Program-made: the position numbers and the translations under genes
Shown: one piece after another, positions 1 through 64,000 of the stretch
How positions within the stretch are numbered: position 1 is the stretch's first letter
Layout of the letters: each line of letters starts with the position of its first letter
Origin: an uncultured Gammaproteobacteria bacterium
GTDB lineage: Bacteria; Patescibacteriota; Patescibacteriia; UBA11705; JABHMO01
DNA length: 64,000 bases
NCBI GenBank assembly: GCA_964584985.1
Contig: CAZPBK010000001.1
Location: forward strand, 60,742-124,741
Reading direction: 5' to 3'
The notes under the pieces: generated by a model
Databases searched by the model: none
The model's input: only the letters and a program-made list of their open reading frames with translations
What the model was told of the DNA's origin: nothing

Positions 1-14
1 AAATAGCCAATAGA

Positions 15-422
15 ATGAATAGATCCGGAAAAACCACTAAGAATTTGCGGGAGCTTCCCATTAGTTACTCGGATCTGCTTAAAATTAGCGGTTTTTACTT
101 GGAATATCTTGCCCTGAAGAACCGTTTCTTGTATGTGTTTTACGCTACATATGAGGATTTGGCTCAAGTCACTTTGGCTGATCATATTTTGGTCGGTCTG
201 GATGTGGAACTTGATTCAGAACAAAAAATCTGGTGGCCGCCGGACAATCAGTACCATGTACTTTTGTACGAAAGGTTTGAACAGATCGGACGATACAATA
301 TCTTTGCTCTGATCAAAATGGGCGTGGAGCTTGAAGAAATTTCAAACTTGGAAGCGATCGCCAAAGCCACTGGCGATAAAAAGCTGTTTTATTTGCCCTC
401 AACCATCGGACTTTTGCAATAG
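15..422 (+). CDS. Hypothetical protein, possibly truncated at the 5' end by the window edge
   Basis: 135-aa ORF. The reading frame stays open back to position 3, so the true start may lie upstream of the window. No recognisable motif. A hairpin terminator follows it. Confidence 0.35.
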   Translation: MNRSGKTTKNLRELPISYSDLLKISGFYLEYLALKNRFLYVFYATYEDLAQVTLADHILVGLDVELDSEQKIWWPPDNQYHVLLYERFEQIGRYNIFALIKMGVELEEISNLEAIAKATGDKKLFYLPSTIGLLQ

Positions 423-426
423 TTAA

Positions 427-463
427 AAACAAAACGAGCATCAATATGCTCGTTCTTTTTTTA
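427..463. terminator. Rho-independent terminator hairpin (aacgagcat-caat-atgctcgtt) followed by a T-run; usable by both convergent genes
   Basis: A perfect 9-bp stem with a 4-nt loop, then cttttttt on the plus strand. It sits between the convergent ORFs 15..422(+) and 468..1664(-). Confidence 0.5.
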
Positions 464-467
464 TAAT

Positions 468-1664
468 TTAAATATGTGTTAGTATTTTTTTTAAAAGTTC
501 TTGACGATGGTGATGAATCAGCTTTTTCAGGTCTTGCTTTTTTACCCATTTTATTTTTTCCGCCTCAAAACTTTTTTTCAGATCCATTTGTCTATTGGTT
601 CCCAGGTATTGAATTAAATAAGCTGATTGTTTTTGGCCTTTATAGCCCTTTATTTTTTTAGCATAATCCGGCCAGTCATAGCGATGCTGTTCAGGAATTT
701 TTTTGATTATTTTAAACAATTTTTTTGAAGCACCCACTTCTTCACTTAATTCTCGGATAACGCCTTTTTCCGGCTTTTCTCCAAGCTCTATTCCGCCTTG
801 AGGAAATTGCCAGTGGTTTTTAAAACGAGGATTTTTTATTATTAAAAATTTATTGTTTTGATTTTTAACAACCGCCACCGCGTTTTGTCTATATTTTTTG
901 TTCATCCTTTCTTTCCAACGGTGACAAGTCAAAAGAAAATCAACTGTGGCGTTTTTTACTCGCTTTAAGCGTTTGGGCTCTTGATAAAAACGATAAAGCC
1001 ATTCCAGCCCTGATTTACTCAAAGCTTTTGGCGCCCTTTTTATTTGGCCGGTTAAAAAATCAAAACTGCCACCAACAGCCAAAGCAATCTTTGTTTTTGG
1101 TAGCCAAGAAAGATACTTATCAATCCAGATTTCTTGCTCTGGCGCACCCAAGGTGGTGAAAATAATATCCGGTTGAAAATTATTGATTTTGTTTAATAAA
1201 TTATCGCAATTATTCAAATCTTCGGGATTAAGCTTTTCCGCTTGAAAATTGATTTGCGGATATTTTTCTTGGAACATCTTTTTCAAATCCGATTTGCCGG
1301 TCAAGGAATTATGACGCAAAACAATAAAAATTTTAATTTTTTGATACTGATATTTTTCTAAAAGTCTGCGGGTCAAATCAGCTCCGGTCACTCGGTTTTT
1401 TAGTTTTTCTCCTAAAATTTTGGCTCCCAATTTTAAACCTATACCGTCGGGAAGGTTAAAGTCAGCTCTTTCCAAAACATGAAGATAATTTTCATTTTTT
1501 TCCGCTTTTAAACAAATCTCCGGGTTTGGAGTGTAAAGCCTTAACTGTTTATTTTTGATTAAAGCGTTATCTATTTTTTCCACAAAAAAATTCATCGGTC
1601 GATCGTTAACCGGTACTCCGAGGATAATGGCTTTGTTTTTAAATTCCGGTACTCTACTTGACAT
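468..1664 (-). CDS. WecB/TagA/CpsF-family glycosyltransferase fused to a C-terminal NUDIX hydrolase domain
   Basis: N-terminal ~250 aa carry TagA/WecG-like motifs (TPNPE, LPDGIGL, LGAPEQEIW, GGSFDF). The C-terminus has a canonical Nudix box: GGIELGEKPEKGVIRELSEEVGA (GX5EX7REUXEEXGU). Confidence 0.7.
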   Translation of the reverse strand: MSSRVPEFKNKAIILGVPVNDRPMNFFVEKIDNALIKNKQLRLYTPNPEICLKAEKNENYLHVLERADFNLPDGIGLKLGAKILGEKLKNRVTGADLTRRLLEKYQYQKIKIFIVLRHNSLTGKSDLKKMFQEKYPQINFQAEKLNPEDLNNCDNLLNKINNFQPDIIFTTLGAPEQEIWIDKYLSWLPKTKIALAVGGSFDFLTGQIKRAPKALSKSGLEWLYRFYQEPKRLKRVKNATVDFLLTCHRWKERMNKKYRQNAVAVVKNQNNKFLIIKNPRFKNHWQFPQGGIELGEKPEKGVIRELSEEVGASKKLFKIIKKIPEQHRYDWPDYAKKIKGYKGQKQSAYLIQYLGTNRQMDLKKSFEAEKIKWVKKQDLKKLIHHHRQELLKKILTHI

Positions 1665-1700
1665 GTTTTTATGTTTTTTTATTAAGAAATTTTTTAATAA

Positions 1701-2270
1701 TTAATTTTCAGCTAATTGTTTTTCCTGTTTTTTTATTTTAACTTTCATTAATGTTTTATAGATCGGTCCCTCGGGAGTTAAAGTACTTAACATTAAATCA
1801 ATAGTTTTAACTGTGAATTTTAATGGCTTTATTTTTATATTCAGTTCTAGTTTTTTAATTGGTTTTTTTATTCGACCAAGGGTAATATGTGCTGAAAATC
1901 GGCGTTGGTCAATAGGCAAATCCAATTTTTTAAATATTTCATTTACCGCGTTTTTTATGGGGTGCAATTGCTCTTGTTCATCAGTCAAACTTATTTTAAT
2001 CACTTTTGGATAATATTGAGCGGTAAAAACTTCCAATTTTTCCAGTTTTAATTTAAATTGTTTAAAATCCAAATGACTTTCCATGGTTTGTTTAAGGATT
2101 TCCAGTTTTTCGGGTTGTAAATCTTTTATAAAGCCCAAAGTCAGATGTAAATTTCTCGGATTCACCCACTTGATCGGTTTATCCGCTGATTGAATTTTTA
2201 ATTCTTGGATGACCTTTTGCAAATAAGCTTTGGTGTCCAATGGTAGATTAATGGCTATAAAAAGTCTCAT
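1701..2270 (-). CDS. thpR: RNA 2',3'-cyclic phosphodiesterase / 2'-5' RNA ligase family (2H phosphoesterase, ThpR/LigT)
   Basis: Two H-x-T-x motifs typical of the 2H fold: NLHLTLGF and SAHITLGR. Length 189 aa is typical of LigT. Confidence 0.7.
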   Translation of the reverse strand: MRLFIAINLPLDTKAYLQKVIQELKIQSADKPIKWVNPRNLHLTLGFIKDLQPEKLEILKQTMESHLDFKQFKLKLEKLEVFTAQYYPKVIKISLTDEQEQLHPIKNAVNEIFKKLDLPIDQRRFSAHITLGRIKKPIKKLELNIKIKPLKFTVKTIDLMLSTLTPEGPIYKTLMKVKIKKQEKQLAEN

Positions 2271-2316
2271 AGTGGTATTATAACATTAATTTTGCTAAAA
2301 TTTAAATATAAGAGTA

Positions 2317-3204
2317 ATGGCGTTTATGAAAAAATCACAATTTTATAAAAAATTAGAAAATAATTTTGTACAATGTCGCACCTGTTGTCATTATTGTCGG
2401 TTGGCACCAGGGGAAATCGGTCAATGCCAAGTCAGAAAAAATATCAAGGGCGATTTATATAGTTTGGTTTACGGCAAAATAATTGCCCAAGGTGTGGATC
2501 CGATTGAGAAAAAACCCTTATATGAATTTTTGCCGGGCACTTTTACTTATTCTTTGGCCACTCCGGGCTGTAATTTTTCGTGTTTACATTGCCAAAACGC
2601 GGATATTGCCAAGCCGGTTGAAATTGAAAATTTTATCAATGAATTTGCCGCCAAAGAATTTAAACCGCAAGAAATAATTGATCAGGCGTTGCAGTATAAT
2701 TGCCAAAGTATTTCTTATACTTATACCGAACCTACGGTTTTTGCTGATTTTGCTTTGGACATTATGAAACAGGCTAAAAAAGCCAATTTAAAAAATGTTT
2801 GGGTTAGCAATGGTTATTTTTCTAATGAGGTTTTTACCGCTATTAAACCATATTTAGATGCTGTAAATATAGATCTTAAAACTTTTAATGACAAAACTTA
2901 TCAAAAAATCTGTGGTGCTCATCTTGAACCGGTTAAGGAAAATATTAAAAAAGCGGTTAAAGCAAAGGTTCACACCGAAGTGACCACCCTATTGATTCCC
3001 GAAGTAAACGATCGATCCGAAGAAATAAAAAGAATGGCTGAATTTTTATACTCTGTTGATCCGAAAATTGTTTGGCATATTAGCGCTTTTTACCCGGCTT
3101 ATAAAATGATTGATAAACCTCCAACCGATATTAAAACCTTAAAAAAAATCAAAAAAATCGCTAAAAAATGCGGCTTGACCAAAACCTTTTTGGGGAATAT
3201 ATAA
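2317..3204 (+). CDS. amrS: AmmeMemoRadiSam-system radical SAM enzyme (AmrS-like)
   Basis: N-terminal Cys cluster CRTCCHYC...C, then the radical-SAM CxxxCxxC motif in GCNFSCLHCQN. Length ~295 aa. Resembles PflA-like activases of the AmrS family. Confidence 0.65.
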   Translation: MAFMKKSQFYKKLENNFVQCRTCCHYCRLAPGEIGQCQVRKNIKGDLYSLVYGKIIAQGVDPIEKKPLYEFLPGTFTYSLATPGCNFSCLHCQNADIAKPVEIENFINEFAAKEFKPQEIIDQALQYNCQSISYTYTEPTVFADFALDIMKQAKKANLKNVWVSNGYFSNEVFTAIKPYLDAVNIDLKTFNDKTYQKICGAHLEPVKENIKKAVKAKVHTEVTTLLIPEVNDRSEEIKRMAEFLYSVDPKIVWHISAFYPAYKMIDKPPTDIKTLKKIKKIAKKCGLTKTFLGNI

Positions 3205-3216
3205 ACAGTTTTGGCC

Positions 3217-3244
3217 TTGACAGTTTTAGTCATTATTATATACT
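3217..3244 (+). promoter_or_regulatory. Sigma70-like promoter for clpB (TTGACA, 16-nt spacer, TATACT)
   Basis: ttgaca at 3217-3222 and tatact at 3239-3244, located 48 nt upstream of the clpB ATG. Confidence 0.4.
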
Positions 3245-3248
3245 GGTT

Positions 3249-3275
3249 TTAGCACTCTTTTAGTTTGACTGCTAA
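3249..3275 (+). promoter_or_regulatory. CIRCE-like inverted repeat (HrcA operator) upstream of clpB
   Basis: TTAGCACTC-N9-GACTGCTAA matches the CIRCE consensus TTAGCACTC-N9-GAGTGCTAA at 17 of 18 positions. It lies between the putative -10 element and the clpB start. Confidence 0.6.
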
Positions 3276-3291
3276 AAAATAAAAAAAAATT

Positions 3292-5913
3292 ATGGATATA
3301 AGAAAATTTACTACTAATGCCCAACAGGCCATGCAAGGCGCTCAAGCTTTGGCCTTTGAATTAAAACATGCACAAATTGATGTACTTCATCTTTTAGATG
3401 CTCTTTTAGAACAAGAAGAAAGCATTGTCTTGACTTTAATGAAAAAACAAGAATTGCCCATTGAGCAAATCATCGCTCAGGTTAAATCAAATCTTGCTCG
3501 CCTACCCAAAGGCAATGCCGCTTCAGTCGGAGGACAACAAGTGGCGGTTACCGCACAGATGAATTTTGTTTTGGTTAACTCTGAAAAAGAAGCTAAGAAA
3601 TTAGGAGACGAATTTATCAGTACCGAACATCTTTTGCTTTCGTTGTTAAAAGTTGATTCCGCGGCCAGTGAAATTTTGAAGCTTTTTGGTCTGGATTATA
3701 AAACGGCTTTGGAAGTGTTAAAAGAATTGAGAGGCAATGAAACCATTGATTCTCCGGATCCGGAAAACAAACGAAATGTATTAAATAAATATACGGTCAA
3801 TTTAACTAATGAAGCCAAGGAAGAAAATCTGGATCCGGTGATCGGTCGTGAAGAAGAAATCAGACGCGTGCTTCAAGTTCTTTCCAGACGAACCAAGAAC
3901 AATCCGGTTTTAATCGGTGAGCCCGGCGTGGGAAAAACCGCCATTGCCGAAGGTTTGGCACAGCGTATTGTTTCCGGTGATGTGCCTGATAATTTAAAGA
4001 GTAAGGAAATTTTAAGCTTGGACATAGGCGCCTTAATCGCCGGTTCCAAATTTCGCGGTGAATTTGAAGAAAGAATGAAGGCCGTTTTAAGTGAAATAAA
4101 AAAGAATAAAGATAAATTTATTTTATTTATAGACGAATTACATACCATTGTTGGAGCCGGATCCATTGAAGGCAGTTTGGACGCTTCCAATATGCTAAAA
4201 CCGGCCTTGGCTCGCGGTGAATTACATTGTGTGGGCGCTACTACCTTAAAAGAATACCAAAAATATATTGAAAAAGACGCAGCCTTGGAAAGGCGTTTTC
4301 AGCCGATCATGGTCTTGGAACCTAATTTTGATGATACCGTGGCCATTTTGCGCGGGATTAAAGAAAAATACGAGGTTCACCACGGCGTGCGTATTACCGA
4401 TGACGCCATTGTTTCGGCGGCCAAGCTTTCCCAAAAATACATTACAGACAGATTTTTACCGGATAAAGCTATTGATTTGATTGATGAAGCTACTTCGGCT
4501 TTAAGAATTGAATTAAACAGCATGCCGGCTGATTTGGATAAACTAAAAAGAAAAATTCAAAAATTGGAAATTGAAAAACAGGCTTTATCTAAAGAAAAAA
4601 CCGATAGCGCCAAAAAGAAATTAAAAGATATTGAAAAACAATTGGCCGAGAAAAAAGAAAAAGCCAATCAATTGGAAATGCATTGGAATAAAGAAAAAGA
4701 ACTTATTTCGCAAATTCAGGCCTCCAATAAAGAAATTGACTCCTTAAAACAAGAAGCGGAAATTTTGGAGAGAAAAGCTGAGTACGACAAAGTAGCCGAA
4801 ATCAGGTATGGTCGTATCCCCGAATTGGAAAAAAAGATAAAAAGCTTGCAGTCTCGTCTGAGAAAAGTGCAAAGTGGCCCGGGCGGACAAAAGATTTTAA
4901 AAGAAGAAGTCACAGAAGAAGATATTGCTTCCGTGGTTTCCAAATGGACCGGAATTCCGGTCAGTAAAATGTTGCAAAGCGAGATTGAAAAATTGGCCAA
5001 AGCTGAAAAGGTTTTGTCCGAACGAGTTATTGGCCAAAAAAAAGCTATTAATTCCGTAGCCAATGCCTTGCGTCGCTCCAGAGCCGGCTTGTCCGAAGAA
5101 AACCAACCGATCGGTTCTTTTCTTTTCCTTGGACCGACCGGAGTTGGCAAAACCGAACTGGCCAAAGCTTTGGCCGAGTTTATGTTTAACAGCGAAGAAG
5201 CCATTATTCGCGTGGATATGTCTGAATTTATGGAAAAACATGCAGTCTCCAAATTGATCGGTTCTCCACCGGGATATATTGGCCACGACGAAGGCGGACA
5301 ATTGACCGATAAAGTACGCAGACGCCCTTATTCGGTAATTTTATTTGATGAAATAGAAAAAGCTCATCCGGAAGTGTTTAATTCCCTATTACAGCTTTTG
5401 GATGATGGACATTTAACTGACGCCAAGGGACGAAAGGTTAATTTTAAAAACACTATTATAATCATGACTTCAAATATTGGCTCTGATGCTATTTTGGATT
5501 CTTTGAATAAAAAAGAACTGGGCTTTGGCAATAAAGAAAAAGATGTAAAAAAAGATACTGATGAAAAGATCATGAATAAACTGAAAGACCATTTTAGACC
5601 GGAGTTTTTAAACCGCATAAACGAAATAATTATTTTTGACGCTTTAACCAAGCCGGATATCAGGAAAATCGTTGATTTGCAAATGGATCAAGTCAAAAAT
5701 CGTCTTTTGGACAAAGATATTACCATAAAATTCACCAAAAAGATAAAAGACCTGTTGGCTGATCAAGGCTATGATCCGCAATTTGGGGCTCGTCCGCTGA
5801 AACGATTGATCCAAAATAAAATATTGGATGAATTGGCTTTAAACATTATTAAGGGGAAGGTTAAAGAAAGAGTAACGGTTGACAAAGACAAGGGAAAAGT
5901 TATTTTCAAATAA
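3292..5913 (+). CDS. clpB: ATP-dependent chaperone ClpB (two AAA+ modules with a coiled-coil middle domain)
   Basis: 873 aa with N-terminal Clp repeats and NBD1 Walker [17 protein letters not shown] long coiled-coil insert is followed by NBD2 Walker [16 protein letters not shown] and the C-terminal ARPLKR motif. Confidence 0.95.
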
Positions 5914-5927
5914 AATTTCATATAAAA

Positions 5928-5960
5928 AGTCACTGTTTTTTTTATGCAGTGATTTTTTAT
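5928..5960 (+). terminator. Rho-independent terminator after clpB
   Basis: Hairpin tcactg...cagtga followed by ttttttatt. Confidence 0.55.
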
Positions 5961-6005
5961 TGCTGAAATTGTTAAAAAACTATAATTATAGTATAATTAA
6001 GGTAT

Positions 6006-7382
6006 ATGAAAAAAACGGGTTTAAGCCTAATTATTTTTGTGTTATTATTCAATCTTTGGTTGCCAAGTTCAGCTTTGGCTTTAAGTTTTGATAATGCTTA
6101 CATCGTCAGTGATTCGGCCTTAACCGACTATCAAAGTATGAGCCTGGAACAGGTTCGGTCTTTTTTAATGAAAAAAAACAGTGCTTTGGCCGATTACCGG
6201 GTTTCAATTGAACCGGGAAAGGTAAAATCAGCGGCTGAAATCATCTGGGATTCTGCGCAAAAATACCGGGTTAATCCCAAGTTTTTACTGGTTATGTTAC
6301 AAAAAGAGCAGAGTTTGATTGAGGATCCTTCGCCCACTCAAAAACAGCTTGATTGGGCCATGGGATATGGAGTTTGCGATTCTTGTGATCCGGACGATAC
6401 TTCACTGATAATTTTCAAAGGTTTTGCCCGACAAGTAGATCGAGCGGCTTGGCGCCAGCGTTGGTATATTAAAAATAGCGATCTTTCTTGGCTTAGGCAA
6501 AAAGGACAAACCTATAATATTGACGGACATAACATAAAAATAGTAAATCAAGCTACGGCCAATTTATATAATTATACTCCACATATTTACGGTAATTATT
6601 TGTTTTGGAAAATTTGGAATAAATGGTTTGAGCAAAAATATCCTAACGGTTCACTGCTCCAGGCCAAAGGACAAGCCGGAGTATGGCTGATCGAAAACGG
6701 ACAAAAACGGCCTTTTTACAATAAGGGCGCATTATTGTCCAGATATGACATTAACGATATTGTTTTGGTTGAACATCGCGAATTGGATAAATATGAGCCG
6801 GGACCGCCGATCAAGTTTGCTAATTTTTCTTTATTGCAAACAGAATTGGGCGATGTTTATCTTTTGGTTAATGATACTTTACGAAGATTTGAAAGTGATA
6901 AGGTTTGGCGTACTTTGGGCTTTAACCCGGAAGAATTTGAAGAGCTTAACGCTTCTGATTTTAATCATTATAAAACCGGAGCGCTAATAACCTTAAAAGA
7001 AGCCTATCCGGCCGGGGCTCTTTTGCAAAATAATAAAACCGGTGGGGTTTATTTTGTTCAAAACGGTCAAAAAAAACCGATATTAAGTCGAGATATAATA
7101 AAACTTGATTATTCAGCTTACAGTTTAACCCAAGTCAGTCCCGAGGAGTTGGAAAATTTCACAACTAAAGAACCGGCCAGATTAAAAGATGGACACCTGG
7201 TAAAAACCGCTGATTCCCCCATTGTTTATGTGATTTCCGAAGGTAAAAAAAGGCCCATTGCCACAGCCGATGTTTTTGAAAATTTGGGATATCAATGGCA
7301 AAATATCCAAACGGTTGAGACCAAGACTCTTGAAAATATAAAAAAAGGACCATACCTTGATTTGGAATTTAAAAAGCATTAA
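6006..7382 (+). CDS. Secreted protein with signal peptide and C-terminal tandem repeat modules; function unknown
   Basis: N-terminal hydrophobic signal MKKTGLSLIIFVLLFNLWLPSSALA. The C-terminal half contains at least three ~60-70-aa repeats marked by NGQKRPF / NGQKKPI / EGKKRPI. Confidence 0.5.
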   Translation: MKKTGLSLIIFVLLFNLWLPSSALALSFDNAYIVSDSALTDYQSMSLEQVRSFLMKKNSALADYRVSIEPGKVKSAAEIIWDSAQKYRVNPKFLLVMLQKEQSLIEDPSPTQKQLDWAMGYGVCDSCDPDDTSLIIFKGFARQVDRAAWRQRWYIKNSDLSWLRQKGQTYNIDGHNIKIVNQATANLYNYTPHIYGNYLFWKIWNKWFEQKYPNGSLLQAKGQAGVWLIENGQKRPFYNKGALLSRYDINDIVLVEHRELDKYEPGPPIKFANFSLLQTELGDVYLLVNDTLRRFESDKVWRTLGFNPEEFEELNASDFNHYKTGALITLKEAYPAGALLQNNKTGGVYFVQNGQKKPILSRDIIKLDYSAYSLTQVSPEELENFTTKEPARLKDGHLVKTADSPIVYVISEGKKRPIATADVFENLGYQWQNIQTVETKTLENIKKGPYLDLEFKKH

Positions 7383-7416
7383 TATTTATATACACTAATA
7401 ATCAAAATCATTAAAT

Positions 7417-8205
7417 ATGTTGGTATTTTCAGCAATTTGTCCTCATCCGCCCATTTTAATTCCCGGAATCGGCAAAGAAAATCTTTCCAAGATTGAAAAA
7501 ACCAAACAATCCATGGAAATGCTAAAAAAAGGTCTGGATCAAGCCAATCCTGATACAATTATTATAATTTCTCCGCATGGTGAAATAAACAGACACGCTT
7601 TTTCCATAAATACCAATCAAGAATACAGGGCGCGTTTTGAAAATTTTGGTGACTTTAAAACTGAATTGCACTTTAAGTCAGATTTAGAGTTTATAAACAC
7701 GCTAAAAGGATTGGACGAGGTAAACATGCCGATTCATTTGGTTTCAGAAAATAATCTTGATCATGGTTCTTCAGTACCACTTTATTATTTGAATAATCAG
7801 AATGAGAAAGCCAGAATTGTCCCCATCACCTATAGTTTTTTGGGTTATGATAAGCATCTGCAATTTGGAAGATTGATCAAAGAAGCGGCATCGTCATTAA
7901 ATAAAAAATATGCCATTATTGCTTCGGGAGATCTTTCTCACCGATTAACCAAACAAGCTCCGGCCGGTTTTTCACCCAAAGCTAAAGAATTTGATAAAAA
8001 ACTTATTCAGCTCTTAAAGAAAAAAAATACAGAAGGAATTTTGAATCTGGATAAAACCATGATTGAAGAAGCGGCTGAATGTGGTTTGCGTTCAATCCTG
8101 ATTCTGCTGGGAGCCATTGCCAATATGAATTATGAGTTTGAAGTACTGAGTTATGAATCGCCTTTTGGCGTTGGTTATCTGGTTGGTGAATTCAAATTTT
8201 CTTAG
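7417..8205 (+). CDS. amrB: Memo-like protein (AmmeMemoRadiSam system protein B-like, class III extradiol dioxygenase fold)
   Basis: Blockwise similarity to Memo1: ICPHPP vs APHAGY, IIISPHGE vs ILGPSHH, LDHGSSVPLYYL vs EHSIEMHLPY, IIASGDLSHRL vs VVSSDFCHWG, CGLRSILILL vs CGRHPIGVLL. Recalled from memory of Memo1, not aligned. Confidence 0.55.
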   Translation: MLVFSAICPHPPILIPGIGKENLSKIEKTKQSMEMLKKGLDQANPDTIIIISPHGEINRHAFSINTNQEYRARFENFGDFKTELHFKSDLEFINTLKGLDEVNMPIHLVSENNLDHGSSVPLYYLNNQNEKARIVPITYSFLGYDKHLQFGRLIKEAASSLNKKYAIIASGDLSHRLTKQAPAGFSPKAKEFDKKLIQLLKKKNTEGILNLDKTMIEEAAECGLRSILILLGAIANMNYEFEVLSYESPFGVGYLVGEFKFS

Positions 8206-8221
8206 GTCGTTATTTACAAAA

Positions 8222-8250
8222 TCCCCGAAAAAAATCGGGGGTTTTATTTT
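8222..8250 (+). terminator. Rho-independent terminator (ccccga-aaaaaa-tcgggg plus T-run)
   Basis: GC stem followed by gttttatttt, located downstream of the 7417..8205 CDS. Confidence 0.5.
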
Positions 8251-8290
8251 GTAATTGTTTTTTTGTGAAAATGTTTTATAATAAAAGCGT

Positions 8291-10198
8291 ATGAATAAAA
8301 TAGCCAAAATCATTCCTTATAAAAAAATGCCCAGAAAGTTTGGTCAGTTTGATTATTTGATACCCGAAGAATTGATTGAAAAGGTTAAACTTGGTTCGTT
8401 GGTAAAGATCCCTTTTAAAAAGCAAACCATTACCGGGCTGGTAACCGGATTTAGTCATTACAGTAAATTTAAATATATTAAACCGGTAAAAAATCTTGTT
8501 TTGGAAACAGAAGCTGAAAAATGGCAACTGGAGTTTATTAAATGGTTCAGCCTGTATTATTGTTGTTCAGAGCCAACCGCTTTTAAGTTGATCTTTCCTG
8601 ATTTGCCTAAGATTGTCAGAGAATATAAAGTTAAAAAAATTGATTCTCAAAAAATAAAATTGCCAAACAATGGGTGGGATAAACAAAAAATCGCTGAACA
8701 AATATTTTGCTCAAAAACCGAAAAAAAATATCTTTTAATGCCCCACTCCTTTGAAGAAAAGTGTTCTTTTTATCTAAATTTATGCAAATCATCAATAAAG
8801 GAGAACAAACAGATATTATTTATTTTCCCAAGAATAAATCAAATAAATTACTTTTTAAAGCTTTTGTCTGATGATTTAAAAAACCAAGTTTTAATTGTAA
8901 GTTCAGATATTCAAAATTCCAAAAATGCTCAAATTAATACTTGGAAAAAAATCAAAAAAAATGAAAAAAAAATTATCATAGGAACCAGGTTGGCGGTCTT
9001 CATGCCTTTTTCCACCCTGAAATTAGTGGTTGTTGACCAAGCGCACAGTCAAGATTTAAAACAATGGGATCAAAATCCCAGGTATGATTCCGGAGTTATT
9101 GCTGAAAAACTTTGCCAACTATTAAACTGCGGATTAATAATAAGCTCAATTACCCCGACACTAAAACAAGCCTATAAAGCAAAAACCGAAAAGCATGAAA
9201 TGATTAAAATTCCCAAAGGCTCTTCAATAAAAACCAATCTAATTGACATAAAAAAGCAAAGACAGTCGGAGTTTACTTATTTAAGTTTTGAATTGGAGCA
9301 ATTATTAAAGCAAAAACTTTCTCAAAATAAAAAAAGTCTTTTGATTGTAAACCGACGTGGAGAATACACTTATTTTTTTTGCCGAGATTGTGGCTGGGAA
9401 GCTCTTTGTGATGAATGCGGGTTACCCATGGTGGTGGAAGATAAAAAATTGGCTTGTCATCACTGTTCAAAAACAACCGCTCTCCCCTTGCAATGCCCTC
9501 AATGTCATAACACGAATCTAAAAAAACTGGGTGCCGGATTACAACAAATCAAGGATCTGGTCTCTGAAAAATTTCAACAAAAAGTCGGTGAGTTAACTCC
9601 GGAAACCGCCTTTTCCCCGAAAGAAAAAATTTGCATCAGCACCGGACAAGGATTAAAAACGCAACAGATTGCCGCCTTTGATTTTTTAGGCTTTGTTTAC
9701 ATTGACAGCTTGGTTCACTTGGCTGATTTTAATTCCAATTACAATCTGTATTCTTATTTAAAAAATTTAATAAATGACTTTAATTCCTTTTCAGCTTCAA
9801 AAGATAAGGAAGTACTTTTACAAACGGCTTTTCCGGAGAATGAAGCTATAAAAAATGTTTTTACGGATTATAAAGAATTTTATAAAAATGAAATAAAATT
9901 AAGAAAGGATTTTAATTATCCCCCGTTTTCCAGTTTGGTTAAATTGATTTTTGAACATCATGATAAAAAAATTGCCGAACGTGAAGCAAAATCTCTTTTT
10001 GCCGAGCTGGAAGAAAAAGAGAGCAAAGGGATCAAGTTAATTCCTCCTTATTTATATTATGCTCAAAAGGTTCGAAAAAGATTTCGTTATCAAATTGTTT
10101 TATTTTTCAGCTCCTACAACTATCTGGAAATAAACAGGTTTTTAGAAGTGGTTCCGGACCATTGGGCTATTGACAAAGATCCATTAAATCTGATATAA
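8291..10198 (+). CDS. priA: Primosomal protein N' (PriA)-like protein with degenerate helicase motifs
   Basis: A PriA-type N-terminal 3'-DNA-binding domain is recognisable. An 8-Cys zinc-binding region reads CRDCGWEALCDECG...CHHCSKTTALPLQCPQCHN. The Walker A position reads MPHSFEEK instead of GxGKT. The DEEH box reads DQAHS. No GRAGR arginine-finger motif is present. Confidence 0.65.
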   Translation: MNKIAKIIPYKKMPRKFGQFDYLIPEELIEKVKLGSLVKIPFKKQTITGLVTGFSHYSKFKYIKPVKNLVLETEAEKWQLEFIKWFSLYYCCSEPTAFKLIFPDLPKIVREYKVKKIDSQKIKLPNNGWDKQKIAEQIFCSKTEKKYLLMPHSFEEKCSFYLNLCKSSIKENKQILFIFPRINQINYFLKLLSDDLKNQVLIVSSDIQNSKNAQINTWKKIKKNEKKIIIGTRLAVFMPFSTLKLVVVDQAHSQDLKQWDQNPRYDSGVIAEKLCQLLNCGLIISSITPTLKQAYKAKTEKHEMIKIPKGSSIKTNLIDIKKQRQSEFTYLSFELEQLLKQKLSQNKKSLLIVNRRGEYTYFFCRDCGWEALCDECGLPMVVEDKKLACHHCSKTTALPLQCPQCHNTNLKKLGAGLQQIKDLVSEKFQQKVGELTPETAFSPKEKICISTGQGLKTQQIAAFDFLGFVYIDSLVHLADFNSNYNLYSYLKNLINDFNSFSASKDKEVLLQTAFPENEAIKNVFTDYKEFYKNEIKLRKDFNYPPFSSLVKLIFEHHDKKIAEREAKSLFAELEEKESKGIKLIPPYLYYAQKVRKRFRYQIVLFFSSYNYLEINRFLEVVPDHWAIDKDPLNLI

Positions 10199-10207
10199 TT
10201 TGTTCAT

Positions 10208-10675
10208 ATGATTTTAAGTATAGTTACTCATCCCAATAAAATTTTAAGAGAGATTTCCAAAGAAATTGATCTGAAAAAGCTGGCTGATCCCGCCATGCAA
10301 AAGTTTATTGATGAAATGAAAGAAACCATGGTAAAAAAGGACGGCGTTGGTTTAGCCGGTCCCCAAGTTGGAGTTACCAAGAGATTGATTATAGTTAATA
10401 CCAAGAATGGAACAAAATGCTTTATAAATCCTGAAATAGTAAAAAAATCTTGGAAAAAAGAAGCCGGGGAAGAAGGTTGTTTAAGCGTTCCCGGTGTTTA
10501 TGGTTCGGTAAAACGCTCAGTCAGAGTTGTCATTCATGCTTATGACCGAAACGGAGAAAAGATCAAGTTGGAAACCAAGGGACTTTTAGCCAGAATATTT
10601 CAACATGAGATTGATCATTTGAACGGAGTCTTGTTTATTGACAAAATAAAAAATGGAAAAAACAACAAAAAATAA
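10208..10675 (+). CDS. def: Peptide deformylase
   Basis: All three PDF motifs are present: GVGLAGPQVG, EGCLSVPG and HEIDHLNG. Confidence 0.9.
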   Translation: MILSIVTHPNKILREISKEIDLKKLADPAMQKFIDEMKETMVKKDGVGLAGPQVGVTKRLIIVNTKNGTKCFINPEIVKKSWKKEAGEEGCLSVPGVYGSVKRSVRVVIHAYDRNGEKIKLETKGLLARIFQHEIDHLNGVLFIDKIKNGKNNKK

Positions 10676-11606
10676 AAATACTGAAATTGTTTTTTTTGGT
10701 TCCGATCCATTTTCAGTGCCGGTCTTCAAGAAGCTTATAAAAAAATATAATGTTAAAGCTTTAGTTTGTGAATCGGATAAACCTTCCGGAAGAAACCAAA
10801 AAATCACCGCTCCGCCAACAAAGAAAATTGCGGAAAATAACAATATTCCAATATTTCAACCTCAAAGCGTTAAAAAAGATAATATTTTTTTTGAAAAAAT
10901 AAAAGCTTTGAATTGTGATTTGTTTATTGTGGCCGCTTTTGGTCAAATAATCCCCTTAAATATTTTGAATCTACCGCTCCACGGCAGTCTAAACATACAC
11001 CCATCACTTTTGCCAAAGTATCGTGGCGCTTCACCGATTAGACAAACCTTACTCAACGGAGATAAGAAAACAGGTATAACCATTATTCTAATGGATCAGG
11101 GAATGGATACGGGAGATATTGTGGCTCAAGAAGTCACCACCGTTAAAAAAAATGATAATTATATAACCTTATCCAAGAAACTGGCTGATCAATCAGCTGA
11201 ATTTTGCATTCGGATTATCCCCGGATATTTGAACGGGGAATTTACTTTATTAACGCAAGATGACAATCAAGCAACCTACACAAAAAAGATTAAAAAAAAT
11301 GACGGCTTGATAAATTGGAAACAATCCGCTAAAGATATAAAAAATCAGTTAAAAGCCTTTATTGATTGGCCGGGAACTTACACTAAATTTAAACAAAAAA
11401 AACTTGACTTGATTACAGCCAAGGTTAGCGACTTTGATAAAAATATAAAAACCGGTCAAGTTTTTAAATGCAAGAACAATATTTTTGTTCAATGCGGTCA
11501 AGGCAGTTTAAAACTGGAAACGGTTAAATTGGAAGGTAAAAAAGTAACAGATATTAAAAATTTTATAAATGGGCATCAGGATTTTATTGGTTCCGTGTTA
11601 GGCTGA
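10653..11606 (+). CDS. fmt: Methionyl-tRNA formyltransferase
   Basis: Formyltransferase core NIHPSLLPKYRGASPI. The N-terminal domain fits (VFFGSDPFSVPV). Overlaps the end of def as is usual for this pair. Confidence 0.9.
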   Translation: MEKTTKNKNTEIVFFGSDPFSVPVFKKLIKKYNVKALVCESDKPSGRNQKITAPPTKKIAENNNIPIFQPQSVKKDNIFFEKIKALNCDLFIVAAFGQIIPLNILNLPLHGSLNIHPSLLPKYRGASPIRQTLLNGDKKTGITIILMDQGMDTGDIVAQEVTTVKKNDNYITLSKKLADQSAEFCIRIIPGYLNGEFTLLTQDDNQATYTKKIKKNDGLINWKQSAKDIKNQLKAFIDWPGTYTKFKQKKLDLITAKVSDFDKNIKTGQVFKCKNNIFVQCGQGSLKLETVKLEGKKVTDIKNFINGHQDFIGSVLG

Positions 11607-13099
11607 ACATCAAGTAAAATTATAATTAAGATCAATAAATAACCAATCCCCAAGGGATGATTTAAATACGGAGTAAAACCGTTAACCAAAAGCAAACTTA
11701 AAAGTCCCAGCAAACTGCCGATCAACAAAGTCTTTTCCAAGGACTGTTTTTTTTTGGCCGAATCATAGATTTTTCTAATTATTTGCCAAATAAAAACCAG
11801 ATAAACCAACAAACCGAACAAACCGATTTTTAACAAAATATCCAAATATCCCCATTCAAAAGCATAAGTGGTATACCAACCTTGAGGATTGTCTTTGGTT
11901 AAAATTCTTGGATCTTGACTTTTATAAGTAATAGATCTTCCCCATCCCGAACCGACTATTGGGTGTTTACTAATGGCTCGCCCCAATTCCGGTAATTGAC
12001 TCCAGCGACTGGAAACCGCTTCGTCGGAAACAGAAAACCGGTCTTTAATCATGGAACCTTTTTCCGTAGAACTTTGATAAAAAGGCAAAGGTATATTGAT
12101 TATTGCGGACACAAGACCGTAAGACACCACTCCGATCAACAGTAAGGTCATAAATAAAAGCGCTGTTTGGCGCAAATTTTTTCTATAATAAAAAATCAAA
12201 GTTAAGAAATAAACAATAATTCCTCCGATCAAACCGACCCAAAAACTTCTAGACAAACTGGTTAAAATAGTAGAGCCCAACAAAATAATCATAATCAGCA
12301 AACAAATATTTTGTTTGCTTTTTAAATTAAATTTATTTTTAAGACTAAAATATGTCCAAAAAATAAAAAAACCGATCAAAGCAAATATTTGAGCCTGAGA
12401 AAAAATACGAAAAAAACCGGAATTAAGCAGAGTAAATTCGCCCCAAAGGGTATCACGCCCCCAAGTGTAAAGAAAACCCATAATTGGAAATTTATGGGCA
12501 AAAATAAATAAAAATATCATTGTTTTAAGGCTTATAGCAACAAGTCCGGCTGAAAAAATCGGCCAAAAATCAGAAAAAAACTTATTATTGGTGTAAACCG
12601 AAACAAAGGGAAAAATATATAAAAAATAAAGCCAGGCGTTAAAATCCAAAAATATGTTTTTTAAACCATTATTTTGCCAAAAGGCTTGAATTATTCCCCA
12701 AGTTAAAACTATGGCCAAAATGGTAAGGTGTTTTATTTGAAAAACTTGTTTAATTTCTTTAATAAGAGTTTTTTGCCAAACTGATTTTATTAGCCAAGCC
12801 AGCATTATTGCGGAAAAAATGCCGATTCTGATAGAAACTTGAAAATCGGCAATATCAATGGAAAACAAATGACCTTGAGAGCCGATTATTAATTCAACCA
12901 AAGCGGTGTATATTCCCCATTTAAGTTTATATAAGCTTAAACCAAAAACCAAAACAAAAATAATTAAATAAAAAAACAAGCTTAAATCAAAGGCTATTTT
13001 GGTCCAGATAACAAAAAATGAGGCTAATTCCGCCAAAAGAATAAACCATAAAGTATGTTTGAATTTTGTGCCGAAAAAATTAAGTTGTCTTGGCTTCAT
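11576..13099 (-). CDS. Polytopic membrane protein, O-antigen-ligase/Wzy-like (tentative)
   Basis: 507 aa with ≥10 predicted TM helices. It sits next to glycosyltransferase genes. The family assignment is inference from topology only. Confidence 0.35.
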   Translation of the reverse strand: MKPRQLNFFGTKFKHTLWFILLAELASFFVIWTKIAFDLSLFFYLIIFVLVFGLSLYKLKWGIYTALVELIIGSQGHLFSIDIADFQVSIRIGIFSAIMLAWLIKSVWQKTLIKEIKQVFQIKHLTILAIVLTWGIIQAFWQNNGLKNIFLDFNAWLYFLYIFPFVSVYTNNKFFSDFWPIFSAGLVAISLKTMIFLFIFAHKFPIMGFLYTWGRDTLWGEFTLLNSGFFRIFSQAQIFALIGFFIFWTYFSLKNKFNLKSKQNICLLIMIILLGSTILTSLSRSFWVGLIGGIIVYFLTLIFYYRKNLRQTALLFMTLLLIGVVSYGLVSAIINIPLPFYQSSTEKGSMIKDRFSVSDEAVSSRWSQLPELGRAISKHPIVGSGWGRSITYKSQDPRILTKDNPQGWYTTYAFEWGYLDILLKIGLFGLLVYLVFIWQIIRKIYDSAKKKQSLEKTLLIGSLLGLLSLLLVNGFTPYLNHPLGIGYLLILIIILLDVQPNTEPIKS

Positions 13100-13101
13100 A
13101 A

Positions 13102-13548
13102 TTAATCCTTCCGATACATCCGATAAAACGGATTTTGCGAATTATTGCTAATAAAACAATAATATTGTAAAAACGGTCTTAAACTGTTTAACACATTGAT
13201 CCTTTTATCGGCAAATTGTTTGAAGCCCAAATCAATAATTAAATCATTAATTTCAATCCAATAATGTCTTCCCGGATAATTAGCAAAACTCCCCTGTTCC
13301 ACTTGAGCTTGATCTGAATAATTTTTTAATATCTTATGGTTTAAATAATGTGTTAACCGTGGAGCATGTTGAGAGGCCAAACCGGAAACATGAAAAACCT
13401 CCAAAGGCTTTCCCTTAATTATAGCTTTTTGACGATTTTCCATTACATACTCCTCCACCGCATTGATGATGCTTTCCAAGCGTTGGTTTTTTTGCGTAAG
13501 GTCTATTAACGGTTCACTTTTTATTTGATAATCTCCAACAATAATCAT
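13102..13548 (-). CDS. Hypothetical protein
   Basis: 148-aa ORF tightly packed between neighbouring CDS. No motif recognised. Confidence 0.4.
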   Translation of the reverse strand: MIIVGDYQIKSEPLIDLTQKNQRLESIINAVEEYVMENRQKAIIKGKPLEVFHVSGLASQHAPRLTHYLNHKILKNYSDQAQVEQGSFANYPGRHYWIEINDLIIDLGFKQFADKRINVLNSLRPFLQYYCFISNNSQNPFYRMYRKD

Positions 13549-13552
13549 AAGA

Positions 13553-14446
13553 TCATTTTATTTTAGATTGGCTTTTGGGTTTTATACGAAATATTTGCGC
13601 AAAAAGGGTCAATAAATAACTTATTGGTTGCATAATTAGCAAAAACCAATAAGTTGCCCGAGATTTGTTTTTTTTGAAATAGGTTAACATGCCTTTGTTA
13701 AAACGCTTTTGTTTTTTCAAGCTTTTCACTTGGGCAAAACTTTTTCCTTCATAATGAATCACTTGAGTAATGGGCAAATAAACAATTTCCGCACCCGTTT
13801 TCCTAACATCCAAACAAAGTTGAAGATCTTCCCACCATAAAGGATAATCTTCGTCCCAACCGTTTATCTCATTCATTAAAGTGGCTCTGGTAAAAATAAA
13901 AGCGCCCATAACCTGGTGAACATATTTTTTTTGATTGTAATCAAAGTTTTTTTGCAGATACCTTTCTAAGGGGGGTAAAAAACTGAAAATATGATGTAAT
14001 TTCAACAATATAAGCAACTGATCGCAAAATCCGGGGTCTTTTTTTACATTGGGTTGAGTGGTTTTGTCGCCAAAAAGCAAACGGCAAGTACAAATACCCA
14101 CATTTGGCGTTTTTTCCATAAATTCATACAATTTCAAAAAACTGTTTTCCATGATTTCCATATCCGGATTCATATATAGTTGGTATTTCCCAATGGACGC
14201 GCGAGCACCTTGATTATTGGCTTTGGCAAAACCGGCATTAAAATCGTTGGTTATAATTTTTAACTGCTTTTTTTCAATCCATTGGCCATAGTTTTTCTTT
14301 ATATTTTCCGCTGTCCCATCCTTGGAGTCATTATCCACAATTATTACCTCGTAATTAAGCCCTTCGGTATACTGAAAAATGGAATCCAAAAGCCGAGCAA
14401 GCAAATCTCGCACATTCCAGCTGACTATTATAATACTTAGATCCAT
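13553..14446 (-). CDS. Glycosyltransferase family 2
   Basis: N-terminal GT-A signature: LSIIIVSWN, VIIVDNDSKDGT (DxD-type) and a later acidic motif. Confidence 0.8.
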   Translation of the reverse strand: MDLSIIIVSWNVRDLLARLLDSIFQYTEGLNYEVIIVDNDSKDGTAENIKKNYGQWIEKKQLKIITNDFNAGFAKANNQGARASIGKYQLYMNPDMEIMENSFLKLYEFMEKTPNVGICTCRLLFGDKTTQPNVKKDPGFCDQLLILLKLHHIFSFLPPLERYLQKNFDYNQKKYVHQVMGAFIFTRATLMNEINGWDEDYPLWWEDLQLCLDVRKTGAEIVYLPITQVIHYEGKSFAQVKSLKKQKRFNKGMLTYFKKNKSRATYWFLLIMQPISYLLTLFAQIFRIKPKSQSKIK

Positions 14447-14490
14447 ATTTCAGTTTCTAAAATAATTTATTTTATTTTTTCGTTCGTTTA

Positions 14491-15705
14491 TCAAAGATTT
14501 AACTTTTTAAATAAATAATCAGTCATTGTATCCACTCTTGATTTCCAACTATGAGCCTTAATCGCATTTTTTCGTTTGAATTGTTTCTCCGGGCTATCTT
14601 CCGTCAGGGCTTTATTTATCAGATTGGAAAAAGCTTTCGGCTCTTCAGCCAAATAAATCAAGTCCTTAAACATTTCCGTTCCGGCGCTTGGCGTAGAAAC
14701 CAACGGCCGACCACAGGCCAAATATTCATACAACTTCATAGGATTATTGGATTTAGTAAATTCGCTGATTTTATGAGGCATAATCGCCACATCAAAGCGA
14801 TTCATATAGGCCGGAGCTACTTTATAATCAATGCGTCCAAAAGTATGCACATTTTTATATTTATGCATTTTTTTATGAAACATTGGTTTGACAATTGGCC
14901 AAATCGGTCCACATATCGCGATTTCCTTGTCCTGATGATCCTCGGCCACTTTGGCCAGTAAATCCAAATCCAAACGACTTTCTATTGTGCCGAAATAACC
15001 AATAATCTTTTTATCAAAATCATCCAACTCGGTTTTTTGTTTAATGGCTGACGGACGGTTAAAAAATTCAAAATCCACGCCATTGGGAATCCAGTGGACA
15101 TCTTTGGTACGCGACATTTCAGCGTAAAAATCCTTTAACTCTTGAGAAACAGTAAAAATAAGGTCAGCCTTATCCGCAATTTTGAAATAATTGCGTTTTA
15201 ATCTTTTTGGGGGCATCATTTTTGGATAAGTGGGATGCTCCATCCAGTTGTCAACCGTATCAAAAACAAACAGTTTTTCATTCAGCTTGCCTAAAAATTC
15301 GGTAAACATGGGATTGTATGACCAAAAAACAACATTTTTTAAATTAAGAATTTTTTCCACGCGTCGCAATTCCTTGCCCACCTTATTCATGGAAAAAATA
15401 GAATCAATCGTGGTGTAAGCGTAAATTTTATCAGAACGCTGATAACAAGCCGAGGTTAAATCTCCGTAAACCATTTCCGCGCTTTTGATTTCCCACAAAA
15501 TATTTTTAACATAATGTGAAGCCGCTTTTTTCCAACCACGCGGTAAAAAATCCACGCCGACTATTTTGTTTATTTTATTTTCTTTGACCAGATTATGCAA
15601 AACATGGTAATTGCGATTTACCACGCCATGATCCCAATCCCAAAAACTGGACATGTTAAACATGACAATGTCTATTTTGGCTGAAGGATCAGTTGTTTTT
15701 TCCAT
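14491..15705 (-). CDS. Glycosyltransferase family 1 (GT4-like, GT-B fold)
   Basis: 404 aa. The C-terminal half has a GT1-like pattern (FGRIDYKVAPAYM...E...PMKLYEYLACGRPLVS). Confidence 0.65.
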   Translation of the reverse strand: MEKTTDPSAKIDIVMFNMSSFWDWDHGVVNRNYHVLHNLVKENKINKIVGVDFLPRGWKKAASHYVKNILWEIKSAEMVYGDLTSACYQRSDKIYAYTTIDSIFSMNKVGKELRRVEKILNLKNVVFWSYNPMFTEFLGKLNEKLFVFDTVDNWMEHPTYPKMMPPKRLKRNYFKIADKADLIFTVSQELKDFYAEMSRTKDVHWIPNGVDFEFFNRPSAIKQKTELDDFDKKIIGYFGTIESRLDLDLLAKVAEDHQDKEIAICGPIWPIVKPMFHKKMHKYKNVHTFGRIDYKVAPAYMNRFDVAIMPHKISEFTKSNNPMKLYEYLACGRPLVSTPSAGTEMFKDLIYLAEEPKAFSNLINKALTEDSPEKQFKRKNAIKAHSWKSRVDTMTDYLFKKLNL

Positions 15706-15709
15706 ATTT

Positions 15710-16645
15710 TTATTTTAGATAAATCTTGCTTTTTAGAAAAAAGTCGCGGTCACTAAAATCTTCTTCCGAATCCTTGTTTTCCTGAATTATACGATCAGCG
15801 GTGCTAACTTTGGCTGAGGTATTATCAATATGAGCCAGAGCCAAAGATTCTCTGCTCATTGGCAAAACCGGACTGCCAAATTCTTGTCGTCCATGATGAG
15901 AAAGAAGCATGTTTAACAATTTGGCTCTAAGCTCGCGGGGAAAATTTTGCTCCATTTTTTTATCAACCCATATGGCGCCAAGTGAAATATGCCCAATCAA
16001 ATTGCCTTCCAAGGTGCGATAAATGCAAGTATCAAATCCCAGTTCTTGCATTTTTCCCACATCATGCAAAAGAACCCCGGTTATCAAAAGATCCTTATCC
16101 AACTCCGGATAAGATTCAAATAAACTATGCGCCAGATTAAGCATTTCCACCACATGTTCCATTAAACCGCCAAGATAAGCATGATGAATCTTTTCCGCGC
16201 CCGGTGCTTTTTTAAATTTTTCCACAAAATCTTTATCTCCAAAAAAAGAATTTAAAAGTCTTTTTAAATCAGGATGTTTTATTTGCTCCACATTGGCTTG
16301 TACGGTTTGCCATAAATCATCAATGTTTTTTTCACTGGCCGGTAAAAAAGACTGAAGATCAAAATCTCGAGATTGCTCCAAAAAACTTATATCCAATTGA
16401 GGTTTCCCACGAAATTCCTTAACCTCGGCTGAAAGACTAACGACTTGACCTTTTTCCGGTTCTTGACAATTACTCATATTATCTTCCCATATTTTACCGG
16501 TTATTTCTCCGGTTTTGTCACTTAAAATAAGATCAAAATAATCCTTGCCCTGAACGGTTTTACCACATTTAACCCCTTTAATCGCAAATTCTTGGCCGGT
16601 TATTTTTTCATTTATGGCCAATTCGTTGATGAATTTGTTTTTCAT
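15710..16645 (-). CDS. yhaM: YhaM-like 3'-5' exoribonuclease (OB-fold plus HD phosphohydrolase domain)
   Basis: N-terminal OB-fold region (GQEFAIKGVKCGKTVQGKDYFDLILSDKTGEI). HD domain motifs HHAYLGGLMEHV and LLHDVGK. Confidence 0.65.
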   Translation of the reverse strand: MKNKFINELAINEKITGQEFAIKGVKCGKTVQGKDYFDLILSDKTGEITGKIWEDNMSNCQEPEKGQVVSLSAEVKEFRGKPQLDISFLEQSRDFDLQSFLPASEKNIDDLWQTVQANVEQIKHPDLKRLLNSFFGDKDFVEKFKKAPGAEKIHHAYLGGLMEHVVEMLNLAHSLFESYPELDKDLLITGVLLHDVGKMQELGFDTCIYRTLEGNLIGHISLGAIWVDKKMEQNFPRELRAKLLNMLLSHHGRQEFGSPVLPMSRESLALAHIDNTSAKVSTADRIIQENKDSEEDFSDRDFFLKSKIYLK

Positions 16646-17196
16646 AATTTTTGTTCTGAAAATTTAATGGTTTTATAAGTAAAAAATTCCGTACTTTTAT
16701 TTTTAAAGCAATTAAATTCCAAACCGGCTTTTTGACATAAAGAAGCAAAAAATTGTTTTTTGTTCTCAAAACTTTTCCAAACTTCCGGCAAGTAAGTGGC
16801 TTGATTTTGCTTGTTTTTAATAATCACTCCTTCTCCCGGCTTAATTTGGTCATATTTAACTTTTTTTGGTTCGGTTAAAACGGAAATTTCAATGGTAATG
16901 TTATTTAATTCTTCAGGCTTTACCGGAGGAAAACGATAATCTTTTATGGCCGCGGACTGCGTATTTTCAGCCACTGCCCGCCAAAGCGATAAAATCGGTT
17001 CAATCTGTCCAATACAGCCTCTGACTCGGTTGTTTTTCATTAAAGTGATAAAAACCCCGCTTTTTTGCTTAAAATTTTCATCAGGGCAATCGGGAAGAGC
17101 AAATCCCCGGCTTTCAACGGCCGCTTTTAAAGCTTTTTCAGCCAAAGCTGAAAGTTGTTTTTTTTGCTGATCGTTTAATTGCATATTCTTATTCAA
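16642..17196 (-). CDS. amrA: AMMECR1-domain protein (AmmeMemoRadiSam system protein A-like)
   Basis: 184 aa with the characteristic RGCIG motif (NNRVRGCIGQIEP) and the overall AMMECR1 length and pattern. Confidence 0.75.
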   Translation of the reverse strand: MNKNMQLNDQQKKQLSALAEKALKAAVESRGFALPDCPDENFKQKSGVFITLMKNNRVRGCIGQIEPILSLWRAVAENTQSAAIKDYRFPPVKPEELNNITIEISVLTEPKKVKYDQIKPGEGVIIKNKQNQATYLPEVWKSFENKKQFFASLCQKAGLEFNCFKNKSTEFFTYKTIKFSEQKL

Positions 17197-17229
17197 TTAT
17201 AGCAGGTTTTCGCAATGAAACAAACCGTT

Positions 17230-18261
17230 TTATTGTAAAAACATGGCATCGCCAAAACTGTAAAACCGATATTTAAGTCTGGCCGCTTTTTGATAAATTT
17301 TTAAAGTTTTTTGGCGACCTACAAAGGCTGAAACCAGCATTAACAAACTTGATTTTGGCAAATGAAAGTTGGTGATTACAGCGTCAACAAATTTAAACTT
17401 ATATCCCGGATAAATAAAAATATCCGTGGAAAAATTGTAGTCTTTGACTTTGATTTTTTGATCAAAAAGAGACTCCAATGCCCGAACCGAGGTGGTACCC
17501 ACGGCGATTATTCTTTTACCTTGCTTTTTAGCCTTTAACAAACGAGCAACGGTTTTTTTATCAATGCTCAGACGCTCCTCATGGATTTGATAATCTTTAA
17601 TATTTTGAGTATTTACCGGTTCAAAAGTGCCCAAACCAACATGCAAGGTGATGTATTCGGTTTGCACTCCTTTTTTATATAATTTTTTCAGTAAACGCTC
17701 GGTAAAATGCAAACCGGCCGTCGGAGCCGCGGCCGAACCGGGATTTTTGGCAAAAACAGTTTGATATTGTTTTTTTAGACGGCTTTGATTTTTTATTGGA
17801 TTTTTAATATACGGAGGCAAAGGGACCTGACCGACTCTGTTTATTCGTTTGTCTAAATTTTTACCTGAAAAATTAAATTTTAAGCGCCAAGTTTTATCGG
17901 ACAGCTGTTCAGCCAATTCAGCTCTTAAACCGGCGGGAAAGAGCAATTTTAGACCGATTTTTGGCTTCCTACAACCTACTTGGGCCTCCCATTCATTTTT
18001 GTTAATCTTTTTTAATAAAAGAGCCTCGGCCGCTCCCCCGGTTGGTTTATGTCCGAGTAATCTGGCCGGCATAACTTTGGAATCATTAAAAACCAAAATA
18101 TCGCCCTTTTTTAAATACTTTGGCAGATTTAAGAACTTGTCATGAGTGATTTTATCGCTTTGACGATTGTAAACCAAAAGACGCGAGGAATCTCGCGGAT
18201 TAGCCGGTTTGTTGGCAATCAACCTTTTCGGTAAATTGTAATCAAATAAGGATAATTTCAT
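17230..18261 (-). CDS. queA: S-adenosylmethionine:tRNA ribosyltransferase-isomerase
   Basis: QueA N-terminus LFDYNLPKRLIANKPANPRDSSRLLV. Also carries GGAAEALL and PLPPYI motifs. 343 aa. Confidence 0.85.
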   Translation of the reverse strand: MKLSLFDYNLPKRLIANKPANPRDSSRLLVYNRQSDKITHDKFLNLPKYLKKGDILVFNDSKVMPARLLGHKPTGGAAEALLLKKINKNEWEAQVGCRKPKIGLKLLFPAGLRAELAEQLSDKTWRLKFNFSGKNLDKRINRVGQVPLPPYIKNPIKNQSRLKKQYQTVFAKNPGSAAAPTAGLHFTERLLKKLYKKGVQTEYITLHVGLGTFEPVNTQNIKDYQIHEERLSIDKKTVARLLKAKKQGKRIIAVGTTSVRALESLFDQKIKVKDYNFSTDIFIYPGYKFKFVDAVITNFHLPKSSLLMLVSAFVGRQKTLKIYQKAARLKYRFYSFGDAMFLQ

Positions 18262-18463
18262 AAATAAAAAATTTTACAAAAGTTTCTTAACTAATAGCCC
18301 TTTTGGCTACTACTTTGGATGCCGGGGCTCCATTTTTCGACAATTTCGGCTTAAAATTCTGAAAATGATTCGTAATTTACTTCCAAGTAATTTGCATTAA
18401 ATCTATTCCAATATTTTAATCCCCTTTTCTTCTTTATTTTGCTTTTTCTCTTTTTCTTTTATT

Positions 18464-18477
18464 TTTCGGATTGAATC
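18464..18477 (+). repeat. Direct repeat copy 1 (TTCGGATTGAATCT), immediately downstream of the redoxin gene
   Basis: A 14-bp exact match to 18937..18950. The extended 19-bp copies match at 17 of 19 positions (tttttcggattgaatcttt vs tttattcggattgaatctc). Confidence 0.5.
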
Positions 18478-18483
18478 TTTACA

Positions 18484-18930
18484 TTATTCCGTCCCAACCT
18501 CTTTAACCAAGTCAAAAATTTCTTGACCGGATAAAAGATCTTCATAATCTTGACCCATTTTTTTTATTAAAACTTCATGTTTTGGTGAAATTAAGATAAC
18601 CGCCGGACGACTGACATCCCTGTCATCTGTTTGTGTTTTAAGCTTAAAATGATTTATCAAATCCAATCCCGCATCGGAAAGAACCGAAAAATTTAAACTT
18701 AAAAATTTTTTTAATAAGCTGGATCTTAGTTTGGTGTCGGAAGATACAGCTAAAATTTTTATATTTTTATTTTGAAATTTATCAAACAGTTCATTAATTT
18801 GCTTTAATTGTTTTTTGCATAGATTGCACCAAACTCCACGAAAAAAAACAAGCAGGAGGTAGGCATCTCCTTGATATTCAAATAAATCAAAATCCTCTTC
18901 GTTGTTATTTTTCAATATAAAATTTTTCAT
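18484..18930 (-). CDS. Thioredoxin-fold redoxin / peroxiredoxin-like protein (AhpC/TSA family, single active Cys)
   Basis: Motif FFRGVWCNLCKKQL with a thioredoxin-fold length of 148 aa. Confidence 0.55.
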   Translation of the reverse strand: MKNFILKNNNEEDFDLFEYQGDAYLLLVFFRGVWCNLCKKQLKQINELFDKFQNKNIKILAVSSDTKLRSSLLKKFLSLNFSVLSDAGLDLINHFKLKTQTDDRDVSRPAVILISPKHEVLIKKMGQDYEDLLSGQEIFDLVKEVGTE

Positions 18931-18936
18931 GGTTTA

Positions 18937-18950
18937 TTCGGATTGAATCT
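18937..18950 (+). repeat. Direct repeat copy 2 (TTCGGATTGAATCT), immediately upstream of the redoxin gene
   Basis: Exact 14-bp copy of 18464..18477. Together the two copies bracket the 447-bp redoxin CDS. Confidence 0.5.
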
Positions 18951-19007
18951 CTTCTGAAATTTCGGATAAAAAAGTGCTCTGCCTCTACATTATTCTTTGA
19001 TGTATTG

Positions 19008-19031
19008 CCCCGCCTTTCGCGAAAGGCGGGG
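19008..19031. repeat. Perfect 24-bp GC-rich palindrome CCCCGCCTTTCGCGAAAGGCGGGG
   Basis: Fully self-complementary (10-bp stem with a self-complementary CGCG centre). It sits in an otherwise AT-rich 390-bp intergenic region. The flanking T-runs are weak, so it is not a classical terminator. Confidence 0.6.
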
Positions 19032-19056
19032 TTGACGTTTTAATTTGGCTCTTTTC

Positions 19057-19209
19057 CTAACAACAATTGTCCCAATCCACTATACTTTCCATTTCTTTTA
19101 GTTTTTCTTTGTATTTATCTTTACATTTTTGACTGCAAAAATACACCTCACCATTAAACAAGGCTTTATTTTTATCAACTTTTTTTTGGCAAATTATGCA
19201 CTTTTTCAT
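19057..19209 (-). CDS. Small (50 aa) FCS/TRASH-like zinc-finger protein candidate (not in the ORF track; below 60 aa)
   Basis: Manual translation gives MKKCIICQKKVDKNKALFNGEVYFCSQKCKDKYKEKLKEMESIVDWDNCC. It has a CxxC...FCSxxC arrangement. No strong SD, but native genes here generally lack one. Confidence 0.3.
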   Translation of the reverse strand: MKKCIICQKKVDKNKALFNGEVYFCSQKCKDKYKEKLKEMESIVDWDNCC

Positions 19210-19322
19210 AATTTTGTGATTTTACGATATAATTATACTAAATTTTACACTTAATTTCAATTCTATTCAACCAAAACAAAAGAACGGGCTTTCCCGCTCT
19301 TTTGTTGTTATATCCTGTATTC

Positions 19323-20135
19323 TTATCTGGTTGCTCCACTGTAGGCAATTGCTCTTACGGCATCCCAATCCGTTGCGCTACTTGGTGAATGCCCAAAGAT
19401 TCCTTCAAAATGGTCAATAGCTTCGGCTTCACTGCCCAAATTTCTTTCCCCCGGTCTTAAACCATAAGCCATAATGGTCACGGCCGCATTATCATTGGGA
19501 TTATCCATATTAGCCACTCTTAAATAAATTGTTTCAAACATGTCCTTGGCATTGTCCAAAGCGGTTTGACTGGACTCACTCGGCCATCGTCCATTGGCAA
19601 TTTTTAATACATCATTCCATTCAGCTGCAGTTTCAGGTAATTTCCCAAAAGCAGCCTGGTAGCTGTCCACTACGCCCGCTCTTTCACCGGCTCCCAAGTT
19701 CAAAGTAGTGGGAGTTCCATAGGTGATAAAATTAACAAGCGCGGTCATGACAGCTTCGCTTTCGTCACCGGAAATGATTTTACTGACAAGAGTTGATTCA
19801 TAGGAAGCCTCTTTAGCCAAATCTCTTTCAACGCCAACGGCCGAGGTAAGATCAACCACATTTCCGCCCGCAATATCTTCGGCTTCGTTAGTCATTTTTT
19901 CTAATTCAGTTGCGGCCTCTTCATCACCGCTAACCGGTTCTTCATCTCCATAAGTTGGAGTTGGTTCCGGTTCATCGACCGGCTCTTCAGGTGTGTCAAA
20001 TAAACTTTGTGGAGCGGAATAAGAAATTCCTCCACCGCCACCACCATAACCAAAGGCATCATTAAACACCATGGTCACTCCGGGTAGAAGAAGAAGAGCG
20101 GCAAGTACAAAGTAAATGAAAAATCTTGTTTTCAT
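19323..20135 (-). CDS. Secreted acidic Gly-rich protein with DUF4214-like C-terminal repeats
   Basis: Signal peptide MKTRFFIYFVLAALLLLPGV, a GGGGGG run and an acidic linker. Three repeats of the pattern xxFGxxPxxAxxWxxVxxIAxG. GC is elevated relative to neighbouring genes. Confidence 0.45.
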   Translation of the reverse strand: MKTRFFIYFVLAALLLLPGVTMVFNDAFGYGGGGGGISYSAPQSLFDTPEEPVDEPEPTPTYGDEEPVSGDEEAATELEKMTNEAEDIAGGNVVDLTSAVGVERDLAKEASYESTLVSKIISGDESEAVMTALVNFITYGTPTTLNLGAGERAGVVDSYQAAFGKLPETAAEWNDVLKIANGRWPSESSQTALDNAKDMFETIYLRVANMDNPNDNAAVTIMAYGLRPGERNLGSEAEAIDHFEGIFGHSPSSATDWDAVRAIAYSGATR

Positions 20136-20256
20136 AAGCTCAAAATTAATTAAAAATTATTATGTGATTATCTAAAGTTATGCTATCTTCAAATTTATTA
20201 TACCACTTACACCATACAATAAAAAGCCTACAAATATTCAGGTGTGGATAAATATT

Positions 20257-21882
20257 TTAATAGGCATTATTTTTCCATATTTGTAAAACTTGATTATCAA
20301 AAATATTTTTTAGGTTTTTTTGATTTTGAACAAAAGCATATTTTGACCAATCAACCTCTTTAAGTAAAATTATATATTTAATATCCCACTTGCTCAACTT
20401 TTCGCCCAAATCACGAATCTGATCTGTTTTTCCCAAAATATCCCGTTCCCAAAAAAGAGAAAAAGGTCTGGTACTGGAGCTATAAATTCCTCCCACTTCC
20501 ATATTGTCGCCACAATAATTATCTTTTTCCAAAAAACGACAAAAAGGATTGGCCGTAACTCTATCCTCTAAAAAATCAAAACTCATATAACCGTGCCAAG
20601 GCAAAGCCAAGACATTAAAATCATCTTCATCTTGATCAATAATCTTTTTAACTTCATACCACTCCGCAGGATAATTAGCGGTACTCAATTGACCACGAAA
20701 ACCGTTGAACATCAAAGGATTATAAACCAAAGGCAAAACAACAATCAGCCCGACCAACCAGGTTTTATTGATTTTTTTAAAATAATTTTCAGCTTGTTTA
20801 ACTCCGATTGATCCGAAATAAAGGTAAACAATCGCTAAAAAAGCCAACCATTTTTGCGGTTCTCTAAGGCCTTGATAAAAAGGGACATATTTATTTAATA
20901 ATTTTACTAAGGCTTCAAAAGGCGCAAAAGCCGAACCGACTCCCAAAATCAAAGCCAAGATACCGATTACCAAAAAGCCAACTGAGCTTGGTTTGTGTTT
21001 TTTATTTTTCCAACCAACGATCACTCCCCAAACAACAAAAAGAAAAATTAAACCAAAAATCACCCACCAAAAAGGATTAAATTCATTAACCGGCAAATAA
21101 AATCCGGTTTTTTCAGCCCAAAAACCATGCATTCCCAAAGCATTGAGAAGAACATGGGTATTACCGGGATCCGTTGAAAAAGCCAAGTTGTGTTGCCAGT
21201 CAAACCCCTGAATCCTTTGATTTTTTTCACTATCGCCAAAAGTAAAAGGAATTAACCAATAAAGATTAACAATCACAACTGCCAATATCAAAATCAGTGA
21301 TTTTAATAAATATTTTTTCAATCTTGGCTGGTTTTTCTTTTTAAAAGCCGAGCCAACAAGCAAAATCAGCACGGTAAATACGGAAATATAAAACAAATGC
21401 AAAGACAATTGGCTGATTAGAAACCAAAAAATTAAAGTAAAAATCAAATCTTTCCATTGTAAGGAATTAATAAACTTTAACAAACCATAAAATAAAAATG
21501 GTAGTAAAGCATAAGCCAAACAATGCCAAATCTGGCCAAAAACGATTCGGGAATACAAAAAAGGAGAAAATAAATAAAGAAATGAGGCAAACAAAGAAGA
21601 CCATCTTGATTCAGTTAAATAATAGGTCAACCGATAGGCGGAAAAACCAGCTAAGAAAAAAACCAAGAATAACATGGCCTTTTGTATAAAAGCACTGGAA
21701 AAAACCATGTTTAACAAGTATAAAACAAAGTTCAATAAAAAATAATTATCTACTTTCTGAGGAAAATTAAATTCCAAGGACCAACTCATATCCGTAGCAA
21801 AAACAAAACCACTCTTTAAAAGTGGCCAGATAATTAACAATGACAAAATTACATATTTAAAAATTAACCTTTTCTTTTCCAT
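20257..21882 (-). CDS. Polytopic integral membrane protein (possible GT-C-type glycosyltransferase or YfhO-like), function unknown
   Basis: 541 aa with ≥12 hydrophobic segments. Adjacent to other envelope genes. Confidence 0.4.
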   Translation of the reverse strand: MEKKRLIFKYVILSLLIIWPLLKSGFVFATDMSWSLEFNFPQKVDNYFLLNFVLYLLNMVFSSAFIQKAMLFLVFFLAGFSAYRLTYYLTESRWSSLFASFLYLFSPFLYSRIVFGQIWHCLAYALLPFLFYGLLKFINSLQWKDLIFTLIFWFLISQLSLHLFYISVFTVLILLVGSAFKKKNQPRLKKYLLKSLILILAVVIVNLYWLIPFTFGDSEKNQRIQGFDWQHNLAFSTDPGNTHVLLNALGMHGFWAEKTGFYLPVNEFNPFWWVIFGLIFLFVVWGVIVGWKNKKHKPSSVGFLVIGILALILGVGSAFAPFEALVKLLNKYVPFYQGLREPQKWLAFLAIVYLYFGSIGVKQAENYFKKINKTWLVGLIVVLPLVYNPLMFNGFRGQLSTANYPAEWYEVKKIIDQDEDDFNVLALPWHGYMSFDFLEDRVTANPFCRFLEKDNYCGDNMEVGGIYSSSTRPFSLFWERDILGKTDQIRDLGEKLSKWDIKYIILLKEVDWSKYAFVQNQKNLKNIFDNQVLQIWKNNAY

Positions 21883-21884
21883 CC

Positions 21885-22235
21885 TTACTTAAAATTCAAT
21901 TTTTTAACTTTGAGATATAATTTTGATTTTTTAATATGCTGAATTATTTGTAACAACAAGCCCAACGATAAAGCATAGTAACAATAAAAAGCTATTTGTT
22001 CAGCCGATTTAGGTAATCTAAGCATTAAAAAAATTGGAATAAATAAAAAGAACATAAGACCAAAAAGTAAATAAATTCTCGGATCCCAGTTGAAAAGGAC
22101 AAACAAGAAAAAGCTCCCCAGAAACAAAGCTACTTCTATTCCGAATGATCTATAAAAGATCAAAAAAACAATCAAAAAAGTAAAAAACTTTAAATTATAT
22201 TTTTCCCCGAATATTTTATCTAATTTCTTACTCAT
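21885..22235 (-). CDS. Small integral membrane protein
   Basis: 116 aa with 3-4 TM segments. Overlaps and is co-directional with the flanking membrane-protein genes. Confidence 0.4.
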   Translation of the reverse strand: MSKKLDKIFGEKYNLKFFTFLIVFLIFYRSFGIEVALFLGSFFLFVLFNWDPRIYLLFGLMFFLFIPIFLMLRLPKSAEQIAFYCYYALSLGLLLQIIQHIKKSKLYLKVKKLNFK

Positions 22236-22237
22236 AG

Positions 22238-23488
22238 TTAGTGTTTTATTTTTATTTGCTTAATAAAGCTGTATCCTTTATCGATACAAGCAATGCCAAG
22301 TCCGCCTGATGAATATTCTTCATCGACCACTTCCGTTAACAATTTATAGTCATCACCATCCAATGAAATAAACAAACTAATATTCGGACCTTCAGCCTCT
22401 ATCCTTAACCAATAATAATTATCTTTTCTAAAATTAAAATTAAGTATTTTCCCTTGCTTAATATCCTGCCATCCATCGCTTGTTAATGACATCAAAGACC
22501 AAATGTTACTATTTTCCTTTATAAAAAAGTAATAACCTTTTCCAGTTTTATAATTACCACGGAAAAAGGCGCCACTTCTGCCACGCTGTGGGGCTAATTG
22601 TAGGTCATAAACAAAATCATTAACACTCGAAGCTCTTTTTAGAATAGTGTTATACCCGCTAAAATGGTGAATTTCCAAGACATTGTTGCCATCATTATCA
22701 ATGTTAAGAGTCAGGGTGTCGCTATTGTGCAAATTCCAATCATCGATAAAATCTTTGTTATAAACAAACTTCAAATCATCGATATTTATCATACTTGTTA
22801 ATCCCAACCTTGATTTTATGCTAAATTCAATCTTATTTACCTGATTTATATCAAAATCAGGGTCTTCACTGACTCTGGCCATAAATGAGACGGGCAACCT
22901 GTTAAAAATCCAACCGGAAGACAAATTTGTTATATTATAAATATAATATTCATTCGGATCATCTCCCAATAATCTTATTTTAAAAGATTCTACATTTTGG
23001 GGATCCGAAATATTTGTATAAAACTCTATAAACTTCAAGTTCTTGTAGTTTTCATTTTTACTTTGATCTTCACTGTCTTTTATTTTATCATTAATTGACT
23101 CTTTACTGTTGATGGCTTTTGATATAACTTTTTCTTCTTTTTCTGCCACTATCGTAATACTAGCTTCTCCGTTATGATATGTTCTCTTGTCATAATATCC
23201 ATCACCCTGCCAATTTTCTCCTATTTCAAAATCACTTACCTTTTCCACCTTAAACTCTTTATACTTTTCTGCAAAATTTATTTTTATATTAGCTTTTCCA
23301 AAAAGGATCTCCGATAGACTTGATTTATTTTCTATAGATGTTTGTTCATATTCGTAATCTTGTTTAGTTATAGTTTTTGTTTGGTAATTAATCCAAAAAA
23401 AGGCAAATAAGACTCCGATAATTGCTATCGCTACTCCCATTATTAAAGGTAAACTGCGTTTTATCCAACTTTTAGGTTTTTTTGACAT
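22238..23488 (-). CDS. Membrane-anchored extracytoplasmic protein, unknown function
   Basis: A single N-terminal TM helix (LPLIMGVAIAIIGVLFAFFWINY) followed by a ~390-aa soluble domain rich in Asn, Asp and Tyr. Confidence 0.45.
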   Translation of the reverse strand: MSKKPKSWIKRSLPLIMGVAIAIIGVLFAFFWINYQTKTITKQDYEYEQTSIENKSSLSEILFGKANIKINFAEKYKEFKVEKVSDFEIGENWQGDGYYDKRTYHNGEASITIVAEKEEKVISKAINSKESINDKIKDSEDQSKNENYKNLKFIEFYTNISDPQNVESFKIRLLGDDPNEYYIYNITNLSSGWIFNRLPVSFMARVSEDPDFDINQVNKIEFSIKSRLGLTSMINIDDLKFVYNKDFIDDWNLHNSDTLTLNIDNDGNNVLEIHHFSGYNTILKRASSVNDFVYDLQLAPQRGRSGAFFRGNYKTGKGYYFFIKENSNIWSLMSLTSDGWQDIKQGKILNFNFRKDNYYWLRIEAEGPNISLFISLDGDDYKLLTEVVDEEYSSGGLGIACIDKGYSFIKQIKIKH

Positions 23489-23620
23489 ATATTACAGTTT
23501 ATTAGATTATTAGAGCTATTCATTATATAATATACTATCCGCTGTTGACCTTGTCAATTATAATATTATATAATAAAATCAGACAATGTTAAGTAAATTA
23601 ATCTTCAAATAATTTATTTT

Positions 23621-23779
23621 ATGTGTTTCCTGAAAAAAATATTCAAGAAAAAAACCAAGTTAGAAAATTATGATTCTCCCACATCAAACCAAGGCCGTAA
23701 GTCAGAGTCAAAAAAGCACAATGGGAATGATGAAGAAAAGATCAAGGATCGACTTCGCGAATTAGGTTATTTTGAATAA
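23621..23779 (+). CDS. Small ORF (52 aa), candidate only
   Basis: Translates to MCFLKKIFKKKTKLENYDSPTSNQGRKSESKKHNGNDEEKIKDRLRELGYFE. It is the lone plus-strand ORF in a 320-bp AT-rich gap. No SD and no recognisable motif. Confidence 0.2.
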   Translation: MCFLKKIFKKKTKLENYDSPTSNQGRKSESKKHNGNDEEKIKDRLRELGYFE

Positions 23780-23810
23780 AAAATATTATATTTTTTCCTA
23801 AAAACAAGTT

Positions 23811-26189
23811 TTAAAACTTGTTTTTATGTTCTTTAAATACCGCAAAGCCAGCTAAAACAATACTTGTGACACTCAACAAAACTCCGAGATATAAATAATT
23901 TTGTGAATTATTATATATTGTTAATTTAATTTTTTTATTTCCCTCATCTTCTAAAGGACCAATGTACCAAGCATTAGCATAACCATTTGCTCTGATGTGT
24001 TGATCATCATAAAGAGGTTTTTTAAACATAAATTTCAAATCTGAGATTTTATATTTAAAAGCTGAATGTTTTCCTTCTCCGATGTTAGCGTGTACCCTTT
24101 CGAGCTCTTCTATGTTTGAAAAATTATTTGTGTAAAGCTTCCATCCATTATTGAAATTTTCCAAAAAAACCAAATAAAAGGAATTCTTAAAATTTGAGAT
24201 CTCAATATCATAATGGGTAGGATTTATTTTTTTAAATTTAATATAAGGTGAGAAAGATTTATTCTCATTAACAAAACAGGAGGTGGGATCTGAAGATATA
24301 ATCTCTTTCTCTGGCGTAAAGGCGGATGAAGTTATATATTTAGAAAGTTCCTTTATGTTGGAAGCGTTATTAATCTTTTGACAGGATGGAACATTGTAAA
24401 TTTTGGGTAAAAACTCATCGGCAAGATATATATCATTACCTCCTATCTTTTTATGCAATGAAATATTTTTGATGTTTTGCAACTTTTCTTTTACAAACTC
24501 GGGAGAATCTTTGCCATTTAAATAGTCATATATAAGGTCATTTCTTTGTACTATGTACTTGATATTTAAAATTGATGTTAGCTTGGTTATCTTTAAATAT
24601 TCTTGATCAATTGATTGATAAAGTAAATTAACAAGTTCATCTCTTAATCTCTCAGCATTATTTAAACTTCTCTCGTAATAGTTGACTAAAAAAGCCTTAC
24701 TGGAAAGATATGGCAACAAATGAGAATTAAGAATCATCCCCCAACTGTAAACCGCCCTATCGGTGTTTGGCAAAAGCAGTCCTCTAAATTCTTGAGGGTC
24801 ATTATTCAAAAAAGTGGCTGTTTTATTAACATACTCGGGAAAAGGATAGTTAATATGTGCTGACTGAAGCTTTGTTTTATCAGTTCTATGAGGATACATC
24901 TCTCCGTTCCAAAATGGTTTTAGTTGGATCAGAACCAATATTAGAAAAACGCCAAGGAGGAGATATTTTAAAACTCTTTTTTTGTATTTTTCAAAAAGTT
25001 TTAAAGCATAAACAATTGATGTTGTAAACATTATAGAAAAACACAAGGTCAAAACATTCATCGACTTTTGCCATGGGGACCGGAACAACCAAAATCCGGG
25101 AATATTTTCAATGGCCCAACTGTACAAATTAAATTTTTGAGCTATGGCGAAAAAAGCAAACAGTATAAATATTATTTTGAAAAACAGTACTTTTTTATTT
25201 TTATTAAAAATTAAAAAACTTAAAAACCCAATAAAGCTCAATAAATAACTGAGAAATATATATAAAGGGTTATTAAAATATTTTTGTATTGACGGATAAA
25301 AAAGTTCCCCATTTTTACCGGCTGACAGCCCTTTAGCGCCCATTAGTCGTAGATTTTCATGAAGCACTAGAGACTTACCCTTGCTCCATTTTATACTCAA
25401 CTCTTTTGCTTCGTGCAGCTTGTCTTGATTGTTTATTGCCGTAGACAAGGTTTCATGCAAAAACGGTAAAAAACACCACAAATTGAAAAAAACAAAAAAC
25501 AATAGACCCATGGCCATTTTTTTTATAAACTCTTTTTTAAAGTTGTGGGTGATTATGTAAAAAGCAAGATAGGCTAATAAAACTGAATAAGTGGACGCTA
25601 TAATGGAAATATTTGATAAACCGATGTTTAAGGGAATTGTAAATAATGAAAAAATCACTATGTTTTTAAGACAAAATTCACTTTCCAACAATATCATTAA
25701 ACGAGCCAATACAATTGGTAAAAATAAAAAAGGTAATATTTTTATAAAATGCAACCCATGCCAAATCATGAATTGATAAAATGAACAAATATAAATAATT
25801 GATCCAATTATATTTGGAAAATATTTTTTCCGAAAAATATGATCCAATAAATAATAAATTGAAGTGAAACCGGAAGCCAAAAGTAAAGCAAAAATTATTT
25901 TTTCAGTAATTATGAGCGATCCTGTTAATAACAAAATTAAATAAAAAGGAATGAACAAAAGTGTTTGAGAAAACTTTCTTCCATAAGGGACTCCCCCGGA
26001 TCTAATATCCCATAAAAATGTGGTTTTATTGATAAAATTTTTTCCGTAAGAAATCCTACCGTCTCCGTAGTTTATTATACTCCCCTGATTAAACCAAAAG
26101 TTTGAAACAATTAAAAAAAATATTATTAATGACAACAAAAAGATCACTAAAACATGATTTTTTTTACAAAAACTCGCAAGGCGTTTCAT
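23811..26189 (-). CDS. Large polytopic membrane protein with C-terminal extracytoplasmic domain (YfhO-like GT-C candidate)
   Basis: 792 aa with ~14 TM segments in the first ~450 aa, a soluble C-terminal domain, then a final TM. This architecture resembles YfhO-type polyprenyl-phosphate-sugar-dependent glycosyltransferases. The family assignment is inference. Confidence 0.4.
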   Translation of the reverse strand: MKRLASFCKKNHVLVIFLLSLIIFFLIVSNFWFNQGSIINYGDGRISYGKNFINKTTFLWDIRSGGVPYGRKFSQTLLFIPFYLILLLTGSLIITEKIIFALLLASGFTSIYYLLDHIFRKKYFPNIIGSIIYICSFYQFMIWHGLHFIKILPFLFLPIVLARLMILLESEFCLKNIVIFSLFTIPLNIGLSNISIIASTYSVLLAYLAFYIITHNFKKEFIKKMAMGLLFFVFFNLWCFLPFLHETLSTAINNQDKLHEAKELSIKWSKGKSLVLHENLRLMGAKGLSAGKNGELFYPSIQKYFNNPLYIFLSYLLSFIGFLSFLIFNKNKKVLFFKIIFILFAFFAIAQKFNLYSWAIENIPGFWLFRSPWQKSMNVLTLCFSIMFTTSIVYALKLFEKYKKRVLKYLLLGVFLILVLIQLKPFWNGEMYPHRTDKTKLQSAHINYPFPEYVNKTATFLNNDPQEFRGLLLPNTDRAVYSWGMILNSHLLPYLSSKAFLVNYYERSLNNAERLRDELVNLLYQSIDQEYLKITKLTSILNIKYIVQRNDLIYDYLNGKDSPEFVKEKLQNIKNISLHKKIGGNDIYLADEFLPKIYNVPSCQKINNASNIKELSKYITSSAFTPEKEIISSDPTSCFVNENKSFSPYIKFKKINPTHYDIEISNFKNSFYLVFLENFNNGWKLYTNNFSNIEELERVHANIGEGKHSAFKYKISDLKFMFKKPLYDDQHIRANGYANAWYIGPLEDEGNKKIKLTIYNNSQNYLYLGVLLSVTSIVLAGFAVFKEHKNKF

Positions 26190-26192
26190 AAA

Positions 26193-27518
26193 TTACTTTT
26201 GTGTTTTTATTTTTTTTATAACCTCTAAAGCCTTTTTTTCTAAAATAAGACTTCCGTTTATGTGCGTTTTTATTTTATTTTTCTCGTTTGGATCATTTTT
26301 CAAATCATAGATAAAAAAATCTTTTACTTCACCTTTGGTTGTTATCTTGGCAATGTATTTTTCATACTCATTCCTAACACTGATTAAAAAAATATTTTTA
26401 TCCTCAATTGACAGGCTAATTATATCACGGTTTTTTTCTTCAACAGAATCTTCTGTTAATAAATCCACCAAACTTTTTCCATCATATTCATTGGCTCCAC
26501 TTCCATTAATCAAATGATCCAAGGTCGGGCATATATCCACCGTACTTACATTTTCAGAGACAATTTTTCTAGAAATTCCGGGACCAACCCAGATAAAAGG
26601 GATTTTTATCAATTCTTCATACAAGTCACTTGTATGTTCAACTTTGCCGTGCTCCAAAAAAGCTTCGCCATGATCCGCCGTAAAGATAAAATGTGTATTG
26701 TTTTTATTTATTCCTTTTTTTTCTAAATCGTGTATAAATTTTTTTATTATATTATTTGATAAATATAAATATTGATTTATGTATAATTTTTTCAATACAC
26801 CTATCTGCTTATTTGAAAAATTTTCCAGAGGCTTAAAGAAAAATAATGAACGGAGAAAAAACCACTTTAGTCTATTGGTAAACTTATTGTGAGAGCTATA
26901 TGGTCCGTGGACATCCATAAAATGCATCCATAAGAAAAAAGGATCCCCTTGTTCTCTTTTTTCTATTACATTTAAGGCGGTTTTTGTCAGTTTATCAGAG
27001 TTTGTATGGCTTAAGTCCAAAAAATAAAAACTAATTAATTTTAAAACCCCCCTTAGAAATTTTAGTTTTTTGGATCGCCTTAATAATCTGATTAATTTCC
27101 CTCTAAACATTTTTTTCTTTGATCTTGTTTGAAAATCATGATAATAACAAAAACCCCTTTCATAGCCAAGACCCTTTATCAGAAAAGGATTAAAATCATT
27201 TAAACCAACTGTGTGGTATCCCTTGTCTTTTAATTTTTCTGCTATTGTTTTTCTTTGATTTGATAATTTAACCGGATGCCAGCTGGTTCCCGGCAAAGGA
27301 TCCCTTATCTCGTTTTCATAAACGCCTGGATATTGACCACTCATGATACTTGGCAAGGAATAGGGTGTTATCGGAGCATTGGAAAATGAGTTTATAAATA
27401 AAGTCCCTTGTTTTGAAAACTCACTTATAAAATCATTATTATTTCTTTCATTATATGCCTTTAAGATATCTGATCGTAAGGCATCAACGGTAATTAAAAT
27501 TATATTTGGTTTTTCCAT
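26193..27518 (-). CDS. Alkaline-phosphatase-superfamily (sulfatase-like) protein lacking the formylglycine Cys/Ser
   Basis: N-terminal metal-binding block ILITVDALRSD. The sulfatase-signature region reads ITPYSLPSIMSGQYP, with Ile at the Cys/Ser (FGly) position and no Arg. Distal motif TADHGEAF. Confidence 0.6.
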   Translation of the reverse strand: MEKPNIILITVDALRSDILKAYNERNNNDFISEFSKQGTLFINSFSNAPITPYSLPSIMSGQYPGVYENEIRDPLPGTSWHPVKLSNQRKTIAEKLKDKGYHTVGLNDFNPFLIKGLGYERGFCYYHDFQTRSKKKMFRGKLIRLLRRSKKLKFLRGVLKLISFYFLDLSHTNSDKLTKTALNVIEKREQGDPFFLWMHFMDVHGPYSSHNKFTNRLKWFFLRSLFFFKPLENFSNKQIGVLKKLYINQYLYLSNNIIKKFIHDLEKKGINKNNTHFIFTADHGEAFLEHGKVEHTSDLYEELIKIPFIWVGPGISRKIVSENVSTVDICPTLDHLINGSGANEYDGKSLVDLLTEDSVEEKNRDIISLSIEDKNIFLISVRNEYEKYIAKITTKGEVKDFFIYDLKNDPNEKNKIKTHINGSLILEKKALEVIKKIKTQK

Positions 27519-27519
27519 A

Positions 27520-28359
27520 TTATTTTACAATTTTTAATAAGGGGACTTTTCTTAGTTCAGGTGCTGAGAGATCGTAATAGTGCAAGTAACTATTATATTC
27601 TCCAAGCAATTCACCGTGGTCTGAAGTAATAAATATAGTTATATTTTGCGGTAGATTATTGATAAGCTTTTCCACATATTTCAAAGCTAGTTTCAAATTG
27701 CCTTCATAGGCTTTTTTAAAATCCTCCTTTGAAAGTTGTTTTTTTCTGATCTTTGAAATAACAGCCTCGTCATTCCCTTCAATGGGATTTTTACTTGAAG
27801 TGATGATACTCGGTTCACCAATCCATGGTCCGTGTGGTTGCATGAACCAAAAAATATTTTTTTTCGAACTATCATAATGCTTTAAAGATTCCTTGTAAAG
27901 TATCTCGGGATGAACAGTATTTAACTTTTTATTCCAACCATAATCCCAAACGTCAATAATATAATCTTTTTTAAAATGGTCTGTTGCTTTATATCCCAAA
28001 ATCTCAATTCCTTGTGAATTTATATGAGGATTTGTAGAAAGTAATTTTATATTTGGATATTTTTTATTAAAGGTTTTTTTGAACCAACCAATTGTGCCAC
28101 TGGCGGGAGAATGAAGAGCTTTTAATTCTCCTTTTAAATGTTTTTTATAGTTTTTTTTAAAATAATCATATCTACAAGCATCCAAAACAATTAGAACATC
28201 CCACTTCTCCTCATTTAAATAGTTCAATTGGCACGAGCCTGTTTTCTTATTAATTAATTTATACAATAAACCAAGAAACAAAAACCTAAAACTACATTTG
28301 CTACGTTTTTGTAACATTTGTTTTAATATAAAAATTAATCTTTTTATGGTTTTTATCAT
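27520..28359 (-). CDS. Second alkaline-phosphatase-superfamily / sulfatase-like protein
   Basis: Motifs LIVLDACRYDYF, TSDHGELLGE and QPHGPW. Confidence 0.5.
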   Translation of the reverse strand: MIKTIKRLIFILKQMLQKRSKCSFRFLFLGLLYKLINKKTGSCQLNYLNEEKWDVLIVLDACRYDYFKKNYKKHLKGELKALHSPASGTIGWFKKTFNKKYPNIKLLSTNPHINSQGIEILGYKATDHFKKDYIIDVWDYGWNKKLNTVHPEILYKESLKHYDSSKKNIFWFMQPHGPWIGEPSIITSSKNPIEGNDEAVISKIRKKQLSKEDFKKAYEGNLKLALKYVEKLINNLPQNITIFITSDHGELLGEYNSYLHYYDLSAPELRKVPLLKIVK

Positions 28360-29051
28360 TTTTTGTTAACAAATTTACAAAACACTGTTGTAAAGCCTAT
28401 CTTATTTTTAAATTCTTGATCAACTTTTTTGTTAAAGTAATTTACAAAAAATTGATCTCTTCGAAATATCCATTTTGATATATATAGATTTAAAACATAA
28501 AAAATTTCCCACCAGGCACCTTTAATAATACTATCCGTTATTTTAAAATTACTTTTTTTTCCTATTTCCTTGATTTTTTTTAATGAATAATGTCTATGGC
28601 CGGTTAACCACCATGCAGGATCAAAAACATTACTGAAAAAGCTTTTATTTGGTGTTGATAAATAAAAAGTCCCGTTTGGCTTTAAAACCCTAGATATTTC
28701 CTTAAACATTTGCCTTTCTGTTTTTTGAGGAATATGTTCAATTACTTCCCAACTGACCACTGTATCAAACTGATTGTCATTAAAAGGTAAACTAAGAGCA
28801 GAGCCTTTAATGAACTTTATTTGAGGATTTTTTATATTTTTTCTTGCAGTTAGTAAATCTTTTTCAGACGGTTCAATTCCTACAACCTTAAAACATTTTT
28901 TGTTTACACAGGCAAGTTCAAACCAGCCGTAACCACAACCAACATCTAAAATACTTTTATTTACCATGTCTGCTTTACTTACAAAGTCTATATTGAATTT
29001 AGTTCTACCGTGCTGTTCAAGTCTTGGCTTTTCATTGACTACATTTTTCAT
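28356..29051 (-). CDS. Class I SAM-dependent methyltransferase
   Basis: Motif I ILDVGCGYGWF, plus post-I acidic and Motif II-like segments. Confidence 0.75.
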   Translation of the reverse strand: MKNVVNEKPRLEQHGRTKFNIDFVSKADMVNKSILDVGCGYGWFELACVNKKCFKVVGIEPSEKDLLTARKNIKNPQIKFIKGSALSLPFNDNQFDTVVSWEVIEHIPQKTERQMFKEISRVLKPNGTFYLSTPNKSFFSNVFDPAWWLTGHRHYSLKKIKEIGKKSNFKITDSIIKGAWWEIFYVLNLYISKWIFRRDQFFVNYFNKKVDQEFKNKIGFTTVFCKFVNKK

Positions 29052-29881
29052 AGATTGGAGTTTACTAAATAATAAGTTCTATTTTCAATAAAATCAACAA
29101 TTTTAAAGCTACTTGAATCAATAATTTTTTCAAATTTTTCTTGATCAATTACATTTTTATGTATTTCCACAAAAATTGACCTTACTCTTTTTTCAAAGAA
29201 ATCAATGGATTTATAAAACACTTTTTCCTCTTCCCCTTCTATATCTATCTTTAATAAATCGATTTTGTAGATTTGGTGTATTTTACAAAATTCTTCAATT
29301 GTATATATTGCAACAAGTTCATTTTTTTTACTTTTGCTTAGGCTGTATGAATCCGGGGAAGCTGATAAATCCAAGTTACCCTTGCCTAAATAGTCTGAAA
29401 TTGCACATTTATATGATTTTATGTTTTTATAATTATTTAATTTCAAATTTTGATTTAATAATTCAAAATTTTGTTTACTGGGTTCCACGGCATAAATTAT
29501 TGGCTTTTTTTGGTATAAATGATTATTCACATAAATTGAAAATAATCCAATGTTCGCTCCAATATCCACGATTATGGGATTATTCGTTGTTGGAAAATAT
29601 TTTTCGGGATATTCAAGATCTGCATTTATTATTACCACTTCACCTAAATCACATGACTTTGTCCTTGCTTTTATCTCTGTTCCATTTCTAAGTTTGTAAA
29701 TCGTATATTGATTTTTGAAAAACCCCAAAAAATCCAAAACCGCTGTTTGAATATTTTTTATTGCTTTTAATGTCAAATAAATTTTTTTTATCATTTGTTT
29801 AATAAATATTTTATTCCAACAACAACCCTTAAAGCAAATAAATTGATTGATAAAAGCGGATGACTTAATAATCGTTTCCAT
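29048..29881 (-). CDS. FkbM-family methyltransferase
   Basis: Motif IVDIGANIGLFSIY with an FkbM-like length of 277 aa. Overlaps neighbours in an operon-like arrangement. Confidence 0.65.
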   Translation of the reverse strand: METIIKSSAFINQFICFKGCCWNKIFIKQMIKKIYLTLKAIKNIQTAVLDFLGFFKNQYTIYKLRNGTEIKARTKSCDLGEVVIINADLEYPEKYFPTTNNPIIVDIGANIGLFSIYVNNHLYQKKPIIYAVEPSKQNFELLNQNLKLNNYKNIKSYKCAISDYLGKGNLDLSASPDSYSLSKSKKNELVAIYTIEEFCKIHQIYKIDLLKIDIEGEEEKVFYKSIDFFEKRVRSIFVEIHKNVIDQEKFEKIIDSSSFKIVDFIENRTYYLVNSNL

Positions 29882-30666
29882 TTACCATTTTCTGTAAAAA
29901 CTCCTAAATACCTATATTTAATTCCTAACTGCTTTTTTACATCAGGATCATCCTTCCCCCATTTTTTTATATATGGTTCAATAGTTGGTACATATTTACT
30001 TTTCTTATTTAAATAAACACCTAATGTTAGCCATTCCTCATGATGATAGATTTTATTTTTCGTAATACTTAATTTATTTGTTATTTCTTTTATCATTTTT
30101 GTTAAATCCCAATCATCCGGAGCAAACGGCATATTGATTTCATCAAACCCACTGACTTGTTCAAAAATATCTTTTTTAAAAACTCTCAAAGCATCAATGC
30201 AAGTTTGGTTATAAAAACTCCTTTCAAAATTTCTGATTTTCCCAAACCAACCTTTTCCCATTACGAACTCAGGAACATATAAAGCATCGAATTGTTGTAT
30301 TTTTTCGGCAATTTCTTGAAAAAGGCCCTTTTCAAAGGTCATATCCGCATCAGGAACAAATAAAATCTCACCATTTGCCTTTGATGCCCCGAAATTCACT
30401 TGTGCGCCGCGAAAGTTTTCCACATTCGTTAGCTTTTTTTCGTTTGCCAAATTATATACTTTATCAATCAAACTGCGAGCTTTTTCGCGTGTTGAATCTT
30501 TTGAATTATTGTCAACCACAATAATCTCCACTCTGTCTTTTGGATAATCAAGAGAATCAATTGAATTAATAATGTTTTTGATATTCTTTTCTTCGTTATA
30601 GGTTGCAATAATTGTTGAAATTAGAGGTAATTTATGCATAGTTGTTATCTTATTTTCTAAAATCAA
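29791..30666 (-). CDS. Glycosyltransferase family 2
   Basis: LISTIIATYNEEKNI, VEIIVVDNNSKD and DADM motifs. Confidence 0.75.
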   Translation of the reverse strand: MILENKITTMHKLPLISTIIATYNEEKNIKNIINSIDSLDYPKDRVEIIVVDNNSKDSTREKARSLIDKVYNLANEKKLTNVENFRGAQVNFGASKANGEILFVPDADMTFEKGLFQEIAEKIQQFDALYVPEFVMGKGWFGKIRNFERSFYNQTCIDALRVFKKDIFEQVSGFDEINMPFAPDDWDLTKMIKEITNKLSITKNKIYHHEEWLTLGVYLNKKSKYVPTIEPYIKKWGKDDPDVKKQLGIKYRYLGVFTENGKWKRLLSHPLLSINLFALRVVVGIKYLLNK

Positions 30667-32119
30667 TTAAATGGCCGAAAAATTTCATACTCGACCTGAA
30701 CAAATATTTTACATCATCAAGGTTTTTGATATTTATAATTTTTCGCCAAATAAATTGCGGGCTTATAAATGATTTATATAAACCTTGAGTTAATTCCTTA
30801 ACATCAGCCGTAGTTAACTCGGATTTCATGACTTGTTCCCTTTGATCGTATCTGTCATAATCAACAAAATTCAGTAATTTTTTTTCTCGGCAATATTTAT
30901 ATAAAGGCGTTCCAGGATAAGGGATAACGACCGTAGCTTGAAGTGTGTCAACATAGCCTTTTTTGAATAATCTTTTAGCCAAATCAACAGTTTTTTTAGC
31001 CTCGGCTTTACTTTCCCATGGATAGCCAATCATAGCCGTAATATGAGGCTCCAATCCTGCCTGCTTACATATTTTTAAATTCGGTTCAATTTCTTCCACC
31101 TTCAAACCTTTTTTAATTTTATCCAAAGTTTCTTGATTGGCTGATTCCAAACCAAAAAGAATAAATCTAAAACCGGCTTTTTTCATTAATTTCCAAGTTT
31201 CAATATTTTTAATTCCATTAATCCTCATGTTACAACTCAAGGTTACTTTTTTATTGAAACCATATTTAATCATTCCTCGGCAAAATTCATATAACCAGTC
31301 CCCGATTGGTAAACTTCCGGAATCTTCCATTATTTCTTTAACTCCAAGATCTATTAGTCTTTTAACTTCGCTCAGAGCTTGTTGAGCTGACATTTTTCTG
31401 AATTTTGAACCAGGGAAAAGAGTTGTCCATGAGCAAAAAGTACATTTCCCCCACCAACAATCTCTACCACTCATTAAATATGAACCTGGTGTATATTTAA
31501 AATTACCATTTTTGTAGGCATAAAGTTTCCATTCGGTCAATTGTCTGTCAATTAAGGGTAATTCTGTCAGCTTATGAGAATGAAAACCATATTCACCGGT
31601 ATTATTTATTAAACTACCTTCTCTATAATAAATTCCCTTTTCCAAACTTGTTGCCTTATCCAAGTGATTAGCAATACTTAATAACAAAAAGTCAAAATCA
31701 CCTGATTTTATTACATAATCTACTTTAGAGTTATTTAGTGATTCTTCCGGCAGAGCTGTGACATGATCTCCCATCAATACAATTTTCAACTTCCAATCTT
31801 CAGTCTTTGATGAAATCTTTTTTAATTTATTTATAATTTGCCAATGCTTTTTTATAACTGGTGTTTTGGTCTCAATCGCGACAAGTTCCGGTTTTTTTTC
31901 AACAATAAAGTCAAACCATTCTTTTTCCGATTGTTCTTTGGCAATTCCATCAGCCCAAAGAACTTCGTGACCATTATTTTTTAATAATGTTGCTGCATAG
32001 GCCGGAATAACAGGATAAATATAAGTGGGACTATTAAACCATTGGAATTGTCTATTTTGGGTAAGAAGTGGAACCCCTTTTTTTGATTCAATTGGAGGAA
32101 AACAAATAGCAACCTTCAT
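30650..32119 (-). CDS. B12-binding-domain radical SAM protein
   Basis: N-terminal cobalamin-binding-like domain. The radical-SAM cluster reads DCWWGKCTFCSW (CxxxCxxC) at ~residue 220. 489 aa. Confidence 0.75.
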   Translation of the reverse strand: MKVAICFPPIESKKGVPLLTQNRQFQWFNSPTYIYPVIPAYAATLLKNNGHEVLWADGIAKEQSEKEWFDFIVEKKPELVAIETKTPVIKKHWQIINKLKKISSKTEDWKLKIVLMGDHVTALPEESLNNSKVDYVIKSGDFDFLLLSIANHLDKATSLEKGIYYREGSLINNTGEYGFHSHKLTELPLIDRQLTEWKLYAYKNGNFKYTPGSYLMSGRDCWWGKCTFCSWTTLFPGSKFRKMSAQQALSEVKRLIDLGVKEIMEDSGSLPIGDWLYEFCRGMIKYGFNKKVTLSCNMRINGIKNIETWKLMKKAGFRFILFGLESANQETLDKIKKGLKVEEIEPNLKICKQAGLEPHITAMIGYPWESKAEAKKTVDLAKRLFKKGYVDTLQATVVIPYPGTPLYKYCREKKLLNFVDYDRYDQREQVMKSELTTADVKELTQGLYKSFISPQFIWRKIINIKNLDDVKYLFRSSMKFFGHLIDFRK

Positions 32120-32120
32120 A

Positions 32121-33092
32121 TTATCTTAATTTGCTAGTTAAATTTTTTACGCACAAACCTTTTAAAAAATTGTAGCCATAACTTAAATGAGTACCTAATA
32201 TATAGGGTACTACTCCAAAACTGATTTTCCAATCTTTTTCATATTTTCTGATTTGCCAAACAGCAATCACAAGACCAATTAGATACACTAACCAACCAAA
32301 TATATATAGATTTAAAATTAATTTTGAAATAAGACTTCCAATCAGTCCGATCACAACAAATACAAGAAATAAGCTGGGAATAAAATATTTTAATTTAAGG
32401 GATGTTTTTGGAAATTTTTTAGCAAAATAACCTCTATGCAAGCCATAAGCACCTACCTGCTTCAAATGTTTTAAAAAACCTTTTCTTCTGTGATGAAAAA
32501 CAATTAGCTCCGGATTGTATAATATTTTCTTTCCAGTATTTATTAAGTCCAGACACATTAAGGTATCTTCACCTGGCCAATATTTTGATTTGAATCCACC
32601 GATATTTTCAAAATCAACCTTTTTTACTGAGAGATTAACACTGGGCCAATCATCAACAAATTTTTTTTTACCAACTGACACATATCTTTCGGCACATCCG
32701 CCTGAAAAACCGCTCAAAAAAACTGCACCAGATAGTTTTTGGCCAAAACTATCATCTTTAGGTGTTATAGCCGGACCGGCTACAGCACCAAGGTCAGAAT
32801 TTTTAAAAGATTTATCTAACTTTTCCAAAAAATCCTCTTTTGGGTAAGCATCATCATCAATAAATATTAAAATTTCGCCTTGAGCATGATTCATAGCCAT
32901 ACTTCTCTTCATGGCCGGCCCCCCCGGACCACTTGATATTTGTTTTGTTTTTGGCCAATTTTCACTATTGCTTCGGTCCGGAAAAATTAATATTTCATAA
33001 TCACTTCTTTCAATTTTAAGAATGTTCGGAACGGCTTCCCGAATATAATTATTTATTTCCTTAACTGGAATTATAAAACTATATTTAATCAT
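32121..33092 (-). CDS. Glycosyltransferase family 2 with C-terminal transmembrane anchors
   Basis: YSFIIPVKEINNY, FIDDDAYP (DxD) and a GxGGxxxKR-like segment. The last ~90 aa form two TM helices. Confidence 0.65.
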   Translation of the reverse strand: MIKYSFIIPVKEINNYIREAVPNILKIERSDYEILIFPDRSNSENWPKTKQISSGPGGPAMKRSMAMNHAQGEILIFIDDDAYPKEDFLEKLDKSFKNSDLGAVAGPAITPKDDSFGQKLSGAVFLSGFSGGCAERYVSVGKKKFVDDWPSVNLSVKKVDFENIGGFKSKYWPGEDTLMCLDLINTGKKILYNPELIVFHHRRKGFLKHLKQVGAYGLHRGYFAKKFPKTSLKLKYFIPSLFLVFVVIGLIGSLISKLILNLYIFGWLVYLIGLVIAVWQIRKYEKDWKISFGVVPYILGTHLSYGYNFLKGLCVKNLTSKLR

Positions 33093-34389
33093 GTTTTTTT
33101 CCTATACAATAATATTTAAAACCCAATTCATTCATTTTCTTGGGGTTATGAGCATTTCTGCCATCAATAAACACATTGCCCTTCATTGATTCTTTAATTC
33201 TTTTTAAATCAATTTGTTTGAATTCATCCCAATCAGTACATAAAATAATTGAATCAACATTTTTTGCTGCTTGATAGGGACATTCAAAATAATTTATATT
33301 CGGATAGTGTTTTTGAAAATTATTTAAGGCCGCTGGGTCAAATACATTTACTTTGATCTCATGATCCAAAAGATTTTGAACTAATTCCAGTGATGGAGCA
33401 AACCTTATGTCATCAGTATTTGGTTTAAAGGATACCCCCCAAATGGCTACGGATAAATTATTAATTTCCTTATTATAAGCCTTTGATAGTTTTTGAAATA
33501 GTGCCTTTTTCATTTTATTATTCAATAATTCTACTTTTTCCAATATTTCAAAATTTTCATTATTCTGTTTACCGATATGGATCAAGGCTTGAACATCTTT
33601 GGGAAAACAAGAACCTCCATAACCACAACCAGCATCTAAAAAGGCGTTCCGACCAATTCTTTTATCAAGCTTCATTCCTTGAGAAACTTTGTTCACATCA
33701 GCCCCGGCCTTTTCACAGATATTGGCAATTGAATTAATAAAAGAAATGCTTGTAGCCAAAAAGGCGTTTGAAGCGTATTTTATCATTTCTGCACTTTTTA
33801 AATCAGTTGTAACAATCGGACAATTTAACGGCTGATATAATTTTTTCATTATACTCAACGCTTTATAGTCTTTACTATCACAACCGAGGACAACTCTATC
33901 GGAATTAAGAAAATCATCAACTGCAGTCCCTTCACGCAAAAATTCCGGATTTGAAACAACATCAAAAGAACCATTATATTGTTCTTGTATTATTTGGGTT
34001 ACTAAATCACCTGTACCGACCGGAACTGTACTTTTATTAACAATTATTGTATATTTTTTTATATTTTGACCAATACTTTTGGCAACATCTTTGATAAACG
34101 AAAGATCGCACTCTCCGTTTTCTTTTGGCGGTGTACCAACGGCAATAAAAACCATATCCACCTCATCAAAAAATGTTTGAATATTATTTTCAAAAAACAG
34201 CCTCTTTTCTTTGATGTTTTTACAAACCATTTCCTCCAATCCCGGCTCATAAATGGGAATATTCCCCTTTTGCAATAAGGCAATTTTATTTTTGTCTACA
34301 TCAATACAAGTTACATTATTGCCTAAATTCGCTAAGCATGTTCCAGTAACTAAGCCAACATAGCCTGTGCCAATTACAGCAATTTTCAT
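33085..34389 (-). CDS. ugd: UDP-glucose 6-dehydrogenase
   Basis: Rossmann motif MKIAVIGTGYVGLVTG and catalytic block GYGGSCFPKD. 434 aa. Confidence 0.9.
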   Translation of the reverse strand: MKIAVIGTGYVGLVTGTCLANLGNNVTCIDVDKNKIALLQKGNIPIYEPGLEEMVCKNIKEKRLFFENNIQTFFDEVDMVFIAVGTPPKENGECDLSFIKDVAKSIGQNIKKYTIIVNKSTVPVGTGDLVTQIIQEQYNGSFDVVSNPEFLREGTAVDDFLNSDRVVLGCDSKDYKALSIMKKLYQPLNCPIVTTDLKSAEMIKYASNAFLATSISFINSIANICEKAGADVNKVSQGMKLDKRIGRNAFLDAGCGYGGSCFPKDVQALIHIGKQNNENFEILEKVELLNNKMKKALFQKLSKAYNKEINNLSVAIWGVSFKPNTDDIRFAPSLELVQNLLDHEIKVNVFDPAALNNFQKHYPNINYFECPYQAAKNVDSIILCTDWDEFKQIDLKRIKESMKGNVFIDGRNAHNPKKMNELGFKYYCIGKKHD

Positions 34390-34395
34390 AAATTA

Positions 34396-35334
34396 TTATA
34401 TTACTTTTCTGAAATATTTTATAGTTTTTTGTAAACCTTGTTCTAGTGCTATTCCCGGTTGCCAATTTAATTTTTCCTTAGCTAAGCCGATATCTGGCTT
34501 TCTTTGTTTGGGATCGTCCTTAGGCAATTCCTTATATATAATTTGGCTAGTGGAACCGGGAACTAAATCCAATATTTTCTCTGCCAATTGTTTAATAGTA
34601 AATTCATCGGGATTTCCCAGGTTAACAGGCCCAATAAAATTATTTTTATTATTCATCATCAATAGCATACCATTTATTAAGTCATCCACATATTGGAACG
34701 CCCTGGTTTGTCCACCATCACCAAAAATTGTAATCGGTTGATTCTTTAATGCTTGAACGATAAAATTTGAAACAACTCGACCATCATTCGGATGCATATT
34801 AGGACCATAAGTATTAAAAATTCTAATAATACGAATATCAACTTTATTTGAACGATGGTAATCCATAAACAAACATTCAGCTGCTCTTTTTCCTTCATCA
34901 TAGCAGGAACGAATTCCAATAGGGTTTACATTTCCCCAATATATTTCTGATTGAGGATGAACATCAGGATCGCCATATACCTCCGATGTTGATGCTTGCA
35001 GAATTTTTGCTTTTACCCTTTTAGCTAAATCCAACATGTTAATGGCACCAGATACTGATGTTTTAATTGTTTTGATTGGATTATACTGGTAATGCACCGG
35101 GGAAGCCGGACAGGCTAGGTTATAAATTTGATCGACTTCTAATATTATAGGTTCGACAATATCGTGTCTTATAAATTCAAAATTTCTATTATTTAATAAG
35201 TCTTTTATATTATCTTTTGTTCCCGTAAAACAATTATCAAGGCAAATGACTTTATTTTTCTGTTCTAATAATTTTTTACATAAATGTGAACCTATAAAAC
35301 CCGCGCCTCCTGTTACTAAAATGGTTTTGTTCAT
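34396..35334 (-). CDS. uxs: UDP-glucuronate decarboxylase (UDP-xylose synthase family)
   Basis: [22 protein letters not shown] and CYDEGKR motifs. Collinear with UXS1/ArnA-decarboxylase-type SDR enzymes. 312 aa. Confidence 0.8.
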
Positions 35335-36287
35335 AGATTTTTTGATCTTTCTTTAATTATATACATTGGTCGATTTATTACTTCTCTTTGGATGTTCCCT
35401 ATATATAAGGCTATTAAACCGAGACAACTCAAAACTATACCAATAAAAAATATTATTAAAACAGCTAGTTGAGCCGGTCCGGAAAAGTTAAAAGACCACG
35501 CAGGATAGAGATATTGTGTTACCAGCATGAATAAACCAATCGTCCCGGAAATTAAAATTATAAAAATACCTAAATACCCCGCTAACTTAAGTGGCAATAA
35601 GCTATTAGAAACAAATGAAGACAAGGCCAGTTTAGCTAGCTTTAAATAGCTATAACCTGGTTGTCCGCTTTTTCTTGGTCGAGCTTGAAAATTAACATAA
35701 GCCTTATTAAAACCAATCCAATTCAGTAATCCTCGAGTAATTCTTTGCTTTTCAGTTAACTTGTTGAATTCTTTAATAATTTTTTTGTCTATTAAACGAA
35801 AATCAGTTGAGTGGGGTTTTATTTTTGTCTCACTGATTAAATTTATAAGTTTATAATAAAATATTGCTCCCAATTTCCTTATTAAGCTTTCTCCAACATT
35901 AGCATCTCGAACTCCAATAACCATATCATTTCCTTGTTCCCATTTATCGATGAATTTATTTATTGTTTCCGGCGGATGTTGAAGATCCGCATCTATAATA
36001 ACGGCCGCTTGTCCGTTGACATGATGCAATCCCGCACTAGTGGCGATTTCTTTACCAAAATTTCTAGAAAAAGAAATATAATTAACATTTACATCTTTCT
36101 TTGCCAATTCTTTTATAGTGGTTAAACTCGTATCCGTACTTCCGTCGTCAACAAAAATGAACTCAAAGTTTTTATTCAATTCTTTTAATTCGTTGTATAA
36201 TTCTCTTATTGTTTCCTGTTCATTATAGACAGGAATAACTATTGAAATTCTAAACATTTTTTTTATTTCTATATAAATTTGGATCAA
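35331..36287 (-). CDS. GT2 polyprenyl-phosphate glycosyltransferase (DPM1/GtrB/ArnC-like) with two C-terminal TM helices
   Basis: [23 protein letters not shown] and DADLQHPP motifs, plus a C-terminal membrane anchor. Confidence 0.75.
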
Positions 36288-36828
36288 TTACCTCCTTCAT
36301 TTTGTTGGAGTTAAGAAAAACATCAAGAAAGCTGATAATTTTATTGATATTTTCATCGGCATTAACAAAAAAATCATTGTATGAAACGCTTAAGACATCA
36401 AAATTATCTTTTTTGTTCAACCAAGCCTTAACTTCTTCTAAATGCTTTTCATACAAGGTTTTTATTTCCTTATCAGAAATGCTACTTTCTTTTTTTCTAT
36501 GAGCCAACATCTTATTTTGAGATCTTATTATTTCCTCCAAATCTCTTTCCATGAATATAACTTTATATCTGTAATTTTTGGGTAAATCATAAAGTAACAT
36601 TGAAATTATTTTCACAACCCTTCCCTTGGCTCGCTTCAACCATAATGAATCCTTTTTTGTTTTTTTTACTTTTTCAAACTCATAATACCCTTTTGGATTG
36701 TCTTTATCAGGTTTTCTAATATTGTCAACCAAAGATTTCAAACCTCCAGCTTCCAACATGTTCATCATCAAAGAGGTTCCGGACCTAGGTAGGCCGGAAA
36801 CTATAATTATCGGATTTTCATTTGACAT
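36250..36828 (-). CDS. PAPS-dependent sulfotransferase (Sulfotransfer_3-like)
   Basis: 5'-PSB motif IIIVSGLPRSGTSLMMNML. 192 aa, a small cytosolic sulfotransferase size. Context includes PAPS synthesis genes. Confidence 0.65.
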   Translation of the reverse strand: MSNENPIIIVSGLPRSGTSLMMNMLEAGGLKSLVDNIRKPDKDNPKGYYEFEKVKKTKKDSLWLKRAKGRVVKIISMLLYDLPKNYRYKVIFMERDLEEIIRSQNKMLAHRKKESSISDKEIKTLYEKHLEEVKAWLNKKDNFDVLSVSYNDFFVNADENINKIISFLDVFLNSNKMKEVIDPNLYRNKKNV

Positions 36829-38105
36829 ATATTTTTGTTAGTAATGAAAAAATGTAAAATAAGCAACAAAAGAGAAAAGACCACAGAAATCAAATATACA
36901 TTCAAAATTTGTGAAATATTGTCATGGAAGTTTAATAATAACAACACTTCCAATACTACGGAACCGACCAAAACATATGTAAAATTTGTTTTTCTTATAG
37001 ATAGAGCAAATAAAGAAATTAAATTAATAATAGAATAAACTGTAAATACTACAGCAATCTTCCATAGTAATGGTTGAATGGAAATATATTCCGCTCCCAA
37101 AATCAAATTAATAATCCTATCTGGGAACAAAAAATAAACAAGAGTAATAACTCCGGAAACAAAAGAGACTACAAGTAGGGCGATCTTGAAGACTTTAAGA
37201 TTACTGATTCTCATAATTTTATTTTTTGCAGCGATGGGAAACAAAACCACTGGGACTGAACTGGTGGCAAAAAATATTATTTTCCCAAATAAAACTAAAC
37301 CGGCATATAAACCTGCATTCTTTTGATCTAAAAAATGTTTGGCGAACAAAACATCAATGTTATATATAAAAACCAAACATAACGATACAATAAAGACCGG
37401 CTTCATATATGAAAATAAGCTTTTCCAATCAATATTTGTTTCTTCATTCTTTAAGACATCGCGCCGAGAAAACCAAGCATAGACCATTATTATAAATATC
37501 ACAGAGGCAAGAGGGATTGCAATCATTGCCCCCAATATGCCTAAACCTATTTTGACCAAAAAAACACCTATTAACAACTTTGAAAAGACCATGACTATTT
37601 GACTGAAAGATAATCTGACAAACTGTTGCAACCCTCTCATGAAACCCAATCCAACGGGCACCAGAAATGAGAACAAAAAATAACCGGACAAAACAATTAA
37701 GGGGGCTATTGAATCCAAGTTTAGCAATTTTTTTACTTGGCTGGAAAACAATAAAAATACAATTGATAAAAAAACTCCATAAAACGAAGCCTTTTTTATA
37801 ATTTGTTTTAAAAAACTAAAAATCTTGTTTTTCTGATTTTTTCCTGTTAAATCAGCAACTGTCTTTGAAACAACATGATTTATTGTTTGTGTAGGTACTG
37901 CTAAAATGAGAGTGATTGATAACAAGGCAGCCAAAAGTCCGAAATCCTCAGGGCCCAACATCCGACCCATAATTATTTGAAATAAATAATTACCAAAGCC
38001 TACAATTAAAGACCCCACAAAAACCATTAAGCTTCCGCTAAGTAACTTATTTTTTTTTATACTGGAGAGGCTTAATTCTCTAAATGAAAAATGCCGGTTA
38101 CTCAT
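36807..38105 (-). CDS. wzx: Wzx-type polysaccharide flippase (MOP superfamily)
   Basis: 432 aa with ~12 TM helices, typical of polysaccharide biosynthesis protein flippases. Confidence 0.65.
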   Translation of the reverse strand: MSNRHFSFRELSLSSIKKNKLLSGSLMVFVGSLIVGFGNYLFQIIMGRMLGPEDFGLLAALLSITLILAVPTQTINHVVSKTVADLTGKNQKNKIFSFLKQIIKKASFYGVFLSIVFLLFSSQVKKLLNLDSIAPLIVLSGYFLFSFLVPVGLGFMRGLQQFVRLSFSQIVMVFSKLLIGVFLVKIGLGILGAMIAIPLASVIFIIMVYAWFSRRDVLKNEETNIDWKSLFSYMKPVFIVSLCLVFIYNIDVLFAKHFLDQKNAGLYAGLVLFGKIIFFATSSVPVVLFPIAAKNKIMRISNLKVFKIALLVVSFVSGVITLVYFLFPDRIINLILGAEYISIQPLLWKIAVVFTVYSIINLISLFALSIRKTNFTYVLVGSVVLEVLLLLNFHDNISQILNVYLISVVFSLLLLILHFFITNKNICQMKIR

Positions 38106-38106
38106 A

Positions 38107-38895
38107 CTAAATCTTAGCTAATTCTTTAATAACATTATAATGGATTTTCCCATTACTAACAACAAAACCGTTATAATTCATGGGATCTCTTTTATTGTAA
38201 ACAATGTTATCACCAAACATATCCGTAAAAACACCACCCGCCTCTTTAACAATAATATCAGAGGCGCAAACATCCCATTCACCGGTTTTATCACTGGTAT
38301 TTAGATATAAATCACCGAATTGGTCGGCTATTTTAGCGGATTTAAGTCCGGCACTACCGCAAGTTTGCATTTTATCTATACTTAACTTTTTAGCCAGATT
38401 CATTTCCCTATCCAAAAGATGATTGCGACTACGCAATAAAATGATTTCCGAATAATCTTTTTTATCGGAAACTTGTAATTTAACGGTTTGACCGCGATGC
38501 TCCATATAAGCTCCTTGGCCGGCTGACGCCCAAAAAAGTTTATCCTCGGCCGGCTGATAAACCGCCCCCAAAACCGGACGACCATTTTGACTTAAACCGA
38601 TCATAATGGAAAATTCGCCGGTCTGCTGAATAAAATCCTTGGTTCCGTCCAAAGGATCAATTATCCAAACCTTTTCCTGATACAACCGCTTATTTTCTTT
38701 ATCGGTTTCCTCGGACAAAATACCGTAATTCAATTGTTTTAGTTTTTGCAAAATAACCTTTTCCGAAGCTAAATCAGCTTGAGTAACCGGACTGTCCCCG
38801 CCTTTATCCCGGATATTTAAATCTTGACCGTAAAATTCCATAACTTTTTTTCCGGCTTGTTTTATGGTACTCTTCAATATACTTAATTCCGACAT
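38107..38895 (-). CDS. cysQ: 3'(2'),5'-bisphosphate nucleotidase CysQ-type (inositol monophosphatase family)
   Basis: IMPase-family motifs EETDKE, WIIDPLDGTKDF and WDVCASDIIVKEAGG. Chosen as CysQ rather than SuhB from the PAPS-gene context. Confidence 0.65.
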   Translation of the reverse strand: MSELSILKSTIKQAGKKVMEFYGQDLNIRDKGGDSPVTQADLASEKVILQKLKQLNYGILSEETDKENKRLYQEKVWIIDPLDGTKDFIQQTGEFSIMIGLSQNGRPVLGAVYQPAEDKLFWASAGQGAYMEHRGQTVKLQVSDKKDYSEIILLRSRNHLLDREMNLAKKLSIDKMQTCGSAGLKSAKIADQFGDLYLNTSDKTGEWDVCASDIIVKEAGGVFTDMFGDNIVYNKRDPMNYNGFVVSNGKIHYNVIKELAKI

Positions 38896-38978
38896 ATTGA
38901 TCTACTATTAGTTGACAGATGTCTTTATTATGTTAATATTTCTAGAACAGGTTATTTTAAAAATCCACAGGAGGAAAA

Positions 38979-39401
38979 ATGAAAAACATTTTGAACAACG
39001 GAAGGTTAAGGTGTTCGGGAAGATCATGGCAATTAGTTGAAAGCGACAAGTCCTGTATTCCTGGCGGTAAAAAAAACGGTGATCATTTGATTATTCTTTT
39101 TTCAGACAAAAATAGATATTGTAGTCGCGAAGAACTGGGAGAACTCTATGTAATAGCCGAACAACTGGCTACGGAATACGCACATCAGATCAATCTTTAC
39201 CGTATTGTTAAAAACGGCAAAGGCCTGCAATTTCGTAAAGGCTTTCATCTTCATCTCATCCTTCCGAAAAAAAGAAATTTCATTGCTCGTTGTGTTGAAC
39301 CAAGCGTTTCTATGATAAAACTGAGAAAATGGCAAGGTGAGAAGGTCTTTAAGTATGTTTTGAACAAATTACTGACCAGAGGACAACAGCAAAAAAGATA
39401 A
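38979..39401 (+). CDS. Divergent HIT-superfamily-like protein (tentative)
   Basis: A strong SD sits upstream (cacaggagg-N6-ATG). A HIT-like core reads GDHLIILFSDK...YRIVKNGKGLQFRKGFHLHLILP; this is an HxHxI motif rather than HxHxH. Elevated GC. Lone plus-strand gene inside the cysQ-cysNC array. Confidence 0.35.
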   Translation: MKNILNNGRLRCSGRSWQLVESDKSCIPGGKKNGDHLIILFSDKNRYCSREELGELYVIAEQLATEYAHQINLYRIVKNGKGLQFRKGFHLHLILPKKRNFIARCVEPSVSMIKLRKWQGEKVFKYVLNKLLTRGQQQKR

Positions 39402-39457
39402 TATCTCCATCCCTTCAAAAACTTCCAACCTCAAAAAGGTGAGTCACACTCGCCTTT

Positions 39458-41269
39458 TTATTTTTGTAAAAACTTATTTTTATACAAATAATCAATAATC
39501 TGCTCCACACATTCATCAACTGTATTTTCATGAGTTTGACAACAAATATGAGGATTGTCCGGTGCTTCATATGGAGCGGAAATACCGGTAAAATTATCAA
39601 TTTCACCATTAAGAGCTTTTTTATACAAACCTTTGACATCCCGTTTAATACAAATATCCAAAGGGGCGTCAACAAAAACCTCCAAAAATTTATCAGTATG
39701 AAAAGAGGCTGTTTTCCTATGCTCTTTATAAGGTGAAATAAAAGTGGCCAAAACCAAAACATCGTGTTTGCTAAGCAAGCCGGCCACATAAGAAACTCGT
39801 TCAATATTTTTATCGCGATCCTCTTTGGAAAATCCCAAATCTCTGGTTAAAGCCTGTCGCACAATGTCACCGTCCAATCGCTCGCAACGAACCCCCATGT
39901 TTTTCAAAACCACATATAATTTATCAGCAATAGTACTTTTGCCCGATCCGGAAAGTCCGGTAAACCACATCACACCTCCTTTATTGTCTTTTACCCGGTG
40001 AATATAACCACCGGTTTCAGCATTTTTTACTTTTTTATTTATTATACCCGCACCCACGGTATTTTTACTTATTGGATCAATAATAATAAAATTTCCGGTA
40101 TGACGATTTTTTTGGTATGGATCAAAAGACAATGAATCCTGTGTGCGAATGTAAACTCGCCCCATTTCATTTAAATAAAGTTTTGATTTTTCCTCACGAT
40201 GCAAATCATCCATGTTTATTCTGTATCTTAATCTTTCCACAAAACCATTGCTCGTTCTGCTGGTGTGCTTGATAATATAATTTTTATTTTCTGCCAAAGG
40301 CTCATCGCTCATCCAACAAACAGTGGCCTCAAAATTATCTGAAACCTCAGACATATTTTGTTCTTTAACTATCATATCTCCTCGACTAATATCCAGTTCG
40401 TCCTCCAAAGAAAGCAAAGCGGACAAAGGATTAAAAGCATAATCTTGTCTGGAACCGTTAACATAAATCTCCTTTATTGAAGATTTATTATTGGCCGGTA
40501 AGATTCTGACTCGATCACCGCGCCGAATAATTCCACCCTCAATTTTTCCGGTATAACCACGGAAATCTTGATTCGGACGGACAACACTCTGCACCGGGAA
40601 ACGAAAATCAATCAAATTTCTATCAGCGGTTATTTGAATATTTTCCAAATAATCCAAAATTGTTCGTCCGTTATACCAAGGCATATTATGACCACGATCC
40701 ACCACCATATCTCCTTTAAGCGCGGAAACCGGTGTAAATTGTAAATCTTTTATATTTAGTTTGGAACAAAAATCAGAAAAATCTTGTTTAATTTTATTAA
40801 AAATCTTTTGATCATAATCCACTAAATCCATTTTATTGACTACAACCAAAACATGCGGAATACCCAAAAGAGCGGCTATGAATAAATGTCTTTTAGATTG
40901 AATAAGTAAGCCTTTTCTGGCATCACACAAAATCAAAGCCAAATTTGAGTTAGAAGCCCCGGTCATCATGTTTCTGGTATATTGTTCATGCCCCGGTACA
41001 TCGGCAATAATAAAACGCCGTTTGGGAGTGGAAAAATAACGATAAGCCACATCAATGGTTATCCCTTGTTCCCTTTCCGCTTTTAAGCCGTCCAAAAGAA
41101 AAGCCAAATCAACTTCCTTGCCCACTTTATCACAAGTTTTTTTTACTGATAAATACTGATCCTCAAAAATAGAATGACAATCATGAAGCATTCTTCCAAT
41201 CAGGGTTGATTTTCCGTCATCCACGCTCCCGGCGGTGCTTATTCTCAAAAGTTCAATATCATTTTGCAT
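39458..41269 (-). CDS. cysNC: Bifunctional sulfate adenylyltransferase subunit 1 / adenylylsulfate kinase (CysN-CysC fusion)
   Basis: N-terminal GTPase motif STAGSVDDGKSTLIGRL and DVPGHEQY. C-terminal APS kinase P-loop FTGLSGSGKSTIA and LDGD. 603 aa. Confidence 0.9.
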   Translation of the reverse strand: MQNDIELLRISTAGSVDDGKSTLIGRMLHDCHSIFEDQYLSVKKTCDKVGKEVDLAFLLDGLKAEREQGITIDVAYRYFSTPKRRFIIADVPGHEQYTRNMMTGASNSNLALILCDARKGLLIQSKRHLFIAALLGIPHVLVVVNKMDLVDYDQKIFNKIKQDFSDFCSKLNIKDLQFTPVSALKGDMVVDRGHNMPWYNGRTILDYLENIQITADRNLIDFRFPVQSVVRPNQDFRGYTGKIEGGIIRRGDRVRILPANNKSSIKEIYVNGSRQDYAFNPLSALLSLEDELDISRGDMIVKEQNMSEVSDNFEATVCWMSDEPLAENKNYIIKHTSRTSNGFVERLRYRINMDDLHREEKSKLYLNEMGRVYIRTQDSLSFDPYQKNRHTGNFIIIDPISKNTVGAGIINKKVKNAETGGYIHRVKDNKGGVMWFTGLSGSGKSTIADKLYVVLKNMGVRCERLDGDIVRQALTRDLGFSKEDRDKNIERVSYVAGLLSKHDVLVLATFISPYKEHRKTASFHTDKFLEVFVDAPLDICIKRDVKGLYKKALNGEIDNFTGISAPYEAPDNPHICCQTHENTVDECVEQIIDYLYKNKFLQK

Positions 41270-41284
41270 ATTTAAAAATCATTT

Positions 41285-42187
41285 TTAAAAATAACCGGAT
41301 TGTTTTTTATCCTCCATGGAACTATCACCACTATGATCAATTATTCTATTTTCCCTCTCGGATTTTTTAGCCAATAAAACTTCTTTTAAAATATCTTCCA
41401 CCGTGGAGGCCGAAGATTCAACCGCTCCGGTACAAGGCACACAGCCAAGGGATCTGAATCGGCACATTACTTCTCCCACTTTTTCATCTTTCTTTACCCT
41501 AGTGGATTCTTCCACCGGCACCAAAAGTCCATTTCTTCTAACCACCTTTCTTTTTTTGGCAAAATAAAGTGGTACTATTTCAATATTTTCTTCTTTAATA
41601 TAATTCCAAACATCCGACTCGGTCCAATTGGAAAGAGGAAAAACACGCATGGTTTCTTGTTTATTTAAATGCGAATTAAAATTATGCCAAAGTTCGGGGC
41701 GCTGATTTTTAGGATCCCACTTGCCCATCGAATTACGATGGGAATAAACTCGCTCTTTGGCTCTGGATTTTTCTTCATCTCGCCGAGCACCGCCTATGGC
41801 CGCATCAAATCCATGCTTTTTTATAGAGTCAAGCAAAGCTTGAGTTTTTAAATAACTACAACAAGTATCTACGCCGTGAATAGCCGGATGCAGACCTTGT
41901 TTGAATTTTTCATGCTGTTCCACAATTAATTTTACGCCTACCTTTTTAGTATAATAATCTCTAAAGTCAGTCATTTGTTTTGGTTTGTAGCCGGTATCAA
42001 TATGCATTAAAGGAAAAGGCACTTTTCCCGGATAAAAAGCTTTGCGCGCCAAATGCAATAGACAAGAAGAATCCTTGCCAACGGAATACAGCATTACCGG
42101 ATTTTTAAACTCCGCCGCCACTTCCCTAATTATGTAAATCGCCTCAGACTCTAACTCCTTTATATGCGACAATTTATAATTTTCCAT
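41285..42187 (-). CDS. cysD: Sulfate adenylyltransferase subunit 2
   Basis: PAPS-reductase-fold N-terminus [29 protein letters not shown]. 300 aa. Directly adjacent to cysNC. Confidence 0.9.
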
Positions 42188-42268
42188 AGTTTTAAATTAT
42201 TCTTCCAATCACTATATTCTTTATACATATATTCTCATATTACCAATTTCCAAACTTATTGTAAAAAC

Positions 42269-43036
42269 TTATCCACAGTTTTCTTTATTCCAATTCTTAA
42301 CAGTCTTTAATAGTAAATTTCTAACCTTGTCGACATTATTGTTCATTCTATCGACAATCAACTCCCAAGTAACGAATTTTTCATTCTTTTTCCAACAATC
42401 AAAATCAGTTACCATAGCAATTGACTGGTATGGTATTTTTAACTCATTGGCCAAAATTACTTCCGGTACAGTGGACATATTAATAACCTGGCCACCCAAT
42501 TTTTGGAACATAAGACTTTCAGCTCTGGTTGAAAACCTGGGGCCTTCAATAGTTATTGCGGTTCCATTATCATGAAATTTTAAATCCAATTCTTTAGCTG
42601 ATAATATTAATTTTTTTCTAAGTTTCCGGTCAAACGGTTCGGCCATGGGAGTATGCACCACTTTTTTTTCATGGTAAGTCAAATTTCTATGTTTGGTAAA
42701 ATCAATAAATTGGTCTAAAAAAACAAATTCTCCCGGCCTAATGTTTTCTTGCAAGCTACCACAGGCAGTCGTGGCCAAAATTGCCTGACACCCTTGATCT
42801 TTAAGTGCCTCGACATTTGCACGGTAAGGCACCATGGTTGGCATAATAGAATGATTTTTCCCGTGGCGAGGTAAAATTACCACTTCAATGTTTTTAATTT
42901 TTCCAACAATCAAATCATCCGACGGCCAACCATAAGAAGTTTTGGATTTTATTGTTTGATAATTTTCCAGTATTTGCGGATCATCCAATCCCGACCCGCC
43001 GATTATTCCGATTTTCATATTTTTTATTAATCCCAT
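42269..43036 (-). CDS. mtnP: S-methyl-5'-thioadenosine phosphorylase (purine nucleoside phosphorylase family)
   Basis: IGIIGGSGL, LPRHGKNH and TIEGPRFSTRAES motifs. Confidence 0.8.
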   Translation of the reverse strand: MGLIKNMKIGIIGGSGLDDPQILENYQTIKSKTSYGWPSDDLIVGKIKNIEVVILPRHGKNHSIMPTMVPYRANVEALKDQGCQAILATTACGSLQENIRPGEFVFLDQFIDFTKHRNLTYHEKKVVHTPMAEPFDRKLRKKLILSAKELDLKFHDNGTAITIEGPRFSTRAESLMFQKLGGQVINMSTVPEVILANELKIPYQSIAMVTDFDCWKKNEKFVTWELIVDRMNNNVDKVRNLLLKTVKNWNKENCG

Positions 43037-43554
43037 TCATAGTCATAACTGACCAAAGAATGGATATTATATTTTTTTAATCTTTCGCTTCCGCCCAAAA
43101 AGGGCAAATCAATAATTAAACTGACTCCGACCACCTCGGCTTTTAACTTTTCCACCAATTCAATGGTCGCTCCCAAGGTGCCACCGGTAGCCAAAAGATC
43201 ATCAACAATTAAAATTTTTTGCCCCGCTTTTATAGTATCTTTATGCATAGCCACACCGTCAGATCCATATTCTTTTTCATATACAGCTTCAACGGTTTTA
43301 TACGGCAATTTCCCTTTTTTTCTAACCAAGGAAACGCCCAAACCCAGTTTATAAGCAATCACCGTTCCCAACAAAAATCCACGAGCATCTATTACCGCTA
43401 TTTTATCAATTTTTGTCCCGGAAAAAGGTCTAATCATTTGATCAATAACCTGTTTAAAGGTTGGTCCGTCTTGTAAAAGAGTGGTAATATCCTTGAAATT
43501 TACACCCTTTTCAGGCCAATCGGAAACTTCCCTAATTTTAGATTTTAAATCCAT
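43027..43554 (-). CDS. apt: Adenine phosphoribosyltransferase
   Basis: PRTase motif ILIVDDLLATGGT and the Apt-type flanking sequence. 175 aa. Confidence 0.9.
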   Translation of the reverse strand: MDLKSKIREVSDWPEKGVNFKDITTLLQDGPTFKQVIDQMIRPFSGTKIDKIAVIDARGFLLGTVIAYKLGLGVSLVRKKGKLPYKTVEAVYEKEYGSDGVAMHKDTIKAGQKILIVDDLLATGGTLGATIELVEKLKAEVVGVSLIIDLPFLGGSERLKKYNIHSLVSYDYEWD

Positions 43555-43641
43555 ATTTAATAATTTTATTTTAGACTTGACATAATTACATTTTTGTGCA
43601 AATATATAATGATGCTTTAATATTTATTTAAGGAGGAAAAA

Positions 43642-44490
43642 ATGAAAACATGGGCGATCTTTAACAATGTCTTTTCAAATTATCCGGCACTTTACGCGGT
43701 GCTCAATCATGCAAAGAGTCTGGGTTCAGAAGCCTTTCTTTGTTTGGGAAATCTGGTTGGTTTCGGACCGCAACCCTTAGCCTGCCTAAAAACAGCTCAC
43801 GAAGAACATATTTTGCTAACTCAGGGACAGATGGAGTTCATGGTGGGCGCCGGCAAATTTACGCACTCTTTGGCCGATGATCAATTCACCGTTAAGGGTG
43901 CTCTGAGTAATATCAAGGAGTTGCAAGATTCCGGGCAAGAACAACGCTTAGCCTGTCACTTTCAAGAGGAAATGTACCAATTGGACAAAACAAAGATCAT
44001 AAAAATCAATGAAAAAAATGATCTGGTTATGGGGCACAGCTCCCTGAGCCCCAAACACAAGATTTGGCCGCCTCCCTGGCCGAAAATAAAAGGCAGAAAA
44101 AGCTTGGCCTCGGAGATCATCTTGGCTAAACGATCGTCAGAAAACGCCAGCTTGGTTCTTCTGGGCAACACCCGAGATGGTCTGTGGATGGATATGGAAA
44201 GAAGAAATATTCAAAACACAAGATTATTTAATGGTCGTGTCTTTATTCAAGAACCGACCTGCTTGTTGGTCAACCCGGGTTCAGTCGGCCAGTTGGACAG
44301 TGTAACCAATCTGGATGAAAACGGGTTTGGTCAAGCTTCCTATGTAACCTTGCATATTCCAGAAGAGGAAGACGAGGAAAAAAGTTGGGTCGAATTTCAT
44401 ACAGTTCGATACAACGCCATGGGATGCTTACAGACCATGAAGGAAAAAGGATTTGATCAAGACGAGATGAAATTCCTTTTCAATCTTTAA
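43642..44490 (+). CDS. Metallophosphoesterase (calcineurin-like, YfcE-like) homologue with degenerate metal-binding motifs
   Basis: Strong SD (taaggagg-N6-ATG). MPP-like blocks: CLGNLVGFGPQP (GN instead of GD) and VNPGSVGQ. The expected D-x-H and GNHE motifs are absent. Elevated GC. Confidence 0.5.
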   Translation: MKTWAIFNNVFSNYPALYAVLNHAKSLGSEAFLCLGNLVGFGPQPLACLKTAHEEHILLTQGQMEFMVGAGKFTHSLADDQFTVKGALSNIKELQDSGQEQRLACHFQEEMYQLDKTKIIKINEKNDLVMGHSSLSPKHKIWPPPWPKIKGRKSLASEIILAKRSSENASLVLLGNTRDGLWMDMERRNIQNTRLFNGRVFIQEPTCLLVNPGSVGQLDSVTNLDENGFGQASYVTLHIPEEEDEEKSWVEFHTVRYNAMGCLQTMKEKGFDQDEMKFLFNL

Positions 44491-44502
44491 ACAACAACAA
44501 AA

Positions 44503-44532
44503 ATGCTCTCCTCACCGAGAGCATTTTTTTTA
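44503..44532. terminator. Bidirectional rho-independent terminator (atgctctc-ctcacc-gagagcat with flanking A- and T-runs)
   Basis: An 8-bp stem with a T8 run on the plus strand and a T-rich tract on the minus strand. It sits between convergent CDS. Confidence 0.6.
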
Positions 44533-44557
44533 TCAGCTATTCATATATAAACAATCT

Positions 44558-45034
44558 TTACTTTTTTCTTTCATAAACTTCTTTGACTTCCGTGCCGGAC
44601 AAAGTCACCCACACAGTCAAAGTATTGTTACTGTTGCTCAACTCATAATTATATTCCGTAACATTCGGAACCGTATAACCGGGGCAATCACTGCTGTCAA
44701 CGGTCATAGTCATTGTTTTATTATCTTGATCAACATCAAGCTCTCCGGAAATTGTACATTCTGCTTTGGACACAAAAGTTTCCTCTCCCAAAAGCATGGA
44801 AGCCGGTTCTTGATGTTCCAAGTTATCATTCACATAAGTTGCCTGACGCTGCCAATTTCCCTTATAAGCAATATTTTCAGCTCCCTGTTCTTCACCTTCT
44901 TCCGTTTGACTAACCGCTTCACCGGGTTGCTGATTCTGTTTTTGACTTTGCTCCTCGGGAGTATACTTGGTACAGCCCGCAACCAAAGTTAAAGCCACTG
45001 CCAAAAAAAGCACTAAGATAAGATTTTTTCTCAT
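44558..45034 (-). CDS. Lipoprotein (signal peptide plus lipobox LVAGC)
   Basis: MRKNLILVLFLAVALTLVAGCTK. The mature part is acidic and Gln/Glu-rich. Confidence 0.5.
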   Translation of the reverse strand: MRKNLILVLFLAVALTLVAGCTKYTPEEQSQKQNQQPGEAVSQTEEGEEQGAENIAYKGNWQRQATYVNDNLEHQEPASMLLGEETFVSKAECTISGELDVDQDNKTMTMTVDSSDCPGYTVPNVTEYNYELSNSNNTLTVWVTLSGTEVKEVYERKK

Positions 45035-45097
45035 AAATTTTGAGTTATGTCTCTTTTTTTCAGTATAGCAGATTATATTTATTTGTAAAAAAATGCC

Positions 45098-45171
45098 TGG
45101 CAGGAGCTGAGGGAATCGAACCCCCGACCTCGGTTTTGGAGACCGATGTTATACCACTTAACTAAGCTCCC
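45098..45171 (-). tRNA. trnW: tRNA-Trp (anticodon CCA), CCA end encoded
   Basis: Manual fold: acceptor GGGAGCT/AGCTCCT (G1-U72 wobble), anticodon stem TCGGT/ACCGA, loop CTCCAAA (anticodon CCA), T-loop GTTCGATTC, then discriminator G and an encoded CCA. Confidence 0.85.
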
Positions 45172-45311
45172 AAAACTTGCCAGACATTTTTGTTGTATCT
45201 TGTATAGATTTTATTGGCTTTTATCTTAAAAAAATCAAATAAATTCCCTTTTTTTAACAATTACTTGACCATGATAGCACAAACAAACAAAATTGACAAC
45301 ATTTATACAAT

Positions 45312-45761
45312 CTAATCTCCAACCTTGAAAAAGAGCCAATTTTTCTCTTGATCTTTTAAATTTATTAAAACAAATTTTCCGTTTAATCTATCGCCTTTTA
45401 TTTTAAAAACAATTTTGTTTTTTTTAATATCCTCAGGTTCCCAAAAGCCTTTATCCCAAATTTTCACCCGGCCGGCGCCATAATGACCTTTGGGTATTTC
45501 TCCTTCAAACCCCGCATAATCAAGCGGATGATCTTCGGTCCTGATGGCCAATCTTTTTATACCGGAATCGGAGGGCTTTTTGGGTACAGCCCAGCTCCAA
45601 AGCACGCCTTCATGTTCCAATCTCAGATCATAATGCAAATTTTGGGCATGATGTTTTTGCACTACATAGGTTAAGTTTTTATCCTTTTTTTGGCCAACCT
45701 CGGCCTTTGGCTCGTGTGACTTTTCCAAATCTCTTTTTTGTTTGTATTTTTCCAAACCCAT
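45312..45761 (-). CDS. Stand-alone LigD-type 3'-phosphoesterase (PE) domain protein
   Basis: LTYVVQKHHAQNLHYDLRLE...SWAVPKKPS...KRLAIRTEDHPLDYAGFEGEIPKG.YGAG.V.IWDKGFW matches the LigD PE domain pattern. 149 aa. Confidence 0.7.
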   Translation of the reverse strand: MGLEKYKQKRDLEKSHEPKAEVGQKKDKNLTYVVQKHHAQNLHYDLRLEHEGVLWSWAVPKKPSDSGIKRLAIRTEDHPLDYAGFEGEIPKGHYGAGRVKIWDKGFWEPEDIKKNKIVFKIKGDRLNGKFVLINLKDQEKNWLFFKVGD

Positions 45762-45771
45762 TTTTATTAAA

Positions 45772-46406
45772 TTAATTTTTATCTTCTTGATTTACCAAGG
45801 GAACAAAAGCAAAACCGGGAAACTCTTTTTGTTCAAACTCCTTTTCCGCTCTTTTTTTAATTAGCCATAAACTGCTTTTTACCGGACAAACCAAACAGCC
45901 GCTGATTTTTAATTGTTCCAACCAAAATTCAGGTATTTGTTCTCCGGCGGCTGCGACAATAATTTTATCGTAGGGCGCGAATTCAGACAATCCTTTGCCG
46001 GCGTCAGTGCAAATAAATTTTACTCGCTGATATAGTTTTTTATATTTTTTTAAATTACTTTGACCGGATCTTTTTAATTGCTTAATCCTTTCCATCGCCA
46101 AAACTTGACCGTTTTTTCCCGCTAATTCGGCCAAAAGTCCGGTTTGCCAACCGCTACCGAACCTATCTCAAAAACTTTATCGCCATTTTTGACTTGTAAT
46201 TTTTCCAACATAAAAGCCACAGTGGCCGGCTGGGATATGGTTTGTCCCCGGCCAATGGGCAGCGGACGATTTTCATAAGCTTCACCTTTGTATTCCGGCG
46301 TAACAAAATCTTTTCTGTCCACTTTTTCAAAAACGTGAATAATCTCTTTGGACTGCAAATAGCCTGTATCAATTAATTGTTCAATCAATAAATGCATAAA
46401 AATCAT
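45772..46406 (-). pseudogene. pcm: Protein-L-isoaspartate O-methyltransferase (pcm) interrupted by a single-base (-1) frameshift
   Basis: ORF 46122..46406 encodes the Pcm N-terminus up to VFEIGS. ORF 45772..46134 encodes the remainder (AELAGKNGQVLAMERI...). Reading ggttcgg(g)tagcggttgg around 46147..46163 restores EIGSGSGWQTGLLAELAG. Confidence 0.7.
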
Positions 46407-47538
46407 TAAAAAAATTTTCCTCGGTAAACTCTTTGGCTTTTTTTAAACAATTTTCAGAAAACTCATTGAATTTTTGATCAATTAAATCTTCGGCTTTTGA
46501 AAATTTATAATAAAGATCCTTTTTATTTCCGGGGAAAAAGGTAAAACCGGTTTCTCCCGATTCAATCAATTCGCTAATTCCGCCAATTTTTGCGCCGATA
46601 ACCGGCACTCCGTTTTGATAAGCCAAAGGAATTACCGTAGGCGAATTTTCATAGCACAAGCTGGGGATTAATAAAAAATCAACTTTTTGAAAATTTTTTT
46701 CTAATTCCGATCCATGTTTTCGTCCCAAAATCTTAATGTTTTTTTGATCTTTTGGTTTTAAATTTCCCGAGCCCACAATAAGTAACTCACTATCAATTTC
46801 ATTTTCTTGCCAAAAATTAATCAACCAATCAAGGCCTTTGTGCTTTTCCCATTGCCCGATAAACAAATAACGCTTATTTTTACTTTTTTTCGGCTCAGAT
46901 TTTATTTTTCCGGACACCGGATTGTTTATTATTTTAATTTGAGAATTCGGGAAAAAGCCCTTTTCAGTGTAAAAGTCGGCCAACCAAACTGAAGGGGAAA
47001 TTACTTTTTCCGGCGAGCCAAAAGTCTTTTTGCATAATCTCTCATATTTTCTTATCGGCCAACCTTGAACCATAAAACTCTTTTCTTTTCCTTTAATTAA
47101 TAAACCGGAAGGCACGGAAAGCTGGACATCATGCAGATAATGAAAGTGTTTTATGCCCAAATCCCTGATCACTTTCGGTACTCGCAAACTCAATCCTTTT
47201 AAATTATGTGTAATTATTAAATCCGGTTTTTCTTTTTGTAAAATTTTTTTCACTGTTTTAGCGGCAAAAAAATTAAACAAATCAAAAATATGCCAAAAAA
47301 TCCTAATAAAAAACGGCCACTTATGGTCGTTTATATAATAAAATATATTCAAAGGCTTAAATCGATAAATTCTAATCCCAGCTTCAATTTTCTGTTTTAA
47401 ACCACTTTTTGGCTTGGTTGATATAACCAAAACATCTTCACCGCGTGCTTTTAGCCCTTCAGCCATAGTCTTAACTACATTTTCCGCTCCGCCGCGAGTA
47501 TAAGGTTCGTACAAATTACTGATTAAACAAATCTTCAT
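46381..47538 (-). CDS. Glycosyltransferase family 1 (GT4-like)
   Basis: N-terminal MKICLISNLYEPYTRGGAE and a C-terminal GT-B E...E motif region (IPSLCYENSPTVIPLAYQNGVPVI). Confidence 0.75.
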   Translation of the reverse strand: MKICLISNLYEPYTRGGAENVVKTMAEGLKARGEDVLVISTKPKSGLKQKIEAGIRIYRFKPLNIFYYINDHKWPFFIRIFWHIFDLFNFFAAKTVKKILQKEKPDLIITHNLKGLSLRVPKVIRDLGIKHFHYLHDVQLSVPSGLLIKGKEKSFMVQGWPIRKYERLCKKTFGSPEKVISPSVWLADFYTEKGFFPNSQIKIINNPVSGKIKSEPKKSKNKRYLFIGQWEKHKGLDWLINFWQENEIDSELLIVGSGNLKPKDQKNIKILGRKHGSELEKNFQKVDFLLIPSLCYENSPTVIPLAYQNGVPVIGAKIGGISELIESGETGFTFFPGNKKDLYYKFSKAEDLIDQKFNEFSENCLKKAKEFTEENFFNDFYAFID

Positions 47539-47544
47539 GGCTTA

Positions 47545-48525
47545 TTAATTTTTATGCGGACGCAAAGATAAAATATCGCACTTACCGCAATATATTTTTT
47601 GATTTTTTCTAAATTTTTGAAATTTTTTACTTTGCCAAATATCTTTTAAATCCTGCTCAACCAGATTCCCGATTACCAACTTGGGCAAACCGCAACACGG
47701 CGTCACCTGTCCGTTAACATTAATATATACATCATTAAAAGTTCGCAAACAATAATGACCAAACCTGTGCAAAAAAGGCTTTACCAGCTTATATAATATT
47801 TTTTGCCACCCGCTAAAGGCAGTATGAGGTACAAAGTCCAATCCCACCGAACTGTTTTTTAACTTTTTTTCAAGTTTTTTAATAGCTTTTTTTTCGCTTT
47901 TTAAATCAGGGCGATCAAAATCATGAAACCTTATATCCAATCTGGTTAAACGAAGACGATCCACCTTGTTCTCCTTGGCAAACTCAGCAATATCCATTAA
48001 ATCATTCAAATTGTCCTTCATCAAAACGGTTTGTAGATTAATCTTGGTTTCAGACTTATTTTTCGCCAGCAAGTCAGCAAACTGCTTAATATTTTTTATT
48101 TGTTGACGACTGTCATGTCCTTGATAATCCGCCTTGGGCTTAATACTTTCCACGGAAAAACTCACTTCGTCCACTCCGGAGATCAAGAGTTGTTTTTGTT
48201 TCTCTTCGGTCAAAAGAGCGGCGTTGGATGTAAAACGAACCTTTTTCCCTTTTTCTTTAGCCACCTGAATCATTTTTAATAAATCCGGATGCAACAAAGG
48301 CTCTCCCCACCCGGTTAAAATAACATCCTCAACTGAATTCAAACCGACCAATATTTTTTTAAAAAAATCAAAGTCCATCTGCTTTATTAAAACTTTCAAA
48401 TCATGCCGCTGGCACATCGGACAATTAAAATTGCATTTATTGGTAATACTAATCTGAGCGGTTTTGGGATTTTGAGGAATAATGTAAAAAATCCGCCCAA
48501 GAACTTCTTTGATTAATTTCAGCAT
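47545..48525 (-). CDS. Radical SAM protein with C-terminal SPASM-like Cys cluster
   Basis: ITNKCNFNCPMCQ (CxxxCxxC) at the N-terminus. The C-terminal Cys cluster reads TPCCGLP...CGKCD. Confidence 0.7.
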   Translation of the reverse strand: MLKLIKEVLGRIFYIIPQNPKTAQISITNKCNFNCPMCQRHDLKVLIKQMDFDFFKKILVGLNSVEDVILTGWGEPLLHPDLLKMIQVAKEKGKKVRFTSNAALLTEEKQKQLLISGVDEVSFSVESIKPKADYQGHDSRQQIKNIKQFADLLAKNKSETKINLQTVLMKDNLNDLMDIAEFAKENKVDRLRLTRLDIRFHDFDRPDLKSEKKAIKKLEKKLKNSSVGLDFVPHTAFSGWQKILYKLVKPFLHRFGHYCLRTFNDVYINVNGQVTPCCGLPKLVIGNLVEQDLKDIWQSKKFQKFRKNQKIYCGKCDILSLRPHKN

Positions 48526-49679
48526 AAATCTATATATATTTTTTCCAACTGATCAATGATCACCGACCAGCGATATTTTTTTTCAACGGTCTTAGCTCCG
48601 GTGGAACCAAACAATTTGATTTTTTTTGGATTTGCCACCAAATAACCGATCTTATTGGCAATATCTCGACTGTTGCCCGGCTCCATTAAAAGACCGTTTA
48701 TTCCCGGATCCACAACAGCTCTGACACCCTTTAAATTAGAAGCCAAAACAGGCTTACCACAAGCCATGGCCTCTACCAAAACAATACCAAAAGCTTCCGA
48801 GCTATTTATGGAGGGCAGAATAAACATATCTGATAAGTTATAATAATCCACTTTTACTTTATCAGGGATATAACCGGTAAAAATTACGCGATCATTAACC
48901 TTAAGATCATTAGCCATTTTTTGGTAATCTTTTTTCAAACGACCCCGCCCGACTATTAAGGCTTTTACCTTTTTGTCGTCAATCAGGGAAATTGCTTTAA
49001 TTAAAAAATTCACCCCCTTAAAATAATGATTTTGCCCCAGTCCGCCCAAAAACATTACTATTTTGTCATCTTGGTCAAAACCATACTTTTTCAAAAGAGC
49101 AATATTCTTTTCTTTGGGATTAAATCTTCTGGGCGCACCAAACGGCAATTCAACAAATTTTCCCAAATTTTGAAAATAATATTTTTGCACATTGGAAGCT
49201 TCAATATAATCAAAAGAGGAAACAATGATCTTATCAGCCATCTTTAAAAGTTGCTTCAAGAATATTCTTCTGGTAATTTTTTCATAAACGCCTTTCCAGC
49301 CTTTTAAATGCACATCCTGGTGGTAACTGACCACCAGCTTAATCTTGTCTTTTTTTAATCGTTTAAGCAAACAAACAAAAAAAGCACTACCAAAAAGCGG
49401 ATGATGATAATGAACAATATCATACTTCCATAATCGCCATATTAACTGTGGCATAACCGCTCCGAGTCCGGAGCGCAACCAAGGAATCAGTTTTTTTATT
49501 TTGTATTGTCTATCGCCAAAATCAACCCCAGCTTTTGGCAATAAAACAGTTACCTCATGCCCTCTTTTGGCCAATTGTTCAGCATAAGAATGCGCCACCA
49601 TGCCCAGTCCCCCGGCCTGAGGCGGTAACATGCAAACCACCTGAGCTATTTTTAATTTTTTTTCCTGTTTATTATTCAT
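48519..49679 (-). CDS. Glycosyltransferase family 1
   Basis: GT-B fold pattern including PSINSSEAFGIVLVEAMACGKPVLAS (E-x7-E motif). Confidence 0.75.
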   Translation of the reverse strand: MNNKQEKKLKIAQVVCMLPPQAGGLGMVAHSYAEQLAKRGHEVTVLLPKAGVDFGDRQYKIKKLIPWLRSGLGAVMPQLIWRLWKYDIVHYHHPLFGSAFFVCLLKRLKKDKIKLVVSYHQDVHLKGWKGVYEKITRRIFLKQLLKMADKIIVSSFDYIEASNVQKYYFQNLGKFVELPFGAPRRFNPKEKNIALLKKYGFDQDDKIVMFLGGLGQNHYFKGVNFLIKAISLIDDKKVKALIVGRGRLKKDYQKMANDLKVNDRVIFTGYIPDKVKVDYYNLSDMFILPSINSSEAFGIVLVEAMACGKPVLASNLKGVRAVVDPGINGLLMEPGNSRDIANKIGYLVANPKKIKLFGSTGAKTVEKKYRWSVIIDQLEKIYIDLC

Positions 49680-50307
49680 TTGTTGCCTGGTCTTCCTTTT
49701 TTTCTTGATTAAAACTTGTTGGATTTAAAATTTCTTTGTTTTTCTCCTTATTTTGGGTGACAAACAAAGGCTCGCAAGTGGATATTAAATCATCGGATAA
49801 TACCGTACAAGTATTTACATAATTAACCGGTTCCAAATCAACCTCTTCTTCTCCCAAAAACTGTTCCTCATGATAATTTTGAACTATGCATTCTCCTTTA
49901 TCATTGGAACGCAAAACCCTAACCAAGGAATAGGAAACAGTTTTTTCTTTTGTCTGAGCCAAATCGTCAACCAATAAGATATTTCGTCTCTGACAATTGT
50001 CAAAAGATTCCTTAAAACATTTTTTTACTTTAGAATTACTTTTTCCGGCAACCAACTCTCCGTTTTTATCTTGACTTTCATACCAAATTCCGCAAGTTTT
50101 TTCTTGCGCATTATAAAAATGCTCCACCGGCATAGCTACTGCATAACGAAAAGATCTTTTTAATTGCATTTGCGAATTGGGATAAACAAACTTGAAAAAG
50201 GCCAATACGGCCACAATTACCACCAATACGGCTAACCAAATTGCTTTTTTCATATTTTTTGATTCTACCATCTTATTATTAACTTTATTATTTTGTAATA
50301 CCCCCAC
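49672..50307 (-). CDS. Membrane-anchored Cys-containing hypothetical protein
   Basis: One N-terminal TM helix (AIWLAVLVVIVAVLAFF) and a 170-aa extracytoplasmic domain with 8 Cys. Confidence 0.4.
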   Translation of the reverse strand: MGVLQNNKVNNKMVESKNMKKAIWLAVLVVIVAVLAFFKFVYPNSQMQLKRSFRYAVAMPVEHFYNAQEKTCGIWYESQDKNGELVAGKSNSKVKKCFKESFDNCQRRNILLVDDLAQTKEKTVSYSLVRVLRSNDKGECIVQNYHEEQFLGEEEVDLEPVNYVNTCTVLSDDLISTCEPLFVTQNKEKNKEILNPTSFNQEKKEDQATNE

Positions 50308-51329
50308 ATTAAGGGATTAATAATTTTATTTAAAATAATGTTTTCTATTTCTTGAAATTTTATTTCCTTAACCATGTCCGGTAAAACTTGACTGTCTTTT
50401 TTTTCTCTTAAATTTTTAATTTGTTTTTTTGCTCTATGTATTTTTTTCCAGGTGGATGGTCTTAAAAAATAACCTTTTATTCTTAACTTTTGCCACAACC
50501 AACCTCCGAACAAAGAATAAACAATCATTCCCAGTTCCAGAAATATCACTATGGGCAAAAGCAGTAACACCGTTGCAAGCTTATAATATGTAAACAAAGC
50601 CAAATAACGATTACGCTCCATATAGTAAATCATGCGCACACTGCGAGAAAACTCATACTTATGATAAACTACTGATTTATCGGCCAAATAAACTTCATAT
50701 CCGGCCAATTTAGCTCGCCAGCCCATTTCTAGATCATCATGATACATAAAATATTCCTCATTGTACAGACCGATTTTATCCACGACTTTTCTGTCGGTAA
50801 TATAAGAACAACCACTGGCATAACCTTTTATTCGGCTAATTTCGGGACGATCCGCCGAATCTGATTTTTTATAACCGCGAGTAAAACCAAAACCCAAATA
50901 ATGCAGTTCATTGCCCAAAGAGTTAATTTTCGCCTTGTTAAAATTACCGTCTTCAGGATAAAGTAAAATCTTTGATTGAACCATCCCCGGATTTTTCGCA
51001 CCCTCAAAAGCCTTAACTAAATTCTCCAACCAAAATCGATCAAATCGCGTATCCATATTGGCAATCACATATAGATCAATCCCCTGTTCCCGCGCTTTTT
51101 TTATTCCCGCGTTATTAGCCGCCGCATAATTACCGTCTTTTCTGGGAATAATTTCCGCTTCCGGATATTTTTGCTTTAAATATTTTTCAGAATCTTCAGA
51201 GCTGGCATTGTCCACAATAAAAACCTTGAAATCTTTATAACTTTGTTCTTGCAAACTTTGCCGGCATTCACTTAAAAACTTTTTGGCATAATCCTTATAA
51301 TTAACTAAAATAACCGCTGTTTTTTTCAT
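50265..51329 (-). CDS. Glycosyltransferase family 2 with C-terminal TM region
   Basis: AVILVNYKDY, VFIVDNASSEDS and later GT-A motifs, then TM helices at the C-terminus. Confidence 0.7.
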   Translation of the reverse strand: MKKTAVILVNYKDYAKKFLSECRQSLQEQSYKDFKVFIVDNASSEDSEKYLKQKYPEAEIIPRKDGNYAAANNAGIKKAREQGIDLYVIANMDTRFDRFWLENLVKAFEGAKNPGMVQSKILLYPEDGNFNKAKINSLGNELHYLGFGFTRGYKKSDSADRPEISRIKGYASGCSYITDRKVVDKIGLYNEEYFMYHDDLEMGWRAKLAGYEVYLADKSVVYHKYEFSRSVRMIYYMERNRYLALFTYYKLATVLLLLPIVIFLELGMIVYSLFGGWLWQKLRIKGYFLRPSTWKKIHRAKKQIKNLREKKDSQVLPDMVKEIKFQEIENIILNKIINPLMWGYYKIIKLIIRW

Positions 51330-51332
51330 AAA

Positions 51333-51677
51333 CTAATTTTCTCCTTGATTTTTTTTAGTGGAATCAACCGCGATTTTCCCGACCAATTCAGTCATTTTTT
51401 CTTCTATTTTATTTAATTTTAAATTCAAACGAAAACCGGCGTAAAACAAGATAATCACTGCTAAATAAATAATCAAATCTACTCCCCGACCCACTCCTAT
51501 CATGTTGGCCACATAACTCACGCTCATGGGAAAAATATCAATCAATGCCACAATTAGCCAAAGTAATGTCCAAAATCCAAACAACCAAACTGAAATTTGT
51601 TTTTGCTTAAGTTTAACCGCTGCCCTGAAAATAACAAAAGCGATAAACAACAATATCAAAACTTGAAAAACAGACAT
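51333..51677 (-). CDS. Small membrane protein of the DUF2304 type that accompanies GT2 genes
   Basis: 114 aa with 3 TM helices, tightly coupled between two GT2 genes. The family name is recalled from memory. Confidence 0.45.
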   Translation of the reverse strand: MSVFQVLILLFIAFVIFRAAVKLKQKQISVWLFGFWTLLWLIVALIDIFPMSVSYVANMIGVGRGVDLIIYLAVIILFYAGFRLNLKLNKIEEKMTELVGKIAVDSTKKNQGEN

Positions 51678-51679
51678 AG

Positions 51680-52342
51680 CTAATTTAATAATTTATTAAT
51701 CATCATTTTCCAGCCCATACTTATTTTCGGTTTAACTTTTTTGTTAGTTGCATACTCATCATAATTAACCACAATGGAAACCTCGGTGCAATTTAAGTTT
51801 TTCTTTTTTATATTCTGCATTATTTCACTACAATGCATAAAATCATTTTTTCGCCAATATAAATCCTTATAAACTCGAGTTCGAAAAGCTCTTAACCCAC
51901 TTTGCGGATCACTGAATTGCAGATCCAACACCTTTTTGGAAAAAATCCGAGCCAAGCCTAAAATTATCTTCTTTTTCCCCGGCAGATCGCTTTTTTTCTG
52001 CAAAAACCTGGAGCCGATCACTACTTCAGATCCGGCCTTAAGTTGATTAACCAGTTTTTCAATATCTTTAACTCTATGCTGTCCGTCGGCGTCAAAATGT
52101 ACCACAAAATCATAACCGGCGCCAACGGCAAACTCACTACCTGTTCTAAGCGCCGCCCCCTGTCCCAAATTGACCAAATGTCTGGTTCGATAAATCGGCA
52201 AATCACCCAAATTTTTCCAAGTTGCGTCTCTGCTACCATCATCCACCACCAAAACATCATAACCGTTTTGACAAAGATCTTTAACCGTGACAAATATTCT
52301 TTTTTGTTCATTATAAGCGGGAATCACCACCAAAGTTTTCAT
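51680..52342 (-). CDS. Glycosyltransferase family 2 (DPM1-like soluble catalytic domain)
   Basis: LVVIPAYNEQKRI, VLVVDDGSRD and DADGQH motifs. Confidence 0.75.
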   Translation of the reverse strand: MKTLVVIPAYNEQKRIFVTVKDLCQNGYDVLVVDDGSRDATWKNLGDLPIYRTRHLVNLGQGAALRTGSEFAVGAGYDFVVHFDADGQHRVKDIEKLVNQLKAGSEVVIGSRFLQKKSDLPGKKKIILGLARIFSKKVLDLQFSDPQSGLRAFRTRVYKDLYWRKNDFMHCSEIMQNIKKKNLNCTEVSIVVNYDEYATNKKVKPKISMGWKMMINKLLN

Positions 52343-52343
52343 A

Positions 52344-53348
52344 TTAAATATCTGTACTAAAAGTTAAAAGATTTTTATGTGCTTTGGTAAAATCAATGGT
52401 TTTTTGCAAACCGTCTTCCAGAGTCACCACCGGAATCCACCCGAGATCCTCTTTGATTTTGGTAATGTCCGGCAAGGCCAACTCCCTCATAAAAAGCTCT
52501 TTTTCAGCTGTCTTTATCTCAGACTTGGAATTAGTCAAATCTATGATTTTTTCAGCAATATCACCTATTTTATAAACATCCGTACTCCCCACATTCACCG
52601 GCTCTTTAATATCGGATCTCATTACTTTTAAGCATCCTTCCACCGCATCGCTGACATAACATAGAGAAGTGGTGAAATCCTTGGTACCATAGATTGTTAA
52701 ATTCTTATTTTCCAGAGCGTTGATAATAAAATCCGGTATCATTTGCCCATCATCCAAAAGCATTTTTGGCCCATAAGTTCTAAAAAATCTGATCGTACGC
52801 ACTTCCAAACCCTTGATTTCAGCATAAGTTCTGACCACTGTTTCGGCATATCTTTTTCCTTCATCATAACAGGCTCTGGGATCATCCAAGCGAGAAATGC
52901 CTTGAAAATCTTCTTTCACAAATTCGTCTTTGGGGGTTTCTCCGTACACCACCGAAGAAGAAGCCTGTAAAAATCTGGCTTGATATTTAACCGCTATATC
53001 CAAAGCATTAATCAAGCCCAAAGTCTGGGTCCTAACCGTATCCAATTTTAATTTTTCAAAATTTTTAACCGAAGTGGGACAAGCTAAATTATAAACCTCT
53101 TGAATCCCAAAAACTTTTAATTGTAAAGAAGCCAGCTCCTTGTTGTTTTCCAAATTTAATTTTTCGGTTATATCAGCTTTGATAAACTTAAAATTAGGTG
53201 CTCTTAACAAATGATTAATATTATTTTCCGAACTGGTGACAAAGTTGTCCACACAGATAACATTAGATTCGGAAAGCAATCTTTCACATAAATGCGCACC
53301 GATAAAACCGGCTCCGCCGATCACTAAAATATTTTTTTTATTGTCCAT
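52344..53348 (-). CDS. NAD-dependent epimerase/dehydratase of the UDP-glucuronate decarboxylase (UXS) family, paralogue of 34396..35334
   Basis: GGAGFIGAHLCERLL and the ACYDEGKRYAE motif shared with the uxs gene. 334 aa. Confidence 0.75.
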   Translation of the reverse strand: MDNKKNILVIGGAGFIGAHLCERLLSESNVICVDNFVTSSENNINHLLRAPNFKFIKADITEKLNLENNKELASLQLKVFGIQEVYNLACPTSVKNFEKLKLDTVRTQTLGLINALDIAVKYQARFLQASSSVVYGETPKDEFVKEDFQGISRLDDPRACYDEGKRYAETVVRTYAEIKGLEVRTIRFFRTYGPKMLLDDGQMIPDFIINALENKNLTIYGTKDFTTSLCYVSDAVEGCLKVMRSDIKEPVNVGSTDVYKIGDIAEKIIDLTNSKSEIKTAEKELFMRELALPDITKIKEDLGWIPVVTLEDGLQKTIDFTKAHKNLLTFSTDI

Positions 53349-53412
53349 AAGGCAAAAAATTAATTTTTAGGCTTATTTTATACTCTTATTTTAACTTTTT
53401 TTATAAATAAAA

Positions 53413-53610
53413 TCAAACCTGAGATTTATATTCCCCTTCTTCCAAAATCAACCAAAGGATTCCGCTGATAACCGCCAAAACCACCAACCAACCAAAATCA
53501 AAGTAATATCTGATAAAACCGTCTTGAATATTGTCAATCAAATAAAAAAGTCCCAAAAAGATTAAATCTATCCAAAAAAATTCCTTAAAAAAAATTCTTA
53601 AATACTGCAT
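53413..53610 (-). CDS. Small membrane protein (2 TM), candidate
   Basis: 65 aa, hydrophobic, co-directional with the cluster. Confidence 0.3.
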   Translation of the reverse strand: MQYLRIFFKEFFWIDLIFLGLFYLIDNIQDGFIRYYFDFGWLVVLAVISGILWLILEEGEYKSQV

Positions 53611-53644
53611 ATTTTAATACTTGTTTTTTACAATTATCCCCGGT

Positions 53645-54904
53645 TTATTCAAATTCAATCTTAATACGGTTAATCTTAAACTTTTGTTCATCCAAACGGG
53701 CAAAAGGCACCCAAAAACTAAAAATAAAACGATCAAAATCTCCATAAGAGTAATAGTTTTTCGGAGACAATAAAAATTCCAAACTCTTAGTTTGCCAATC
53801 ATCTGAATTTTCATTGTTAACTTGAGCGTTCTCTTTCTTGTCCTGAAAACTGAAATGATCAAACGGTTTAAAAGAAATAAAACCGTTGGTACGCATTTTT
53901 AAATCTCCAATTTTTGAATAAACCTTTACCGGCTTGGAATAATCACGCAAATCAGCGGTTTTATATTTTAAAATCTCGTTTAATTGAAATTCTTGACTAT
54001 TTAATAAAATGGTTTGCTTGCTTTCCCTGTGCGGAGTAAAAAAACTCAAATAATCGGCTTGAACCCAAAATTCGGAGTATTCTTTTTTCTTTAATTGCGG
54101 ATAATGGATCGAAAGATCTTCGGTCAAGAATATCTTGTCGGAAAACAAAACAACCGGGGAATTTATTTTTATACTGTTGGTCACAACATCTTCACCCGCT
54201 TTCCAACTTAATTTATACCAACCTTTTTGACCCAAAAATTCTTGAACACCAAAATTGCTCAAAAAATTTAATTGGCCGTTCCCCTCGGCAACACCATCGT
54301 CTTTAATTATTTCATGGTAAATCTGCGTCTCCCGATCAAAAATCTCTAACTCTACAGGATCGGCTCCGGCATGACGATTTATATCAAAATGCTCAATCTC
54401 TAAATCCAGTAAATCTTTATCAGCCCAAAAATAAAACTCAAAAGAACCGCGCAATCGAATGTTTATATCGGTTGATTTTTGTTGATCTTTTTTTACGCTC
54501 GGCAATCGCTTATTTAACATGCTCCGGGGATCTGACAAAACTCGCCAATCATATTCTCCGGTACTTGGGTTTTCCAATTTACCCAATTCAATCGGCTGAC
54601 CTGATTTATTTTTATATTCAATACTAACCCGACCTCGGGTGAAATTATTTTTAACTTTTACTTCAAAATGCACCGGATAACCGCGTACCGCCTGATAATT
54701 TCGCCCGGTTTCATCTTTTTGCGGCAAAACCAGACTTTCATTGGGATAAAGCCGGGAAATAAAACGATTGTCACGGACAAAATCATAACTATGCTCCCAC
54801 GGTGTTAAAACAGCCAGATTCTTATCAATAATAAACACACTCAACCCCAAAAAGCCTGAAAAAATCACAATAGTTGTTAACCATTTAAAAGTTTTAATCT
54901 TCAT
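53645..54904 (-). CDS. Membrane-anchored hypothetical protein
   Basis: N-terminal TM (LTTIVIFSGFLGLSVFII) and a ~390-aa extracytoplasmic domain. Overlaps the GT39 gene start, consistent with translational coupling. Confidence 0.45.
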   Translation of the reverse strand: MKIKTFKWLTTIVIFSGFLGLSVFIIDKNLAVLTPWEHSYDFVRDNRFISRLYPNESLVLPQKDETGRNYQAVRGYPVHFEVKVKNNFTRGRVSIEYKNKSGQPIELGKLENPSTGEYDWRVLSDPRSMLNKRLPSVKKDQQKSTDINIRLRGSFEFYFWADKDLLDLEIEHFDINRHAGADPVELEIFDRETQIYHEIIKDDGVAEGNGQLNFLSNFGVQEFLGQKGWYKLSWKAGEDVVTNSIKINSPVVLFSDKIFLTEDLSIHYPQLKKKEYSEFWVQADYLSFFTPHRESKQTILLNSQEFQLNEILKYKTADLRDYSKPVKVYSKIGDLKMRTNGFISFKPFDHFSFQDKKENAQVNNENSDDWQTKSLEFLLSPKNYYSYGDFDRFIFSFWVPFARLDEQKFKINRIKIEFE

Positions 54905-56594
54905 TATTTAATTCAATTAGTTTGTATAAATTTTCAGTTCCGCTAATATGACAAACATATTCCAAGCTAAGGTTTAGCTCAGTCAATTTGCCTTCGGAAA
55001 AAGCGATCACTTCATCAATCGGTCGCTCACTGTAATAATAACCTTGAAATTTGGTTTGCGGTATCTTTTGTAAGGCCTGAAAATGCTTGGTGCTATTCAG
55101 TTGTCTTATGATTTTATATTCATCGTCAAAAACCTTATCCGCCCAATTGGGAACAATTAAAATACTTGCATTCACCGGCGCTCTTTTTTTCACCAGCTCC
55201 AAACGCTCGGCATATCCGTCCAGAGTTTTTTCCACTTGCAACATACCCAGTTTTTTTTCAAAAAATGTTAAATACCCAGAAAAGGTTAAAAACAAAATTA
55301 AATACAAAGCAATAAACGATTTTTTATATTTCCCCAAACTCTTGGCCATAAAATTCAAGCCGATCACCGCAAAGGGCAAGCCGAAAATATAAATCGGTAA
55401 AAAATAACGCACATAAGAAATATCCAAGGTCGGTTTGGCCAAATCATAATTGCTATGATAAAGCCACAGCCACCAACTGCCGTAATAAACAAAAACCGCG
55501 ACCGAACTTAAACAATAGGTTAGCAAATAAAATTTTTCCGAGCGTTTTATTTTTTTTTTCATCAAATCAATAAACTTTTTGGCCAGACCTAAAAACAGAG
55601 GGATGGAAATCCACCAAAAAATCAGCAAAATAAATTTATAAAAATTCTCCATCAGTCTTTTTTCTTTAAAACCAAAAGGTGCGATAAAAGCCCGAGTTAA
55701 ATCCCAAACATTGTTATTTTTTTTAACCACCAAGGCTTGTTTGTTTTTATCATAATCGCGATCCGCTTGACTAATATCAATCAATTCAACTCGGTCGCCG
55801 TCGTCATTGTCCAATTTAGAGTAACCGGTGGTAAAAGATGAACCGTACAGAGTTTTATTCACCTCCAATACGGGCAAAGCCAAAACAATCATTAAAATCA
55901 AACCTACAGACAAATAAGACCATTTTATTTTTTTTCTTTGCCAAATAATCAAGCCCAGGACCATGACAGCGATCCACAAAAGCTCACTTGGACGCATCAA
56001 TACGGCCAAAGCCAAGCAAAAAGCCGACAAAACATAAAATAACAGTTTGCTTTTTTCATTTTCAAAAATTTTCACCCAAAAATATACAGCCAAAATCACC
56101 AAACTCAAAACCGGGATATTATTCATCATTCCCCTGTTGGAATAATAAAGAAAGACCGGATGCAAAGCCATTAAAAACCCGGAAAACAAGGCGATTTTTG
56201 GGCTGAAAAATCTTTTAATCAATCCGTAAAACGCCATCACGGCCAAAACTGCCAAAAGCGGAGTAAGATATTCAATTAAACTCAAGCCGATAATTTTTCC
56301 GATTAAACCGTAGACCATGATCATTCCGACAAAGCCCTGAGGTACCAACCGCCCATGAGAATTAACATTAAAACTGCGGCCCTGAATCTGCTTTTCCAAC
56401 TCCAAATTCAAAGGTTCGTCAATGGCGATTTGTCCCGTTTGGACATAATTTTTTATAAAAATAAAATTCGCGGTTTCATCCGGTGAATTGTAAATCTGAT
56501 CCGAGGTTAAAGCCAAAAAACTATATAAAATAAAGCAAAGCACCAAAAAAGCGCCCGCCAAAACAGGGAAATATTTTTTCAGATTTTTACTCAT
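54894..56594 (-). CDS. GT-C glycosyltransferase family 39 (PMT/ArnT-like)
   Basis: Polytopic, 566 aa. The conserved first-loop DE motif is present (NSPDETANFIF). Soluble C-terminal domain. Confidence 0.65.
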   Translation of the reverse strand: MSKNLKKYFPVLAGAFLVLCFILYSFLALTSDQIYNSPDETANFIFIKNYVQTGQIAIDEPLNLELEKQIQGRSFNVNSHGRLVPQGFVGMIMVYGLIGKIIGLSLIEYLTPLLAVLAVMAFYGLIKRFFSPKIALFSGFLMALHPVFLYYSNRGMMNNIPVLSLVILAVYFWVKIFENEKSKLLFYVLSAFCLALAVLMRPSELLWIAVMVLGLIIWQRKKIKWSYLSVGLILMIVLALPVLEVNKTLYGSSFTTGYSKLDNDDGDRVELIDISQADRDYDKNKQALVVKKNNNVWDLTRAFIAPFGFKEKRLMENFYKFILLIFWWISIPLFLGLAKKFIDLMKKKIKRSEKFYLLTYCLSSVAVFVYYGSWWLWLYHSNYDLAKPTLDISYVRYFLPIYIFGLPFAVIGLNFMAKSLGKYKKSFIALYLILFLTFSGYLTFFEKKLGMLQVEKTLDGYAERLELVKKRAPVNASILIVPNWADKVFDDEYKIIRQLNSTKHFQALQKIPQTKFQGYYYSERPIDEVIAFSEGKLTELNLSLEYVCHISGTENLYKLIELNNED

Positions 56595-56628
56595 AGCCTA
56601 ATTATTATACACTATTTGCCTGTTTTTA

Positions 56629-56656
56629 CAAAAAAATTCGGCCGCTCGGCGACCGA
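56629..56656 (-). terminator. Rho-independent terminator (minus strand) downstream of the GC-rich element
   Basis: Minus-strand read tcggtcgc-cga-gcggccga (an 8-bp stem with one G-U pair) followed by attttttt. Confidence 0.55.
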
Positions 56657-56681
56657 ATGTATGTTTTGAATTCCTTGTTGA

Positions 56682-56966
56682 TCAAAGCTTAATCAGAATC
56701 CTGCCCGGCTCATCATTTCCGTTACTCCAACGACCATTTTTAAAGCGAAACCCCAACTGTCGCATACGCTTGGACGGAACCGCTCTTTGCCCCCTTGGAG
56801 TGGTGTAAGTGCCCACGCGCCGGGTTCTCCCCAAAAAAAGAATCAATTCTTCTTGCTCCGAAATTTCACTCGGCTCTACTCGGCTACCGGATTTTGATTC
56901 CACCACTACGGCCGGATCCTGGCGACGAGCCACGGCAAGAACAGGAGTTGTCTCCATACCTTTCAT
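56682..56966 (-). CDS. GC-rich (~55-60%) 94-aa Arg-rich ORF with canonical SD; could alternatively be a structured RNA
   Basis: aaggagga-N3-ATG. The product is MKGMETTPVLAVARRQDPAVVVESKSGSRVEP...GRTRRVGTYTTPRGQRAVPSKRMRQLGFRFKNGRW.... GC content is about double the genome background, and its own terminator lies downstream. A tandem agccgagt motif occurs within. Confidence 0.35.
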   Translation of the reverse strand: MKGMETTPVLAVARRQDPAVVVESKSGSRVEPSEISEQEELILFLGRTRRVGTYTTPRGQRAVPSKRMRQLGFRFKNGRWSNGNDEPGRILIKL

Positions 56967-57203
56967 TTGTCCTCCTTGGTTTTAGTTAAAAAGTATAATT
57001 ATTATAGCGAATTAGCCAATTTCAGTCAAGCAAGAACAAAAGACTCCTTATTTTTATTAAACAGATTAATTCAACATAAATCAACTGACAAATCTATACT
57101 TAGCCCTAATTACCTTTACCTGTTTTTTGTTATTTTGACCTCTATCGCCTCATTTATGTGCTATTCACCAACGCTCCAAAACAAGAACACTAAATTTGTT
57201 CAA

Positions 57204-57240
57204 GACTAAAAAAAGCGTTAGCAATGAAGCAAACGCTTTT
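57204..57240. terminator. Bidirectional terminator hairpin (aaaagcgtt...aacgctttt)
   Basis: A 9-bp perfect stem with a 12-nt loop and T-runs on both strands. Downstream of the 57258..57554 CDS. Confidence 0.45.
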
Positions 57241-57257
57241 AATTTTTTTATTTCTTC

Positions 57258-57554
57258 TTACCCTTGCCGCCGGTCATTCTTTCGCTTCCCCCATTTCAGG
57301 AACAAGGCAATGCCCAGCAACAAAAACACAAACATCACCAAATAGACTGCCAACAGATGCTTAGCCGTCAACACAAAACCCAAAAAAAGGCTAAGCCCTA
57401 TCGCGACCAAACAGCCGATAATCACAAAAGCTACGGCAAAAGGCCAAAAAGAAAACAAAGCAATTCCAAACCCGATAATAGTCGCCAGTACGAGTCCGTT
57501 ATGAACGGCTTTACTCGTATTTCGCCCTTGTTTGTTTCCGTCCAAATCTTTCAT
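57258..57554 (-). CDS. Small integral membrane protein (3 TM)
   Basis: 98 aa: a polar N-terminus followed by three hydrophobic helices and a basic C-terminal tail. Confidence 0.45.
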   Translation of the reverse strand: MKDLDGNKQGRNTSKAVHNGLVLATIIGFGIALFSFWPFAVAFVIIGCLVAIGLSLFLGFVLTAKHLLAVYLVMFVFLLLGIALFLKWGKRKNDRRQG

Positions 57555-57624
57555 ATTGACCTCCTTTTAGCAATGAACAAATTGACCTTGAATTATAGCA
57601 GATTAAGAAAATATTGTCAATATC

Positions 57625-57652
57625 AAAAAATCGGCTAATGGCCGATTTTTTT
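57625..57652. terminator. Bidirectional terminator (atcggc-taatg-gccgat flanked by A6 and T6)
   Basis: Lies immediately downstream of the rpmG stop on the minus strand. Confidence 0.5.
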
Positions 57653-57661
57653 GCAATAACT

Positions 57662-57817
57662 TTATTTTGTTTCTTTATGCGGAGTATGCTTTTTACATTT
57701 TTTACAGTACTTTTTCAACTCTAGCTTTTCTTTAATGGATTTTTTGTTTCTGCGAGAAAAATAGTTTATATTTCCGCATTCTTTGCATTGCAACTTAATT
57801 AAATGTGTTTGTGACAT
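57662..57817 (-). CDS. rpmG: 50S ribosomal protein L33
   Basis: [51 protein letters not shown] is collinear with Bacillus-type L33 (C-x2-C...[15 protein letters not shown]). The true start is the internal ATG at 57817. The longer ORF-track frame (to 57940) would run through the tRNA-Thr gene. Confidence 0.85.
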
Positions 57818-57869
57818 ATAATAAAATTTATTGTTTAAAATCAATCTCAGCCGAATTTTCAGAAAAACA

Positions 57870-57945
57870 CAGCTGAGAATGGAGCCAACGGAGGGATTCG
57901 AACCCACGACCGATGGTTTACAAAACCACTGCTCTACCAACTGAG
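57870..57945 (-). tRNA. trnT: tRNA-Thr (anticodon UGU), CCA end encoded
   Basis: Manual fold: acceptor GCCAACG/CGTTGGC, D-arm GCTC-AGTTGGTA-GAGC, anticodon stem GTGGT/ACCAT, loop TTTGTAA (anticodon TGT). T-loop TTCGAAT with one U-U mismatch in the T-stem. Discriminator U plus CCA. Confidence 0.8.
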
Positions 57946-57997
57946 CTACGTTGGCAAAAAGGTGTTGGCATTATAGCATAATCAGTAAATAATGCAA

Positions 57998-58025
57998 GAG
58001 TTTGAATAAAAAAAAGACAAAGCCG
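57998..58025 (-). terminator. Rho-independent terminator downstream of the PRTase-domain gene
   Basis: Minus-strand read gacaaagc-aacg-gctttgtc followed by T8. Confidence 0.6.
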
Positions 58026-58059
58026 TTGCTTTGTCTCATTTTATTACTTTTTGTCCCTC

Positions 58060-59154
58060 CTACCGGCCGGATCCTCCTTTTTCCAGACGGTTAATACTTT
58101 CTTCAATTGCTTTGACCACCGACCAATCCCGTTTTTTGCGGTAATGAAAAGGAATTCTGGGCAAATGCCCCACCTTCAAAATTCGCTTCTCACAGGTGAT
58201 GGCTTTGGTCTCTTTTTCAATAGCCAAACACAATTCAATGCTGAGATTCAGACAAAAAACCGAAAATTCTTTAACCTTGGAAATGGGAATTCCGGCCCAA
58301 GCCACCGGATTTCCCAATGGCATGATATAAGGCGCACAATAATTCCCCTCCATGGGTACGCCGAAATACCACTTGCCGATTTCTTCGTGGGAATGGTCAA
58401 ACAATTGCTCCCCCACAATTCGTCCGGAATAATCAACTCCCACAAAAAAATCTCGCTCGGCCACCCAATCGTGCACTCTTTGTCGGGAAAATCTTTCAAC
58501 CCATTCAAAGGGCACATCCAAGGTTTGACAATCCTTTGTCTCATCCCTTATCTCAATACCAATAATAAACTTTTCCACTTCAATCCCGGCACTACCCAGC
58601 AAACTCTTCACGGCCAGTAAAGACTTTCTGGTCCAAGTCCCATCATCAACCACAATCACACGTTTTTTGCGCATAGCCTTGATCCGCCCCTGATTAACAA
58701 TCCTGTCCAACTGTCTTTTGATACTAAGCTCGGTTTCCCTGGGACCGCGACCTATCTCAGACCAAGCAAAAAAAGGATTATTCTGTTCCATAATCTCGGA
58801 GAAATGCACTATGCGCCCCGTGTCAAAAAAGATATCAGCCGTACCTTGCTCCACATAGACCTTGTCCAAGGAAATTACCGGTACATCTTGGGACGCCTTG
58901 CTCAGATGTCGCAAAATTCCCGTTTTAACATATTCCCAAGGAAAGTAACTAAGAGCAATTCCATGCGGAGACAAAATCCTTTCCAATTTTTTTCGCAACT
59001 TTCCGGTTAAACGATCAAAAATCTTTTTGTCCGGTAAGTAAAAAAAACCCTTGCCGTTATTGATAGTCCTGCTGACTAAAACACGCAAATCCCCCGTTAA
59101 AATATAATCCTTAACCAAAGGTTCAGAATATAACAAATGATCACTCCTCGGCAT
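58060..59154 (-). CDS. Phosphoribosyltransferase-domain protein of unknown function, elevated GC, canonical SD
   Basis: Internal type-I PRTase-like PRPP-binding motif KKRVIVVDDGTWTRKS. ~150 aa N-terminal and ~170 aa C-terminal extensions have no recognised motifs. GC is ~43% against a ~30% background. ggagggagg sits 4 nt upstream of the ATG at 59154 (the ORF track starts 3 nt earlier at a TTG). Confidence 0.45.
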   Translation of the reverse strand: MPRSDHLLYSEPLVKDYILTGDLRVLVSRTINNGKGFFYLPDKKIFDRLTGKLRKKLERILSPHGIALSYFPWEYVKTGILRHLSKASQDVPVISLDKVYVEQGTADIFFDTGRIVHFSEIMEQNNPFFAWSEIGRGPRETELSIKRQLDRIVNQGRIKAMRKKRVIVVDDGTWTRKSLLAVKSLLGSAGIEVEKFIIGIEIRDETKDCQTLDVPFEWVERFSRQRVHDWVAERDFFVGVDYSGRIVGEQLFDHSHEEIGKWYFGVPMEGNYCAPYIMPLGNPVAWAGIPISKVKEFSVFCLNLSIELCLAIEKETKAITCEKRILKVGHLPRIPFHYRKKRDWSVVKAIEESINRLEKGGSGR

Positions 59155-59223
59155 CAAACCTCCCTCCGGGTCAAAAAGAATTAAATGAACAAATATTAAA
59201 AATTCCTTAAATATATCTTATCT

Positions 59224-60060
59224 CTATCTTGCTAAATCGTCAATTTTTAACAATATTTCTTCAACTCCCTTGGCAATCGGCTCCTTGGCTACATAATCAG
59301 CGTTTTTCTTAGCATCTTCACCGGCATTGCCGACAACAAAAAAGTAATTCATTTTACTTTTCAACGGTTTATCCAAAATGTCATCACCAATTACAATATT
59401 TTTATAATTCGGATACTTTTCCTTTAGAACCTGAAAAGCTTTTGCCTTGCTGGTTTCCTTGGGATAAGCCAATAAATTGGCAAATGAAGTTGTATATTCC
59501 AAATCAAAAGGATAGTTCTTTTTTTCAACCAATTCTTTCACTTTTTGATAAAATTCCTTGACCGCCGGAAGATGTTTTGCTAATTGACCGTTTTCAACTT
59601 TTTTGACATGAATACTCAAACTGTATTTTCTATATTGATTAACGAAAAAAATCACAGTATCCTCACCAGGTATTTCTTGAACATCCAAATGCTTGTTAAT
59701 GTCCGTGGTGTCACAATTAAAGATCCTGGAATCTTTAAACTCTTTTTTTACCAAGAAATCAATATCCCGCTTTAACTCTTTTAAGCTTTCAACCGTTTTA
59801 TCACTGACCAATATTTGCTCGGTTTCATTTTCCTGATCATAAATAAAACTACCGTTTTCGCCGATTAAAGGCCCATGTATGTCAAACATTTGAACCACTT
59901 CAAACAAATCCTCCAAAGATCTGTTGGAGTTAATAATAAATATCTCGCCTTCTTCTGAAAGTTGCTTTATTACAGAATTAATTGTCGGAGAATTGGAACG
60001 ATAATCAGTATCCAACAAAGTGCCGTCCACATCCAAGGTAATTAAATATTTATTTTTCAT
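59224..60060 (-). CDS. HAD-superfamily hydrolase, Cof-like (HAD-IIB) sugar-phosphate phosphatase
   Basis: Motif I ITLDVDGTLLD, motif II-like ..INSNRS, and C-terminal GDDILD/..VVGNA motifs. 278 aa. Confidence 0.65.
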   Translation of the reverse strand: MKNKYLITLDVDGTLLDTDYRSNSPTINSVIKQLSEEGEIFIINSNRSLEDLFEVVQMFDIHGPLIGENGSFIYDQENETEQILVSDKTVESLKELKRDIDFLVKKEFKDSRIFNCDTTDINKHLDVQEIPGEDTVIFFVNQYRKYSLSIHVKKVENGQLAKHLPAVKEFYQKVKELVEKKNYPFDLEYTTSFANLLAYPKETSKAKAFQVLKEKYPNYKNIVIGDDILDKPLKSKMNYFFVVGNAGEDAKKNADYVAKEPIAKGVEEILLKIDDLAR

Positions 60061-60123
60061 AAAAATTATTTTTCATTATATATTAAAAAAAAGATTCGGG
60101 TTTGTCAAATACCTGCCGTTTTT

Positions 60124-60160
60124 CAAAAAAAGCAGACACTTCTCATGTCTGTTTTTTTTT
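60124..60160 (-). terminator. Rho-independent terminator downstream of hisS
   Basis: Minus-strand read cagaca-tgagaag-tgtctg followed by cttttttt. Confidence 0.5.
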
Positions 60161-60168
60161 AGCTTGTT

Positions 60169-61473
60169 TTACTTGTTTATTTTTTCCAATATTTGGTTTA
60201 AAGTTAGCAAATCCTGCTCTCCTGTTTTCATATTTTTCAAACTGTACTTTTTTTGCTTATCCTCATCCTCTCCGATCAGAACAACATAGGGGATGTTGTA
60301 AGCATTGGCAAAATCCAAGGCTTGTTTTATCTTTTTTTCGGATAAGTTAATATCAGTGTTTAGACCGGCCTTTCTCAACTCCGAGGCAGCTTCCAAAGCT
60401 CTAAAATAATACTTTTTTTCAAAAGGCACAAAATAAACTTGAGCCACAGCTTTTTCATCTTGAACAATCCTTTTGTTCAATTTCATAGCCTCAAAAACAG
60501 TTTCCAAACCAAACCCCACTCCAATCGCAGGATACTCTTTCTTGGAATTAAGAAATCCGGAAATCATTTTGTCATAGCGACCGCCTCCGGCCAGAGAAGA
60601 ATCCAACTCAGACTGATCCTTTAAAAAGACTTCAAAAATATTTCCTGTGTAATAGTCCAAGCCTCTGGCCAATGATGGAATAAATTCTATTGATTCATTA
60701 TTTAAAACTCCCTTGATGGTTCGCTCCAATTCGTCCAAGCCGGAATCATCTCCCAATATCTCACGCAAATTACTAATTTTTTCCCTATTGGAACCTTGAA
60801 TGTTTATTGTTTTAATAATCGTTTCCACTTGATCTTCCTTTAGTCCCTTAGCTTTTAATTCTTCAATCACTTTGCTTTGTCCCATTTTTTCCAATTTATC
60901 CAAAGTTATTATAGTTGTGGCAAACAAATCCTCAGTTAAACCTGCATATTTTAATATGGAGTTTATAACTTTCCGGTTGTTTAAGCTGATTGTAATTTCC
61001 AAATCCAATTTTTCAAAAACTTCGTAAATAAGCTGTAAAATTTCAGCGTCGGCGTTTGTGCTTTTTACTCCCACCATATCAATATCAGCCTGCCAAAACT
61101 CCCTGTAACGACCCAGCTTTACCGGTCCATCGCGAAAAACCTGCCCGATTTGATAACGTTTGAACGGCATTTTCATATTGGGGTTCATTCCAACATATCG
61201 GGCAAAAGGTACGGTAAATTCAGTTCGTAAAACCAAGTCTCTGCCACCTTGGTCTTGAAGCTTGAAAGATTCTTTCATGGCATCGGATTCCTGTCCCGGA
61301 CCAAATTTTGAAGCAAAAAGATCATATCTCTCAATGATCGGGGTTTCAATCGGGTTGTAACCAAAAGACTCAAAAACTTGGCGCAAAGTTTTTACTATTT
61401 TATCTCTGGCTTTTTTTTCTTTCGGAGCAAAATCTCTGACTCCTTTGGCCCTTTTTAATATTTCCGATTTCAT
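60169..61473 (-). CDS. hisS: Histidine--tRNA ligase
   Basis: Class II motif 2 region YQIGQVFRDGPVKLGRYREFWQADID (the HisRS pattern FR.E.PQ.GR.R.F.Q). 434 aa with a C-terminal anticodon-binding domain. Confidence 0.85.
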   Translation of the reverse strand: MKSEILKRAKGVRDFAPKEKKARDKIVKTLRQVFESFGYNPIETPIIERYDLFASKFGPGQESDAMKESFKLQDQGGRDLVLRTEFTVPFARYVGMNPNMKMPFKRYQIGQVFRDGPVKLGRYREFWQADIDMVGVKSTNADAEILQLIYEVFEKLDLEITISLNNRKVINSILKYAGLTEDLFATTIITLDKLEKMGQSKVIEELKAKGLKEDQVETIIKTINIQGSNREKISNLREILGDDSGLDELERTIKGVLNNESIEFIPSLARGLDYYTGNIFEVFLKDQSELDSSLAGGGRYDKMISGFLNSKKEYPAIGVGFGLETVFEAMKLNKRIVQDEKAVAQVYFVPFEKKYYFRALEAASELRKAGLNTDINLSEKKIKQALDFANAYNIPYVVLIGEDEDKQKKYSLKNMKTGEQDLLTLNQILEKINK

Positions 61474-61493
61474 ATATTTTTTTTATAACCAAA

Positions 61494-61570
61494 TGGGGTG
61501 GACGACGGGACTTGAACCCGCGGCCTCTAGTACCACAAACTAGAGCTCTACCAACTGAGCTACGTCCACC
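61494..61570 (-). tRNA. trnH: tRNA-His (anticodon GUG) with genomically encoded G-1 and CCA
   Basis: Manual fold: extra 5' G, then acceptor GTGGACG/CGTCCAC, discriminator C (pairs with G-1), CCA. Anticodon stem CTAGT/ACTAG with loop TTGTGGT (anticodon GTG). It lies 20 nt upstream of hisS on the same strand. Confidence 0.85.
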
Positions 61571-61580
61571 ATATTTTTAT

Positions 61581-61609
61581 AAAAAACACCGGCTTTTGCC
61601 GGTCATTTT
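61581..61609 (-). terminator. Hairpin plus U-run (terminator or attenuator) between the CPA2 gene and tRNA-His
   Basis: Minus-strand read gaccggc-aaaa-gccggt followed by gttttttat. Confidence 0.45.
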
Positions 61610-61687
61610 AGTATATTCAAATTACAGACCAGCGACTACTGACTCAATCTATGATGACCCTTGTTCATTATTCTTTTCATGTATCAT

Positions 61688-61716
61688 ATATTAGCAAATT
61701 TTTTTGTAATTGTCAA
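61688..61716 (-). promoter_or_regulatory. Sigma70-like promoter candidate (TTGACA, 17-nt spacer, TAATAT) on the minus strand, reading toward tRNA-His/hisS
   Basis: The -35 element overlaps the stop codon of the upstream antiporter gene. Spacing is exactly 17 nt. Its function is inferred only. Confidence 0.3.
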
Positions 61717-63410
61717 ATAAGCTTTTGCTTTTTCAAATACTCCAAATCAAAAATATGTTTCTCTCTTTCATGTTTATATTTATCCATATTTAACTTGTTT
61801 TTCTTTATTAAATCAACCATAAATCTCCTACCCAGATACGGAGGCATAATCACATATGTGGCTCCGGCCTTATACATTTTATCGGCCTCACCCGTTTGAT
61901 TAGCCACGCATAAAAATTTAATGCGACTATTACGTTTTTTAACTTTTTTTAACAAATCAACATTAACATCAGCATCCGGAACCGTAGAAATAATCAATTT
62001 TGTCCCAACCATTGGCAAATCTTCAATGAGTTCAGGATCATCGGCCGAACCGTAAACACAATCAACTCCCCGATTAATCAATGACTCAATGACTCTGGGA
62101 TCATGATCCACAATCAAGAAATCCACTTTCATTTTTTTGAATTGTGAAATTAAACCGCCCCCTAAACGATGAGCTCCGAATAAAATAACTTCAAATCTTT
62201 TCTTAGAAAGCTTTTTTTCTCTGCGTCTATGGCGATCGGGAAAAATTTTGGACAAAGGCTTTTTAAACTTTTTTAAAAGCTGGTGATTGTAAGTTATATA
62301 GTAAGTTGAAACCCCGATGGTAATGATACTGACAATGGTCGCCGGTCCTAAAATATATTCCGGCAAATGACCAAAGCCAATTCCTATTCCCATCACAATA
62401 AGGGAAAACTCACTAATCTGGGAGACGGTTAATCCGGCGAAAAAACTGGTTCTAAGAGTATATCGCAACCAACGCATTACCAAAATCATTATTATCGGAT
62501 TTCCTATCAAGATAAACAAAGAAAAAGCAATAATAAACCCAAGGGAATCCTGAACTTGAGATAAATGCACATTGGCTCCCAAAACAACGAAAAAAATTAT
62601 CAAAAAGAAATCCCTGAGAGACTGAATCCTGGAAGCAATTTCTCTTTGATAGGGAGAAACCGAAAGAATAATTCCGGCCACCAGAGCGCCCAATTCCATG
62701 GAAAAATCAAGCTTGTAAAAAACCGAAGCCATAACAAAACAAACGCCCAGACCGAAAATGAACAACATTTCTTTATTATCGGCAAAAATACGATCAACAT
62801 GAGGAACCACAAATTTCAATAATAAATAGATTCCCAAAACAGTTAAGGCCATTTTCCCGGTAAGTATGAACAAAGAAGAAGCTACTTGTCCTTCACTAAC
62901 ATTGGAAAAAGCCGACAATCCTATCAAAAAAAGCATCGCCACCACATCCTGCACCAATAAAAACCCAATGGTTATTTTGCCGTACAAGGTGTCTTGCTCT
63001 TTTTTATCATACAATATACGCAAAATTATAATCGTGCTACTTAAGGCAAAAGCCAAGGAAACATAAAAAGAAACAAGCGGTGCAAAGCCCATAATTCTGG
63101 AAATGGCATATCCGCCGATAGTGGTAAAAATTATTTGAGCCAAACCGGTTATGGTCGCCACTTTTCCCACATCCTTAATCACACTGGGACGCAATCCAAG
63201 ACCGACTATAAACAAAAGCAAAGCAATCCCAATATGAGAAAACGACTCCAGCAAGCCTTCATGAGGAATAATGCCGGTAACCGACGGTCCGACAATTATT
63301 CCGGTAATGATATAGCCAATAACCAAAGGTTGCCTGAGCAACTTCATGATCACCGAAATAATCAAAGCTATTCCCAAAGTAGCTCCCAGTTGTATAAAGA
63401 CATCTGTCAT
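61713..63410 (-). CDS. Monovalent cation:proton antiporter-2 (CPA2, KefB/KefC-like) with C-terminal RCK/TrkA-N domain
   Basis: ~12 TM helices over residues 1-380. Then a Rossmann-type RCK domain: EVILFGAHRLGGGLISQFKKMKVDFLIVDHDP. Confidence 0.7.
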   Translation of the reverse strand: MTDVFIQLGATLGIALIISVIMKLLRQPLVIGYIITGIIVGPSVTGIIPHEGLLESFSHIGIALLLFIVGLGLRPSVIKDVGKVATITGLAQIIFTTIGGYAISRIMGFAPLVSFYVSLAFALSSTIIILRILYDKKEQDTLYGKITIGFLLVQDVVAMLFLIGLSAFSNVSEGQVASSLFILTGKMALTVLGIYLLLKFVVPHVDRIFADNKEMLFIFGLGVCFVMASVFYKLDFSMELGALVAGIILSVSPYQREIASRIQSLRDFFLIIFFVVLGANVHLSQVQDSLGFIIAFSLFILIGNPIIMILVMRWLRYTLRTSFFAGLTVSQISEFSLIVMGIGIGFGHLPEYILGPATIVSIITIGVSTYYITYNHQLLKKFKKPLSKIFPDRHRRREKKLSKKRFEVILFGAHRLGGGLISQFKKMKVDFLIVDHDPRVIESLINRGVDCVYGSADDPELIEDLPMVGTKLIISTVPDADVNVDLLKKVKKRNSRIKFLCVANQTGEADKMYKAGATYVIMPPYLGRRFMVDLIKKNKLNMDKYKHEREKHIFDLEYLKKQKLI

Positions 63411-63527
63411 TTATTTTGATTTTATTTTTGTTTTCTACTTTTTGTTATCTTGTCCAAAAAGCACTCTAACATACCATTCATTCCTAATCCACATTAATTA
63501 AATCATTATCTTTAAACAATTATGATT

Positions 63528-64000
63528 TTATTCACTTTTGTTCAAGACAATTACCTGGGTCGGATAAGCAAATTCAATTTTTTCTTTTTCAAATTCTTTA
63601 AATATAGCTAAATTGATTTCTTGTTTTTTCTCCATATAATCAGCATAATCATCCGAATTAACCAGGTAAACCAGCTCAAAATTTAAACTAAAGTCACCAA
63701 AAGATTCAAAATGACAACGATCAAAATCCACGCCCTTAATATCTTTTATAATTCTTTTGGTTATGCTCGGTATGGCCTTTAATTTGGTCTGGCTTGTTTC
63801 ATAAATAACGCCCAAATTAACTACCACACGCCGCTGTTCCAACCGTTTGAAGTTTTGGACTCGCGCCGTAGTTAATTCTTTGTTGGAAATAACCAGCTCC
63901 TCACCTTGCAAAGTCCTTATTCTGGTAGTTTTCAAGCCAATCCTTTCCACTGTGCCGGAATCACCGCCAACAGCAATAAAATCTCCAATTTCAAAAGGTT
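63528..64000 (-). CDS. Mechanosensitive channel MscS-family protein, C-terminal part; gene continues beyond the window end
   Basis: Minus-strand translation of 63951..64000 continues the frame: ...PFEIGDFIAVGGDSGTVERIGLKTTRIRTLQGEELVISN. This is the MscS signature GD.I..G..G.V..I....T.IRT.DG..V.IPN. The M at 63950 in the ORF track is really a GTG. Confidence 0.6.
   Translation of the reverse strand, partial: PFEIGDFIAVGGDSGTVERIGLKTTRIRTLQGEELVISNKELTTARVQNFKRLEQRRVVVNLGVIYETSQTKLKAIPSITKRIIKDIKGVDFDRCHFESFGDFSLNFELVYLVNSDDYADYMEKKQEINLAIFKEFEKEKIEFAYPTQVIVLNKSE

Follow-up and report, generated by a model that had tools for sequence, protein, structure and literature searches.

TagA of Thermoanaerobacter italicus, a wall-teichoic-acid ManNAc transferase (GT26, GT-E fold), and the RNA pyrophosphohydrolase RppH of E. 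coli (NudH/YgdP) are the best points of comparison for the protein described here. The importance of T37, D65 and R221 in T. italicus TagA has been established experimentally, and the last helix of its C-terminal tail, which gives arginines to the active site, folds only on the membrane. In E. coli RppH, the 5'-phosphates are bound by R8, N10, Q37, Y77, Q95 and K140, and the metal ligands are E53, E57 and E120 (PMC7144940). E. coli RppH is also bound and stimulated by DapF (PMC6061855), an epimerase of the lysine/peptidoglycan pathway. The DapF-RppH complex (5ygu, 6d13, 6d1q and 6d1v) thus couples an RppH-type Nudix enzyme to a cell-envelope precursor enzyme with which it has no common substrate. 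In NadM-Nudix (2qjt), a Nudix domain is likewise fused to an enzyme of nucleotide-linked metabolism.

Here we describe a gene in which a TagA-like glycosyltransferase and an RppH-like Nudix hydrolase form one protein. Positions refer to the window, by which we mean the whole 64,000-nucleotide stretch of DNA that was analysed, and the features are as follows.

468..1664, minus strand: GT26 TagA-like glycosyltransferase joined to an RppH/NudH-type Nudix hydrolase, complete 398-aa ORF (Pfam and NCBIfam profiles)
924..1640, minus strand: GT26 module (WecB/TagA/CpsF, GT-E fold), residues 9-247, including catalytic T45, D73 and R91 (NCBIfam, PDB, Foldseek)
897..1046, minus strand: TagA C-terminal tail, residues 207-256, with R225, R232 and R235 and the predicted membrane patch L220, L223 and Y227 (T. 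italicus TagA alignment)
897..977, minus strand: last helix of the tail, residues 230-256, running on as the interdomain linker (AF2 model)
471..893, minus strand: Nudix hydrolase module, residues 258-398, RppH/Ap4A-hydrolase (NudH) subfamily (Pfam, NCBIfam, PDB, Foldseek)
729..797, minus strand: Nudix box, G290-A312, GGIELGEKPEKGVIRELSEEVGA (read directly from the sequence)
1701..2270, minus strand: LigT/ThpR-type 2H phosphoesterase (RNA 2',3'-cyclic phosphodiesterase family), upstream of the fusion gene with a 36-nt gap (Pfam LigT_PEase, E=4.5e-22)

The fused gene and its glycosyltransferase half

The fusion ORF starts with ATG and encodes 398 aa, the coordinates 468..1664 including the stop codon; it lies on the minus strand, which the initial annotation had left unstated. 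In the Pfam search, Glyco_tran_WecG (PF03808) covered residues 67-235 with 147.9 bits (cutoff 27.4, E=3.1e-43) and NUDIX (PF00293) covered residues 258-390 with 64.2 bits (cutoff 21.1, E=1.6e-17). These matches bear out the initial annotation of a single ORF that couples a WecG/TagA-family transferase to a canonical Nudix box. An independent Logan assembly (SRR6056297) gave the identical 398-aa fusion protein. Furthermore, both Pfam domains were found in all 120 homologues listed, which are ~390-410 aa long and 35-60% identical to the fusion protein, and in the best 80 GTDB species-genome loci the match spanned residues ~14-395 with the single ORF kept. Conservation was counted over the 114 full-length sequences among these 120 fusion homologues. 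The linker residues I236, A239, F243 and W250 were 90-100% conserved in this set, with A239 at 100%, F243 at 97% and W250 at 90% marking the interdomain junction. The AF2 model of the fusion reached a pLDDT of 95.4 and a pTM of 0.89, predicting a single rigid body, and residues 230-256 formed a single helix in it. Truncated or fragmented versions of the gene occur in a few MAGs (P0064, 258 aa; L089).

The initial annotation had raised the concern that two genes were joined by a sequencing error. This is excluded by the identical ORF in the independent assembly, the fused state of the 120 homologues listed (114 of them full length), the fused loci among the best 80 GTDB species genomes and the conserved junction; apart from the few truncated or fragmented MAG versions, no support for a sequencing or assembly artefact was found, and we regard its probability as negligible.

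The glycosyltransferase half was compared with family models and structures. It scored 127.1 bits with the TIGR00696 superfamily model (cutoff 69), which places it in GT26. The TarA model NF041710 covered residues 9-247, and PDB entry 7mpk (TagA) was aligned with residues 14-237 at E=1e-35 and ~30% identity. In Foldseek searches with the AF2 model, this half matched TagA structures 7n41, 5wb4 and 5wfg with TM scores of 0.85-0.89 relative to the target (0.87-0.89 for 7n41 and 5wb4) and an rmsd of 2.5-3.2 Å. However, the equivalog cutoffs were not reached for TarA (NF041710, 139.5 against 350 bits), WecG (NF002980, 90.9 against 323) or EpsA (NF041872, 96.9 against 500), and because these scores lie so far below the cutoffs we do not file this half as TarA or WecG. 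Of the earlier label 'UDP-ManNAc(A)-type', the assignment to the WecG/TagA family GT26 therefore stands, but with the TarA, WecG and EpsA equivalogs far below their cutoffs the ManNAc(A) donor is unproven.

The residues that matter in TagA have conserved counterparts in the fusion. T37, D65 and R83 of the T. italicus enzyme (structures 5wb4, 5wfg, 7mpk and 7n41) are all represented; T45, D73 and R232 of the fusion align with TagA T37, the catalytic base D65 and R221, and R225 and R235 align with R214 and R224. T45, N47, E49 and D73 were 99-100% conserved in the 114 homologues (T45 in 113, D73 in all), and each of R225, R232 and R235 was invariant (114/114). Thus the tail arginines R214, R221 and R224 of TagA are matched. 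I203, L209, L212 and I216 of its hydrophobic membrane patch correspond to A214, L220, L223 and Y227, three of the four being hydrophobic, and these may form a similar patch. By homology, this half would be a catalytically competent, peripheral-membrane GT26 transferase. The fusion differs from TagA/TarA in that the tail, which ends the protein in TagA, passes as a helix into a Nudix domain of 140 residues, and in that its gene lies outside any teichoic-acid cluster. A teichoic-acid or ECA context was looked for in the 64-kb window and around 82 related loci, and none of TagO/WecA, an MnaA/WecB epimerase, an LCP ligase or TagGH was found there.

The Nudix half

Read directly, the Nudix box GX5EX7REUXEEXGU is G290-GIELG-E296-KPEKGVI-R304-E305-L-S-E308-E309-V-G311-A312, and its key positions are strongly conserved (E296 in 107, R304 in 112, E305 in 114, E308 in 109 and E309 in 114 of the 114 homologues). 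The top NCBIfam match was the RppH model NF001936 at 96.8 bits, below its equivalog cutoff of 118, and four other RppH models also stayed below theirs; we therefore call this half RppH-type or RppH-like and not an RppH equivalog. PDB sequence searches returned Ap4A hydrolase 1f3y and E. coli RppH at E ~1e-12. With Foldseek, RppH, Ap4A hydrolases and MutT were matched at a probability of 1.00, in keeping with the Nudix alpha/beta/alpha fold; RppH and Ap(n)A hydrolases headed the Nudix matches, and RppH structures 6vck and 4s2y gave TM scores of 0.77-0.78 relative to the target. A Nudix fold, on which the earlier claim of a Nudix domain depended, is thus predicted with high confidence by the AF2 model (pLDDT 95.4), which matches E. 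coli RppH structures.

Furthermore, the counterparts of the RppH phosphate and metal ligands were 90-100% conserved in the fusion family. R8 corresponds to R259 (114/114), N10 to N261 (113/114), Q37 to Q289 (114/114), Y77 to Y329 (114/114), Q95 to Q344 (114/114) and K140 to R387 (107 R and 3 K), while the metal ligands E53, E57 and E120 correspond to E305, E309 and E367 (103 E and 11 D at the last position). Y329 lies 17 residues past the Nudix box, and Dunn and colleagues reportedly described a tyrosine at this distance in 1999 as a marker of Ap(n)A hydrolases. Residues 258-398 thus share with E. coli RppH and with plant and bacterial Ap4A hydrolases (4s2y, 6vck, 7sp3 and 1f3y; ~27% identity, TM ~0.77) the YRxN, WQxPQGG and GQxQ motifs, the Nudix box, the phosphate and metal residues and the tyrosine at +17, but E. 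coli RppH is free-standing whereas the fusion's Nudix domain is covalently attached to a glycosyltransferase. The cleft that holds the second nucleotide in E. coli RppH was not kept: the R27 position is R in 55 of the 114 homologues, S32 is deleted, V137 is replaced by H in 87/114 and F139 is variable. Such a second-RNA-nucleotide cleft characterises E. coli RppH, and the RppH/NudH branch as a whole may not be defined by it.

In contrast to these RppH matches, no nucleotide-sugar Nudix family was present among the 21 NCBIfam matches at E<=0.1, the nearest being NudE ('ADP compounds hydrolase'), which scored 29 bits where its cutoff is 169, and no UDP-sugar, GDP-mannose or ADP-ribose Nudix structure was present among the PDB sequence matches at E<=1e-3. 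NadM-Nudix, a bifunctional NMN adenylyltransferase/ADP-ribose pyrophosphatase, appeared at Foldseek rank 41 as a weak two-domain match with a TM score of ~0.3, an rmsd of 16.6 Å and poor superposition. Its Nudix domain is of the ADP-ribose type, and it also differs from the fusion in its partner domain and in the order of the domains. In addition, where a fusion partner of the closest Nudix relatives could be identified, it was NTPase_I-T, MazG, S4 with pseudouridine synthase, a nucleotidyltransferase, a radical-SAM domain or a glyoxalase-family domain; these are mainly NTP house-cleaning or RNA enzymes, and none of them is another glycosyltransferase. Judged from sequence and fold comparison, the Nudix half is closest to the RppH/NudH (Ap4A-hydrolase) branch and not to the sugar-nucleotide branch.

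Distribution and gene neighbourhood

The taxonomic distribution of the fusion, for which the initial annotation had asked, proved wide: the fusion is conserved in the Patescibacteria (CPR), to which the best 80 GTDB species-genome loci evidently all belong. Among the homologues listed, the two domains stay fused over the whole range from 60% to ~35% identity. In a rough NJ tree, built on a short alignment and carrying no support values, 53 of 53 fused Nudix domains fell into one clade, which would fit a fusion that arose only once. In two lineages the gene is split exactly at the domain boundary; tagA and nudix remain adjacent and in the same order there, the downstream gltX and M23 genes are retained, and the NCBI name for the split Nudix protein is 'RNA pyrophosphohydrolase'. 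A third candidate for a split form, the standalone Nudix protein P0127, was rejected because it lies on a contig of 0.5x coverage (L089) in which ClpB is broken into five pieces. We also rejected a spread beyond CPR, as the labels 'Gammaproteobacteria', 'Bacilli' and 'Methanosarcinaceae' on some loci would imply. CPR synteny was found in 26 of the 27 'Gammaproteobacteria' loci and in the 'Methanosarcinaceae' locus; the two loci with non-gammaproteobacterial labels have a GC content of 25-27%, and on the short 'Bacilli' contig CorA is the only gene seen next to the fusion.

The fusion gene sits in a conserved housekeeping block, flanked by ClpB, Memo, PriA, Def and Fmt at one end and by GltX and an M23 peptidase at the other end. 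This neighbourhood is generic and does not discriminate between the readings weighed below. In 22 of the 82 related loci, this window included, a LigT/ThpR family gene precedes the fusion gene on the same strand, within two genes of it (with one outlier at four); in 13 loci it is the immediate neighbour. The two genes may form one operon, and since LigT/ThpR is an RNA-end enzyme we counted its position in 22/82 loci in favour of a reading in which the Nudix domain acts on RNA or Np(n)N ends. The downstream gltX was considered as a source of Ap4A for the Nudix domain and set aside: GluRS requires tRNA for glutamate activation and is not known to produce Ap4A.

Possible roles of the coupling

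Our preferred reading, to which we give a probability of about 0.5, draws on the analogy with DapF-RppH: the fusion would be a bifunctional unit in which a membrane-activated GT26 transferase for lipid-linked glycans is hard-wired to an RppH/NudH-type pyrophosphohydrolase. By homology, the GT26 module would add a second sugar from a UDP-sugar to an undecaprenyl-PP-linked acceptor and release UDP. The domain identities, the conserved catalytic residues of two complete modules, the spread of the fusion, its split forms and the confident single-body model are shown; what class of substrate the Nudix half takes and what the coupling serves are our inference. Likely Nudix substrates would be 5'-pp/ppp-RNA, Np(n)N and Np4-capped RNA, possibly also (p)ppGpp or NDPs, whereas UDP-sugars would be unlikely ones. 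The TagA tail helix leads straight into the first Nudix strand, which bears the phosphate binders R259 and N261. The TagA module would thereby set the RppH-type enzyme at the membrane, where it may modulate it and act as its permanent partner. The likeness to DapF-RppH is a functional analogy only: that coupling is non-covalent and involves an epimerase, whereas here the link to a membrane-activated GT26 transferase is covalent or, in the split forms, maintained by gene adjacency. A bolder form of this proposal is tentative and probably goes too far. In it, throughout a whole class of Patescibacteria, the enzyme that deprotects RNA 5' ends or removes Np(n)N alarmones would be built into the transferase that commits lipid-linked envelope glycan synthesis. 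As the TagA helix that folds on the membrane runs on into the Nudix domain, RppH-type activity would be restricted to the membrane and allosterically gated by envelope-precursor flux, a covalent and independently evolved counterpart of the link that DapF-RppH makes between cell-wall metabolism and mRNA decay. Against the RppH-type reading stand the scores below the RppH cutoffs and the poor conservation of the second-nucleotide cleft. In addition, gene fusion with conserved adjacency usually points to a shared pathway; this would speak for a substrate that ties the Nudix domain to the glycosyltransferase reaction, such as UDP, and so also counts against our preferred reading.

The main rival takes up this link. 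In it, the Nudix domain would turn the released UDP, a likely inhibitor of the fused transferase, into UMP and Pi. This would drive the lipid-linked step and return uridine nucleotide to an organism whose nucleotide metabolism is minimal. Removal of the beta-phosphate from a 5'-diphosphate is the preferred chemistry of RppH, and the E. coli enzyme also acts on NDPs, UDP among them; this hydrolysis is weak at pH 7-7.5 and nearly complete at pH 8 (PMC7144940), but it is a slow side activity. The fusion, its predicted rigid arrangement and the adjacency that outlasts fission would all suit a shared pathway, and the RNA-specific cleft of E. coli RppH is not conserved. The helix that carries the UDP-phosphate-binding R232 and R235 stops three residues before R259 and N261; however, R235 and R259 are separated by 24 helical residues, which on a straight helix would be ~36 Å, and direct channelling need not follow. 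No other UDP-releasing glycosyltransferase fused to this Nudix clade was found, and on balance we consider UDP removal unlikely. The initial annotation had instead proposed that the Nudix domain splits the donor, UDP-ManNAc(A) or another UDP-sugar, in order to proofread or recycle it or to keep a toxic pool in check. Nudix enzymes for UDP- and GDP-sugars do exist, the fused transferase consumes a UDP-sugar, and fusion and adjacency are conserved. However, this half is closest to RppH and Ap4A hydrolases, with MutT also matched and no significant nucleotide-sugar family or structure; its conserved residues are the 5'-polyphosphate binders of RppH; and donor hydrolysis beside the transferase would be a futile cycle unless regulation were added. 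UDP-glucose pyrophosphatase is moreover confined to a single Nudix clade, being listed among the single-clade functions in a review of the Nudix clan. Donor hydrolysis is thus improbable. Nudix specificity is notoriously difficult to predict from sequence, so this proposal is weakened and not refuted.

The fusion might also be neutral, in that loss of a stop codon joined two unrelated housekeeping genes, neighbours in an ancestral operon, whose products work independently and gain only equal stoichiometry. The conserved housekeeping neighbourhood, the viable split forms in two lineages and the fusions that reduced genomes often accumulate would fit such an origin. On the other hand, the linker is strongly conserved (A239, F243 and W250), AF2 predicts one rigid body (pTM 0.89) and not two independent domains, all 53 fused Nudix domains share one clade in the rough NJ tree while the fused state spans 60% to ~35% identity, and adjacency and gene order survive both fissions; we therefore find a neutral fusion quite unlikely. 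Some Nudix enzymes hydrolyse prenyl diphosphates, and the domain could accordingly rescue the lipid carrier by cutting the pyrophosphate of stalled Und-PP-sugar intermediates, which would return undecaprenyl phosphate. The Nudix domain would sit at the membrane near an enzyme that handles Und-PP-GlcNAc, and many genes of the window belong to lipid-linked glycan pathways, which draw on the carrier in competition. Nevertheless, no similarity to prenyl-diphosphate Nudix enzymes appeared in the NCBIfam, PDB sequence or Foldseek comparisons, and the RppH clade offers no precedent, which makes carrier rescue very improbable.

The initial annotation named no described family with this architecture, and our literature search agreed, finding no paper on a Nudix domain joined to WecG/TagA. 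Both halves belong to well-studied families; it is their combination, conserved across many Patescibacteria species, for which no paper was found. Public database annotations name only the glycosyltransferase half, so the RppH-type enzyme is hidden from function-based surveys, and it is possibly the main one in these Patescibacteria. If the coupling is regulatory, the fusion would provide a second, independent tie between RppH and the cell envelope, and the unexplained DapF-RppH link would look general. If the Nudix domain serves to remove UDP, the fusion would show a new means by which a bacterial glycosyltransferase avoids inhibition by its product. The split forms mark the natural domain boundaries of the protein.

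The fusion ORF and its distribution

The two domains are encoded by one ORF with an ATG start:

468..1664, minus strand: fusion ORF, 398 aa

Both domains scored far over their curated Pfam cutoffs, Glyco_tran_WecG (PF03808) at residues 67-235 (E=3.1e-43) and NUDIX (PF00293) at residues 258-390 (E=1.6e-17), and direct reading of the sequence gave the Nudix box as G290-GIELG-E-KPEKGVI-RELSEEVGA-312. The Pfam matches and the box reading thus agree with the initial annotation, which had described a single ORF coupling a WecG/TagA-family domain to a canonical Nudix box. It had also raised the concern that two genes were joined by a sequencing error. G+C content of the window is 34%. An identical protein was recovered from an independent Logan assembly (run SRR6056297). 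Both Pfam domains were present in 120/120 best matches in a 5.8-billion-protein database; these were about 390-410 aa long, with identity falling from 60% to about 35%. Scanning one genome per GTDB species gave 559 relatives, and the best 80 of these loci all aligned over residues about 14-395. Furthermore, the junction was conserved in 114 full-length homologues (I236 95%, A239 100%, F243 97%, W250 90%). The fusion ORF is therefore no artefact, and we give practically no weight to a wrong joining in assembly or sequencing.

Informatively named records among the best 80 loci were Kuenen-, Falkow-, Jackson-, Buchanan-, Uhr-, Komeili- and Parcubacteria or 'Patescibacteria group', and the named groups belong to GTDB class ABY1. 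Another 27 loci (L006, L008, L011 and 24 others) were titled 'uncultured Gammaproteobacteria bacterium'; this label looks like a placeholder because 26 of the 27 have the same synteny as the Patescibacteria (CPR). A Methanosarcinaceae-labelled locus also has CPR synteny (25% G+C), and a short Bacilli-labelled contig (27% G+C) carries CorA alone beside the fusion; these records (L038 and L064, titled 'Bacilli bacterium' and 'Methanosarcinaceae archaeon'; 25-27% G+C) are probably mis-binned. Non-CPR titles on fusion-bearing MAG records thus probably reflect placeholder taxonomy or mis-binned contigs, and on present evidence the fusion is restricted to Patescibacteria.

The two modules and their junction

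Residues 14-237 aligned to Thermoanaerobacter italicus TagA (7mpk) in a PDB sequence search (E=1e-35), and Foldseek placed the predicted structure on TagA/TarA crystal structures with a TM of 0.85-0.89 relative to target. According to the TagA papers, D65 is the catalytic base and T37 is also functional; R221 of the C-terminal tail, with R214 and R224, reaches into the active site; and a non-polar patch (I203, L209, L212, I216) mediates membrane binding, it being on the membrane that the tail folds and TagA becomes an active monomer. The corresponding D73, T45, R232, R225 and R235 of the fusion were 99-100% conserved in the homologue alignment, and the patch positions hold A214, L220, L223 and Y227. 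The fusion is thus like TagA in fold, catalytic D/T and tail arginines, and judging from these counterparts its N-terminal module appears to be a complete and active GT26 enzyme of the membrane-activated kind. Of the earlier assignment as a 'UDP-ManNAc(A)-type transferase', the GT26 family is upheld by Pfam, 7mpk and Foldseek. An assignment as TarA or WecG is not warranted: the NCBIfam equivalog scores were 139.5 vs a cutoff of 350 (TarA) and 90.9 vs 323 (WecG), and no TagO, MnaA or LCP genes were found near the fusion in the window and 82 related loci. Lipid-linked glycan genes abound in the rest of the window: Wzy-like, Wzx-like, many GT2/GT4, GT-C enzymes and a probable sulfated-glycan cluster. 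Pathways for a GT26 step are therefore plausible.

For the Nudix half, the top NCBIfam models were five RppH (RNA pyrophosphohydrolase) models, the best at 96.8 bits vs a cutoff of 118, followed by MutT. PDB sequence searches matched lupin Ap4A hydrolase (1f3y) and E. coli RppH (E about 1e-12) and, more weakly, MutT, Aquifex Ap4A hydrolase and DIPPs. A Nudix fold was predicted, as the initial annotation expected, with E. coli RppH first in Foldseek (TM 0.77-0.78 relative to target) and Ap4A/Ap6A hydrolases next. Y329 lies 17 residues past the Nudix box, and a Tyr at this spacing is a classical sign of Ap(n)A hydrolases. E. coli RppH binds the 5'-phosphates through R8, N10, R27, Q37, Y77, Q95 and K140, its metal ligands are E53, E57, Q37 and E120, and the second RNA base lies between R27 and V137/F139, with S32 (PMC7144940). 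Phosphate and metal residues are common to both proteins (R259, N261, Q289, Y329, Q344, R387, E305, E309 and E367, 90-100% conserved in the fusion family), whereas the second-base cleft is not conserved in the fusion: the R27 site is R in 55/114, S32 is deleted, the V137 site is H in 87/114 and the F139 site is variable.

An AlphaFold2 model of the fusion from a 108-sequence alignment (pLDDT 95.4, pTM 0.89) points with confidence to a fixed placement of the two domains relative to each other. In this model, residues 230-256 form one helix that connects the TagA tail with the first strand of the Nudix domain (258-267); the glycosyltransferase-site arginines R232 and R235 are near the start of this helix, which ends three residues before R259/N261 of the Nudix phosphate site. 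From R235 to R259 are 24 residues, about 36 Å assuming a straight helix. Confidence was lowest (78-85) at residues 211-240, matching a TagA segment known to be mobile. Two natural split forms were found:

GCA_002773615.1 (MAG, on 12 contigs), same syntenic slot: Falkowbacteria split form, 247-aa WecG + 148-aa Nudix
GCA_016206165.1 (MAG), spacer L088:1973-2047 (75 nt): Uhrbacteria split form, 251-aa TagA + 145-aa Nudix

In the Falkowbacteria form, TagA ends ...PLTCLKHSKDRTISS* and, after a 47-nt AT-rich spacer, the Nudix gene (NCBI name 'RNA pyrophosphohydrolase') starts MIKKYRPNV in a different frame. The Uhrbacteria spacer contains four stop codons in frame and a GC-rich hairpin that is nearly perfect, and gltX and the M23 peptidase gene lie downstream. 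In both forms the break coincides exactly with where the linker helix ends, and catalytic motifs, gene order and adjacency are kept in both modules. In a rough NJ tree, 53/53 fused Nudix domains fell into one 70-leaf clade that included the split forms, which is consistent with one ancient fusion and secondary fissions. The Uhrbacteria inverted repeat (GTCGAAGGATCTAC...GTAGATCCCTCGAC) resembles a small palindromic element acquired by insertion, and its arrival at the domain boundary may be what split this gene.

Relatives, gene context and possible function

When 1.84 billion cluster representatives were searched exhaustively, the Nudix half gave 3,556 relatives at E<=1e-3. The best 150 comprised 45 with a TagA half, 81 standalone proteins of 200 aa or less and 24 with other architectures; those identified were tandem Nudix, NTPase_I-T-Nudix (two cases), Nudix-MazG, Nudix-S4-pseudouridine synthase, nucleotidyltransferase-Nudix, glyoxalase-Nudix and radical-SAM-Nudix, with no second glycosyltransferase type among them. 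Judged by these partners, the Nudix subfamily is associated mainly with NTP and RNA chemistry. We know of no description of this varied set of RppH-like proteins (P0126, P0135, P0141, P0148, P0154, P0176, P0224, P0236, P0264, P0214), which includes tandem double or triple Nudix and NTPase_I-T, MazG, S4 + pseudouridine synthase, Pol-beta-type nucleotidyltransferase and radical-SAM partners. P0209, a fused homologue of 528 aa, has low-complexity insertions in both halves; its Nudix domain contains ...GGCSSVVECLLPKQKIAGSSPVTRSRTPL..., which resembles translated tRNA-like sequence and may stem from an inserted element or from chimeric assembly.

Genes near the fusion include:

1701..2270, minus strand: LigT/ThpR 2H phosphoesterase, 36 nt upstream of the fusion gene, same strand
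2317-3204, 7417-8205, 16642-17196: AmmeMemoRadiSam components (radical SAM protein, Memo/LigB, AMMECR1)

Across 82 loci, gltX was downstream on the same strand in 70 (directly adjacent in 40, often overlapping), an M23 peptidase gene came next in 62, and ClpB was divergent upstream in about 33. LigT/ThpR lay upstream in 22 (same strand, at most two genes away, with one outlier at four), directly adjoining the fusion gene in 13, window included; XerC-like, FtsQ, CorA and YkuD genes recurred less often. The block is one of housekeeping genes, some RNA-related and others cell-wall-related, and therefore context does not decide the function of the fusion. LigT/ThpR is an RNA-end enzyme, here beside an RppH-type domain. 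The AmmeMemoRadiSam trio is spread over 15 kb and is not one operon; its radical SAM and Memo genes are conserved neighbours in many related loci. A 458-aa protein without a Pfam match (6006-7382, plus strand), whose relatives have a signal-peptide-like N-terminus, is kept between ClpB and Memo in about 28-30 related CPR loci.

We propose, at about even odds (0.5), a bifunctional unit that rigidly couples a membrane-activated GT26 transferase with a pyrophosphohydrolase of the RppH/NudH type, whose substrates would be nucleoside 5'-polyphosphate ends, either on RNA or in Np(n)N; the TagA module would be the membrane anchor and possibly also a regulator. The closest functional precedent, an analogy of function, is DapF, an E. 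coli cell-wall/lysine pathway enzyme that binds and stimulates RppH without a common substrate (PMC6061855). The main competing explanation, considerably less probable, is that the Nudix half scavenges UDP: this is the product of the fused transferase, and E. coli RppH hydrolyses NDPs, UDP among them, with weak activity at pH 7-7.5 and nearly complete hydrolysis at pH 8 (PMC7144940). A neutral fusion seems slightly less likely still. Hydrolysis of the UDP-sugar donor, the model first put forward, is not supported and appears quite improbable: no nucleotide-sugar hydrolase model was among the NCBIfam matches to the fusion, RppH and Ap4A-hydrolase matches and NTP/RNA fusion partners point elsewhere, and the Nudix-clan review gives UDP-glucose pyrophosphatase as one of the functions restricted to one clade. 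Cleavage of a lipid-PP-sugar by the Nudix half is the least probable of these activities.

The domains themselves are ordinary; their conserved rigid combination is apparently undescribed, in line with the earlier impression that the architecture is not a described family. No paper joining 'Nudix' and 'WecG' was found among those searched, searches on Nudix-TagA fusion, TagA/teichoic acid in Patescibacteria and CPR Nudix returned nothing relevant, and the Nudix-clan review does not mention a glycosyltransferase fusion. Database names of homologues cover the glycosyltransferase half only ('WecB/TagA/CpsF family glycosyltransferase', 'Teichoic acid biosynthesis protein', 'N-acetylglucosaminyldiphosphoundecaprenol N-acetyl-beta-D-mannosaminyltransferase').

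Glycan clusters and other genes of the window

45312-45761, minus strand: standalone LigD 3'-phosphoesterase domain protein, 149 aa (E=7.5e-38)
11576-15705: glycan-assembly region, Wzy_C/O-antigen-ligase-like protein (11576-13099) with GT2 and GT4 neighbours
46381-56594, minus strand: glycan-assembly region, two GT4, radical SAM/SPASM, two GT2, epimerase, GT-C
23811-42187, minus strand: apparent sulfated-glycan biosynthesis cluster in this CPR genome

No ligase or polymerase domain to go with the LigD protein was found among the ORFs scanned in the window. The GT-C enzyme of the 46381-56594 region is PMT_2/STT3-like (54894-56594). The sulfated-glycan cluster encodes an AftD-like GT-C, two sulfatase-family proteins, two methyltransferases, three GT2, a B12-radical-SAM protein, UDP-glucose dehydrogenase, NAD epimerase/dehydratase, a sulfotransferase, a Wzx-like flippase, a CysQ-like PAP phosphatase, a CysN-APS kinase fusion and CysD. 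This full PAPS supply line beside a sulfotransferase and a flippase is unusual for a reduced genome.

Follow-up and report, generated by a model that had tools for sequence, protein, structure and literature searches.

A PriA orthologue lacking ATP-site motifs in Patescibacteria, predicted to act without helicase activity

What is left for a PriA protein to do when the motifs that form its ATP site are gone? The question is raised by a gene in a 64 kb stretch of DNA (the window), which is part of the genome of an ultra-small bacterium of the Patescibacteria (CPR) with Kuenenbacteria, Falkowbacteria and Parcubacteria as its nearest relatives. A sequence-only reading of this DNA had proposed that the gene encodes a PriA homologue with well-conserved DNA-binding and zinc-binding regions, all of whose ATPase and helicase motifs have been lost. 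In the prevailing view, PriA helicase motifs are a conserved feature of bacteria in general, and only Deinococcus-Thermus departs from this (PMC4504706, PMC5778457).

The gene, priA, is a single unbroken open reading frame at 8291..10198 on the plus strand, encoding 635 amino acids followed by a stop codon. Its product passed the equivalog threshold of the NCBIfam model TIGR00595, "replication restart helicase PriA" (262.9 bits, cut-off 230.35), and matched solved PriA structures in phmmer searches with E values of about 1e-43; the Pfam models DEAD (15.4 bits, cut-off 26) and Helicase_C (12.3 bits, cut-off 23.5) remained below threshold. Only 10 nt downstream lies def (10208..10675, plus strand; PF01327, E 6.6e-52), encoding peptide deformylase, followed by fmt (10653..11606, plus strand; PF00551 and PF02911), encoding methionyl-tRNA formyltransferase. 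Genes for these two enzymes were found downstream of priA in 56 and 57 of 80 CPR loci, respectively, and this classical priA-def-fmt order is also that of Bacillus-type genomes. Because the TIGR00595 cut-off is passed, the fold resembles that of E. coli PriA (see below) and the priA-def-fmt order is present, the open reading frame is a true PriA orthologue, in agreement with the assignment made from the sequence. Two minus-strand open reading frames within priA (8276-8527 and 9273-9476) are short, AT-rich chance frames.

To place the motifs of the ATP site, we used a HMMER pairwise alignment, a MAFFT L-INS-i alignment and a MAFFT alignment with 105 sequences, which all agree on the register and in which motifs I and II align with E. 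coli PriA without gaps. At the Walker A (motif I) position (8735..8767, plus strand), E. coli 222-LAGVTGSGKTEV stands opposite 149-LMPHSFEEKCSF of the window protein: LMPHSFEEKCS replaces LAGVTGSGKTE, GVTGSGKT has become MPHSFEEK, and the P-loop glycines and Thr are gone, with the Lys kept and immediately preceded by two glutamates (FEEK). At the motif II position (9029..9049, plus strand), VVDQAHS replaces VIDEEHD (VIDEEHDSSYK opposite VVDQAHSQDLK), so that DEEH reads DQAH, with Asp and His retained and both glutamates gone. Motif V (9635..9658, plus strand) is degraded, ISTGQGLK replacing LIGTQMLAKG, which faces CISTGQGLKT in the alignment. At the motif VI position (9758..9799, plus strand), LKNLINDFNSFSAS replaces LYTQVAGRAGRAGK; TQVAGRAGRA of E. 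coli faces KNLINDFNSF, GRAGR has become NDFNS, and the Gln and both arginines have disappeared. The consensus GxxGxGKT, DEEH and QxxGRxGR thus reads MPHSFEEK, DQAH and NLINDFNS in the window protein, which bears out the replacements of Walker A and the DEEH box, and the absence of an arginine-finger motif, described in the sequence-only reading.

That reading had allowed for a mis-registered manual alignment or a frameshift hiding intact motifs. Neither was found, and we regard the chance that misalignment, a frameshift or mis-assembly produced this picture as negligible: three independent alignments share the same register and recover no intact Walker A or B motif opposite those of E. coli PriA, GxxxxGK[ST] does not occur anywhere in the priA open reading frame, the frame is continuous and of the same length as its homologues (600-660 amino acids), and an identical PriA protein is carried by an ENA metagenome contig. 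Six-frame phmmer searches of the 64 kb window, for which the E. coli, Firmicute and window PriAs served as queries, detected a single PriA-like segment and neither a second priA nor a hidden frame, which makes this the only priA found in the window; a second, intact priA or another restart helicase may lie elsewhere in the genome, of which the window covers only a part. The same six-frame search found one PriA per locus in 80 related loci, with no second priA within about 10 kb.

The same residues are missing from relatives of the protein. In the columns of 76 degenerate CPR PriA sequences (E. coli numbering), Gly is not among the residues listed at G224, G227 and G229 of the P-loop, nor is Thr at T231; the motif II glutamates E321 and E322 are variable, and Q580, G583, R584 and R587 of motif VI are lost or deleted, the motif VI region being deleted in most relatives of the window protein. 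Two positions have been kept more often, since K or R occupies the K230 column (the Walker A Lys) in 55/76 sequences and Asp the D320 column (motif II) in 54/76, which means that some nucleotide binding may persist, though this is unlikely. These columns would be an argument for an active ATPase or helicase with a non-canonical site built around Lys156 and Asp249, or one using a "second, weaker nucleotide site", such as the site of unknown location mentioned for PriA in a review (PMC5778457). We consider an enzyme of this kind improbable, given that none of the P-loop glycines remains and the Thr has gone as well, that two glutamates directly precede the Lys in FEEK, and that motif II is without its glutamates and motif VI without its Gln and arginines, with a deletion there in most relatives; moreover, the single change K230R is enough to abolish the activity of E. 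coli PriA (PMC5778457, PMC4504706). The window PriA is therefore predicted to have neither ATPase nor unwinding activity, as the earlier reading had also proposed for a protein with its fork-binding and zinc modules retained, and this prediction fits all the computational tests that were run.

The claim that every ATPase and helicase motif was lost held for motif I, the glutamates of motif II, motif VI and most of motif V, but not for motifs Ia, Ib and IV, the aromatic-rich loop and part of motif III, which are kept. Motif Ia (FIFPRINQ, 8819..8842, plus strand) retains its conserved Pro (P180; the P253 equivalent is Pro in 74/76 degenerate sequences), and motif Ib (IIGTRLA, 8975..8995, plus strand) retains G231-T232-R233 (Gly, Thr and Arg in 73, 69 and 62 of the 76 sequences, respectively). 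The aromatic-rich loop, or motif IIa (LKQWDQNPRYD, 9056..9088, plus strand; K257...P263-R264-Y265), is the best-conserved stretch of the clade, its K, P and R each being present in 76/76 sequences, and it was chosen automatically as the scan pattern. Motif III is represented by S285, T288 and P289, and motif IV (IVNRRG, 9344..9361, plus strand) aligns as N354-R355-R356-G357, with N in 62/76 and G in 72/76 sequences.

The conservation of the 3' DNA-binding domain and the eight-cysteine region reported in the sequence-only reading was confirmed. The former comprises residues 1-103 (8291..8599, plus strand), with the Pfam domain PriA_3primeBD (PF17764) covering residues 18-103 at an E value of 2.3e-14. 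In E. coli PriA, the pocket for the 3' end is formed by D17, Y18, G37 and K61 (PMC5778457); D21, Y22 (in F20-D21-Y22, 8348-8356) and K63 of the window protein are the equivalents of D17, Y18 and K61. The Y18 column is Y in 75/76 and the K61 column K in 66/76 degenerate sequences, and the G37 position is Lys in the window protein and Arg in most CPR sequences. The cysteine-rich region (9380..9505, plus strand; C364 to C405) is inserted in lobe 2, aligns with that of E. coli and consists of four CxxC pairs (C364/367, C373/376, C389/392 and C402/405) that would hold two zinc ions; all eight cysteines are invariant in 37 aligned homologues. The C-terminal domain occupies residues 541-635 (9911..10195, plus strand), with PriA_C (PF18074) covering residues 545-612 above cut-off (E 4.3e-08) and Y543-P544-P545 invariant. 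R697 did not serve as a marker of the SSB site of PriA, as residue 697 of E. coli PriA is Ser in the alignment and PMC5778457 does not name the SSB-site residue. The residues lost are precisely those that contact the nucleotide, and those that contact DNA are conserved.

An AlphaFold2 (AF2) model of the window PriA was obtained with a pLDDT of 91.5 and a pTM of 0.90. Its best Foldseek match was E. coli PriA (8fak_H, TM 0.83, E 1e-45), and further down the list there are other SF2 helicases (Mfd, RecG and UvrB); as modelled, the protein has both RecA-like lobes of an SF2 helicase core. One domain is missing, a loss that went unremarked in the earlier reading. At the site of the winged-helix domain there is only a linker (residues 104-130; 8600..8680, plus strand) modelled with a pLDDT of 60-69 and followed by a single helix (131-140), and the segment has 44 residues; it measures 119 in E. 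coli PriA and has a median length of 178 in PriAs from outside the CPR. The second-best Foldseek match, 6dcr, is an E. coli PriA winged-helix deletion, and its domain make-up is that of the window PriA (3' DNA-binding domain, two lobes, cysteine-rich region and C-terminal domain), although the deletion there is engineered and the ATP site intact. CPR PriAs that have intact motifs likewise lack the domain, and CPR PriAs are about 100 amino acids shorter than E. coli PriA. Since the winged helix of E. coli PriA aids binding to forks without a 3' end, its absence may mean a different substrate range. Compared with canonical PriA (E. coli, K. pneumoniae and Bacillus; TIGR00595, 4nl4, 8fak), the window protein thus belongs to the same family, has the same fold and shares the 3'-end pocket, aromatic-rich loop, cysteine-rich region and C-terminal domain, but it lacks the ATP-site motifs and the winged-helix domain.

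A PriA that has lost its catalytic motifs and a whole domain might be the decaying remnant of a gene without function. Such a remnant is very improbable here, considering the full-length open reading frame, the pLDDT of the model, the eight invariant cysteines, the intact frames of equal length in 70 species genomes, and the low dN/dS of the degenerate genes. This ratio was 0.14 (L011/L012), 0.13 (L059/L065) and 0.20 (L041/L053) for pairs of degenerate genes, with the same values inside the former motor core, and 0.06 for a pair of intact PriAs, and values of about 0.1-0.2 indicate that the degenerate priA is under purifying selection.

The degenerate form was found in 70 of 80 Patescibacteria species genomes and in about 110 of 134 cluster representatives, and a PriA without an ATP site is accordingly the majority form in the phylum of the host. 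The sequence-only reading had called such a protein unusual, which holds against characterised bacteria but not within its own phylum. In the phylogeny, CPR PriAs form one clade (99/100 bootstraps) that has intact basal members and inside which the degenerate ones nest, and intermediate states of decay exist. A single loss of the ATP site in the phylum was rejected, being recovered in 0/100 bootstrap trees, and the site has thus been lost at least twice within Patescibacteria. Because the degenerate proteins nest in a clade with intact basal members, the loss in CPR also looks independent of that in Deinococcus-Thermus, in a tree built without Deinococcus sequences.

Two systems offer a precedent for a PriA that works without its motor. 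E. coli PriA K230R is ATPase- and helicase-dead but still supports the PriA-PriB restart pathway (PMC5778457, PMC4504706), and K230R (priA300) and other Walker A mutants, dead as ATPase, helicase and translocase, still assemble primosomes (PMC5778457), indicating that PriA is able to act as a pure adaptor. Unlike the window PriA, these are laboratory point mutants with all domains present; they rely on PriB and DnaT, neither of them known outside some Proteobacteria, and fail in the PriA-PriC pathway, which requires the helicase. The closer parallel is natural: PriA of D. radiodurans has no ATPase or helicase activity, yet binds ssDNA, forks and DnaB (PMC4504706, PMC5778457), and like the window PriA this pseudohelicase is an orthologue with non-consensus Walker A and B motifs (Lopper et al. 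2015, PMC4504706). PriAs of Deinococcus-Thermus are a poor fit to motifs I and II, and Arg takes the place of the Lys of GKT (PMC4504706). The window protein goes further than these, being without the P-loop glycines, the motif II glutamates and the entire motif VI, and the CPR proteins lack the winged-helix domain as well. UniProt carries a caution on missing helicase motifs for mycobacterial PriA, and actinobacterial PriA may be another such lineage. We found no statement on the motifs of mycobacterial PriA (Rv1402) in the literature searched, and the window protein is outside the actinobacterial PRK14873 subfamily ("primosome assembly protein PriA"), matching those models weakly, with 25-69 bits against cut-offs above 800.

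By analogy with E. coli K230R and Deinococcus PriA, to which its role is most likely comparable, the window PriA is probably a pseudohelicase, an adaptor that recognises forks and serves to reload the replicative helicase, independently of any helicase activity of its own. We infer its fork binding, partners and role in restart as follows. Abandoned forks and D-loops would be recognised through the 3'-end pocket together with motifs Ia, Ib and IV and the aromatic-rich loop of the dead motor core, and the lagging-strand template would be held by the protein. The surfaces of the cysteine-rich region and the C-terminal domain could then serve as a platform recruiting DnaB, either directly or through SSB or a loader, so that the helicase would be brought in with no DNA unwinding by PriA itself. 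The gene context is silent on partners, since Pfam and NCBIfam searches found no DnaB, DnaC/DnaI, DnaD, DciA, SSB or PriB among approximately 50 open reading frames of the window. An Rfam search of the whole window returned three tRNAs only, none of them in or near priA.

A different job, with no reloading of the helicase, is less likely, though it deserves more weight than the alternatives above: the protein might protect forks and D-loops, be an accessory to recombination or initiate replication in a reduced genome. The protein has lost its winged helix as well as its ATP site, and from purifying selection it follows that it does something, but no more than that. The gene is also tightly linked to genes of the AmmeMemoRadiSam system, of unknown function: a Memo/LigB-like protein (AmmeMemoRadiSam system protein B) is encoded upstream at 7417..8205 (plus strand), and 50 of 80 CPR loci have a homologue of it on the priA strand, no more than 3 kb upstream of priA, which makes it a conserved gene-order partner. 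However, all the invariant or nearly invariant residues of the clade are ancestral PriA residues and no new clade-specific invariant site has appeared, the priA-def-fmt order is unchanged, and the helicase-dead PriAs of E. coli and Deinococcus still act in restart or are fitted for it.

We found no report of a loss of the PriA ATP site in CPR or Patescibacteria in the literature searched. It is an evenly balanced proposition that a PriA independent of helicase activity is what most of a major bacterial radiation ordinarily has, and that it is not peculiar to Deinococcus. In this view, the ATP site has been lost at least twice in Patescibacteria, the winged helix having gone before, and what purifying selection maintains is a minimal "adaptor PriA" made up of the 3'-end pocket, dead RecA lobes acting as a DNA clamp, the zinc region and the C-terminal domain. 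If this is true, fork recognition and helicase recruitment would be the essential, universal job of PriA, and unwinding an extra that symbionts with small genomes can do without. The CPR proteins provide a second and much larger natural set of ATP-site-less PriAs, spread across many Patescibacteria lineages, in which repeated losses, intermediate states and intact sister controls amount to a natural experiment on the parts of PriA that are indispensable for restart, and they suggest a minimal form of PriA with which to study structure and biochemistry. Automated names are misleading for these genomes, where the gene appears as "replication restart helicase" or, in several NCBI entries, as "hypothetical protein".

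The ORF at 8291-10198 (+) encodes a protein of 635 aa with the hallmarks of PriA: a PriA 3' DNA-binding domain at residues 18-103 (Pfam, E 2.3e-14), a PriA C-terminal domain at residues 545-612 (Pfam, E 4.3e-08) and a score of 262.9 bits against the NCBIfam equivalog TIGR00595, "replication restart helicase PriA" (cut-off 230.35). Among solved structures, the PriA proteins of K. pneumoniae and E. coli are closest to it in sequence (E ~1e-43), and the generic Pfam helicase models DEAD (15.4 bits) and Helicase_C (12.3 bits) both stayed under the cut-off. The nearest homologues are found in Kuenenbacteria, Falkowbacteria and "Parcubacteria group" MAGs; the G+C content of the window is ~34%. On this basis the source organism belongs to the Patescibacteria (CPR).

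The window protein, E. coli K-12 PriA (RefSeq) and 57 homologues from databases were aligned together. In this alignment, motif I (Walker A) is LAGVTGSGKTEV in E. coli and LMPHSFEEKCSF in the window protein, and the corresponding pairs are VIDEEHDSSYK and VVDQAHSQDLK for motif II, LGSATP and ISSITP for motif III, LIGTQMLAKG and CISTGQGLKT for motif V, and TQVAGRAGRA and KNLINDFNSF for motif VI. The four CxxC pairs of the window protein (C364 to C405) match the cysteine-rich region of E. coli PriA, and the residues of the 3'-end pocket, Asp17, Tyr18 and Lys61 (PMC5778457), have their equivalents in D21, Y22 and K63. The residue-level statements that a sequence-only reading had made about these motifs were all correct. 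A mis-registered alignment is excluded as the source of the apparent motif loss, since the register was the same in this alignment, in a HMMER pairwise alignment and in a third alignment of 105 sequences, and motifs I and II align without gaps between the E. coli and window proteins. A hidden frameshift is likewise excluded, given that the ORF is uninterrupted and that an identical protein is encoded on an ENA metagenome contig.

Residues were then counted per column in 76 Patescibacteria (CPR) sequences lacking the ATP-site motifs (degenerate), 10 CPR sequences retaining them (intact) and 19 non-CPR PriAs. In the degenerate proteins the ATP-touching residues have been substituted or deleted (P-loop G224/G227/G229/T231, E321/E322 and Q580/G583/R584/R587, E. 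coli numbering). The proline of motif Ia is kept in 74/76, G, T and R of motif Ib in 73/76, 69/76 and 62/76, respectively, K, P and R of the aromatic-rich loop in 76/76 each, the proline of motif III in 74/76 and the threonine of motif V in 69/76, and N, R and G of motif IV are also retained. As judged from these columns, the split is clean: the predicted ATP contacts are gone and the predicted nucleic-acid contacts are kept. Therefore, the earlier claim that all ATPase/helicase motifs are lost holds for the ATP-contacting residues, but not for the nucleic-acid-contacting residues of motifs Ia, Ib and IV and the aromatic-rich loop. One degenerate database homologue of 897 aa (P0032) has an HD domain (PF01966) among its listed Pfam domains and an insertion of ~20 aa in the cysteine-rich region.

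A second loss had been overlooked in the sequence-only reading. The AlphaFold2 model of the window protein is confident overall (pLDDT 91.5, pTM 0.90) and resembles fork-bound E. coli PriA (8fak_H, TM 0.83), its second-best structural match being 6dcr, an engineered protein with the winged helix deleted. At the winged-helix site, where E. coli PriA has a winged helix of ~75 residues, the model has nothing but a linker of low confidence (104-130) and a single helix, and the segment measures 44 residues in the window protein, 119 in E. coli and 178 in the non-CPR median; the window protein thus lacks the winged-helix domain. Because the intact CPR PriAs also lack the winged helix, its loss preceded that of the ATP site.

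Searching 1.84 billion cluster representatives with a profile built from the degenerate proteins gave 34,689 relatives. All of the top 150 exceeded 520 bits across their whole length, and of the 134 new sequences that they include, Walker A and motif VI are missing from ~110 and present in ~20. Scanning one genome per GTDB species for the CPR-type aromatic-rich-loop pattern identified 270 genomes, the best 80 matches coming from 80 different assemblies labelled nearly all as Patescibacteria or its candidate phyla (Falkow-, Kuenen-, Moran-, Magasanik-, Kerfeld- and Torokbacteria, Paceibacterota). Each of these 80 loci carries exactly one PriA, degenerate in 70 and intact in 10, and one Paceibacterota/Moranbacteria-type group shows intermediate decay, with DEEH or DDEH and GTQM present and the P-loop and motif VI missing. 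Several GTDB-representative MAGs with a Patescibacteria-type PriA and the same gene order (L002, L009, L015, L019, L025, L031, L042 and others) are titled "uncultured Gammaproteobacteria", "Pirellulales" or "Bdellovibrionales", titles that appear to be erroneous or taxonomic placeholders.

With motif columns masked, a neighbour-joining tree recovered the CPR PriAs as monophyletic in 99/100 bootstraps and placed a fully intact group (L016, L018, L024, L026, L038) at their base in 95/100. A second intact group (L042, L060, L062, L072, L081) nests in a small clade with degenerate members that excludes the clade of the window protein (100/100). Since the topology needed for a single loss was recovered in 0/100 bootstraps and this intact group is nested, at least two independent losses of the ATP site are indicated in CPR PriA by this distance tree, the exact count being left to likelihood analysis. 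The second, Moranbacteria-type group has GP(S/A)GSGKT with DEEQ and GRxxR; in L016 (Torokbacteria) the first Walker A glycine is Glu and the rest is intact.

From gene pairs with unsaturated synonymous divergence, full-ORF dN/dS was 0.14 (L011/L012; 0.10 inside the former motor core), 0.13 (L059/L065) and 0.20 (L041/L053) for degenerate genes, and 0.06 for the intact pair L018/L024. These values, together with invariant cysteines and conserved length, exclude that the gene is a pseudogene. All positions that are invariant or nearly so in the clade are ancestral PriA residues and, as far as sequence tells, a sub-function has been lost and no new site is apparent.

The K230R variant of E. coli PriA is devoid of ATPase, helicase and translocase activity, yet it is almost wild-type in vivo, where it supports the PriA-PriB pathway (PMC5778457), and D. 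radiodurans PriA has no ATPase or helicase activity but binds ssDNA, forks and DnaB (PMC4504706). We propose that CPR PriA would be a platform for fork recognition and recruitment: its 3' DNA-binding domain would cap the leading strand at its nascent end, its dead lobes would grip template DNA together with the aromatic-rich loop, and SSB, DnaB or a loader would dock on surfaces of its cysteine-rich region and C-terminal domain. Unwinding would be either dispensable or supplied by another enzyme. The former P-loop now carries acidic residues (FEEK in the window protein; Glu at the G229 position in 28/76 degenerate sequences), and one may speculate that these occupy the phosphate site and keep the lobes locked.

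A PriA pseudohelicase was already known from Deinococcus-Thermus (PMC4504706), and Deinococcus was listed as the exception in a 2018 review (PMC5778457). Compared with it, decay has gone further in the CPR proteins, with P-loop and motif VI erased, the architecture lacks the winged helix, the loss seems to have arisen independently and more than once, and the scale is that of most of a large radiation. No literature tying PriA to CPR/Patescibacteria was found in a coverage that is incomplete, and an earlier mention is possible. Actinobacterial PriAs may be another pseudohelicase case. The ATP-site-less CPR PriA is a real feature and a lead for comparative genomics.

Downstream of priA lie def, at a distance of 10 nt, and then fmt, and directly upstream is a Memo/LigB-like gene (AmmeMemoRadiSam protein B, 7417-8205, +), preceded by a gene for a 458-aa protein (6006-7382, +) with an N-terminal signal-like segment and no match in Pfam and NCBIfam scans. 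The order secreted 458-aa protein, Memo-like, priA, def, fmt is common to 42-57 of the 80 loci; protein B is directly upstream of priA in 50/80, and the 458-aa protein is conserved upstream of both in 42/80. The AmmeMemoRadiSam system is complete in the window, with its three parts dispersed around priA; the other two are the radical SAM enzyme (2317-3204, +; TIGR04337, 275 bits) and protein A/AMMECR1 (16642-17196, -; TIGR04335, 163 bits). At 23/80 loci a protein A homologue overlaps the priA start by 4 nt on the same strand.

Pfam and NCBIfam scans of ~50 ORFs detected no replication genes in the rest of the 64-kb window, which is therefore uninformative on PriA partners; the other genes include ClpB, QueA, a YhaM-like nuclease, HisS, an antiporter and a large envelope-glycan and sulfate-activation cluster. 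A stand-alone LigD 3'-phosphoesterase domain of 149 aa (45312-45761, -; PF13298, 129 bits) has no ligase or polymerase domain nearby. Cumulative G-C skew reaches its maximum at 10776, and gene orientation flips from + to - at 11.6 kb, the site of an overlap between fmt and a convergent Wzy_C gene. The pattern at ~10800-12000, just downstream of priA-def-fmt, is terminus-like, although gene-strand bias alone could explain it. The glycan cluster (~20000-57000, mostly minus strand) comprises many GT2/GT4 glycosyltransferases, a Wzx-like flippase and GT-C/PMT-like enzymes, besides a full sulfate-activation set of CysD (41285-42187), a CysN/CysC fusion (39458-41269) and a CysQ-like gene (38107-38895). 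Together with a sulfotransferase (36250-36828) and a sulfatase-fold protein (26193-27518), these genes suggest that this CPR bacterium carries sulfated glycans on its surface.

Follow-up and report, generated by a model that had tools for sequence, protein, structure and literature searches.

Described systems related to the locus

Sulfotransferases encoded within Wzx-type gene clusters have a precedent in the cyanobacterium Synechocystis where, according to the portion of the report drawn on here (PMC8205485), the xss cluster for the sulfated exopolysaccharide synechan is of the Wzx/Wzy type and carries sulfotransferase genes among those for glycosyltransferases and the Wzx flippase, along with Wzy, PCP and regulators. 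In the same portion, synechan is said to contain Rha, Man, Gal and Glc and to lack Xyl, and no PAPS-synthesis genes, GtrB-type GT2 or GT-C are mentioned for the cluster. The N-glycosylation pathway of Halobacterium salinarum provides a precedent for the sulfation and methylation of a lipid-linked glycan before flipping, its product being a methylated, DolP-linked tetrasaccharide that contains sulfated IdoA and GlcA (PMC11980604). A further system, the GalN modification of arabinogalactan in Mycobacterium and Corynebacterium, involves the epimerase Rv3634c, the PpgS protein Rv3631, Rv3632 and the GT-C enzyme Rv3779 (PMC9671496).

Three-component systems of the Gtr and Arn types combine GtrB or ArnC with a flippase and a GT-C. 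In the Arn pathway, ArnC uses a UDP-pentose derived from UDP-GlcA.

The locus considered here lies in a window of 64 kb (the whole stretch of DNA analyzed, 64,000 nucleotides) from an uncultivated Patescibacteria (CPR) bacterium. Set against that portion of the xss description, the window has PAPS synthesis and cysQ co-located, and its operon is without Wzy and PCP. The operon and the Hbt. salinarum pathway have in common a uronic-acid supply, GT2s for a polyprenyl-phosphate carrier, a soluble sulfotransferase and a methyltransferase for the lipid-linked glycan, a Wzx-like flippase and a GT-C, but the pathway is archaeal, uses the AglB (STT3) transferase and is without UXS or xylose (PMC11980604). 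Unlike Gtr systems, the operon has no detected GtrA-family flippase and has one of the Wzx type instead, and unlike Arn systems it contains no Arn-specific enzymes.

Layout of the operon

Domain and family assignments across long ORFs of the locus have E-values of 1e-35 to 1e-240, far beyond chance. The genes of the operon, the cysD-cysNC pair, the second cassette discussed below and the GT-C gene upstream of that cassette are all on the minus strand. The 15 genes that begin with cysQ and end with the GT-C gene at 23811 have intergenic gaps of only -22 to +10 nt and are thus packed as one operon. Positions 32121-36287 hold four ORFs with the limits given in the preliminary description, and the placement of ugd and uxs between GT2 genes was confirmed by these limits and by the GT2 matches of both neighbours; the pair is downstream of the genes for the sulfotransferase, the Wzx flippase and CysQ. 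The Wzx/MOP-family flippase (36807..38105; Polysacc_synt and Polysacc_synt_3, E 2e-11 each) has about 12-14 hydrophobic segments. No initiating phosphoglycosyltransferase or Wzy was found in the operon. Elsewhere, the sole formyltransferase in the window is Fmt, whose gene adjoins def.

Downstream of the four ORFs are a B12-binding radical SAM enzyme (B12-rSAM; 30650..32119; Radical_SAM and B12-binding domains) that is HpnJ-like, with 173 bits to a model whose cutoff, far above, is 578; an FkbM-family methyltransferase (29048..29881; Methyltransf_21, E 1e-17); and a class I SAM methyltransferase (28356..29051; Methyltransf_11, E 2e-23). Two proteins of the alkaline phosphatase superfamily follow. 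One, at 27520..28359, has a weak 'Sulfatase' match (PF00884, 25.5 bits) that spans profile positions 126-268 only. The other, at 26193..27518, matches the Pfam Sulfatase family (PF00884, E 1e-34) and has Thr at the formylglycine Cys/Ser position, with APITPYSLPSIMSG replacing C/S-x-P-x-R; neither a signal peptide nor a TM segment was seen in it.

Nucleotide-sugar enzymes

The gene at 33085..34389 had been proposed to be ugd, and the possibility that it encodes a different dehydrogenase, such as one for UDP-ManNAc, was resolved in favour of that proposal. The protein has three UDPG_MGDP_dh domains (E 4e-67, 4e-35 and 5e-32) and a catalytic Cys motif, GGSCFPKD, at residues 258-265. It scores 540 bits to the TuaD-type UDP-Glc dehydrogenase and 389-426 bits to solved bacterial UGDs, and the far lower scores of UDP-ManNAc dehydrogenase (177 bits) and GDP-Man dehydrogenase (194 bits) rule out both of those identities. 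It is UDP-glucose 6-dehydrogenase (UGD), predicted to oxidize UDP-Glc to UDP-GlcA.

The SDR at 34396..35334 likewise turned out to be the UDP-glucuronate decarboxylase (UDP-xylose synthase, UXS) that it had been taken for. It aligns with human UXS1 (hUXS1) over residues 3-311 at 411 bits, as against 141 bits for the next family, UDP-GlcA 4-epimerase, and about 80 bits for ArnA. All catalytic and UXS-specific residues are kept (Thr118, Ser119, Glu120, Tyr147, Lys151, Asn176 and Arg277), and by score and residues the protein is a canonical, true UXS, predicted to convert UDP-GlcA to UDP-Xyl. The identities of 4-epimerase, dTDP-sugar dehydratase, ArnA and UAXS were rejected.

The two-step supply from UDP-Glc through UDP-GlcA to UDP-Xyl is the same as in other bacterial ugd-uxs pairs and in the route that uses human UXS1. 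Adjacency of ugd and uxs was found at 31 of 80 UXS loci and, when only well-flanked loci are counted, at 18 of 38; because of the latter frequency the pair is an ordinary, generic bacterial arrangement, and the enzymes themselves are nothing unusual.

Glycosyltransferases

The GtrB/ArnC-type polyprenyl-phosphate glycosyltransferase (GT2) at 35331..36287 (Glycos_transf_2, E 9e-36) aligns over its full length with described Gtr and Arn enzymes, giving 228 bits to the Synechocystis GtrB structure 5EKP over residues 3-303, and model scores of 230 bits for PgfS and 126-145 bits for ArnC. Its two C-terminal TM helices (229-247 and 264-282) resemble those of Gtr/Arn enzymes and agree with the membrane anchor described earlier. 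The start differs by gene caller, being TTG 36287 (318 aa, JGI) or ATG 36257 (308 aa, ENA), and 4 nt are shared between its stop and the start of uxs. A second membrane-anchored GT2 (GT2_b, 32121..33092; Glycos_transf_2) also has two C-terminal TM helices and matches the MftF, EpsD and AglG models weakly, and a soluble GT2 (GT2_c, 29791..30666) was assigned by its family match. All three have a single domain and are small (291-323 aa).

The tightly linked part of the operon ends, 3 nt after the preceding gene, with the gene for a GT-C-fold membrane glycosyltransferase of 792 aa (23811..26189; GT-C_AftD, E 1e-10) with about 13 TM segments, a large extracytoplasmic C-terminal domain and a C-terminal TM. 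Of the GT-C/YfhO-like membrane proteins reported for the window, the GT-C part stood, with this protein in the operon and another at 54894..56594, and the YfhO part did not: no YfhO-family match was found, the matches of the GT-C proteins being to PMT_2 and to the N-terminal domain of AftD. With a GtrB-type GT2 and a GT-C both present, the polyprenyl-phosphate-sugar route suggested earlier is well supported by the protein matches.

Sulfation genes

The first gene of the operon, 1 nt from wzx, encodes a CysQ-like 3'(2'),5'-bisphosphate nucleotidase for PAP removal (38107..38895; Inositol_P, E 1e-56); among NCBIfam models bisphos_cysQ scores highest for it, its 196 bits falling under the cutoff of 229. 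A soluble PAPS-type sulfotransferase of 192 aa (36250..36828; Sulfotransfer_3 and Sulfotransfer_1) has a PRSGTS 5'-phosphosulfate-binding loop and no detected TM segment; its gene is an insertion, with wzx on one side and the GtrB-like gene on the other. PAPS supply is represented by cysD, for the small subunit of sulfate adenylyltransferase (41285..42187; PAPS_reduct, E 2e-50; NCBIfam CysD 451 bits, over cutoff), and by cysNC, a fusion of the large subunit with APS kinase (39458..41269). The latter scores 804 bits to NF004035 (cutoff 715), has the G1 motif GSVDDGKST and the kinase P-loop GLSGSGKS, and is identical in sequence to NCBI HMB26353.1, labelled adenylyl-sulfate kinase from a Patescibacteria group bacterium.

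The cysD-cysNC pair appears to form a separate transcription unit upstream of the operon, because a gap of 562 nt with a convergent ORF and a hairpin intervenes. The hairpin (39433..39459, no strand assigned) is located where cysNC and orf140 converge, and its 12-bp stem flanked by A and T runs is terminator-like in both directions; its role as a terminator is suggestive, the hairpin scan as a whole being not enriched over shuffles. The claim that ugd and uxs adjoin a sulfotransferase/PAPS block is borne out by the positions of these genes, those of cysNC and cysD included.

Comparison with other loci

The window and two other Patescibacteria loci, L093 and L094, have a common core of Wzx, the GtrB-like GT2, UXS, UGD, GT2_b, B12-rSAM and GT2_c, with identities in L093/L094 of 54-59% for the GT2, 73-80% for UXS, 58-65% for GT2_b and 69-70% for B12-rSAM. 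A third locus, L014, holds a partial version of this core. GT2_c is 43% identical in L094 and 29% in L014, the class I SAM methyltransferase is 49% identical in L014, and the Wzx flippase is kept in all three loci. L094 comes from a Falkowbacteria-type relative and shares synteny with the window to either side of the operon (PRT 75%, PNP 66%, GT4 61% and 49%, GT2_354 47%), yet cysD, cysNC, cysQ, orf140 and the sulfotransferase are all missing from it. The sulfotransferase is also absent from L093, and its family was found at none of 80 UXS loci.

Since the syntenic L094 has the same core without any sulfation gene, the sulfation module is probably a lineage-specific accessory addition to a conserved UGD/UXS operon, and the view of GlcA, Xyl and sulfation as a functional trio was not upheld. 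Either gain here or loss in L094 could account for the difference. Gain is suggested only by the labels of named sulfotransferase homologues: the closest homologues are 50-58% identical, and every named one is outside Patescibacteria (Omnitrophota, Nitrospirae, Acidobacteria, Thermodesulfobacteriota and Myxococcales). The GC content of the sulfation genes gave no sign of foreign origin.

A second cassette with a UXS-like protein

The SDR at 52344..53348, previously listed as a second UXS-family paralogue, is UXS-like overall (227 bits to hUXS1, the next best score being 92 bits) without the UXS signature residues. It has Ser118, and Val120, Arg176 and Ala277 stand in place of Glu120, Asn176 and Arg277 of UXS; among its best 120 homologues, Val is found in 119, Arg in 119 and Ala or Gly in 107. 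Such an active site is neither that of UXS nor that of UDP-GlcA 4-epimerase, and the protein is probably not a decarboxylase.

It is the first gene product of a separate, conserved and unrelated cassette (50265-53348). The adjacent gene encodes a 220-aa PpgS-like polyprenyl-phosphate sugar synthase (51680..52342; no TM segment detected), for which PpgS is the top NCBIfam model (142 bits, under the cutoff of 370), and the two genes are also side by side in L011, L012, L099 and L100. Next come a DUF2304 small membrane protein, the Rv3632-like partner of PpgS (51333..51677; PF10066, E 3e-20; three TM segments; kept in 5 of 5 loci examined), and a 354-aa GT2 (50265..51329; in 4 of 5 cassette loci). 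A GT-C of the PMT_2/STT3-like kind (54894..56594; PMT_2, E 2.5e-11) is upstream, as is a PMT_2 protein in L012 and L099. An SDR, a TM-less PpgS-like GT2 of ~220 aa, DUF2304 and a nearby GT-C recall the GalN system, in which Cgp_0396 may be compared with the further GT2 (PMC9671496), but the cassette SDR derives from UXS rather than GalE and the PpgS score is under the equivalog cutoff.

Proposed pathway and alternatives

The preliminary description read the locus as a coordinated GlcA, Xyl and sulfate toolkit for an acidic, sulfated heteropolysaccharide resembling glycosaminoglycans or proteoglycans. UGD, UXS, the sulfotransferase and PAPS synthesis are indeed physically clustered, and prokaryotic glycans with sulfated uronic acids exist, as in Hbt. 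salinarum, but this reading is very improbable given the small size of the three GT2s, the relative that has the core without sulfation genes and the generic nature of the ugd-uxs pairing. Among all window ORFs there was no match to a GAG-type polymerase (HAS-like, KfiA/KfiC, KfoC or PmHS), to hexosamine-supply genes, or to a GT14 xylosyltransferase or linkage-region GTs. Nor is 'acidic' supported, because UXS may consume all of the UDP-GlcA, which would then be a mere intermediate towards UDP-Xyl. Still harder to credit is an Arn-like route, in which UGD and the SDR would provide UDP-4-keto-pentose for an aminoarabinose-type modification of lipid or envelope. Although UGD, an SDR decarboxylase, an ArnC-like GT2 and a GT-C make up the Arn backbone, the SDR scores as UXS and keeps Glu120 and Arg277, which in hUXS1 close the active site and stop release of the 4-keto-pentose (PMC3438964), and no ArnB-type aminotransferase, ArnA formyltransferase domain or ArnD deformylase was found in the window.

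Two other readings are unlikely without being so remote. The GtrB-like GT2 might use UDP-Xyl to make polyprenyl-phosphate-xylose in a dedicated three-component system, Arn/Gtr-like with a pentopyranose, and modification on the lipid by B12-rSAM, the methyltransferases and the sulfotransferase would precede flipping and transfer by the AftD-like GT-C. The GtrB-type fold with its two TM helices, apparent translational coupling of this GT2 to uxs, its place beside UGD/UXS in four loci (the window, L093, L094 and L014), the GT-C in the same operon and the pentose donor of its ArnC relative all favour such a route. However, equally close homologues of the GT2 (54-58% identity) occur in L097 and L098 without UXS/UGD, pairwise identity does not separate UXS-linked from unlinked GT2s, among 38 well-flanked UXS loci just 2 show a GtrB-like neighbour, and the other two GT2s of the operon could use UDP-Xyl directly; moreover, the pentofuranose routes described in the literature consulted start from PRPP or methylthioadenosine and are not GtrB-type (PMC11127046). 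An assembly like that of archaeal Agl pathways, likewise doubtful, would have the GtrB-like enzyme initiate on polyprenyl monophosphate and the other GT2s add GlcA and/or Xyl, followed by methylation and sulfation on the lipid, flipping by an AglR-like Wzx and en bloc GT-C transfer to a surface protein or wall polymer. Hbt. salinarum modifies its DolP-bound tetrasaccharide in this order, and the 64-kb window yielded no phosphoglycosyltransferase of either the Bac_transf or the MraY/WecA type, but one may be encoded outside it, and a WecG/TagA homologue (468-1664) implies an Und-PP-linked pathway in the genome. The haloarchaeal matches (AglJ to the GtrB-like GT2, 44 bits; AglM to UGD, 366 bits; AglG to GT2_b, 33 bits) are all far under cutoffs, with better bacterial matches in TuaD, PgfS and GtrB, and the window GT-C proteins are not STT3/AglB orthologues.

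The explanation that we favour, with reasonable confidence from gene content and synteny, is that the genes of 32121-36287 form the core that supplies nucleotide sugars in a conserved operon for a cell-envelope glycan of Patescibacteria, with the sulfation genes as accessories rather than parts of an integral 'GlcA-Xyl-sulfate' toolkit. UDP-Xyl, and possibly UDP-GlcA, would be used by the conserved GT2s on the cytoplasmic face to build a polyprenyl-linked glycan that would be methylated while lipid-linked. In this lineage the soluble sulfotransferase would also sulfate it, with PAPS from CysD and CysNC and removal of the PAP by-product by CysQ; the sulfotransferase could have another acceptor, and it is reasonable to predict that the glycan is sulfated. 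Wzx would then flip the intermediate, and the GT-C would complete or transfer the glycan outside the membrane with a polyprenyl-phosphate sugar donor provided by the GtrB-type enzyme. Compared with other bacterial ugd-uxs pairs, what is unusual here is the Patescibacteria host and the neighbouring sulfation genes.

Predicted UDP-glucuronate and UDP-xylose synthesis

The four open reading frames of 32121-36287 were confirmed, all on the minus strand and with the limits first assigned to them. The product of 33085-34389 was matched by the NAD-binding, central and UDP-binding domains of UDPG_MGDP_dh in Pfam (E 4e-67, 4e-35 and 5e-32), and the catalytic cysteine motif GGxCxxKD is kept as GGSCFPKD at residues 258-265. 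Among NCBIfam models it scored 540 bits against TuaD, 366 against AglM, 177 against UDP-ManNAc dehydrogenase and 75 against TviB, and in the PDB it scored 389-426 bits against solved bacterial UDP-glucose dehydrogenases, compared with 194 for GDP-Man dehydrogenase and 130 for ManNAcA dehydrogenase. We therefore take the protein to be a UDP-glucose 6-dehydrogenase (UGD), as the preliminary description had proposed, rather than a UDP-ManNAc dehydrogenase, but not an orthologue of TuaD, since an equivalog match to that model requires 700 bits.

The next gene, 34396-35334, encodes a short-chain dehydrogenase/reductase (SDR) that had been assigned to the UDP-glucuronate decarboxylase (UXS) family. 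The protein has the extended-SDR triad Thr118/Tyr147/Lys151 (including YDEGK) and a GxxGxxG NAD site. Three further residues, Ser119, Glu120 and Arg277, are invariant in UXS and missing from the counterpart epimerases (PMC3438964), and all three are kept at the aligned positions. The protein aligned end to end with human UXS1 (411 bits) and scored much lower against UDP-GlcA 4-epimerase (UGAepi, 141 bits), GalE-type enzymes (137), RmlB (112), UAXS (93) and ArnA (about 80). It thus groups with UXS and not with 4-epimerases or dTDP-sugar dehydratases, and is predicted to be a UDP-xylose synthase that converts UDP-GlcA to UDP-Xyl.

To judge how distinctive this gene pair might be, we compared 80 metagenomic loci, those with the UXS proteins most similar to that of the window (66-76% identity). 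UGD adjoins UXS in 31 of the 80; where both flanks extend for 3 kb or more, it does so in 18 of 38 loci. A GtrB-like GT2, as found beside UXS in the window (35331-36287), lies near UXS in only 2 of these 38 well-flanked loci. None of the 80 yielded a member of the sulfotransferase family in an HMM search that detected both positive controls. The ugd-uxs pair is a standard bacterial arrangement; what sets the window apart is that sulfation genes lie close to it.

The pair had been presented as part of a glycosaminoglycan (GAG)-like precursor toolkit, and this reading has to be weighed together with one based on the Arn (L-Ara4N) pathway. UDP-GlcA, UDP-Xyl and sulfation would suit the former, but Pfam and NCBIfam scans of window ORFs of at least 100 aa revealed no GAG polymerase (HAS-type, KfiA/KfiC, KfoC, PmHS or GT47/GT64), the only glycosyltransferases detected being small generic GT2, GT4 and GT-C proteins. 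Hexosamine donor supply, a GT14 xylosyltransferase and linkage-region GT7/GT31/GT43 enzymes are likewise absent from the window. With no polymerase, hexosamine supply or linkage-region enzyme in the window, and with a ugd-uxs pair that is generic, the resemblance to GAG synthesis was rejected. UGD and UXS are themselves textbook enzymes, to which the GAG-like label adds little. The 'acidic' character claimed for the product is also not established, because UDP-GlcA may be merely the precursor of UDP-Xyl. The Arn reading could draw on the presence of a UDP-GlcA-decarboxylating SDR, but that protein is a single-domain enzyme of 312 aa that keeps the residues retaining the 4-keto-pentose intermediate, and the window has no ArnB aminotransferase, ArnA formyltransferase domain or ArnD deformylase; it too was rejected.

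The surrounding operon

The UGD and UXS genes lie in a run of 15 minus-strand genes, from a cysQ-like gene for PAP phosphatase (38107-38895) to one for a 792-aa GT-C protein (23811-26189), with intergenic spacing of -22 to +10 nt throughout. Upstream of the GtrB-like GT2 are genes for a 192-aa soluble sulfotransferase with a PRSGTS loop (36250-36828), a Wzx flippase (36807-38105) and the PAP phosphatase; cysNC (39458-41269) and cysD (41285-42187) lie beyond a 562-nt gap that contains a convergent ORF and a hairpin. Downstream of UGD are a membrane-anchored GT2 (GT2_b, 32121-33092), a B12-binding radical SAM enzyme (B12-rSAM, 30650-32119), a third GT2 (GT2_c, 29791-30666) and two methyltransferases, followed by two alkaline-phosphatase-superfamily proteins and the GT-C. 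Proteins identical to those of the window are labelled by NCBI as Patescibacteria group bacterium, and where the nearest homologues carry names, these point to Falkowbacteria and other Patescibacteria.

A scan for promoters and terminators gave no enrichment over shuffled sequence: 93 promoter-like sites were found where shuffles predicted 94, and 12 terminator-like ones where they predicted 11. The one hairpin worth noting from it is of 12 bp, at 39433-39459. The convergent ORF (38979-39401, plus strand) lies on the opposite strand within the sulfation insertion and meets cysNC at this hairpin. It encodes 140 aa without a family match, and the annotations of two metagenome assemblies include it as a gene.

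The B12-rSAM protein is the most conserved protein of the operon core after UXS, with 69-70% identity to its counterparts in the comparison loci L093 (13833-15308) and L094 (12177-13637), and its gene always follows that of GT2_b. Its best model was HpnJ at 173 bits, far below the cutoff, and a PDB search gave AprD4 at 33 bits, which does not assign a function; C-methylation and ring rearrangement are possibilities for its chemistry on the glycan.

The product of 26193-27518 matched the Pfam Sulfatase fold (E 1e-34) and carries APITPYSLPSIMSG in place of the C/S-x-P-x-R motif, Thr standing where the nucleophile would be. A formylglycine-dependent sulfatase was rejected for this gene, the Cys/Ser nucleophile motif being missing. 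Both this protein and that of 27520-28359 are Sulfatase-family matches that have neither the formylglycine motif nor a signal peptide. Phosphodiest/Sulfatase genes of the same superfamily also adjoin homologues of the sulfotransferase of about 190 aa in two other loci, one from Thermodesulfobacteriota and one from Nitrospirae (L095, 1-483 and 1750-5833; L096, 7709-9064), and the two families may form a recurring pairing in EPS clusters.

After a gap of 322 nt from the GT-C gene, 20257-23488 encodes a 416-aa exported protein with a single TM helix, a 116-aa protein with three and a 541-aa protein with ten. The last scored 137 bits against the 'MmpA family trehalose lipid delivery protein' model, which has a cutoff of 210. 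These genes are possibly part of the export or transfer machinery of the operon.

Sulfation as a probable lineage-specific addition

The closest homologues of the GtrB-like GT2 on long contigs led to a conserved core, consisting of Wzx, the GtrB-like GT2, UXS, UGD, GT2_b, B12-rSAM and GT2_c, that recurs in full at two further loci from Patescibacteria (L093 and L094) and in part at a third (L014). In L093 and L094, UXS is 73-80% identical to that of the window, B12-rSAM 69-70% and GT2_b 58-65%. Synteny between L094 and the window also extends beyond the core in both directions, over a phosphoribosyltransferase (75% identity), a PNP (66%), two GT4s (61% and 49%) and a 354-aa GT2 (50265-51329 in the window; 47%). 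In this locus nothing separates PNP from Wzx, or Wzx from the GtrB-like GT2; cysD, cysNC, the 140-aa ORF, cysQ and the sulfotransferase are all absent. The Wzx/GtrB-like GT2 interval of L093, which in the window holds the sulfotransferase, is filled by a gene for an AP_endonuc_2 protein (xylose-isomerase-like TIM barrel, 7113-7949), and this suggests that the interval is a variable accessory slot of the operon.

The closest relatives of the sulfotransferase are 50-58% identical to it, and those with names come from Omnitrophota, Nitrospirae, Acidobacteria, Thermodesulfobacteriota and Myxococcales. The protein has a PSB loop, and with a best PDB match of 21 bits it shows no significant similarity to solved carbohydrate sulfotransferases; the PDB search gave it no function. 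GC content was uninformative on foreign origin, the cys genes resembling the flanking DNA and the sulfotransferase the low-GC operon. Because L094 keeps both core and flanks without the sulfation genes, and because the named relatives of the sulfotransferase lie in other phyla, the sulfation module appears to be a lineage-specific add-on, made at two insertion points, to a conserved UGD/UXS glycan operon. The phyla of those named relatives make gain more likely than loss, although the direction is inferred. The earlier view of GlcA, Xyl and sulfate as an integral trio does not survive the existence in L094 of a UGD/UXS core lacking any sulfation gene.

The GtrB-like enzyme and the lipid carrier

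The product of 35331-36287 has a GT-A GT2 domain (PF00535, E 9e-36) ahead of a C-terminal pair of TM helices (229-247 and 264-282). It matched the Synechocystis GtrB structure 5EKP with 228 bits over residues 3-303 and ArnC with 126 bits, and its best NCBIfam model was PgfS. These similarities point to a polyprenyl-phosphate glycosyltransferase of the GtrB/ArnC type. The polyprenyl-phosphate-sugar route first suggested for the locus is well supported by the presence together, in the operon, of a GT2 with full-length similarity to GtrB and a GT-C. Candidate donors for the GT2 are UDP-Glc, UDP-GlcNAc, UDP-Ara4FN and UDP-Xyl.

A dedicated link between this enzyme and UDP-Xyl would be attractive, since the GtrB-like GT2 adjoins UXS in 4 loci and in the window its stop codon overlaps the uxs start by 4 nt. 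However, GtrB-like GT2 homologues that are equally similar sit in loci without UXS. In a pairwise identity matrix the UXS-linked proteins were 53-59% identical and the unlinked ones 54-58%, and a UXS-linked subclade was therefore rejected. A contig search with the GtrB-like GT2 returned only matches of 25-37% identity from unrelated taxa, which carry no synteny information. Literature searching on polyprenyl-phosphate-xylose found only the three-component pentofuranose system, with PRPP- or MTA-derived donors, and no GtrB-type xylose route. Neither a phosphoglycosyltransferase nor a Wzy is encoded within the operon, and the glycan may be assembled on either Und-P or Und-PP.

At 468-1664 of the window a WecG/TagA-family glycosyltransferase is fused to a C-terminal NUDIX domain, which implies an Und-PP-linked pathway of the linkage-unit type elsewhere in the genome. 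A small separate glycan cluster at 11576-15705 encodes a 507-aa membrane protein resembling Wzy_C/O-antigen ligases, a 148-aa ORF, a GT2 and a GT4, and might supply a polymerase or ligase, which the main operon lacks. Between two GT4 genes lies one for a radical SAM/SPASM protein (47545-48525), a distant relative of which (26% identity) is found in L094 at a different position, after a GT2_c fusion (15621-16640); no Cys-type sulfatase for this protein to mature is present in the window. Genes for a radical SAM protein (2317-3204), a Memo/LigB-like protein (7417-8205) and AMMECR1 (16642-17196) are present and dispersed, and we take them to be perhaps three parts of an AmmeMemoRadiSam system. 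Lastly, the 120-aa ORF at 45772-46134 matches only the C-terminal half of protein-L-isoaspartate O-methyltransferase (profile positions 91-209 of 210); truncation, a split gene and a mis-called start are possible reasons.

A UXS-like family outside the operon

A second UXS-family paralogue had been noted at 52344-53348. Its overall similarity is indeed highest to UXS (227 bits, the next family scoring 92), but it has Val120 and Ala277 where UXS has Glu120 and Arg277, and reads SSV...FRTYGP...ALP. Val120 and Arg176 are each found in 119 of its best 120 homologues (52-100% identity, Patescibacteria), and Ala or Gly277 in 107; position 118 is Ser in the paralogue and its homologues. With Glu120 and Arg277 missing and Arg at the position of Asn176, the protein is probably not a UXS. 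The UDP-glucuronate 4-epimerase BcUGAepi (6zl6) has Ser120, Thr176 and Thr277 and reads TSS...FTVYGP...KQTW; it scored only 81 bits against the paralogue, which carries neither set of signature residues. The paralogue is UXS-like overall, and belongs to a system separate from the operon.

That system was seen in all five loci compared (the window, L011, L012, L099 and L100), where the SDR is followed by a TM-less GT2 of about 220 aa (51680-52342 in the window) and a DUF2304 membrane protein (51333-51677; E 3e-20). The top NCBIfam model for the GT2 was PpgS, at 142 bits and below the equivalog cutoff of 370. A GT2 of about 350 aa comes next in four of the five, and upstream lies a PMT_2 GT-C in three and GtrA in the other two. 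No UGD was found near the cassette in four of the five, the window alone having one nearby. The mycobacterial/corynebacterial system consists of an epimerase, PpgS, Rv3632 and a GT-C (PMC9671496), and the window cassette (50265-53348) mirrors it, with an SDR, a PpgS-like GT2, a DUF2304 protein resembling Rv3632, and a GT-C nearby at 54894-56594. The paralogue would supply the UDP-sugar that a polyprenyl-P-sugar synthase uses, most likely through an epimerisation or a different redox-neutral reaction rather than a decarboxylation. A large Patescibacteria family without the UXS signature residues is named 'UDP-glucuronate decarboxylase' or 'GDP-mannose 4,6-dehydratase', and for SDRs of this type those annotations are probably wrong and call for correction.

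Proposed pathway and implications

As predicted from the sequence, UGD converts UDP-Glc to UDP-GlcA and UXS converts UDP-GlcA to UDP-Xyl, while CysD and CysNC make PAPS and CysQ clears PAP. The conserved GT2s would then spend UDP-Xyl, and perhaps UDP-GlcA, on a polyprenyl-linked glycan at the cytoplasmic face, where the soluble methyltransferases and the sulfotransferase may modify it. Wzx would flip the modified lipid-linked glycan, and the GtrB-type enzyme and the GT-C would extend or transfer it outside the membrane. Modification of a lipid-linked glycan before flipping has a precedent in the N-glycan pathway of Halobacterium salinarum (PMC11980604), and the synechan xss cluster provides one for sulfotransferases embedded in a Wzx-type cluster (PMC8205485).

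A bolder version, which we consider rather improbable, is that Patescibacteria build a surface glycan containing xylose on polyprenyl monophosphate, with the GtrB-type enzyme as initiator and possibly as the source of polyprenyl-P-xylose, a donor without description for bacteria in the literature found. The glycan or lipid-linked sugar would then be remodelled by B12-rSAM, methylated, in some lineages sulfated by a horizontally acquired PAPS/sulfotransferase module, flipped by Wzx and transferred by the GT-C.

A literature search combining Patescibacteria, sulfotransferase and glycosyltransferase returned nothing relevant, and the synechan study treats sulfated bacterial polysaccharides as essentially confined to cyanobacteria (PMC8205485). 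The locus is a bacterial glycan cluster of known type, with nucleotide-sugar supply and a sulfotransferase. It is of interest for its CPR host, for the modular nature of the sulfation genes and for a UXS-like family that has probably been mis-annotated. Genomes of CPR bacteria are small and their lifestyle is host-dependent; in this case one of them appears to invest in sulfation of a surface glycan, and related lineages differ by the complete module of cysD, cysNC, cysQ and sulfotransferase. Attachment to the host is a candidate function of the glycans on CPR cell surfaces, and a sulfation accessory would change the surface charge. If the bolder version were true, a minimal episymbiotic bacterium would follow a logic like that of archaeal Agl or of Arn systems, and sulfation would be an interchangeable accessory of surface charge.
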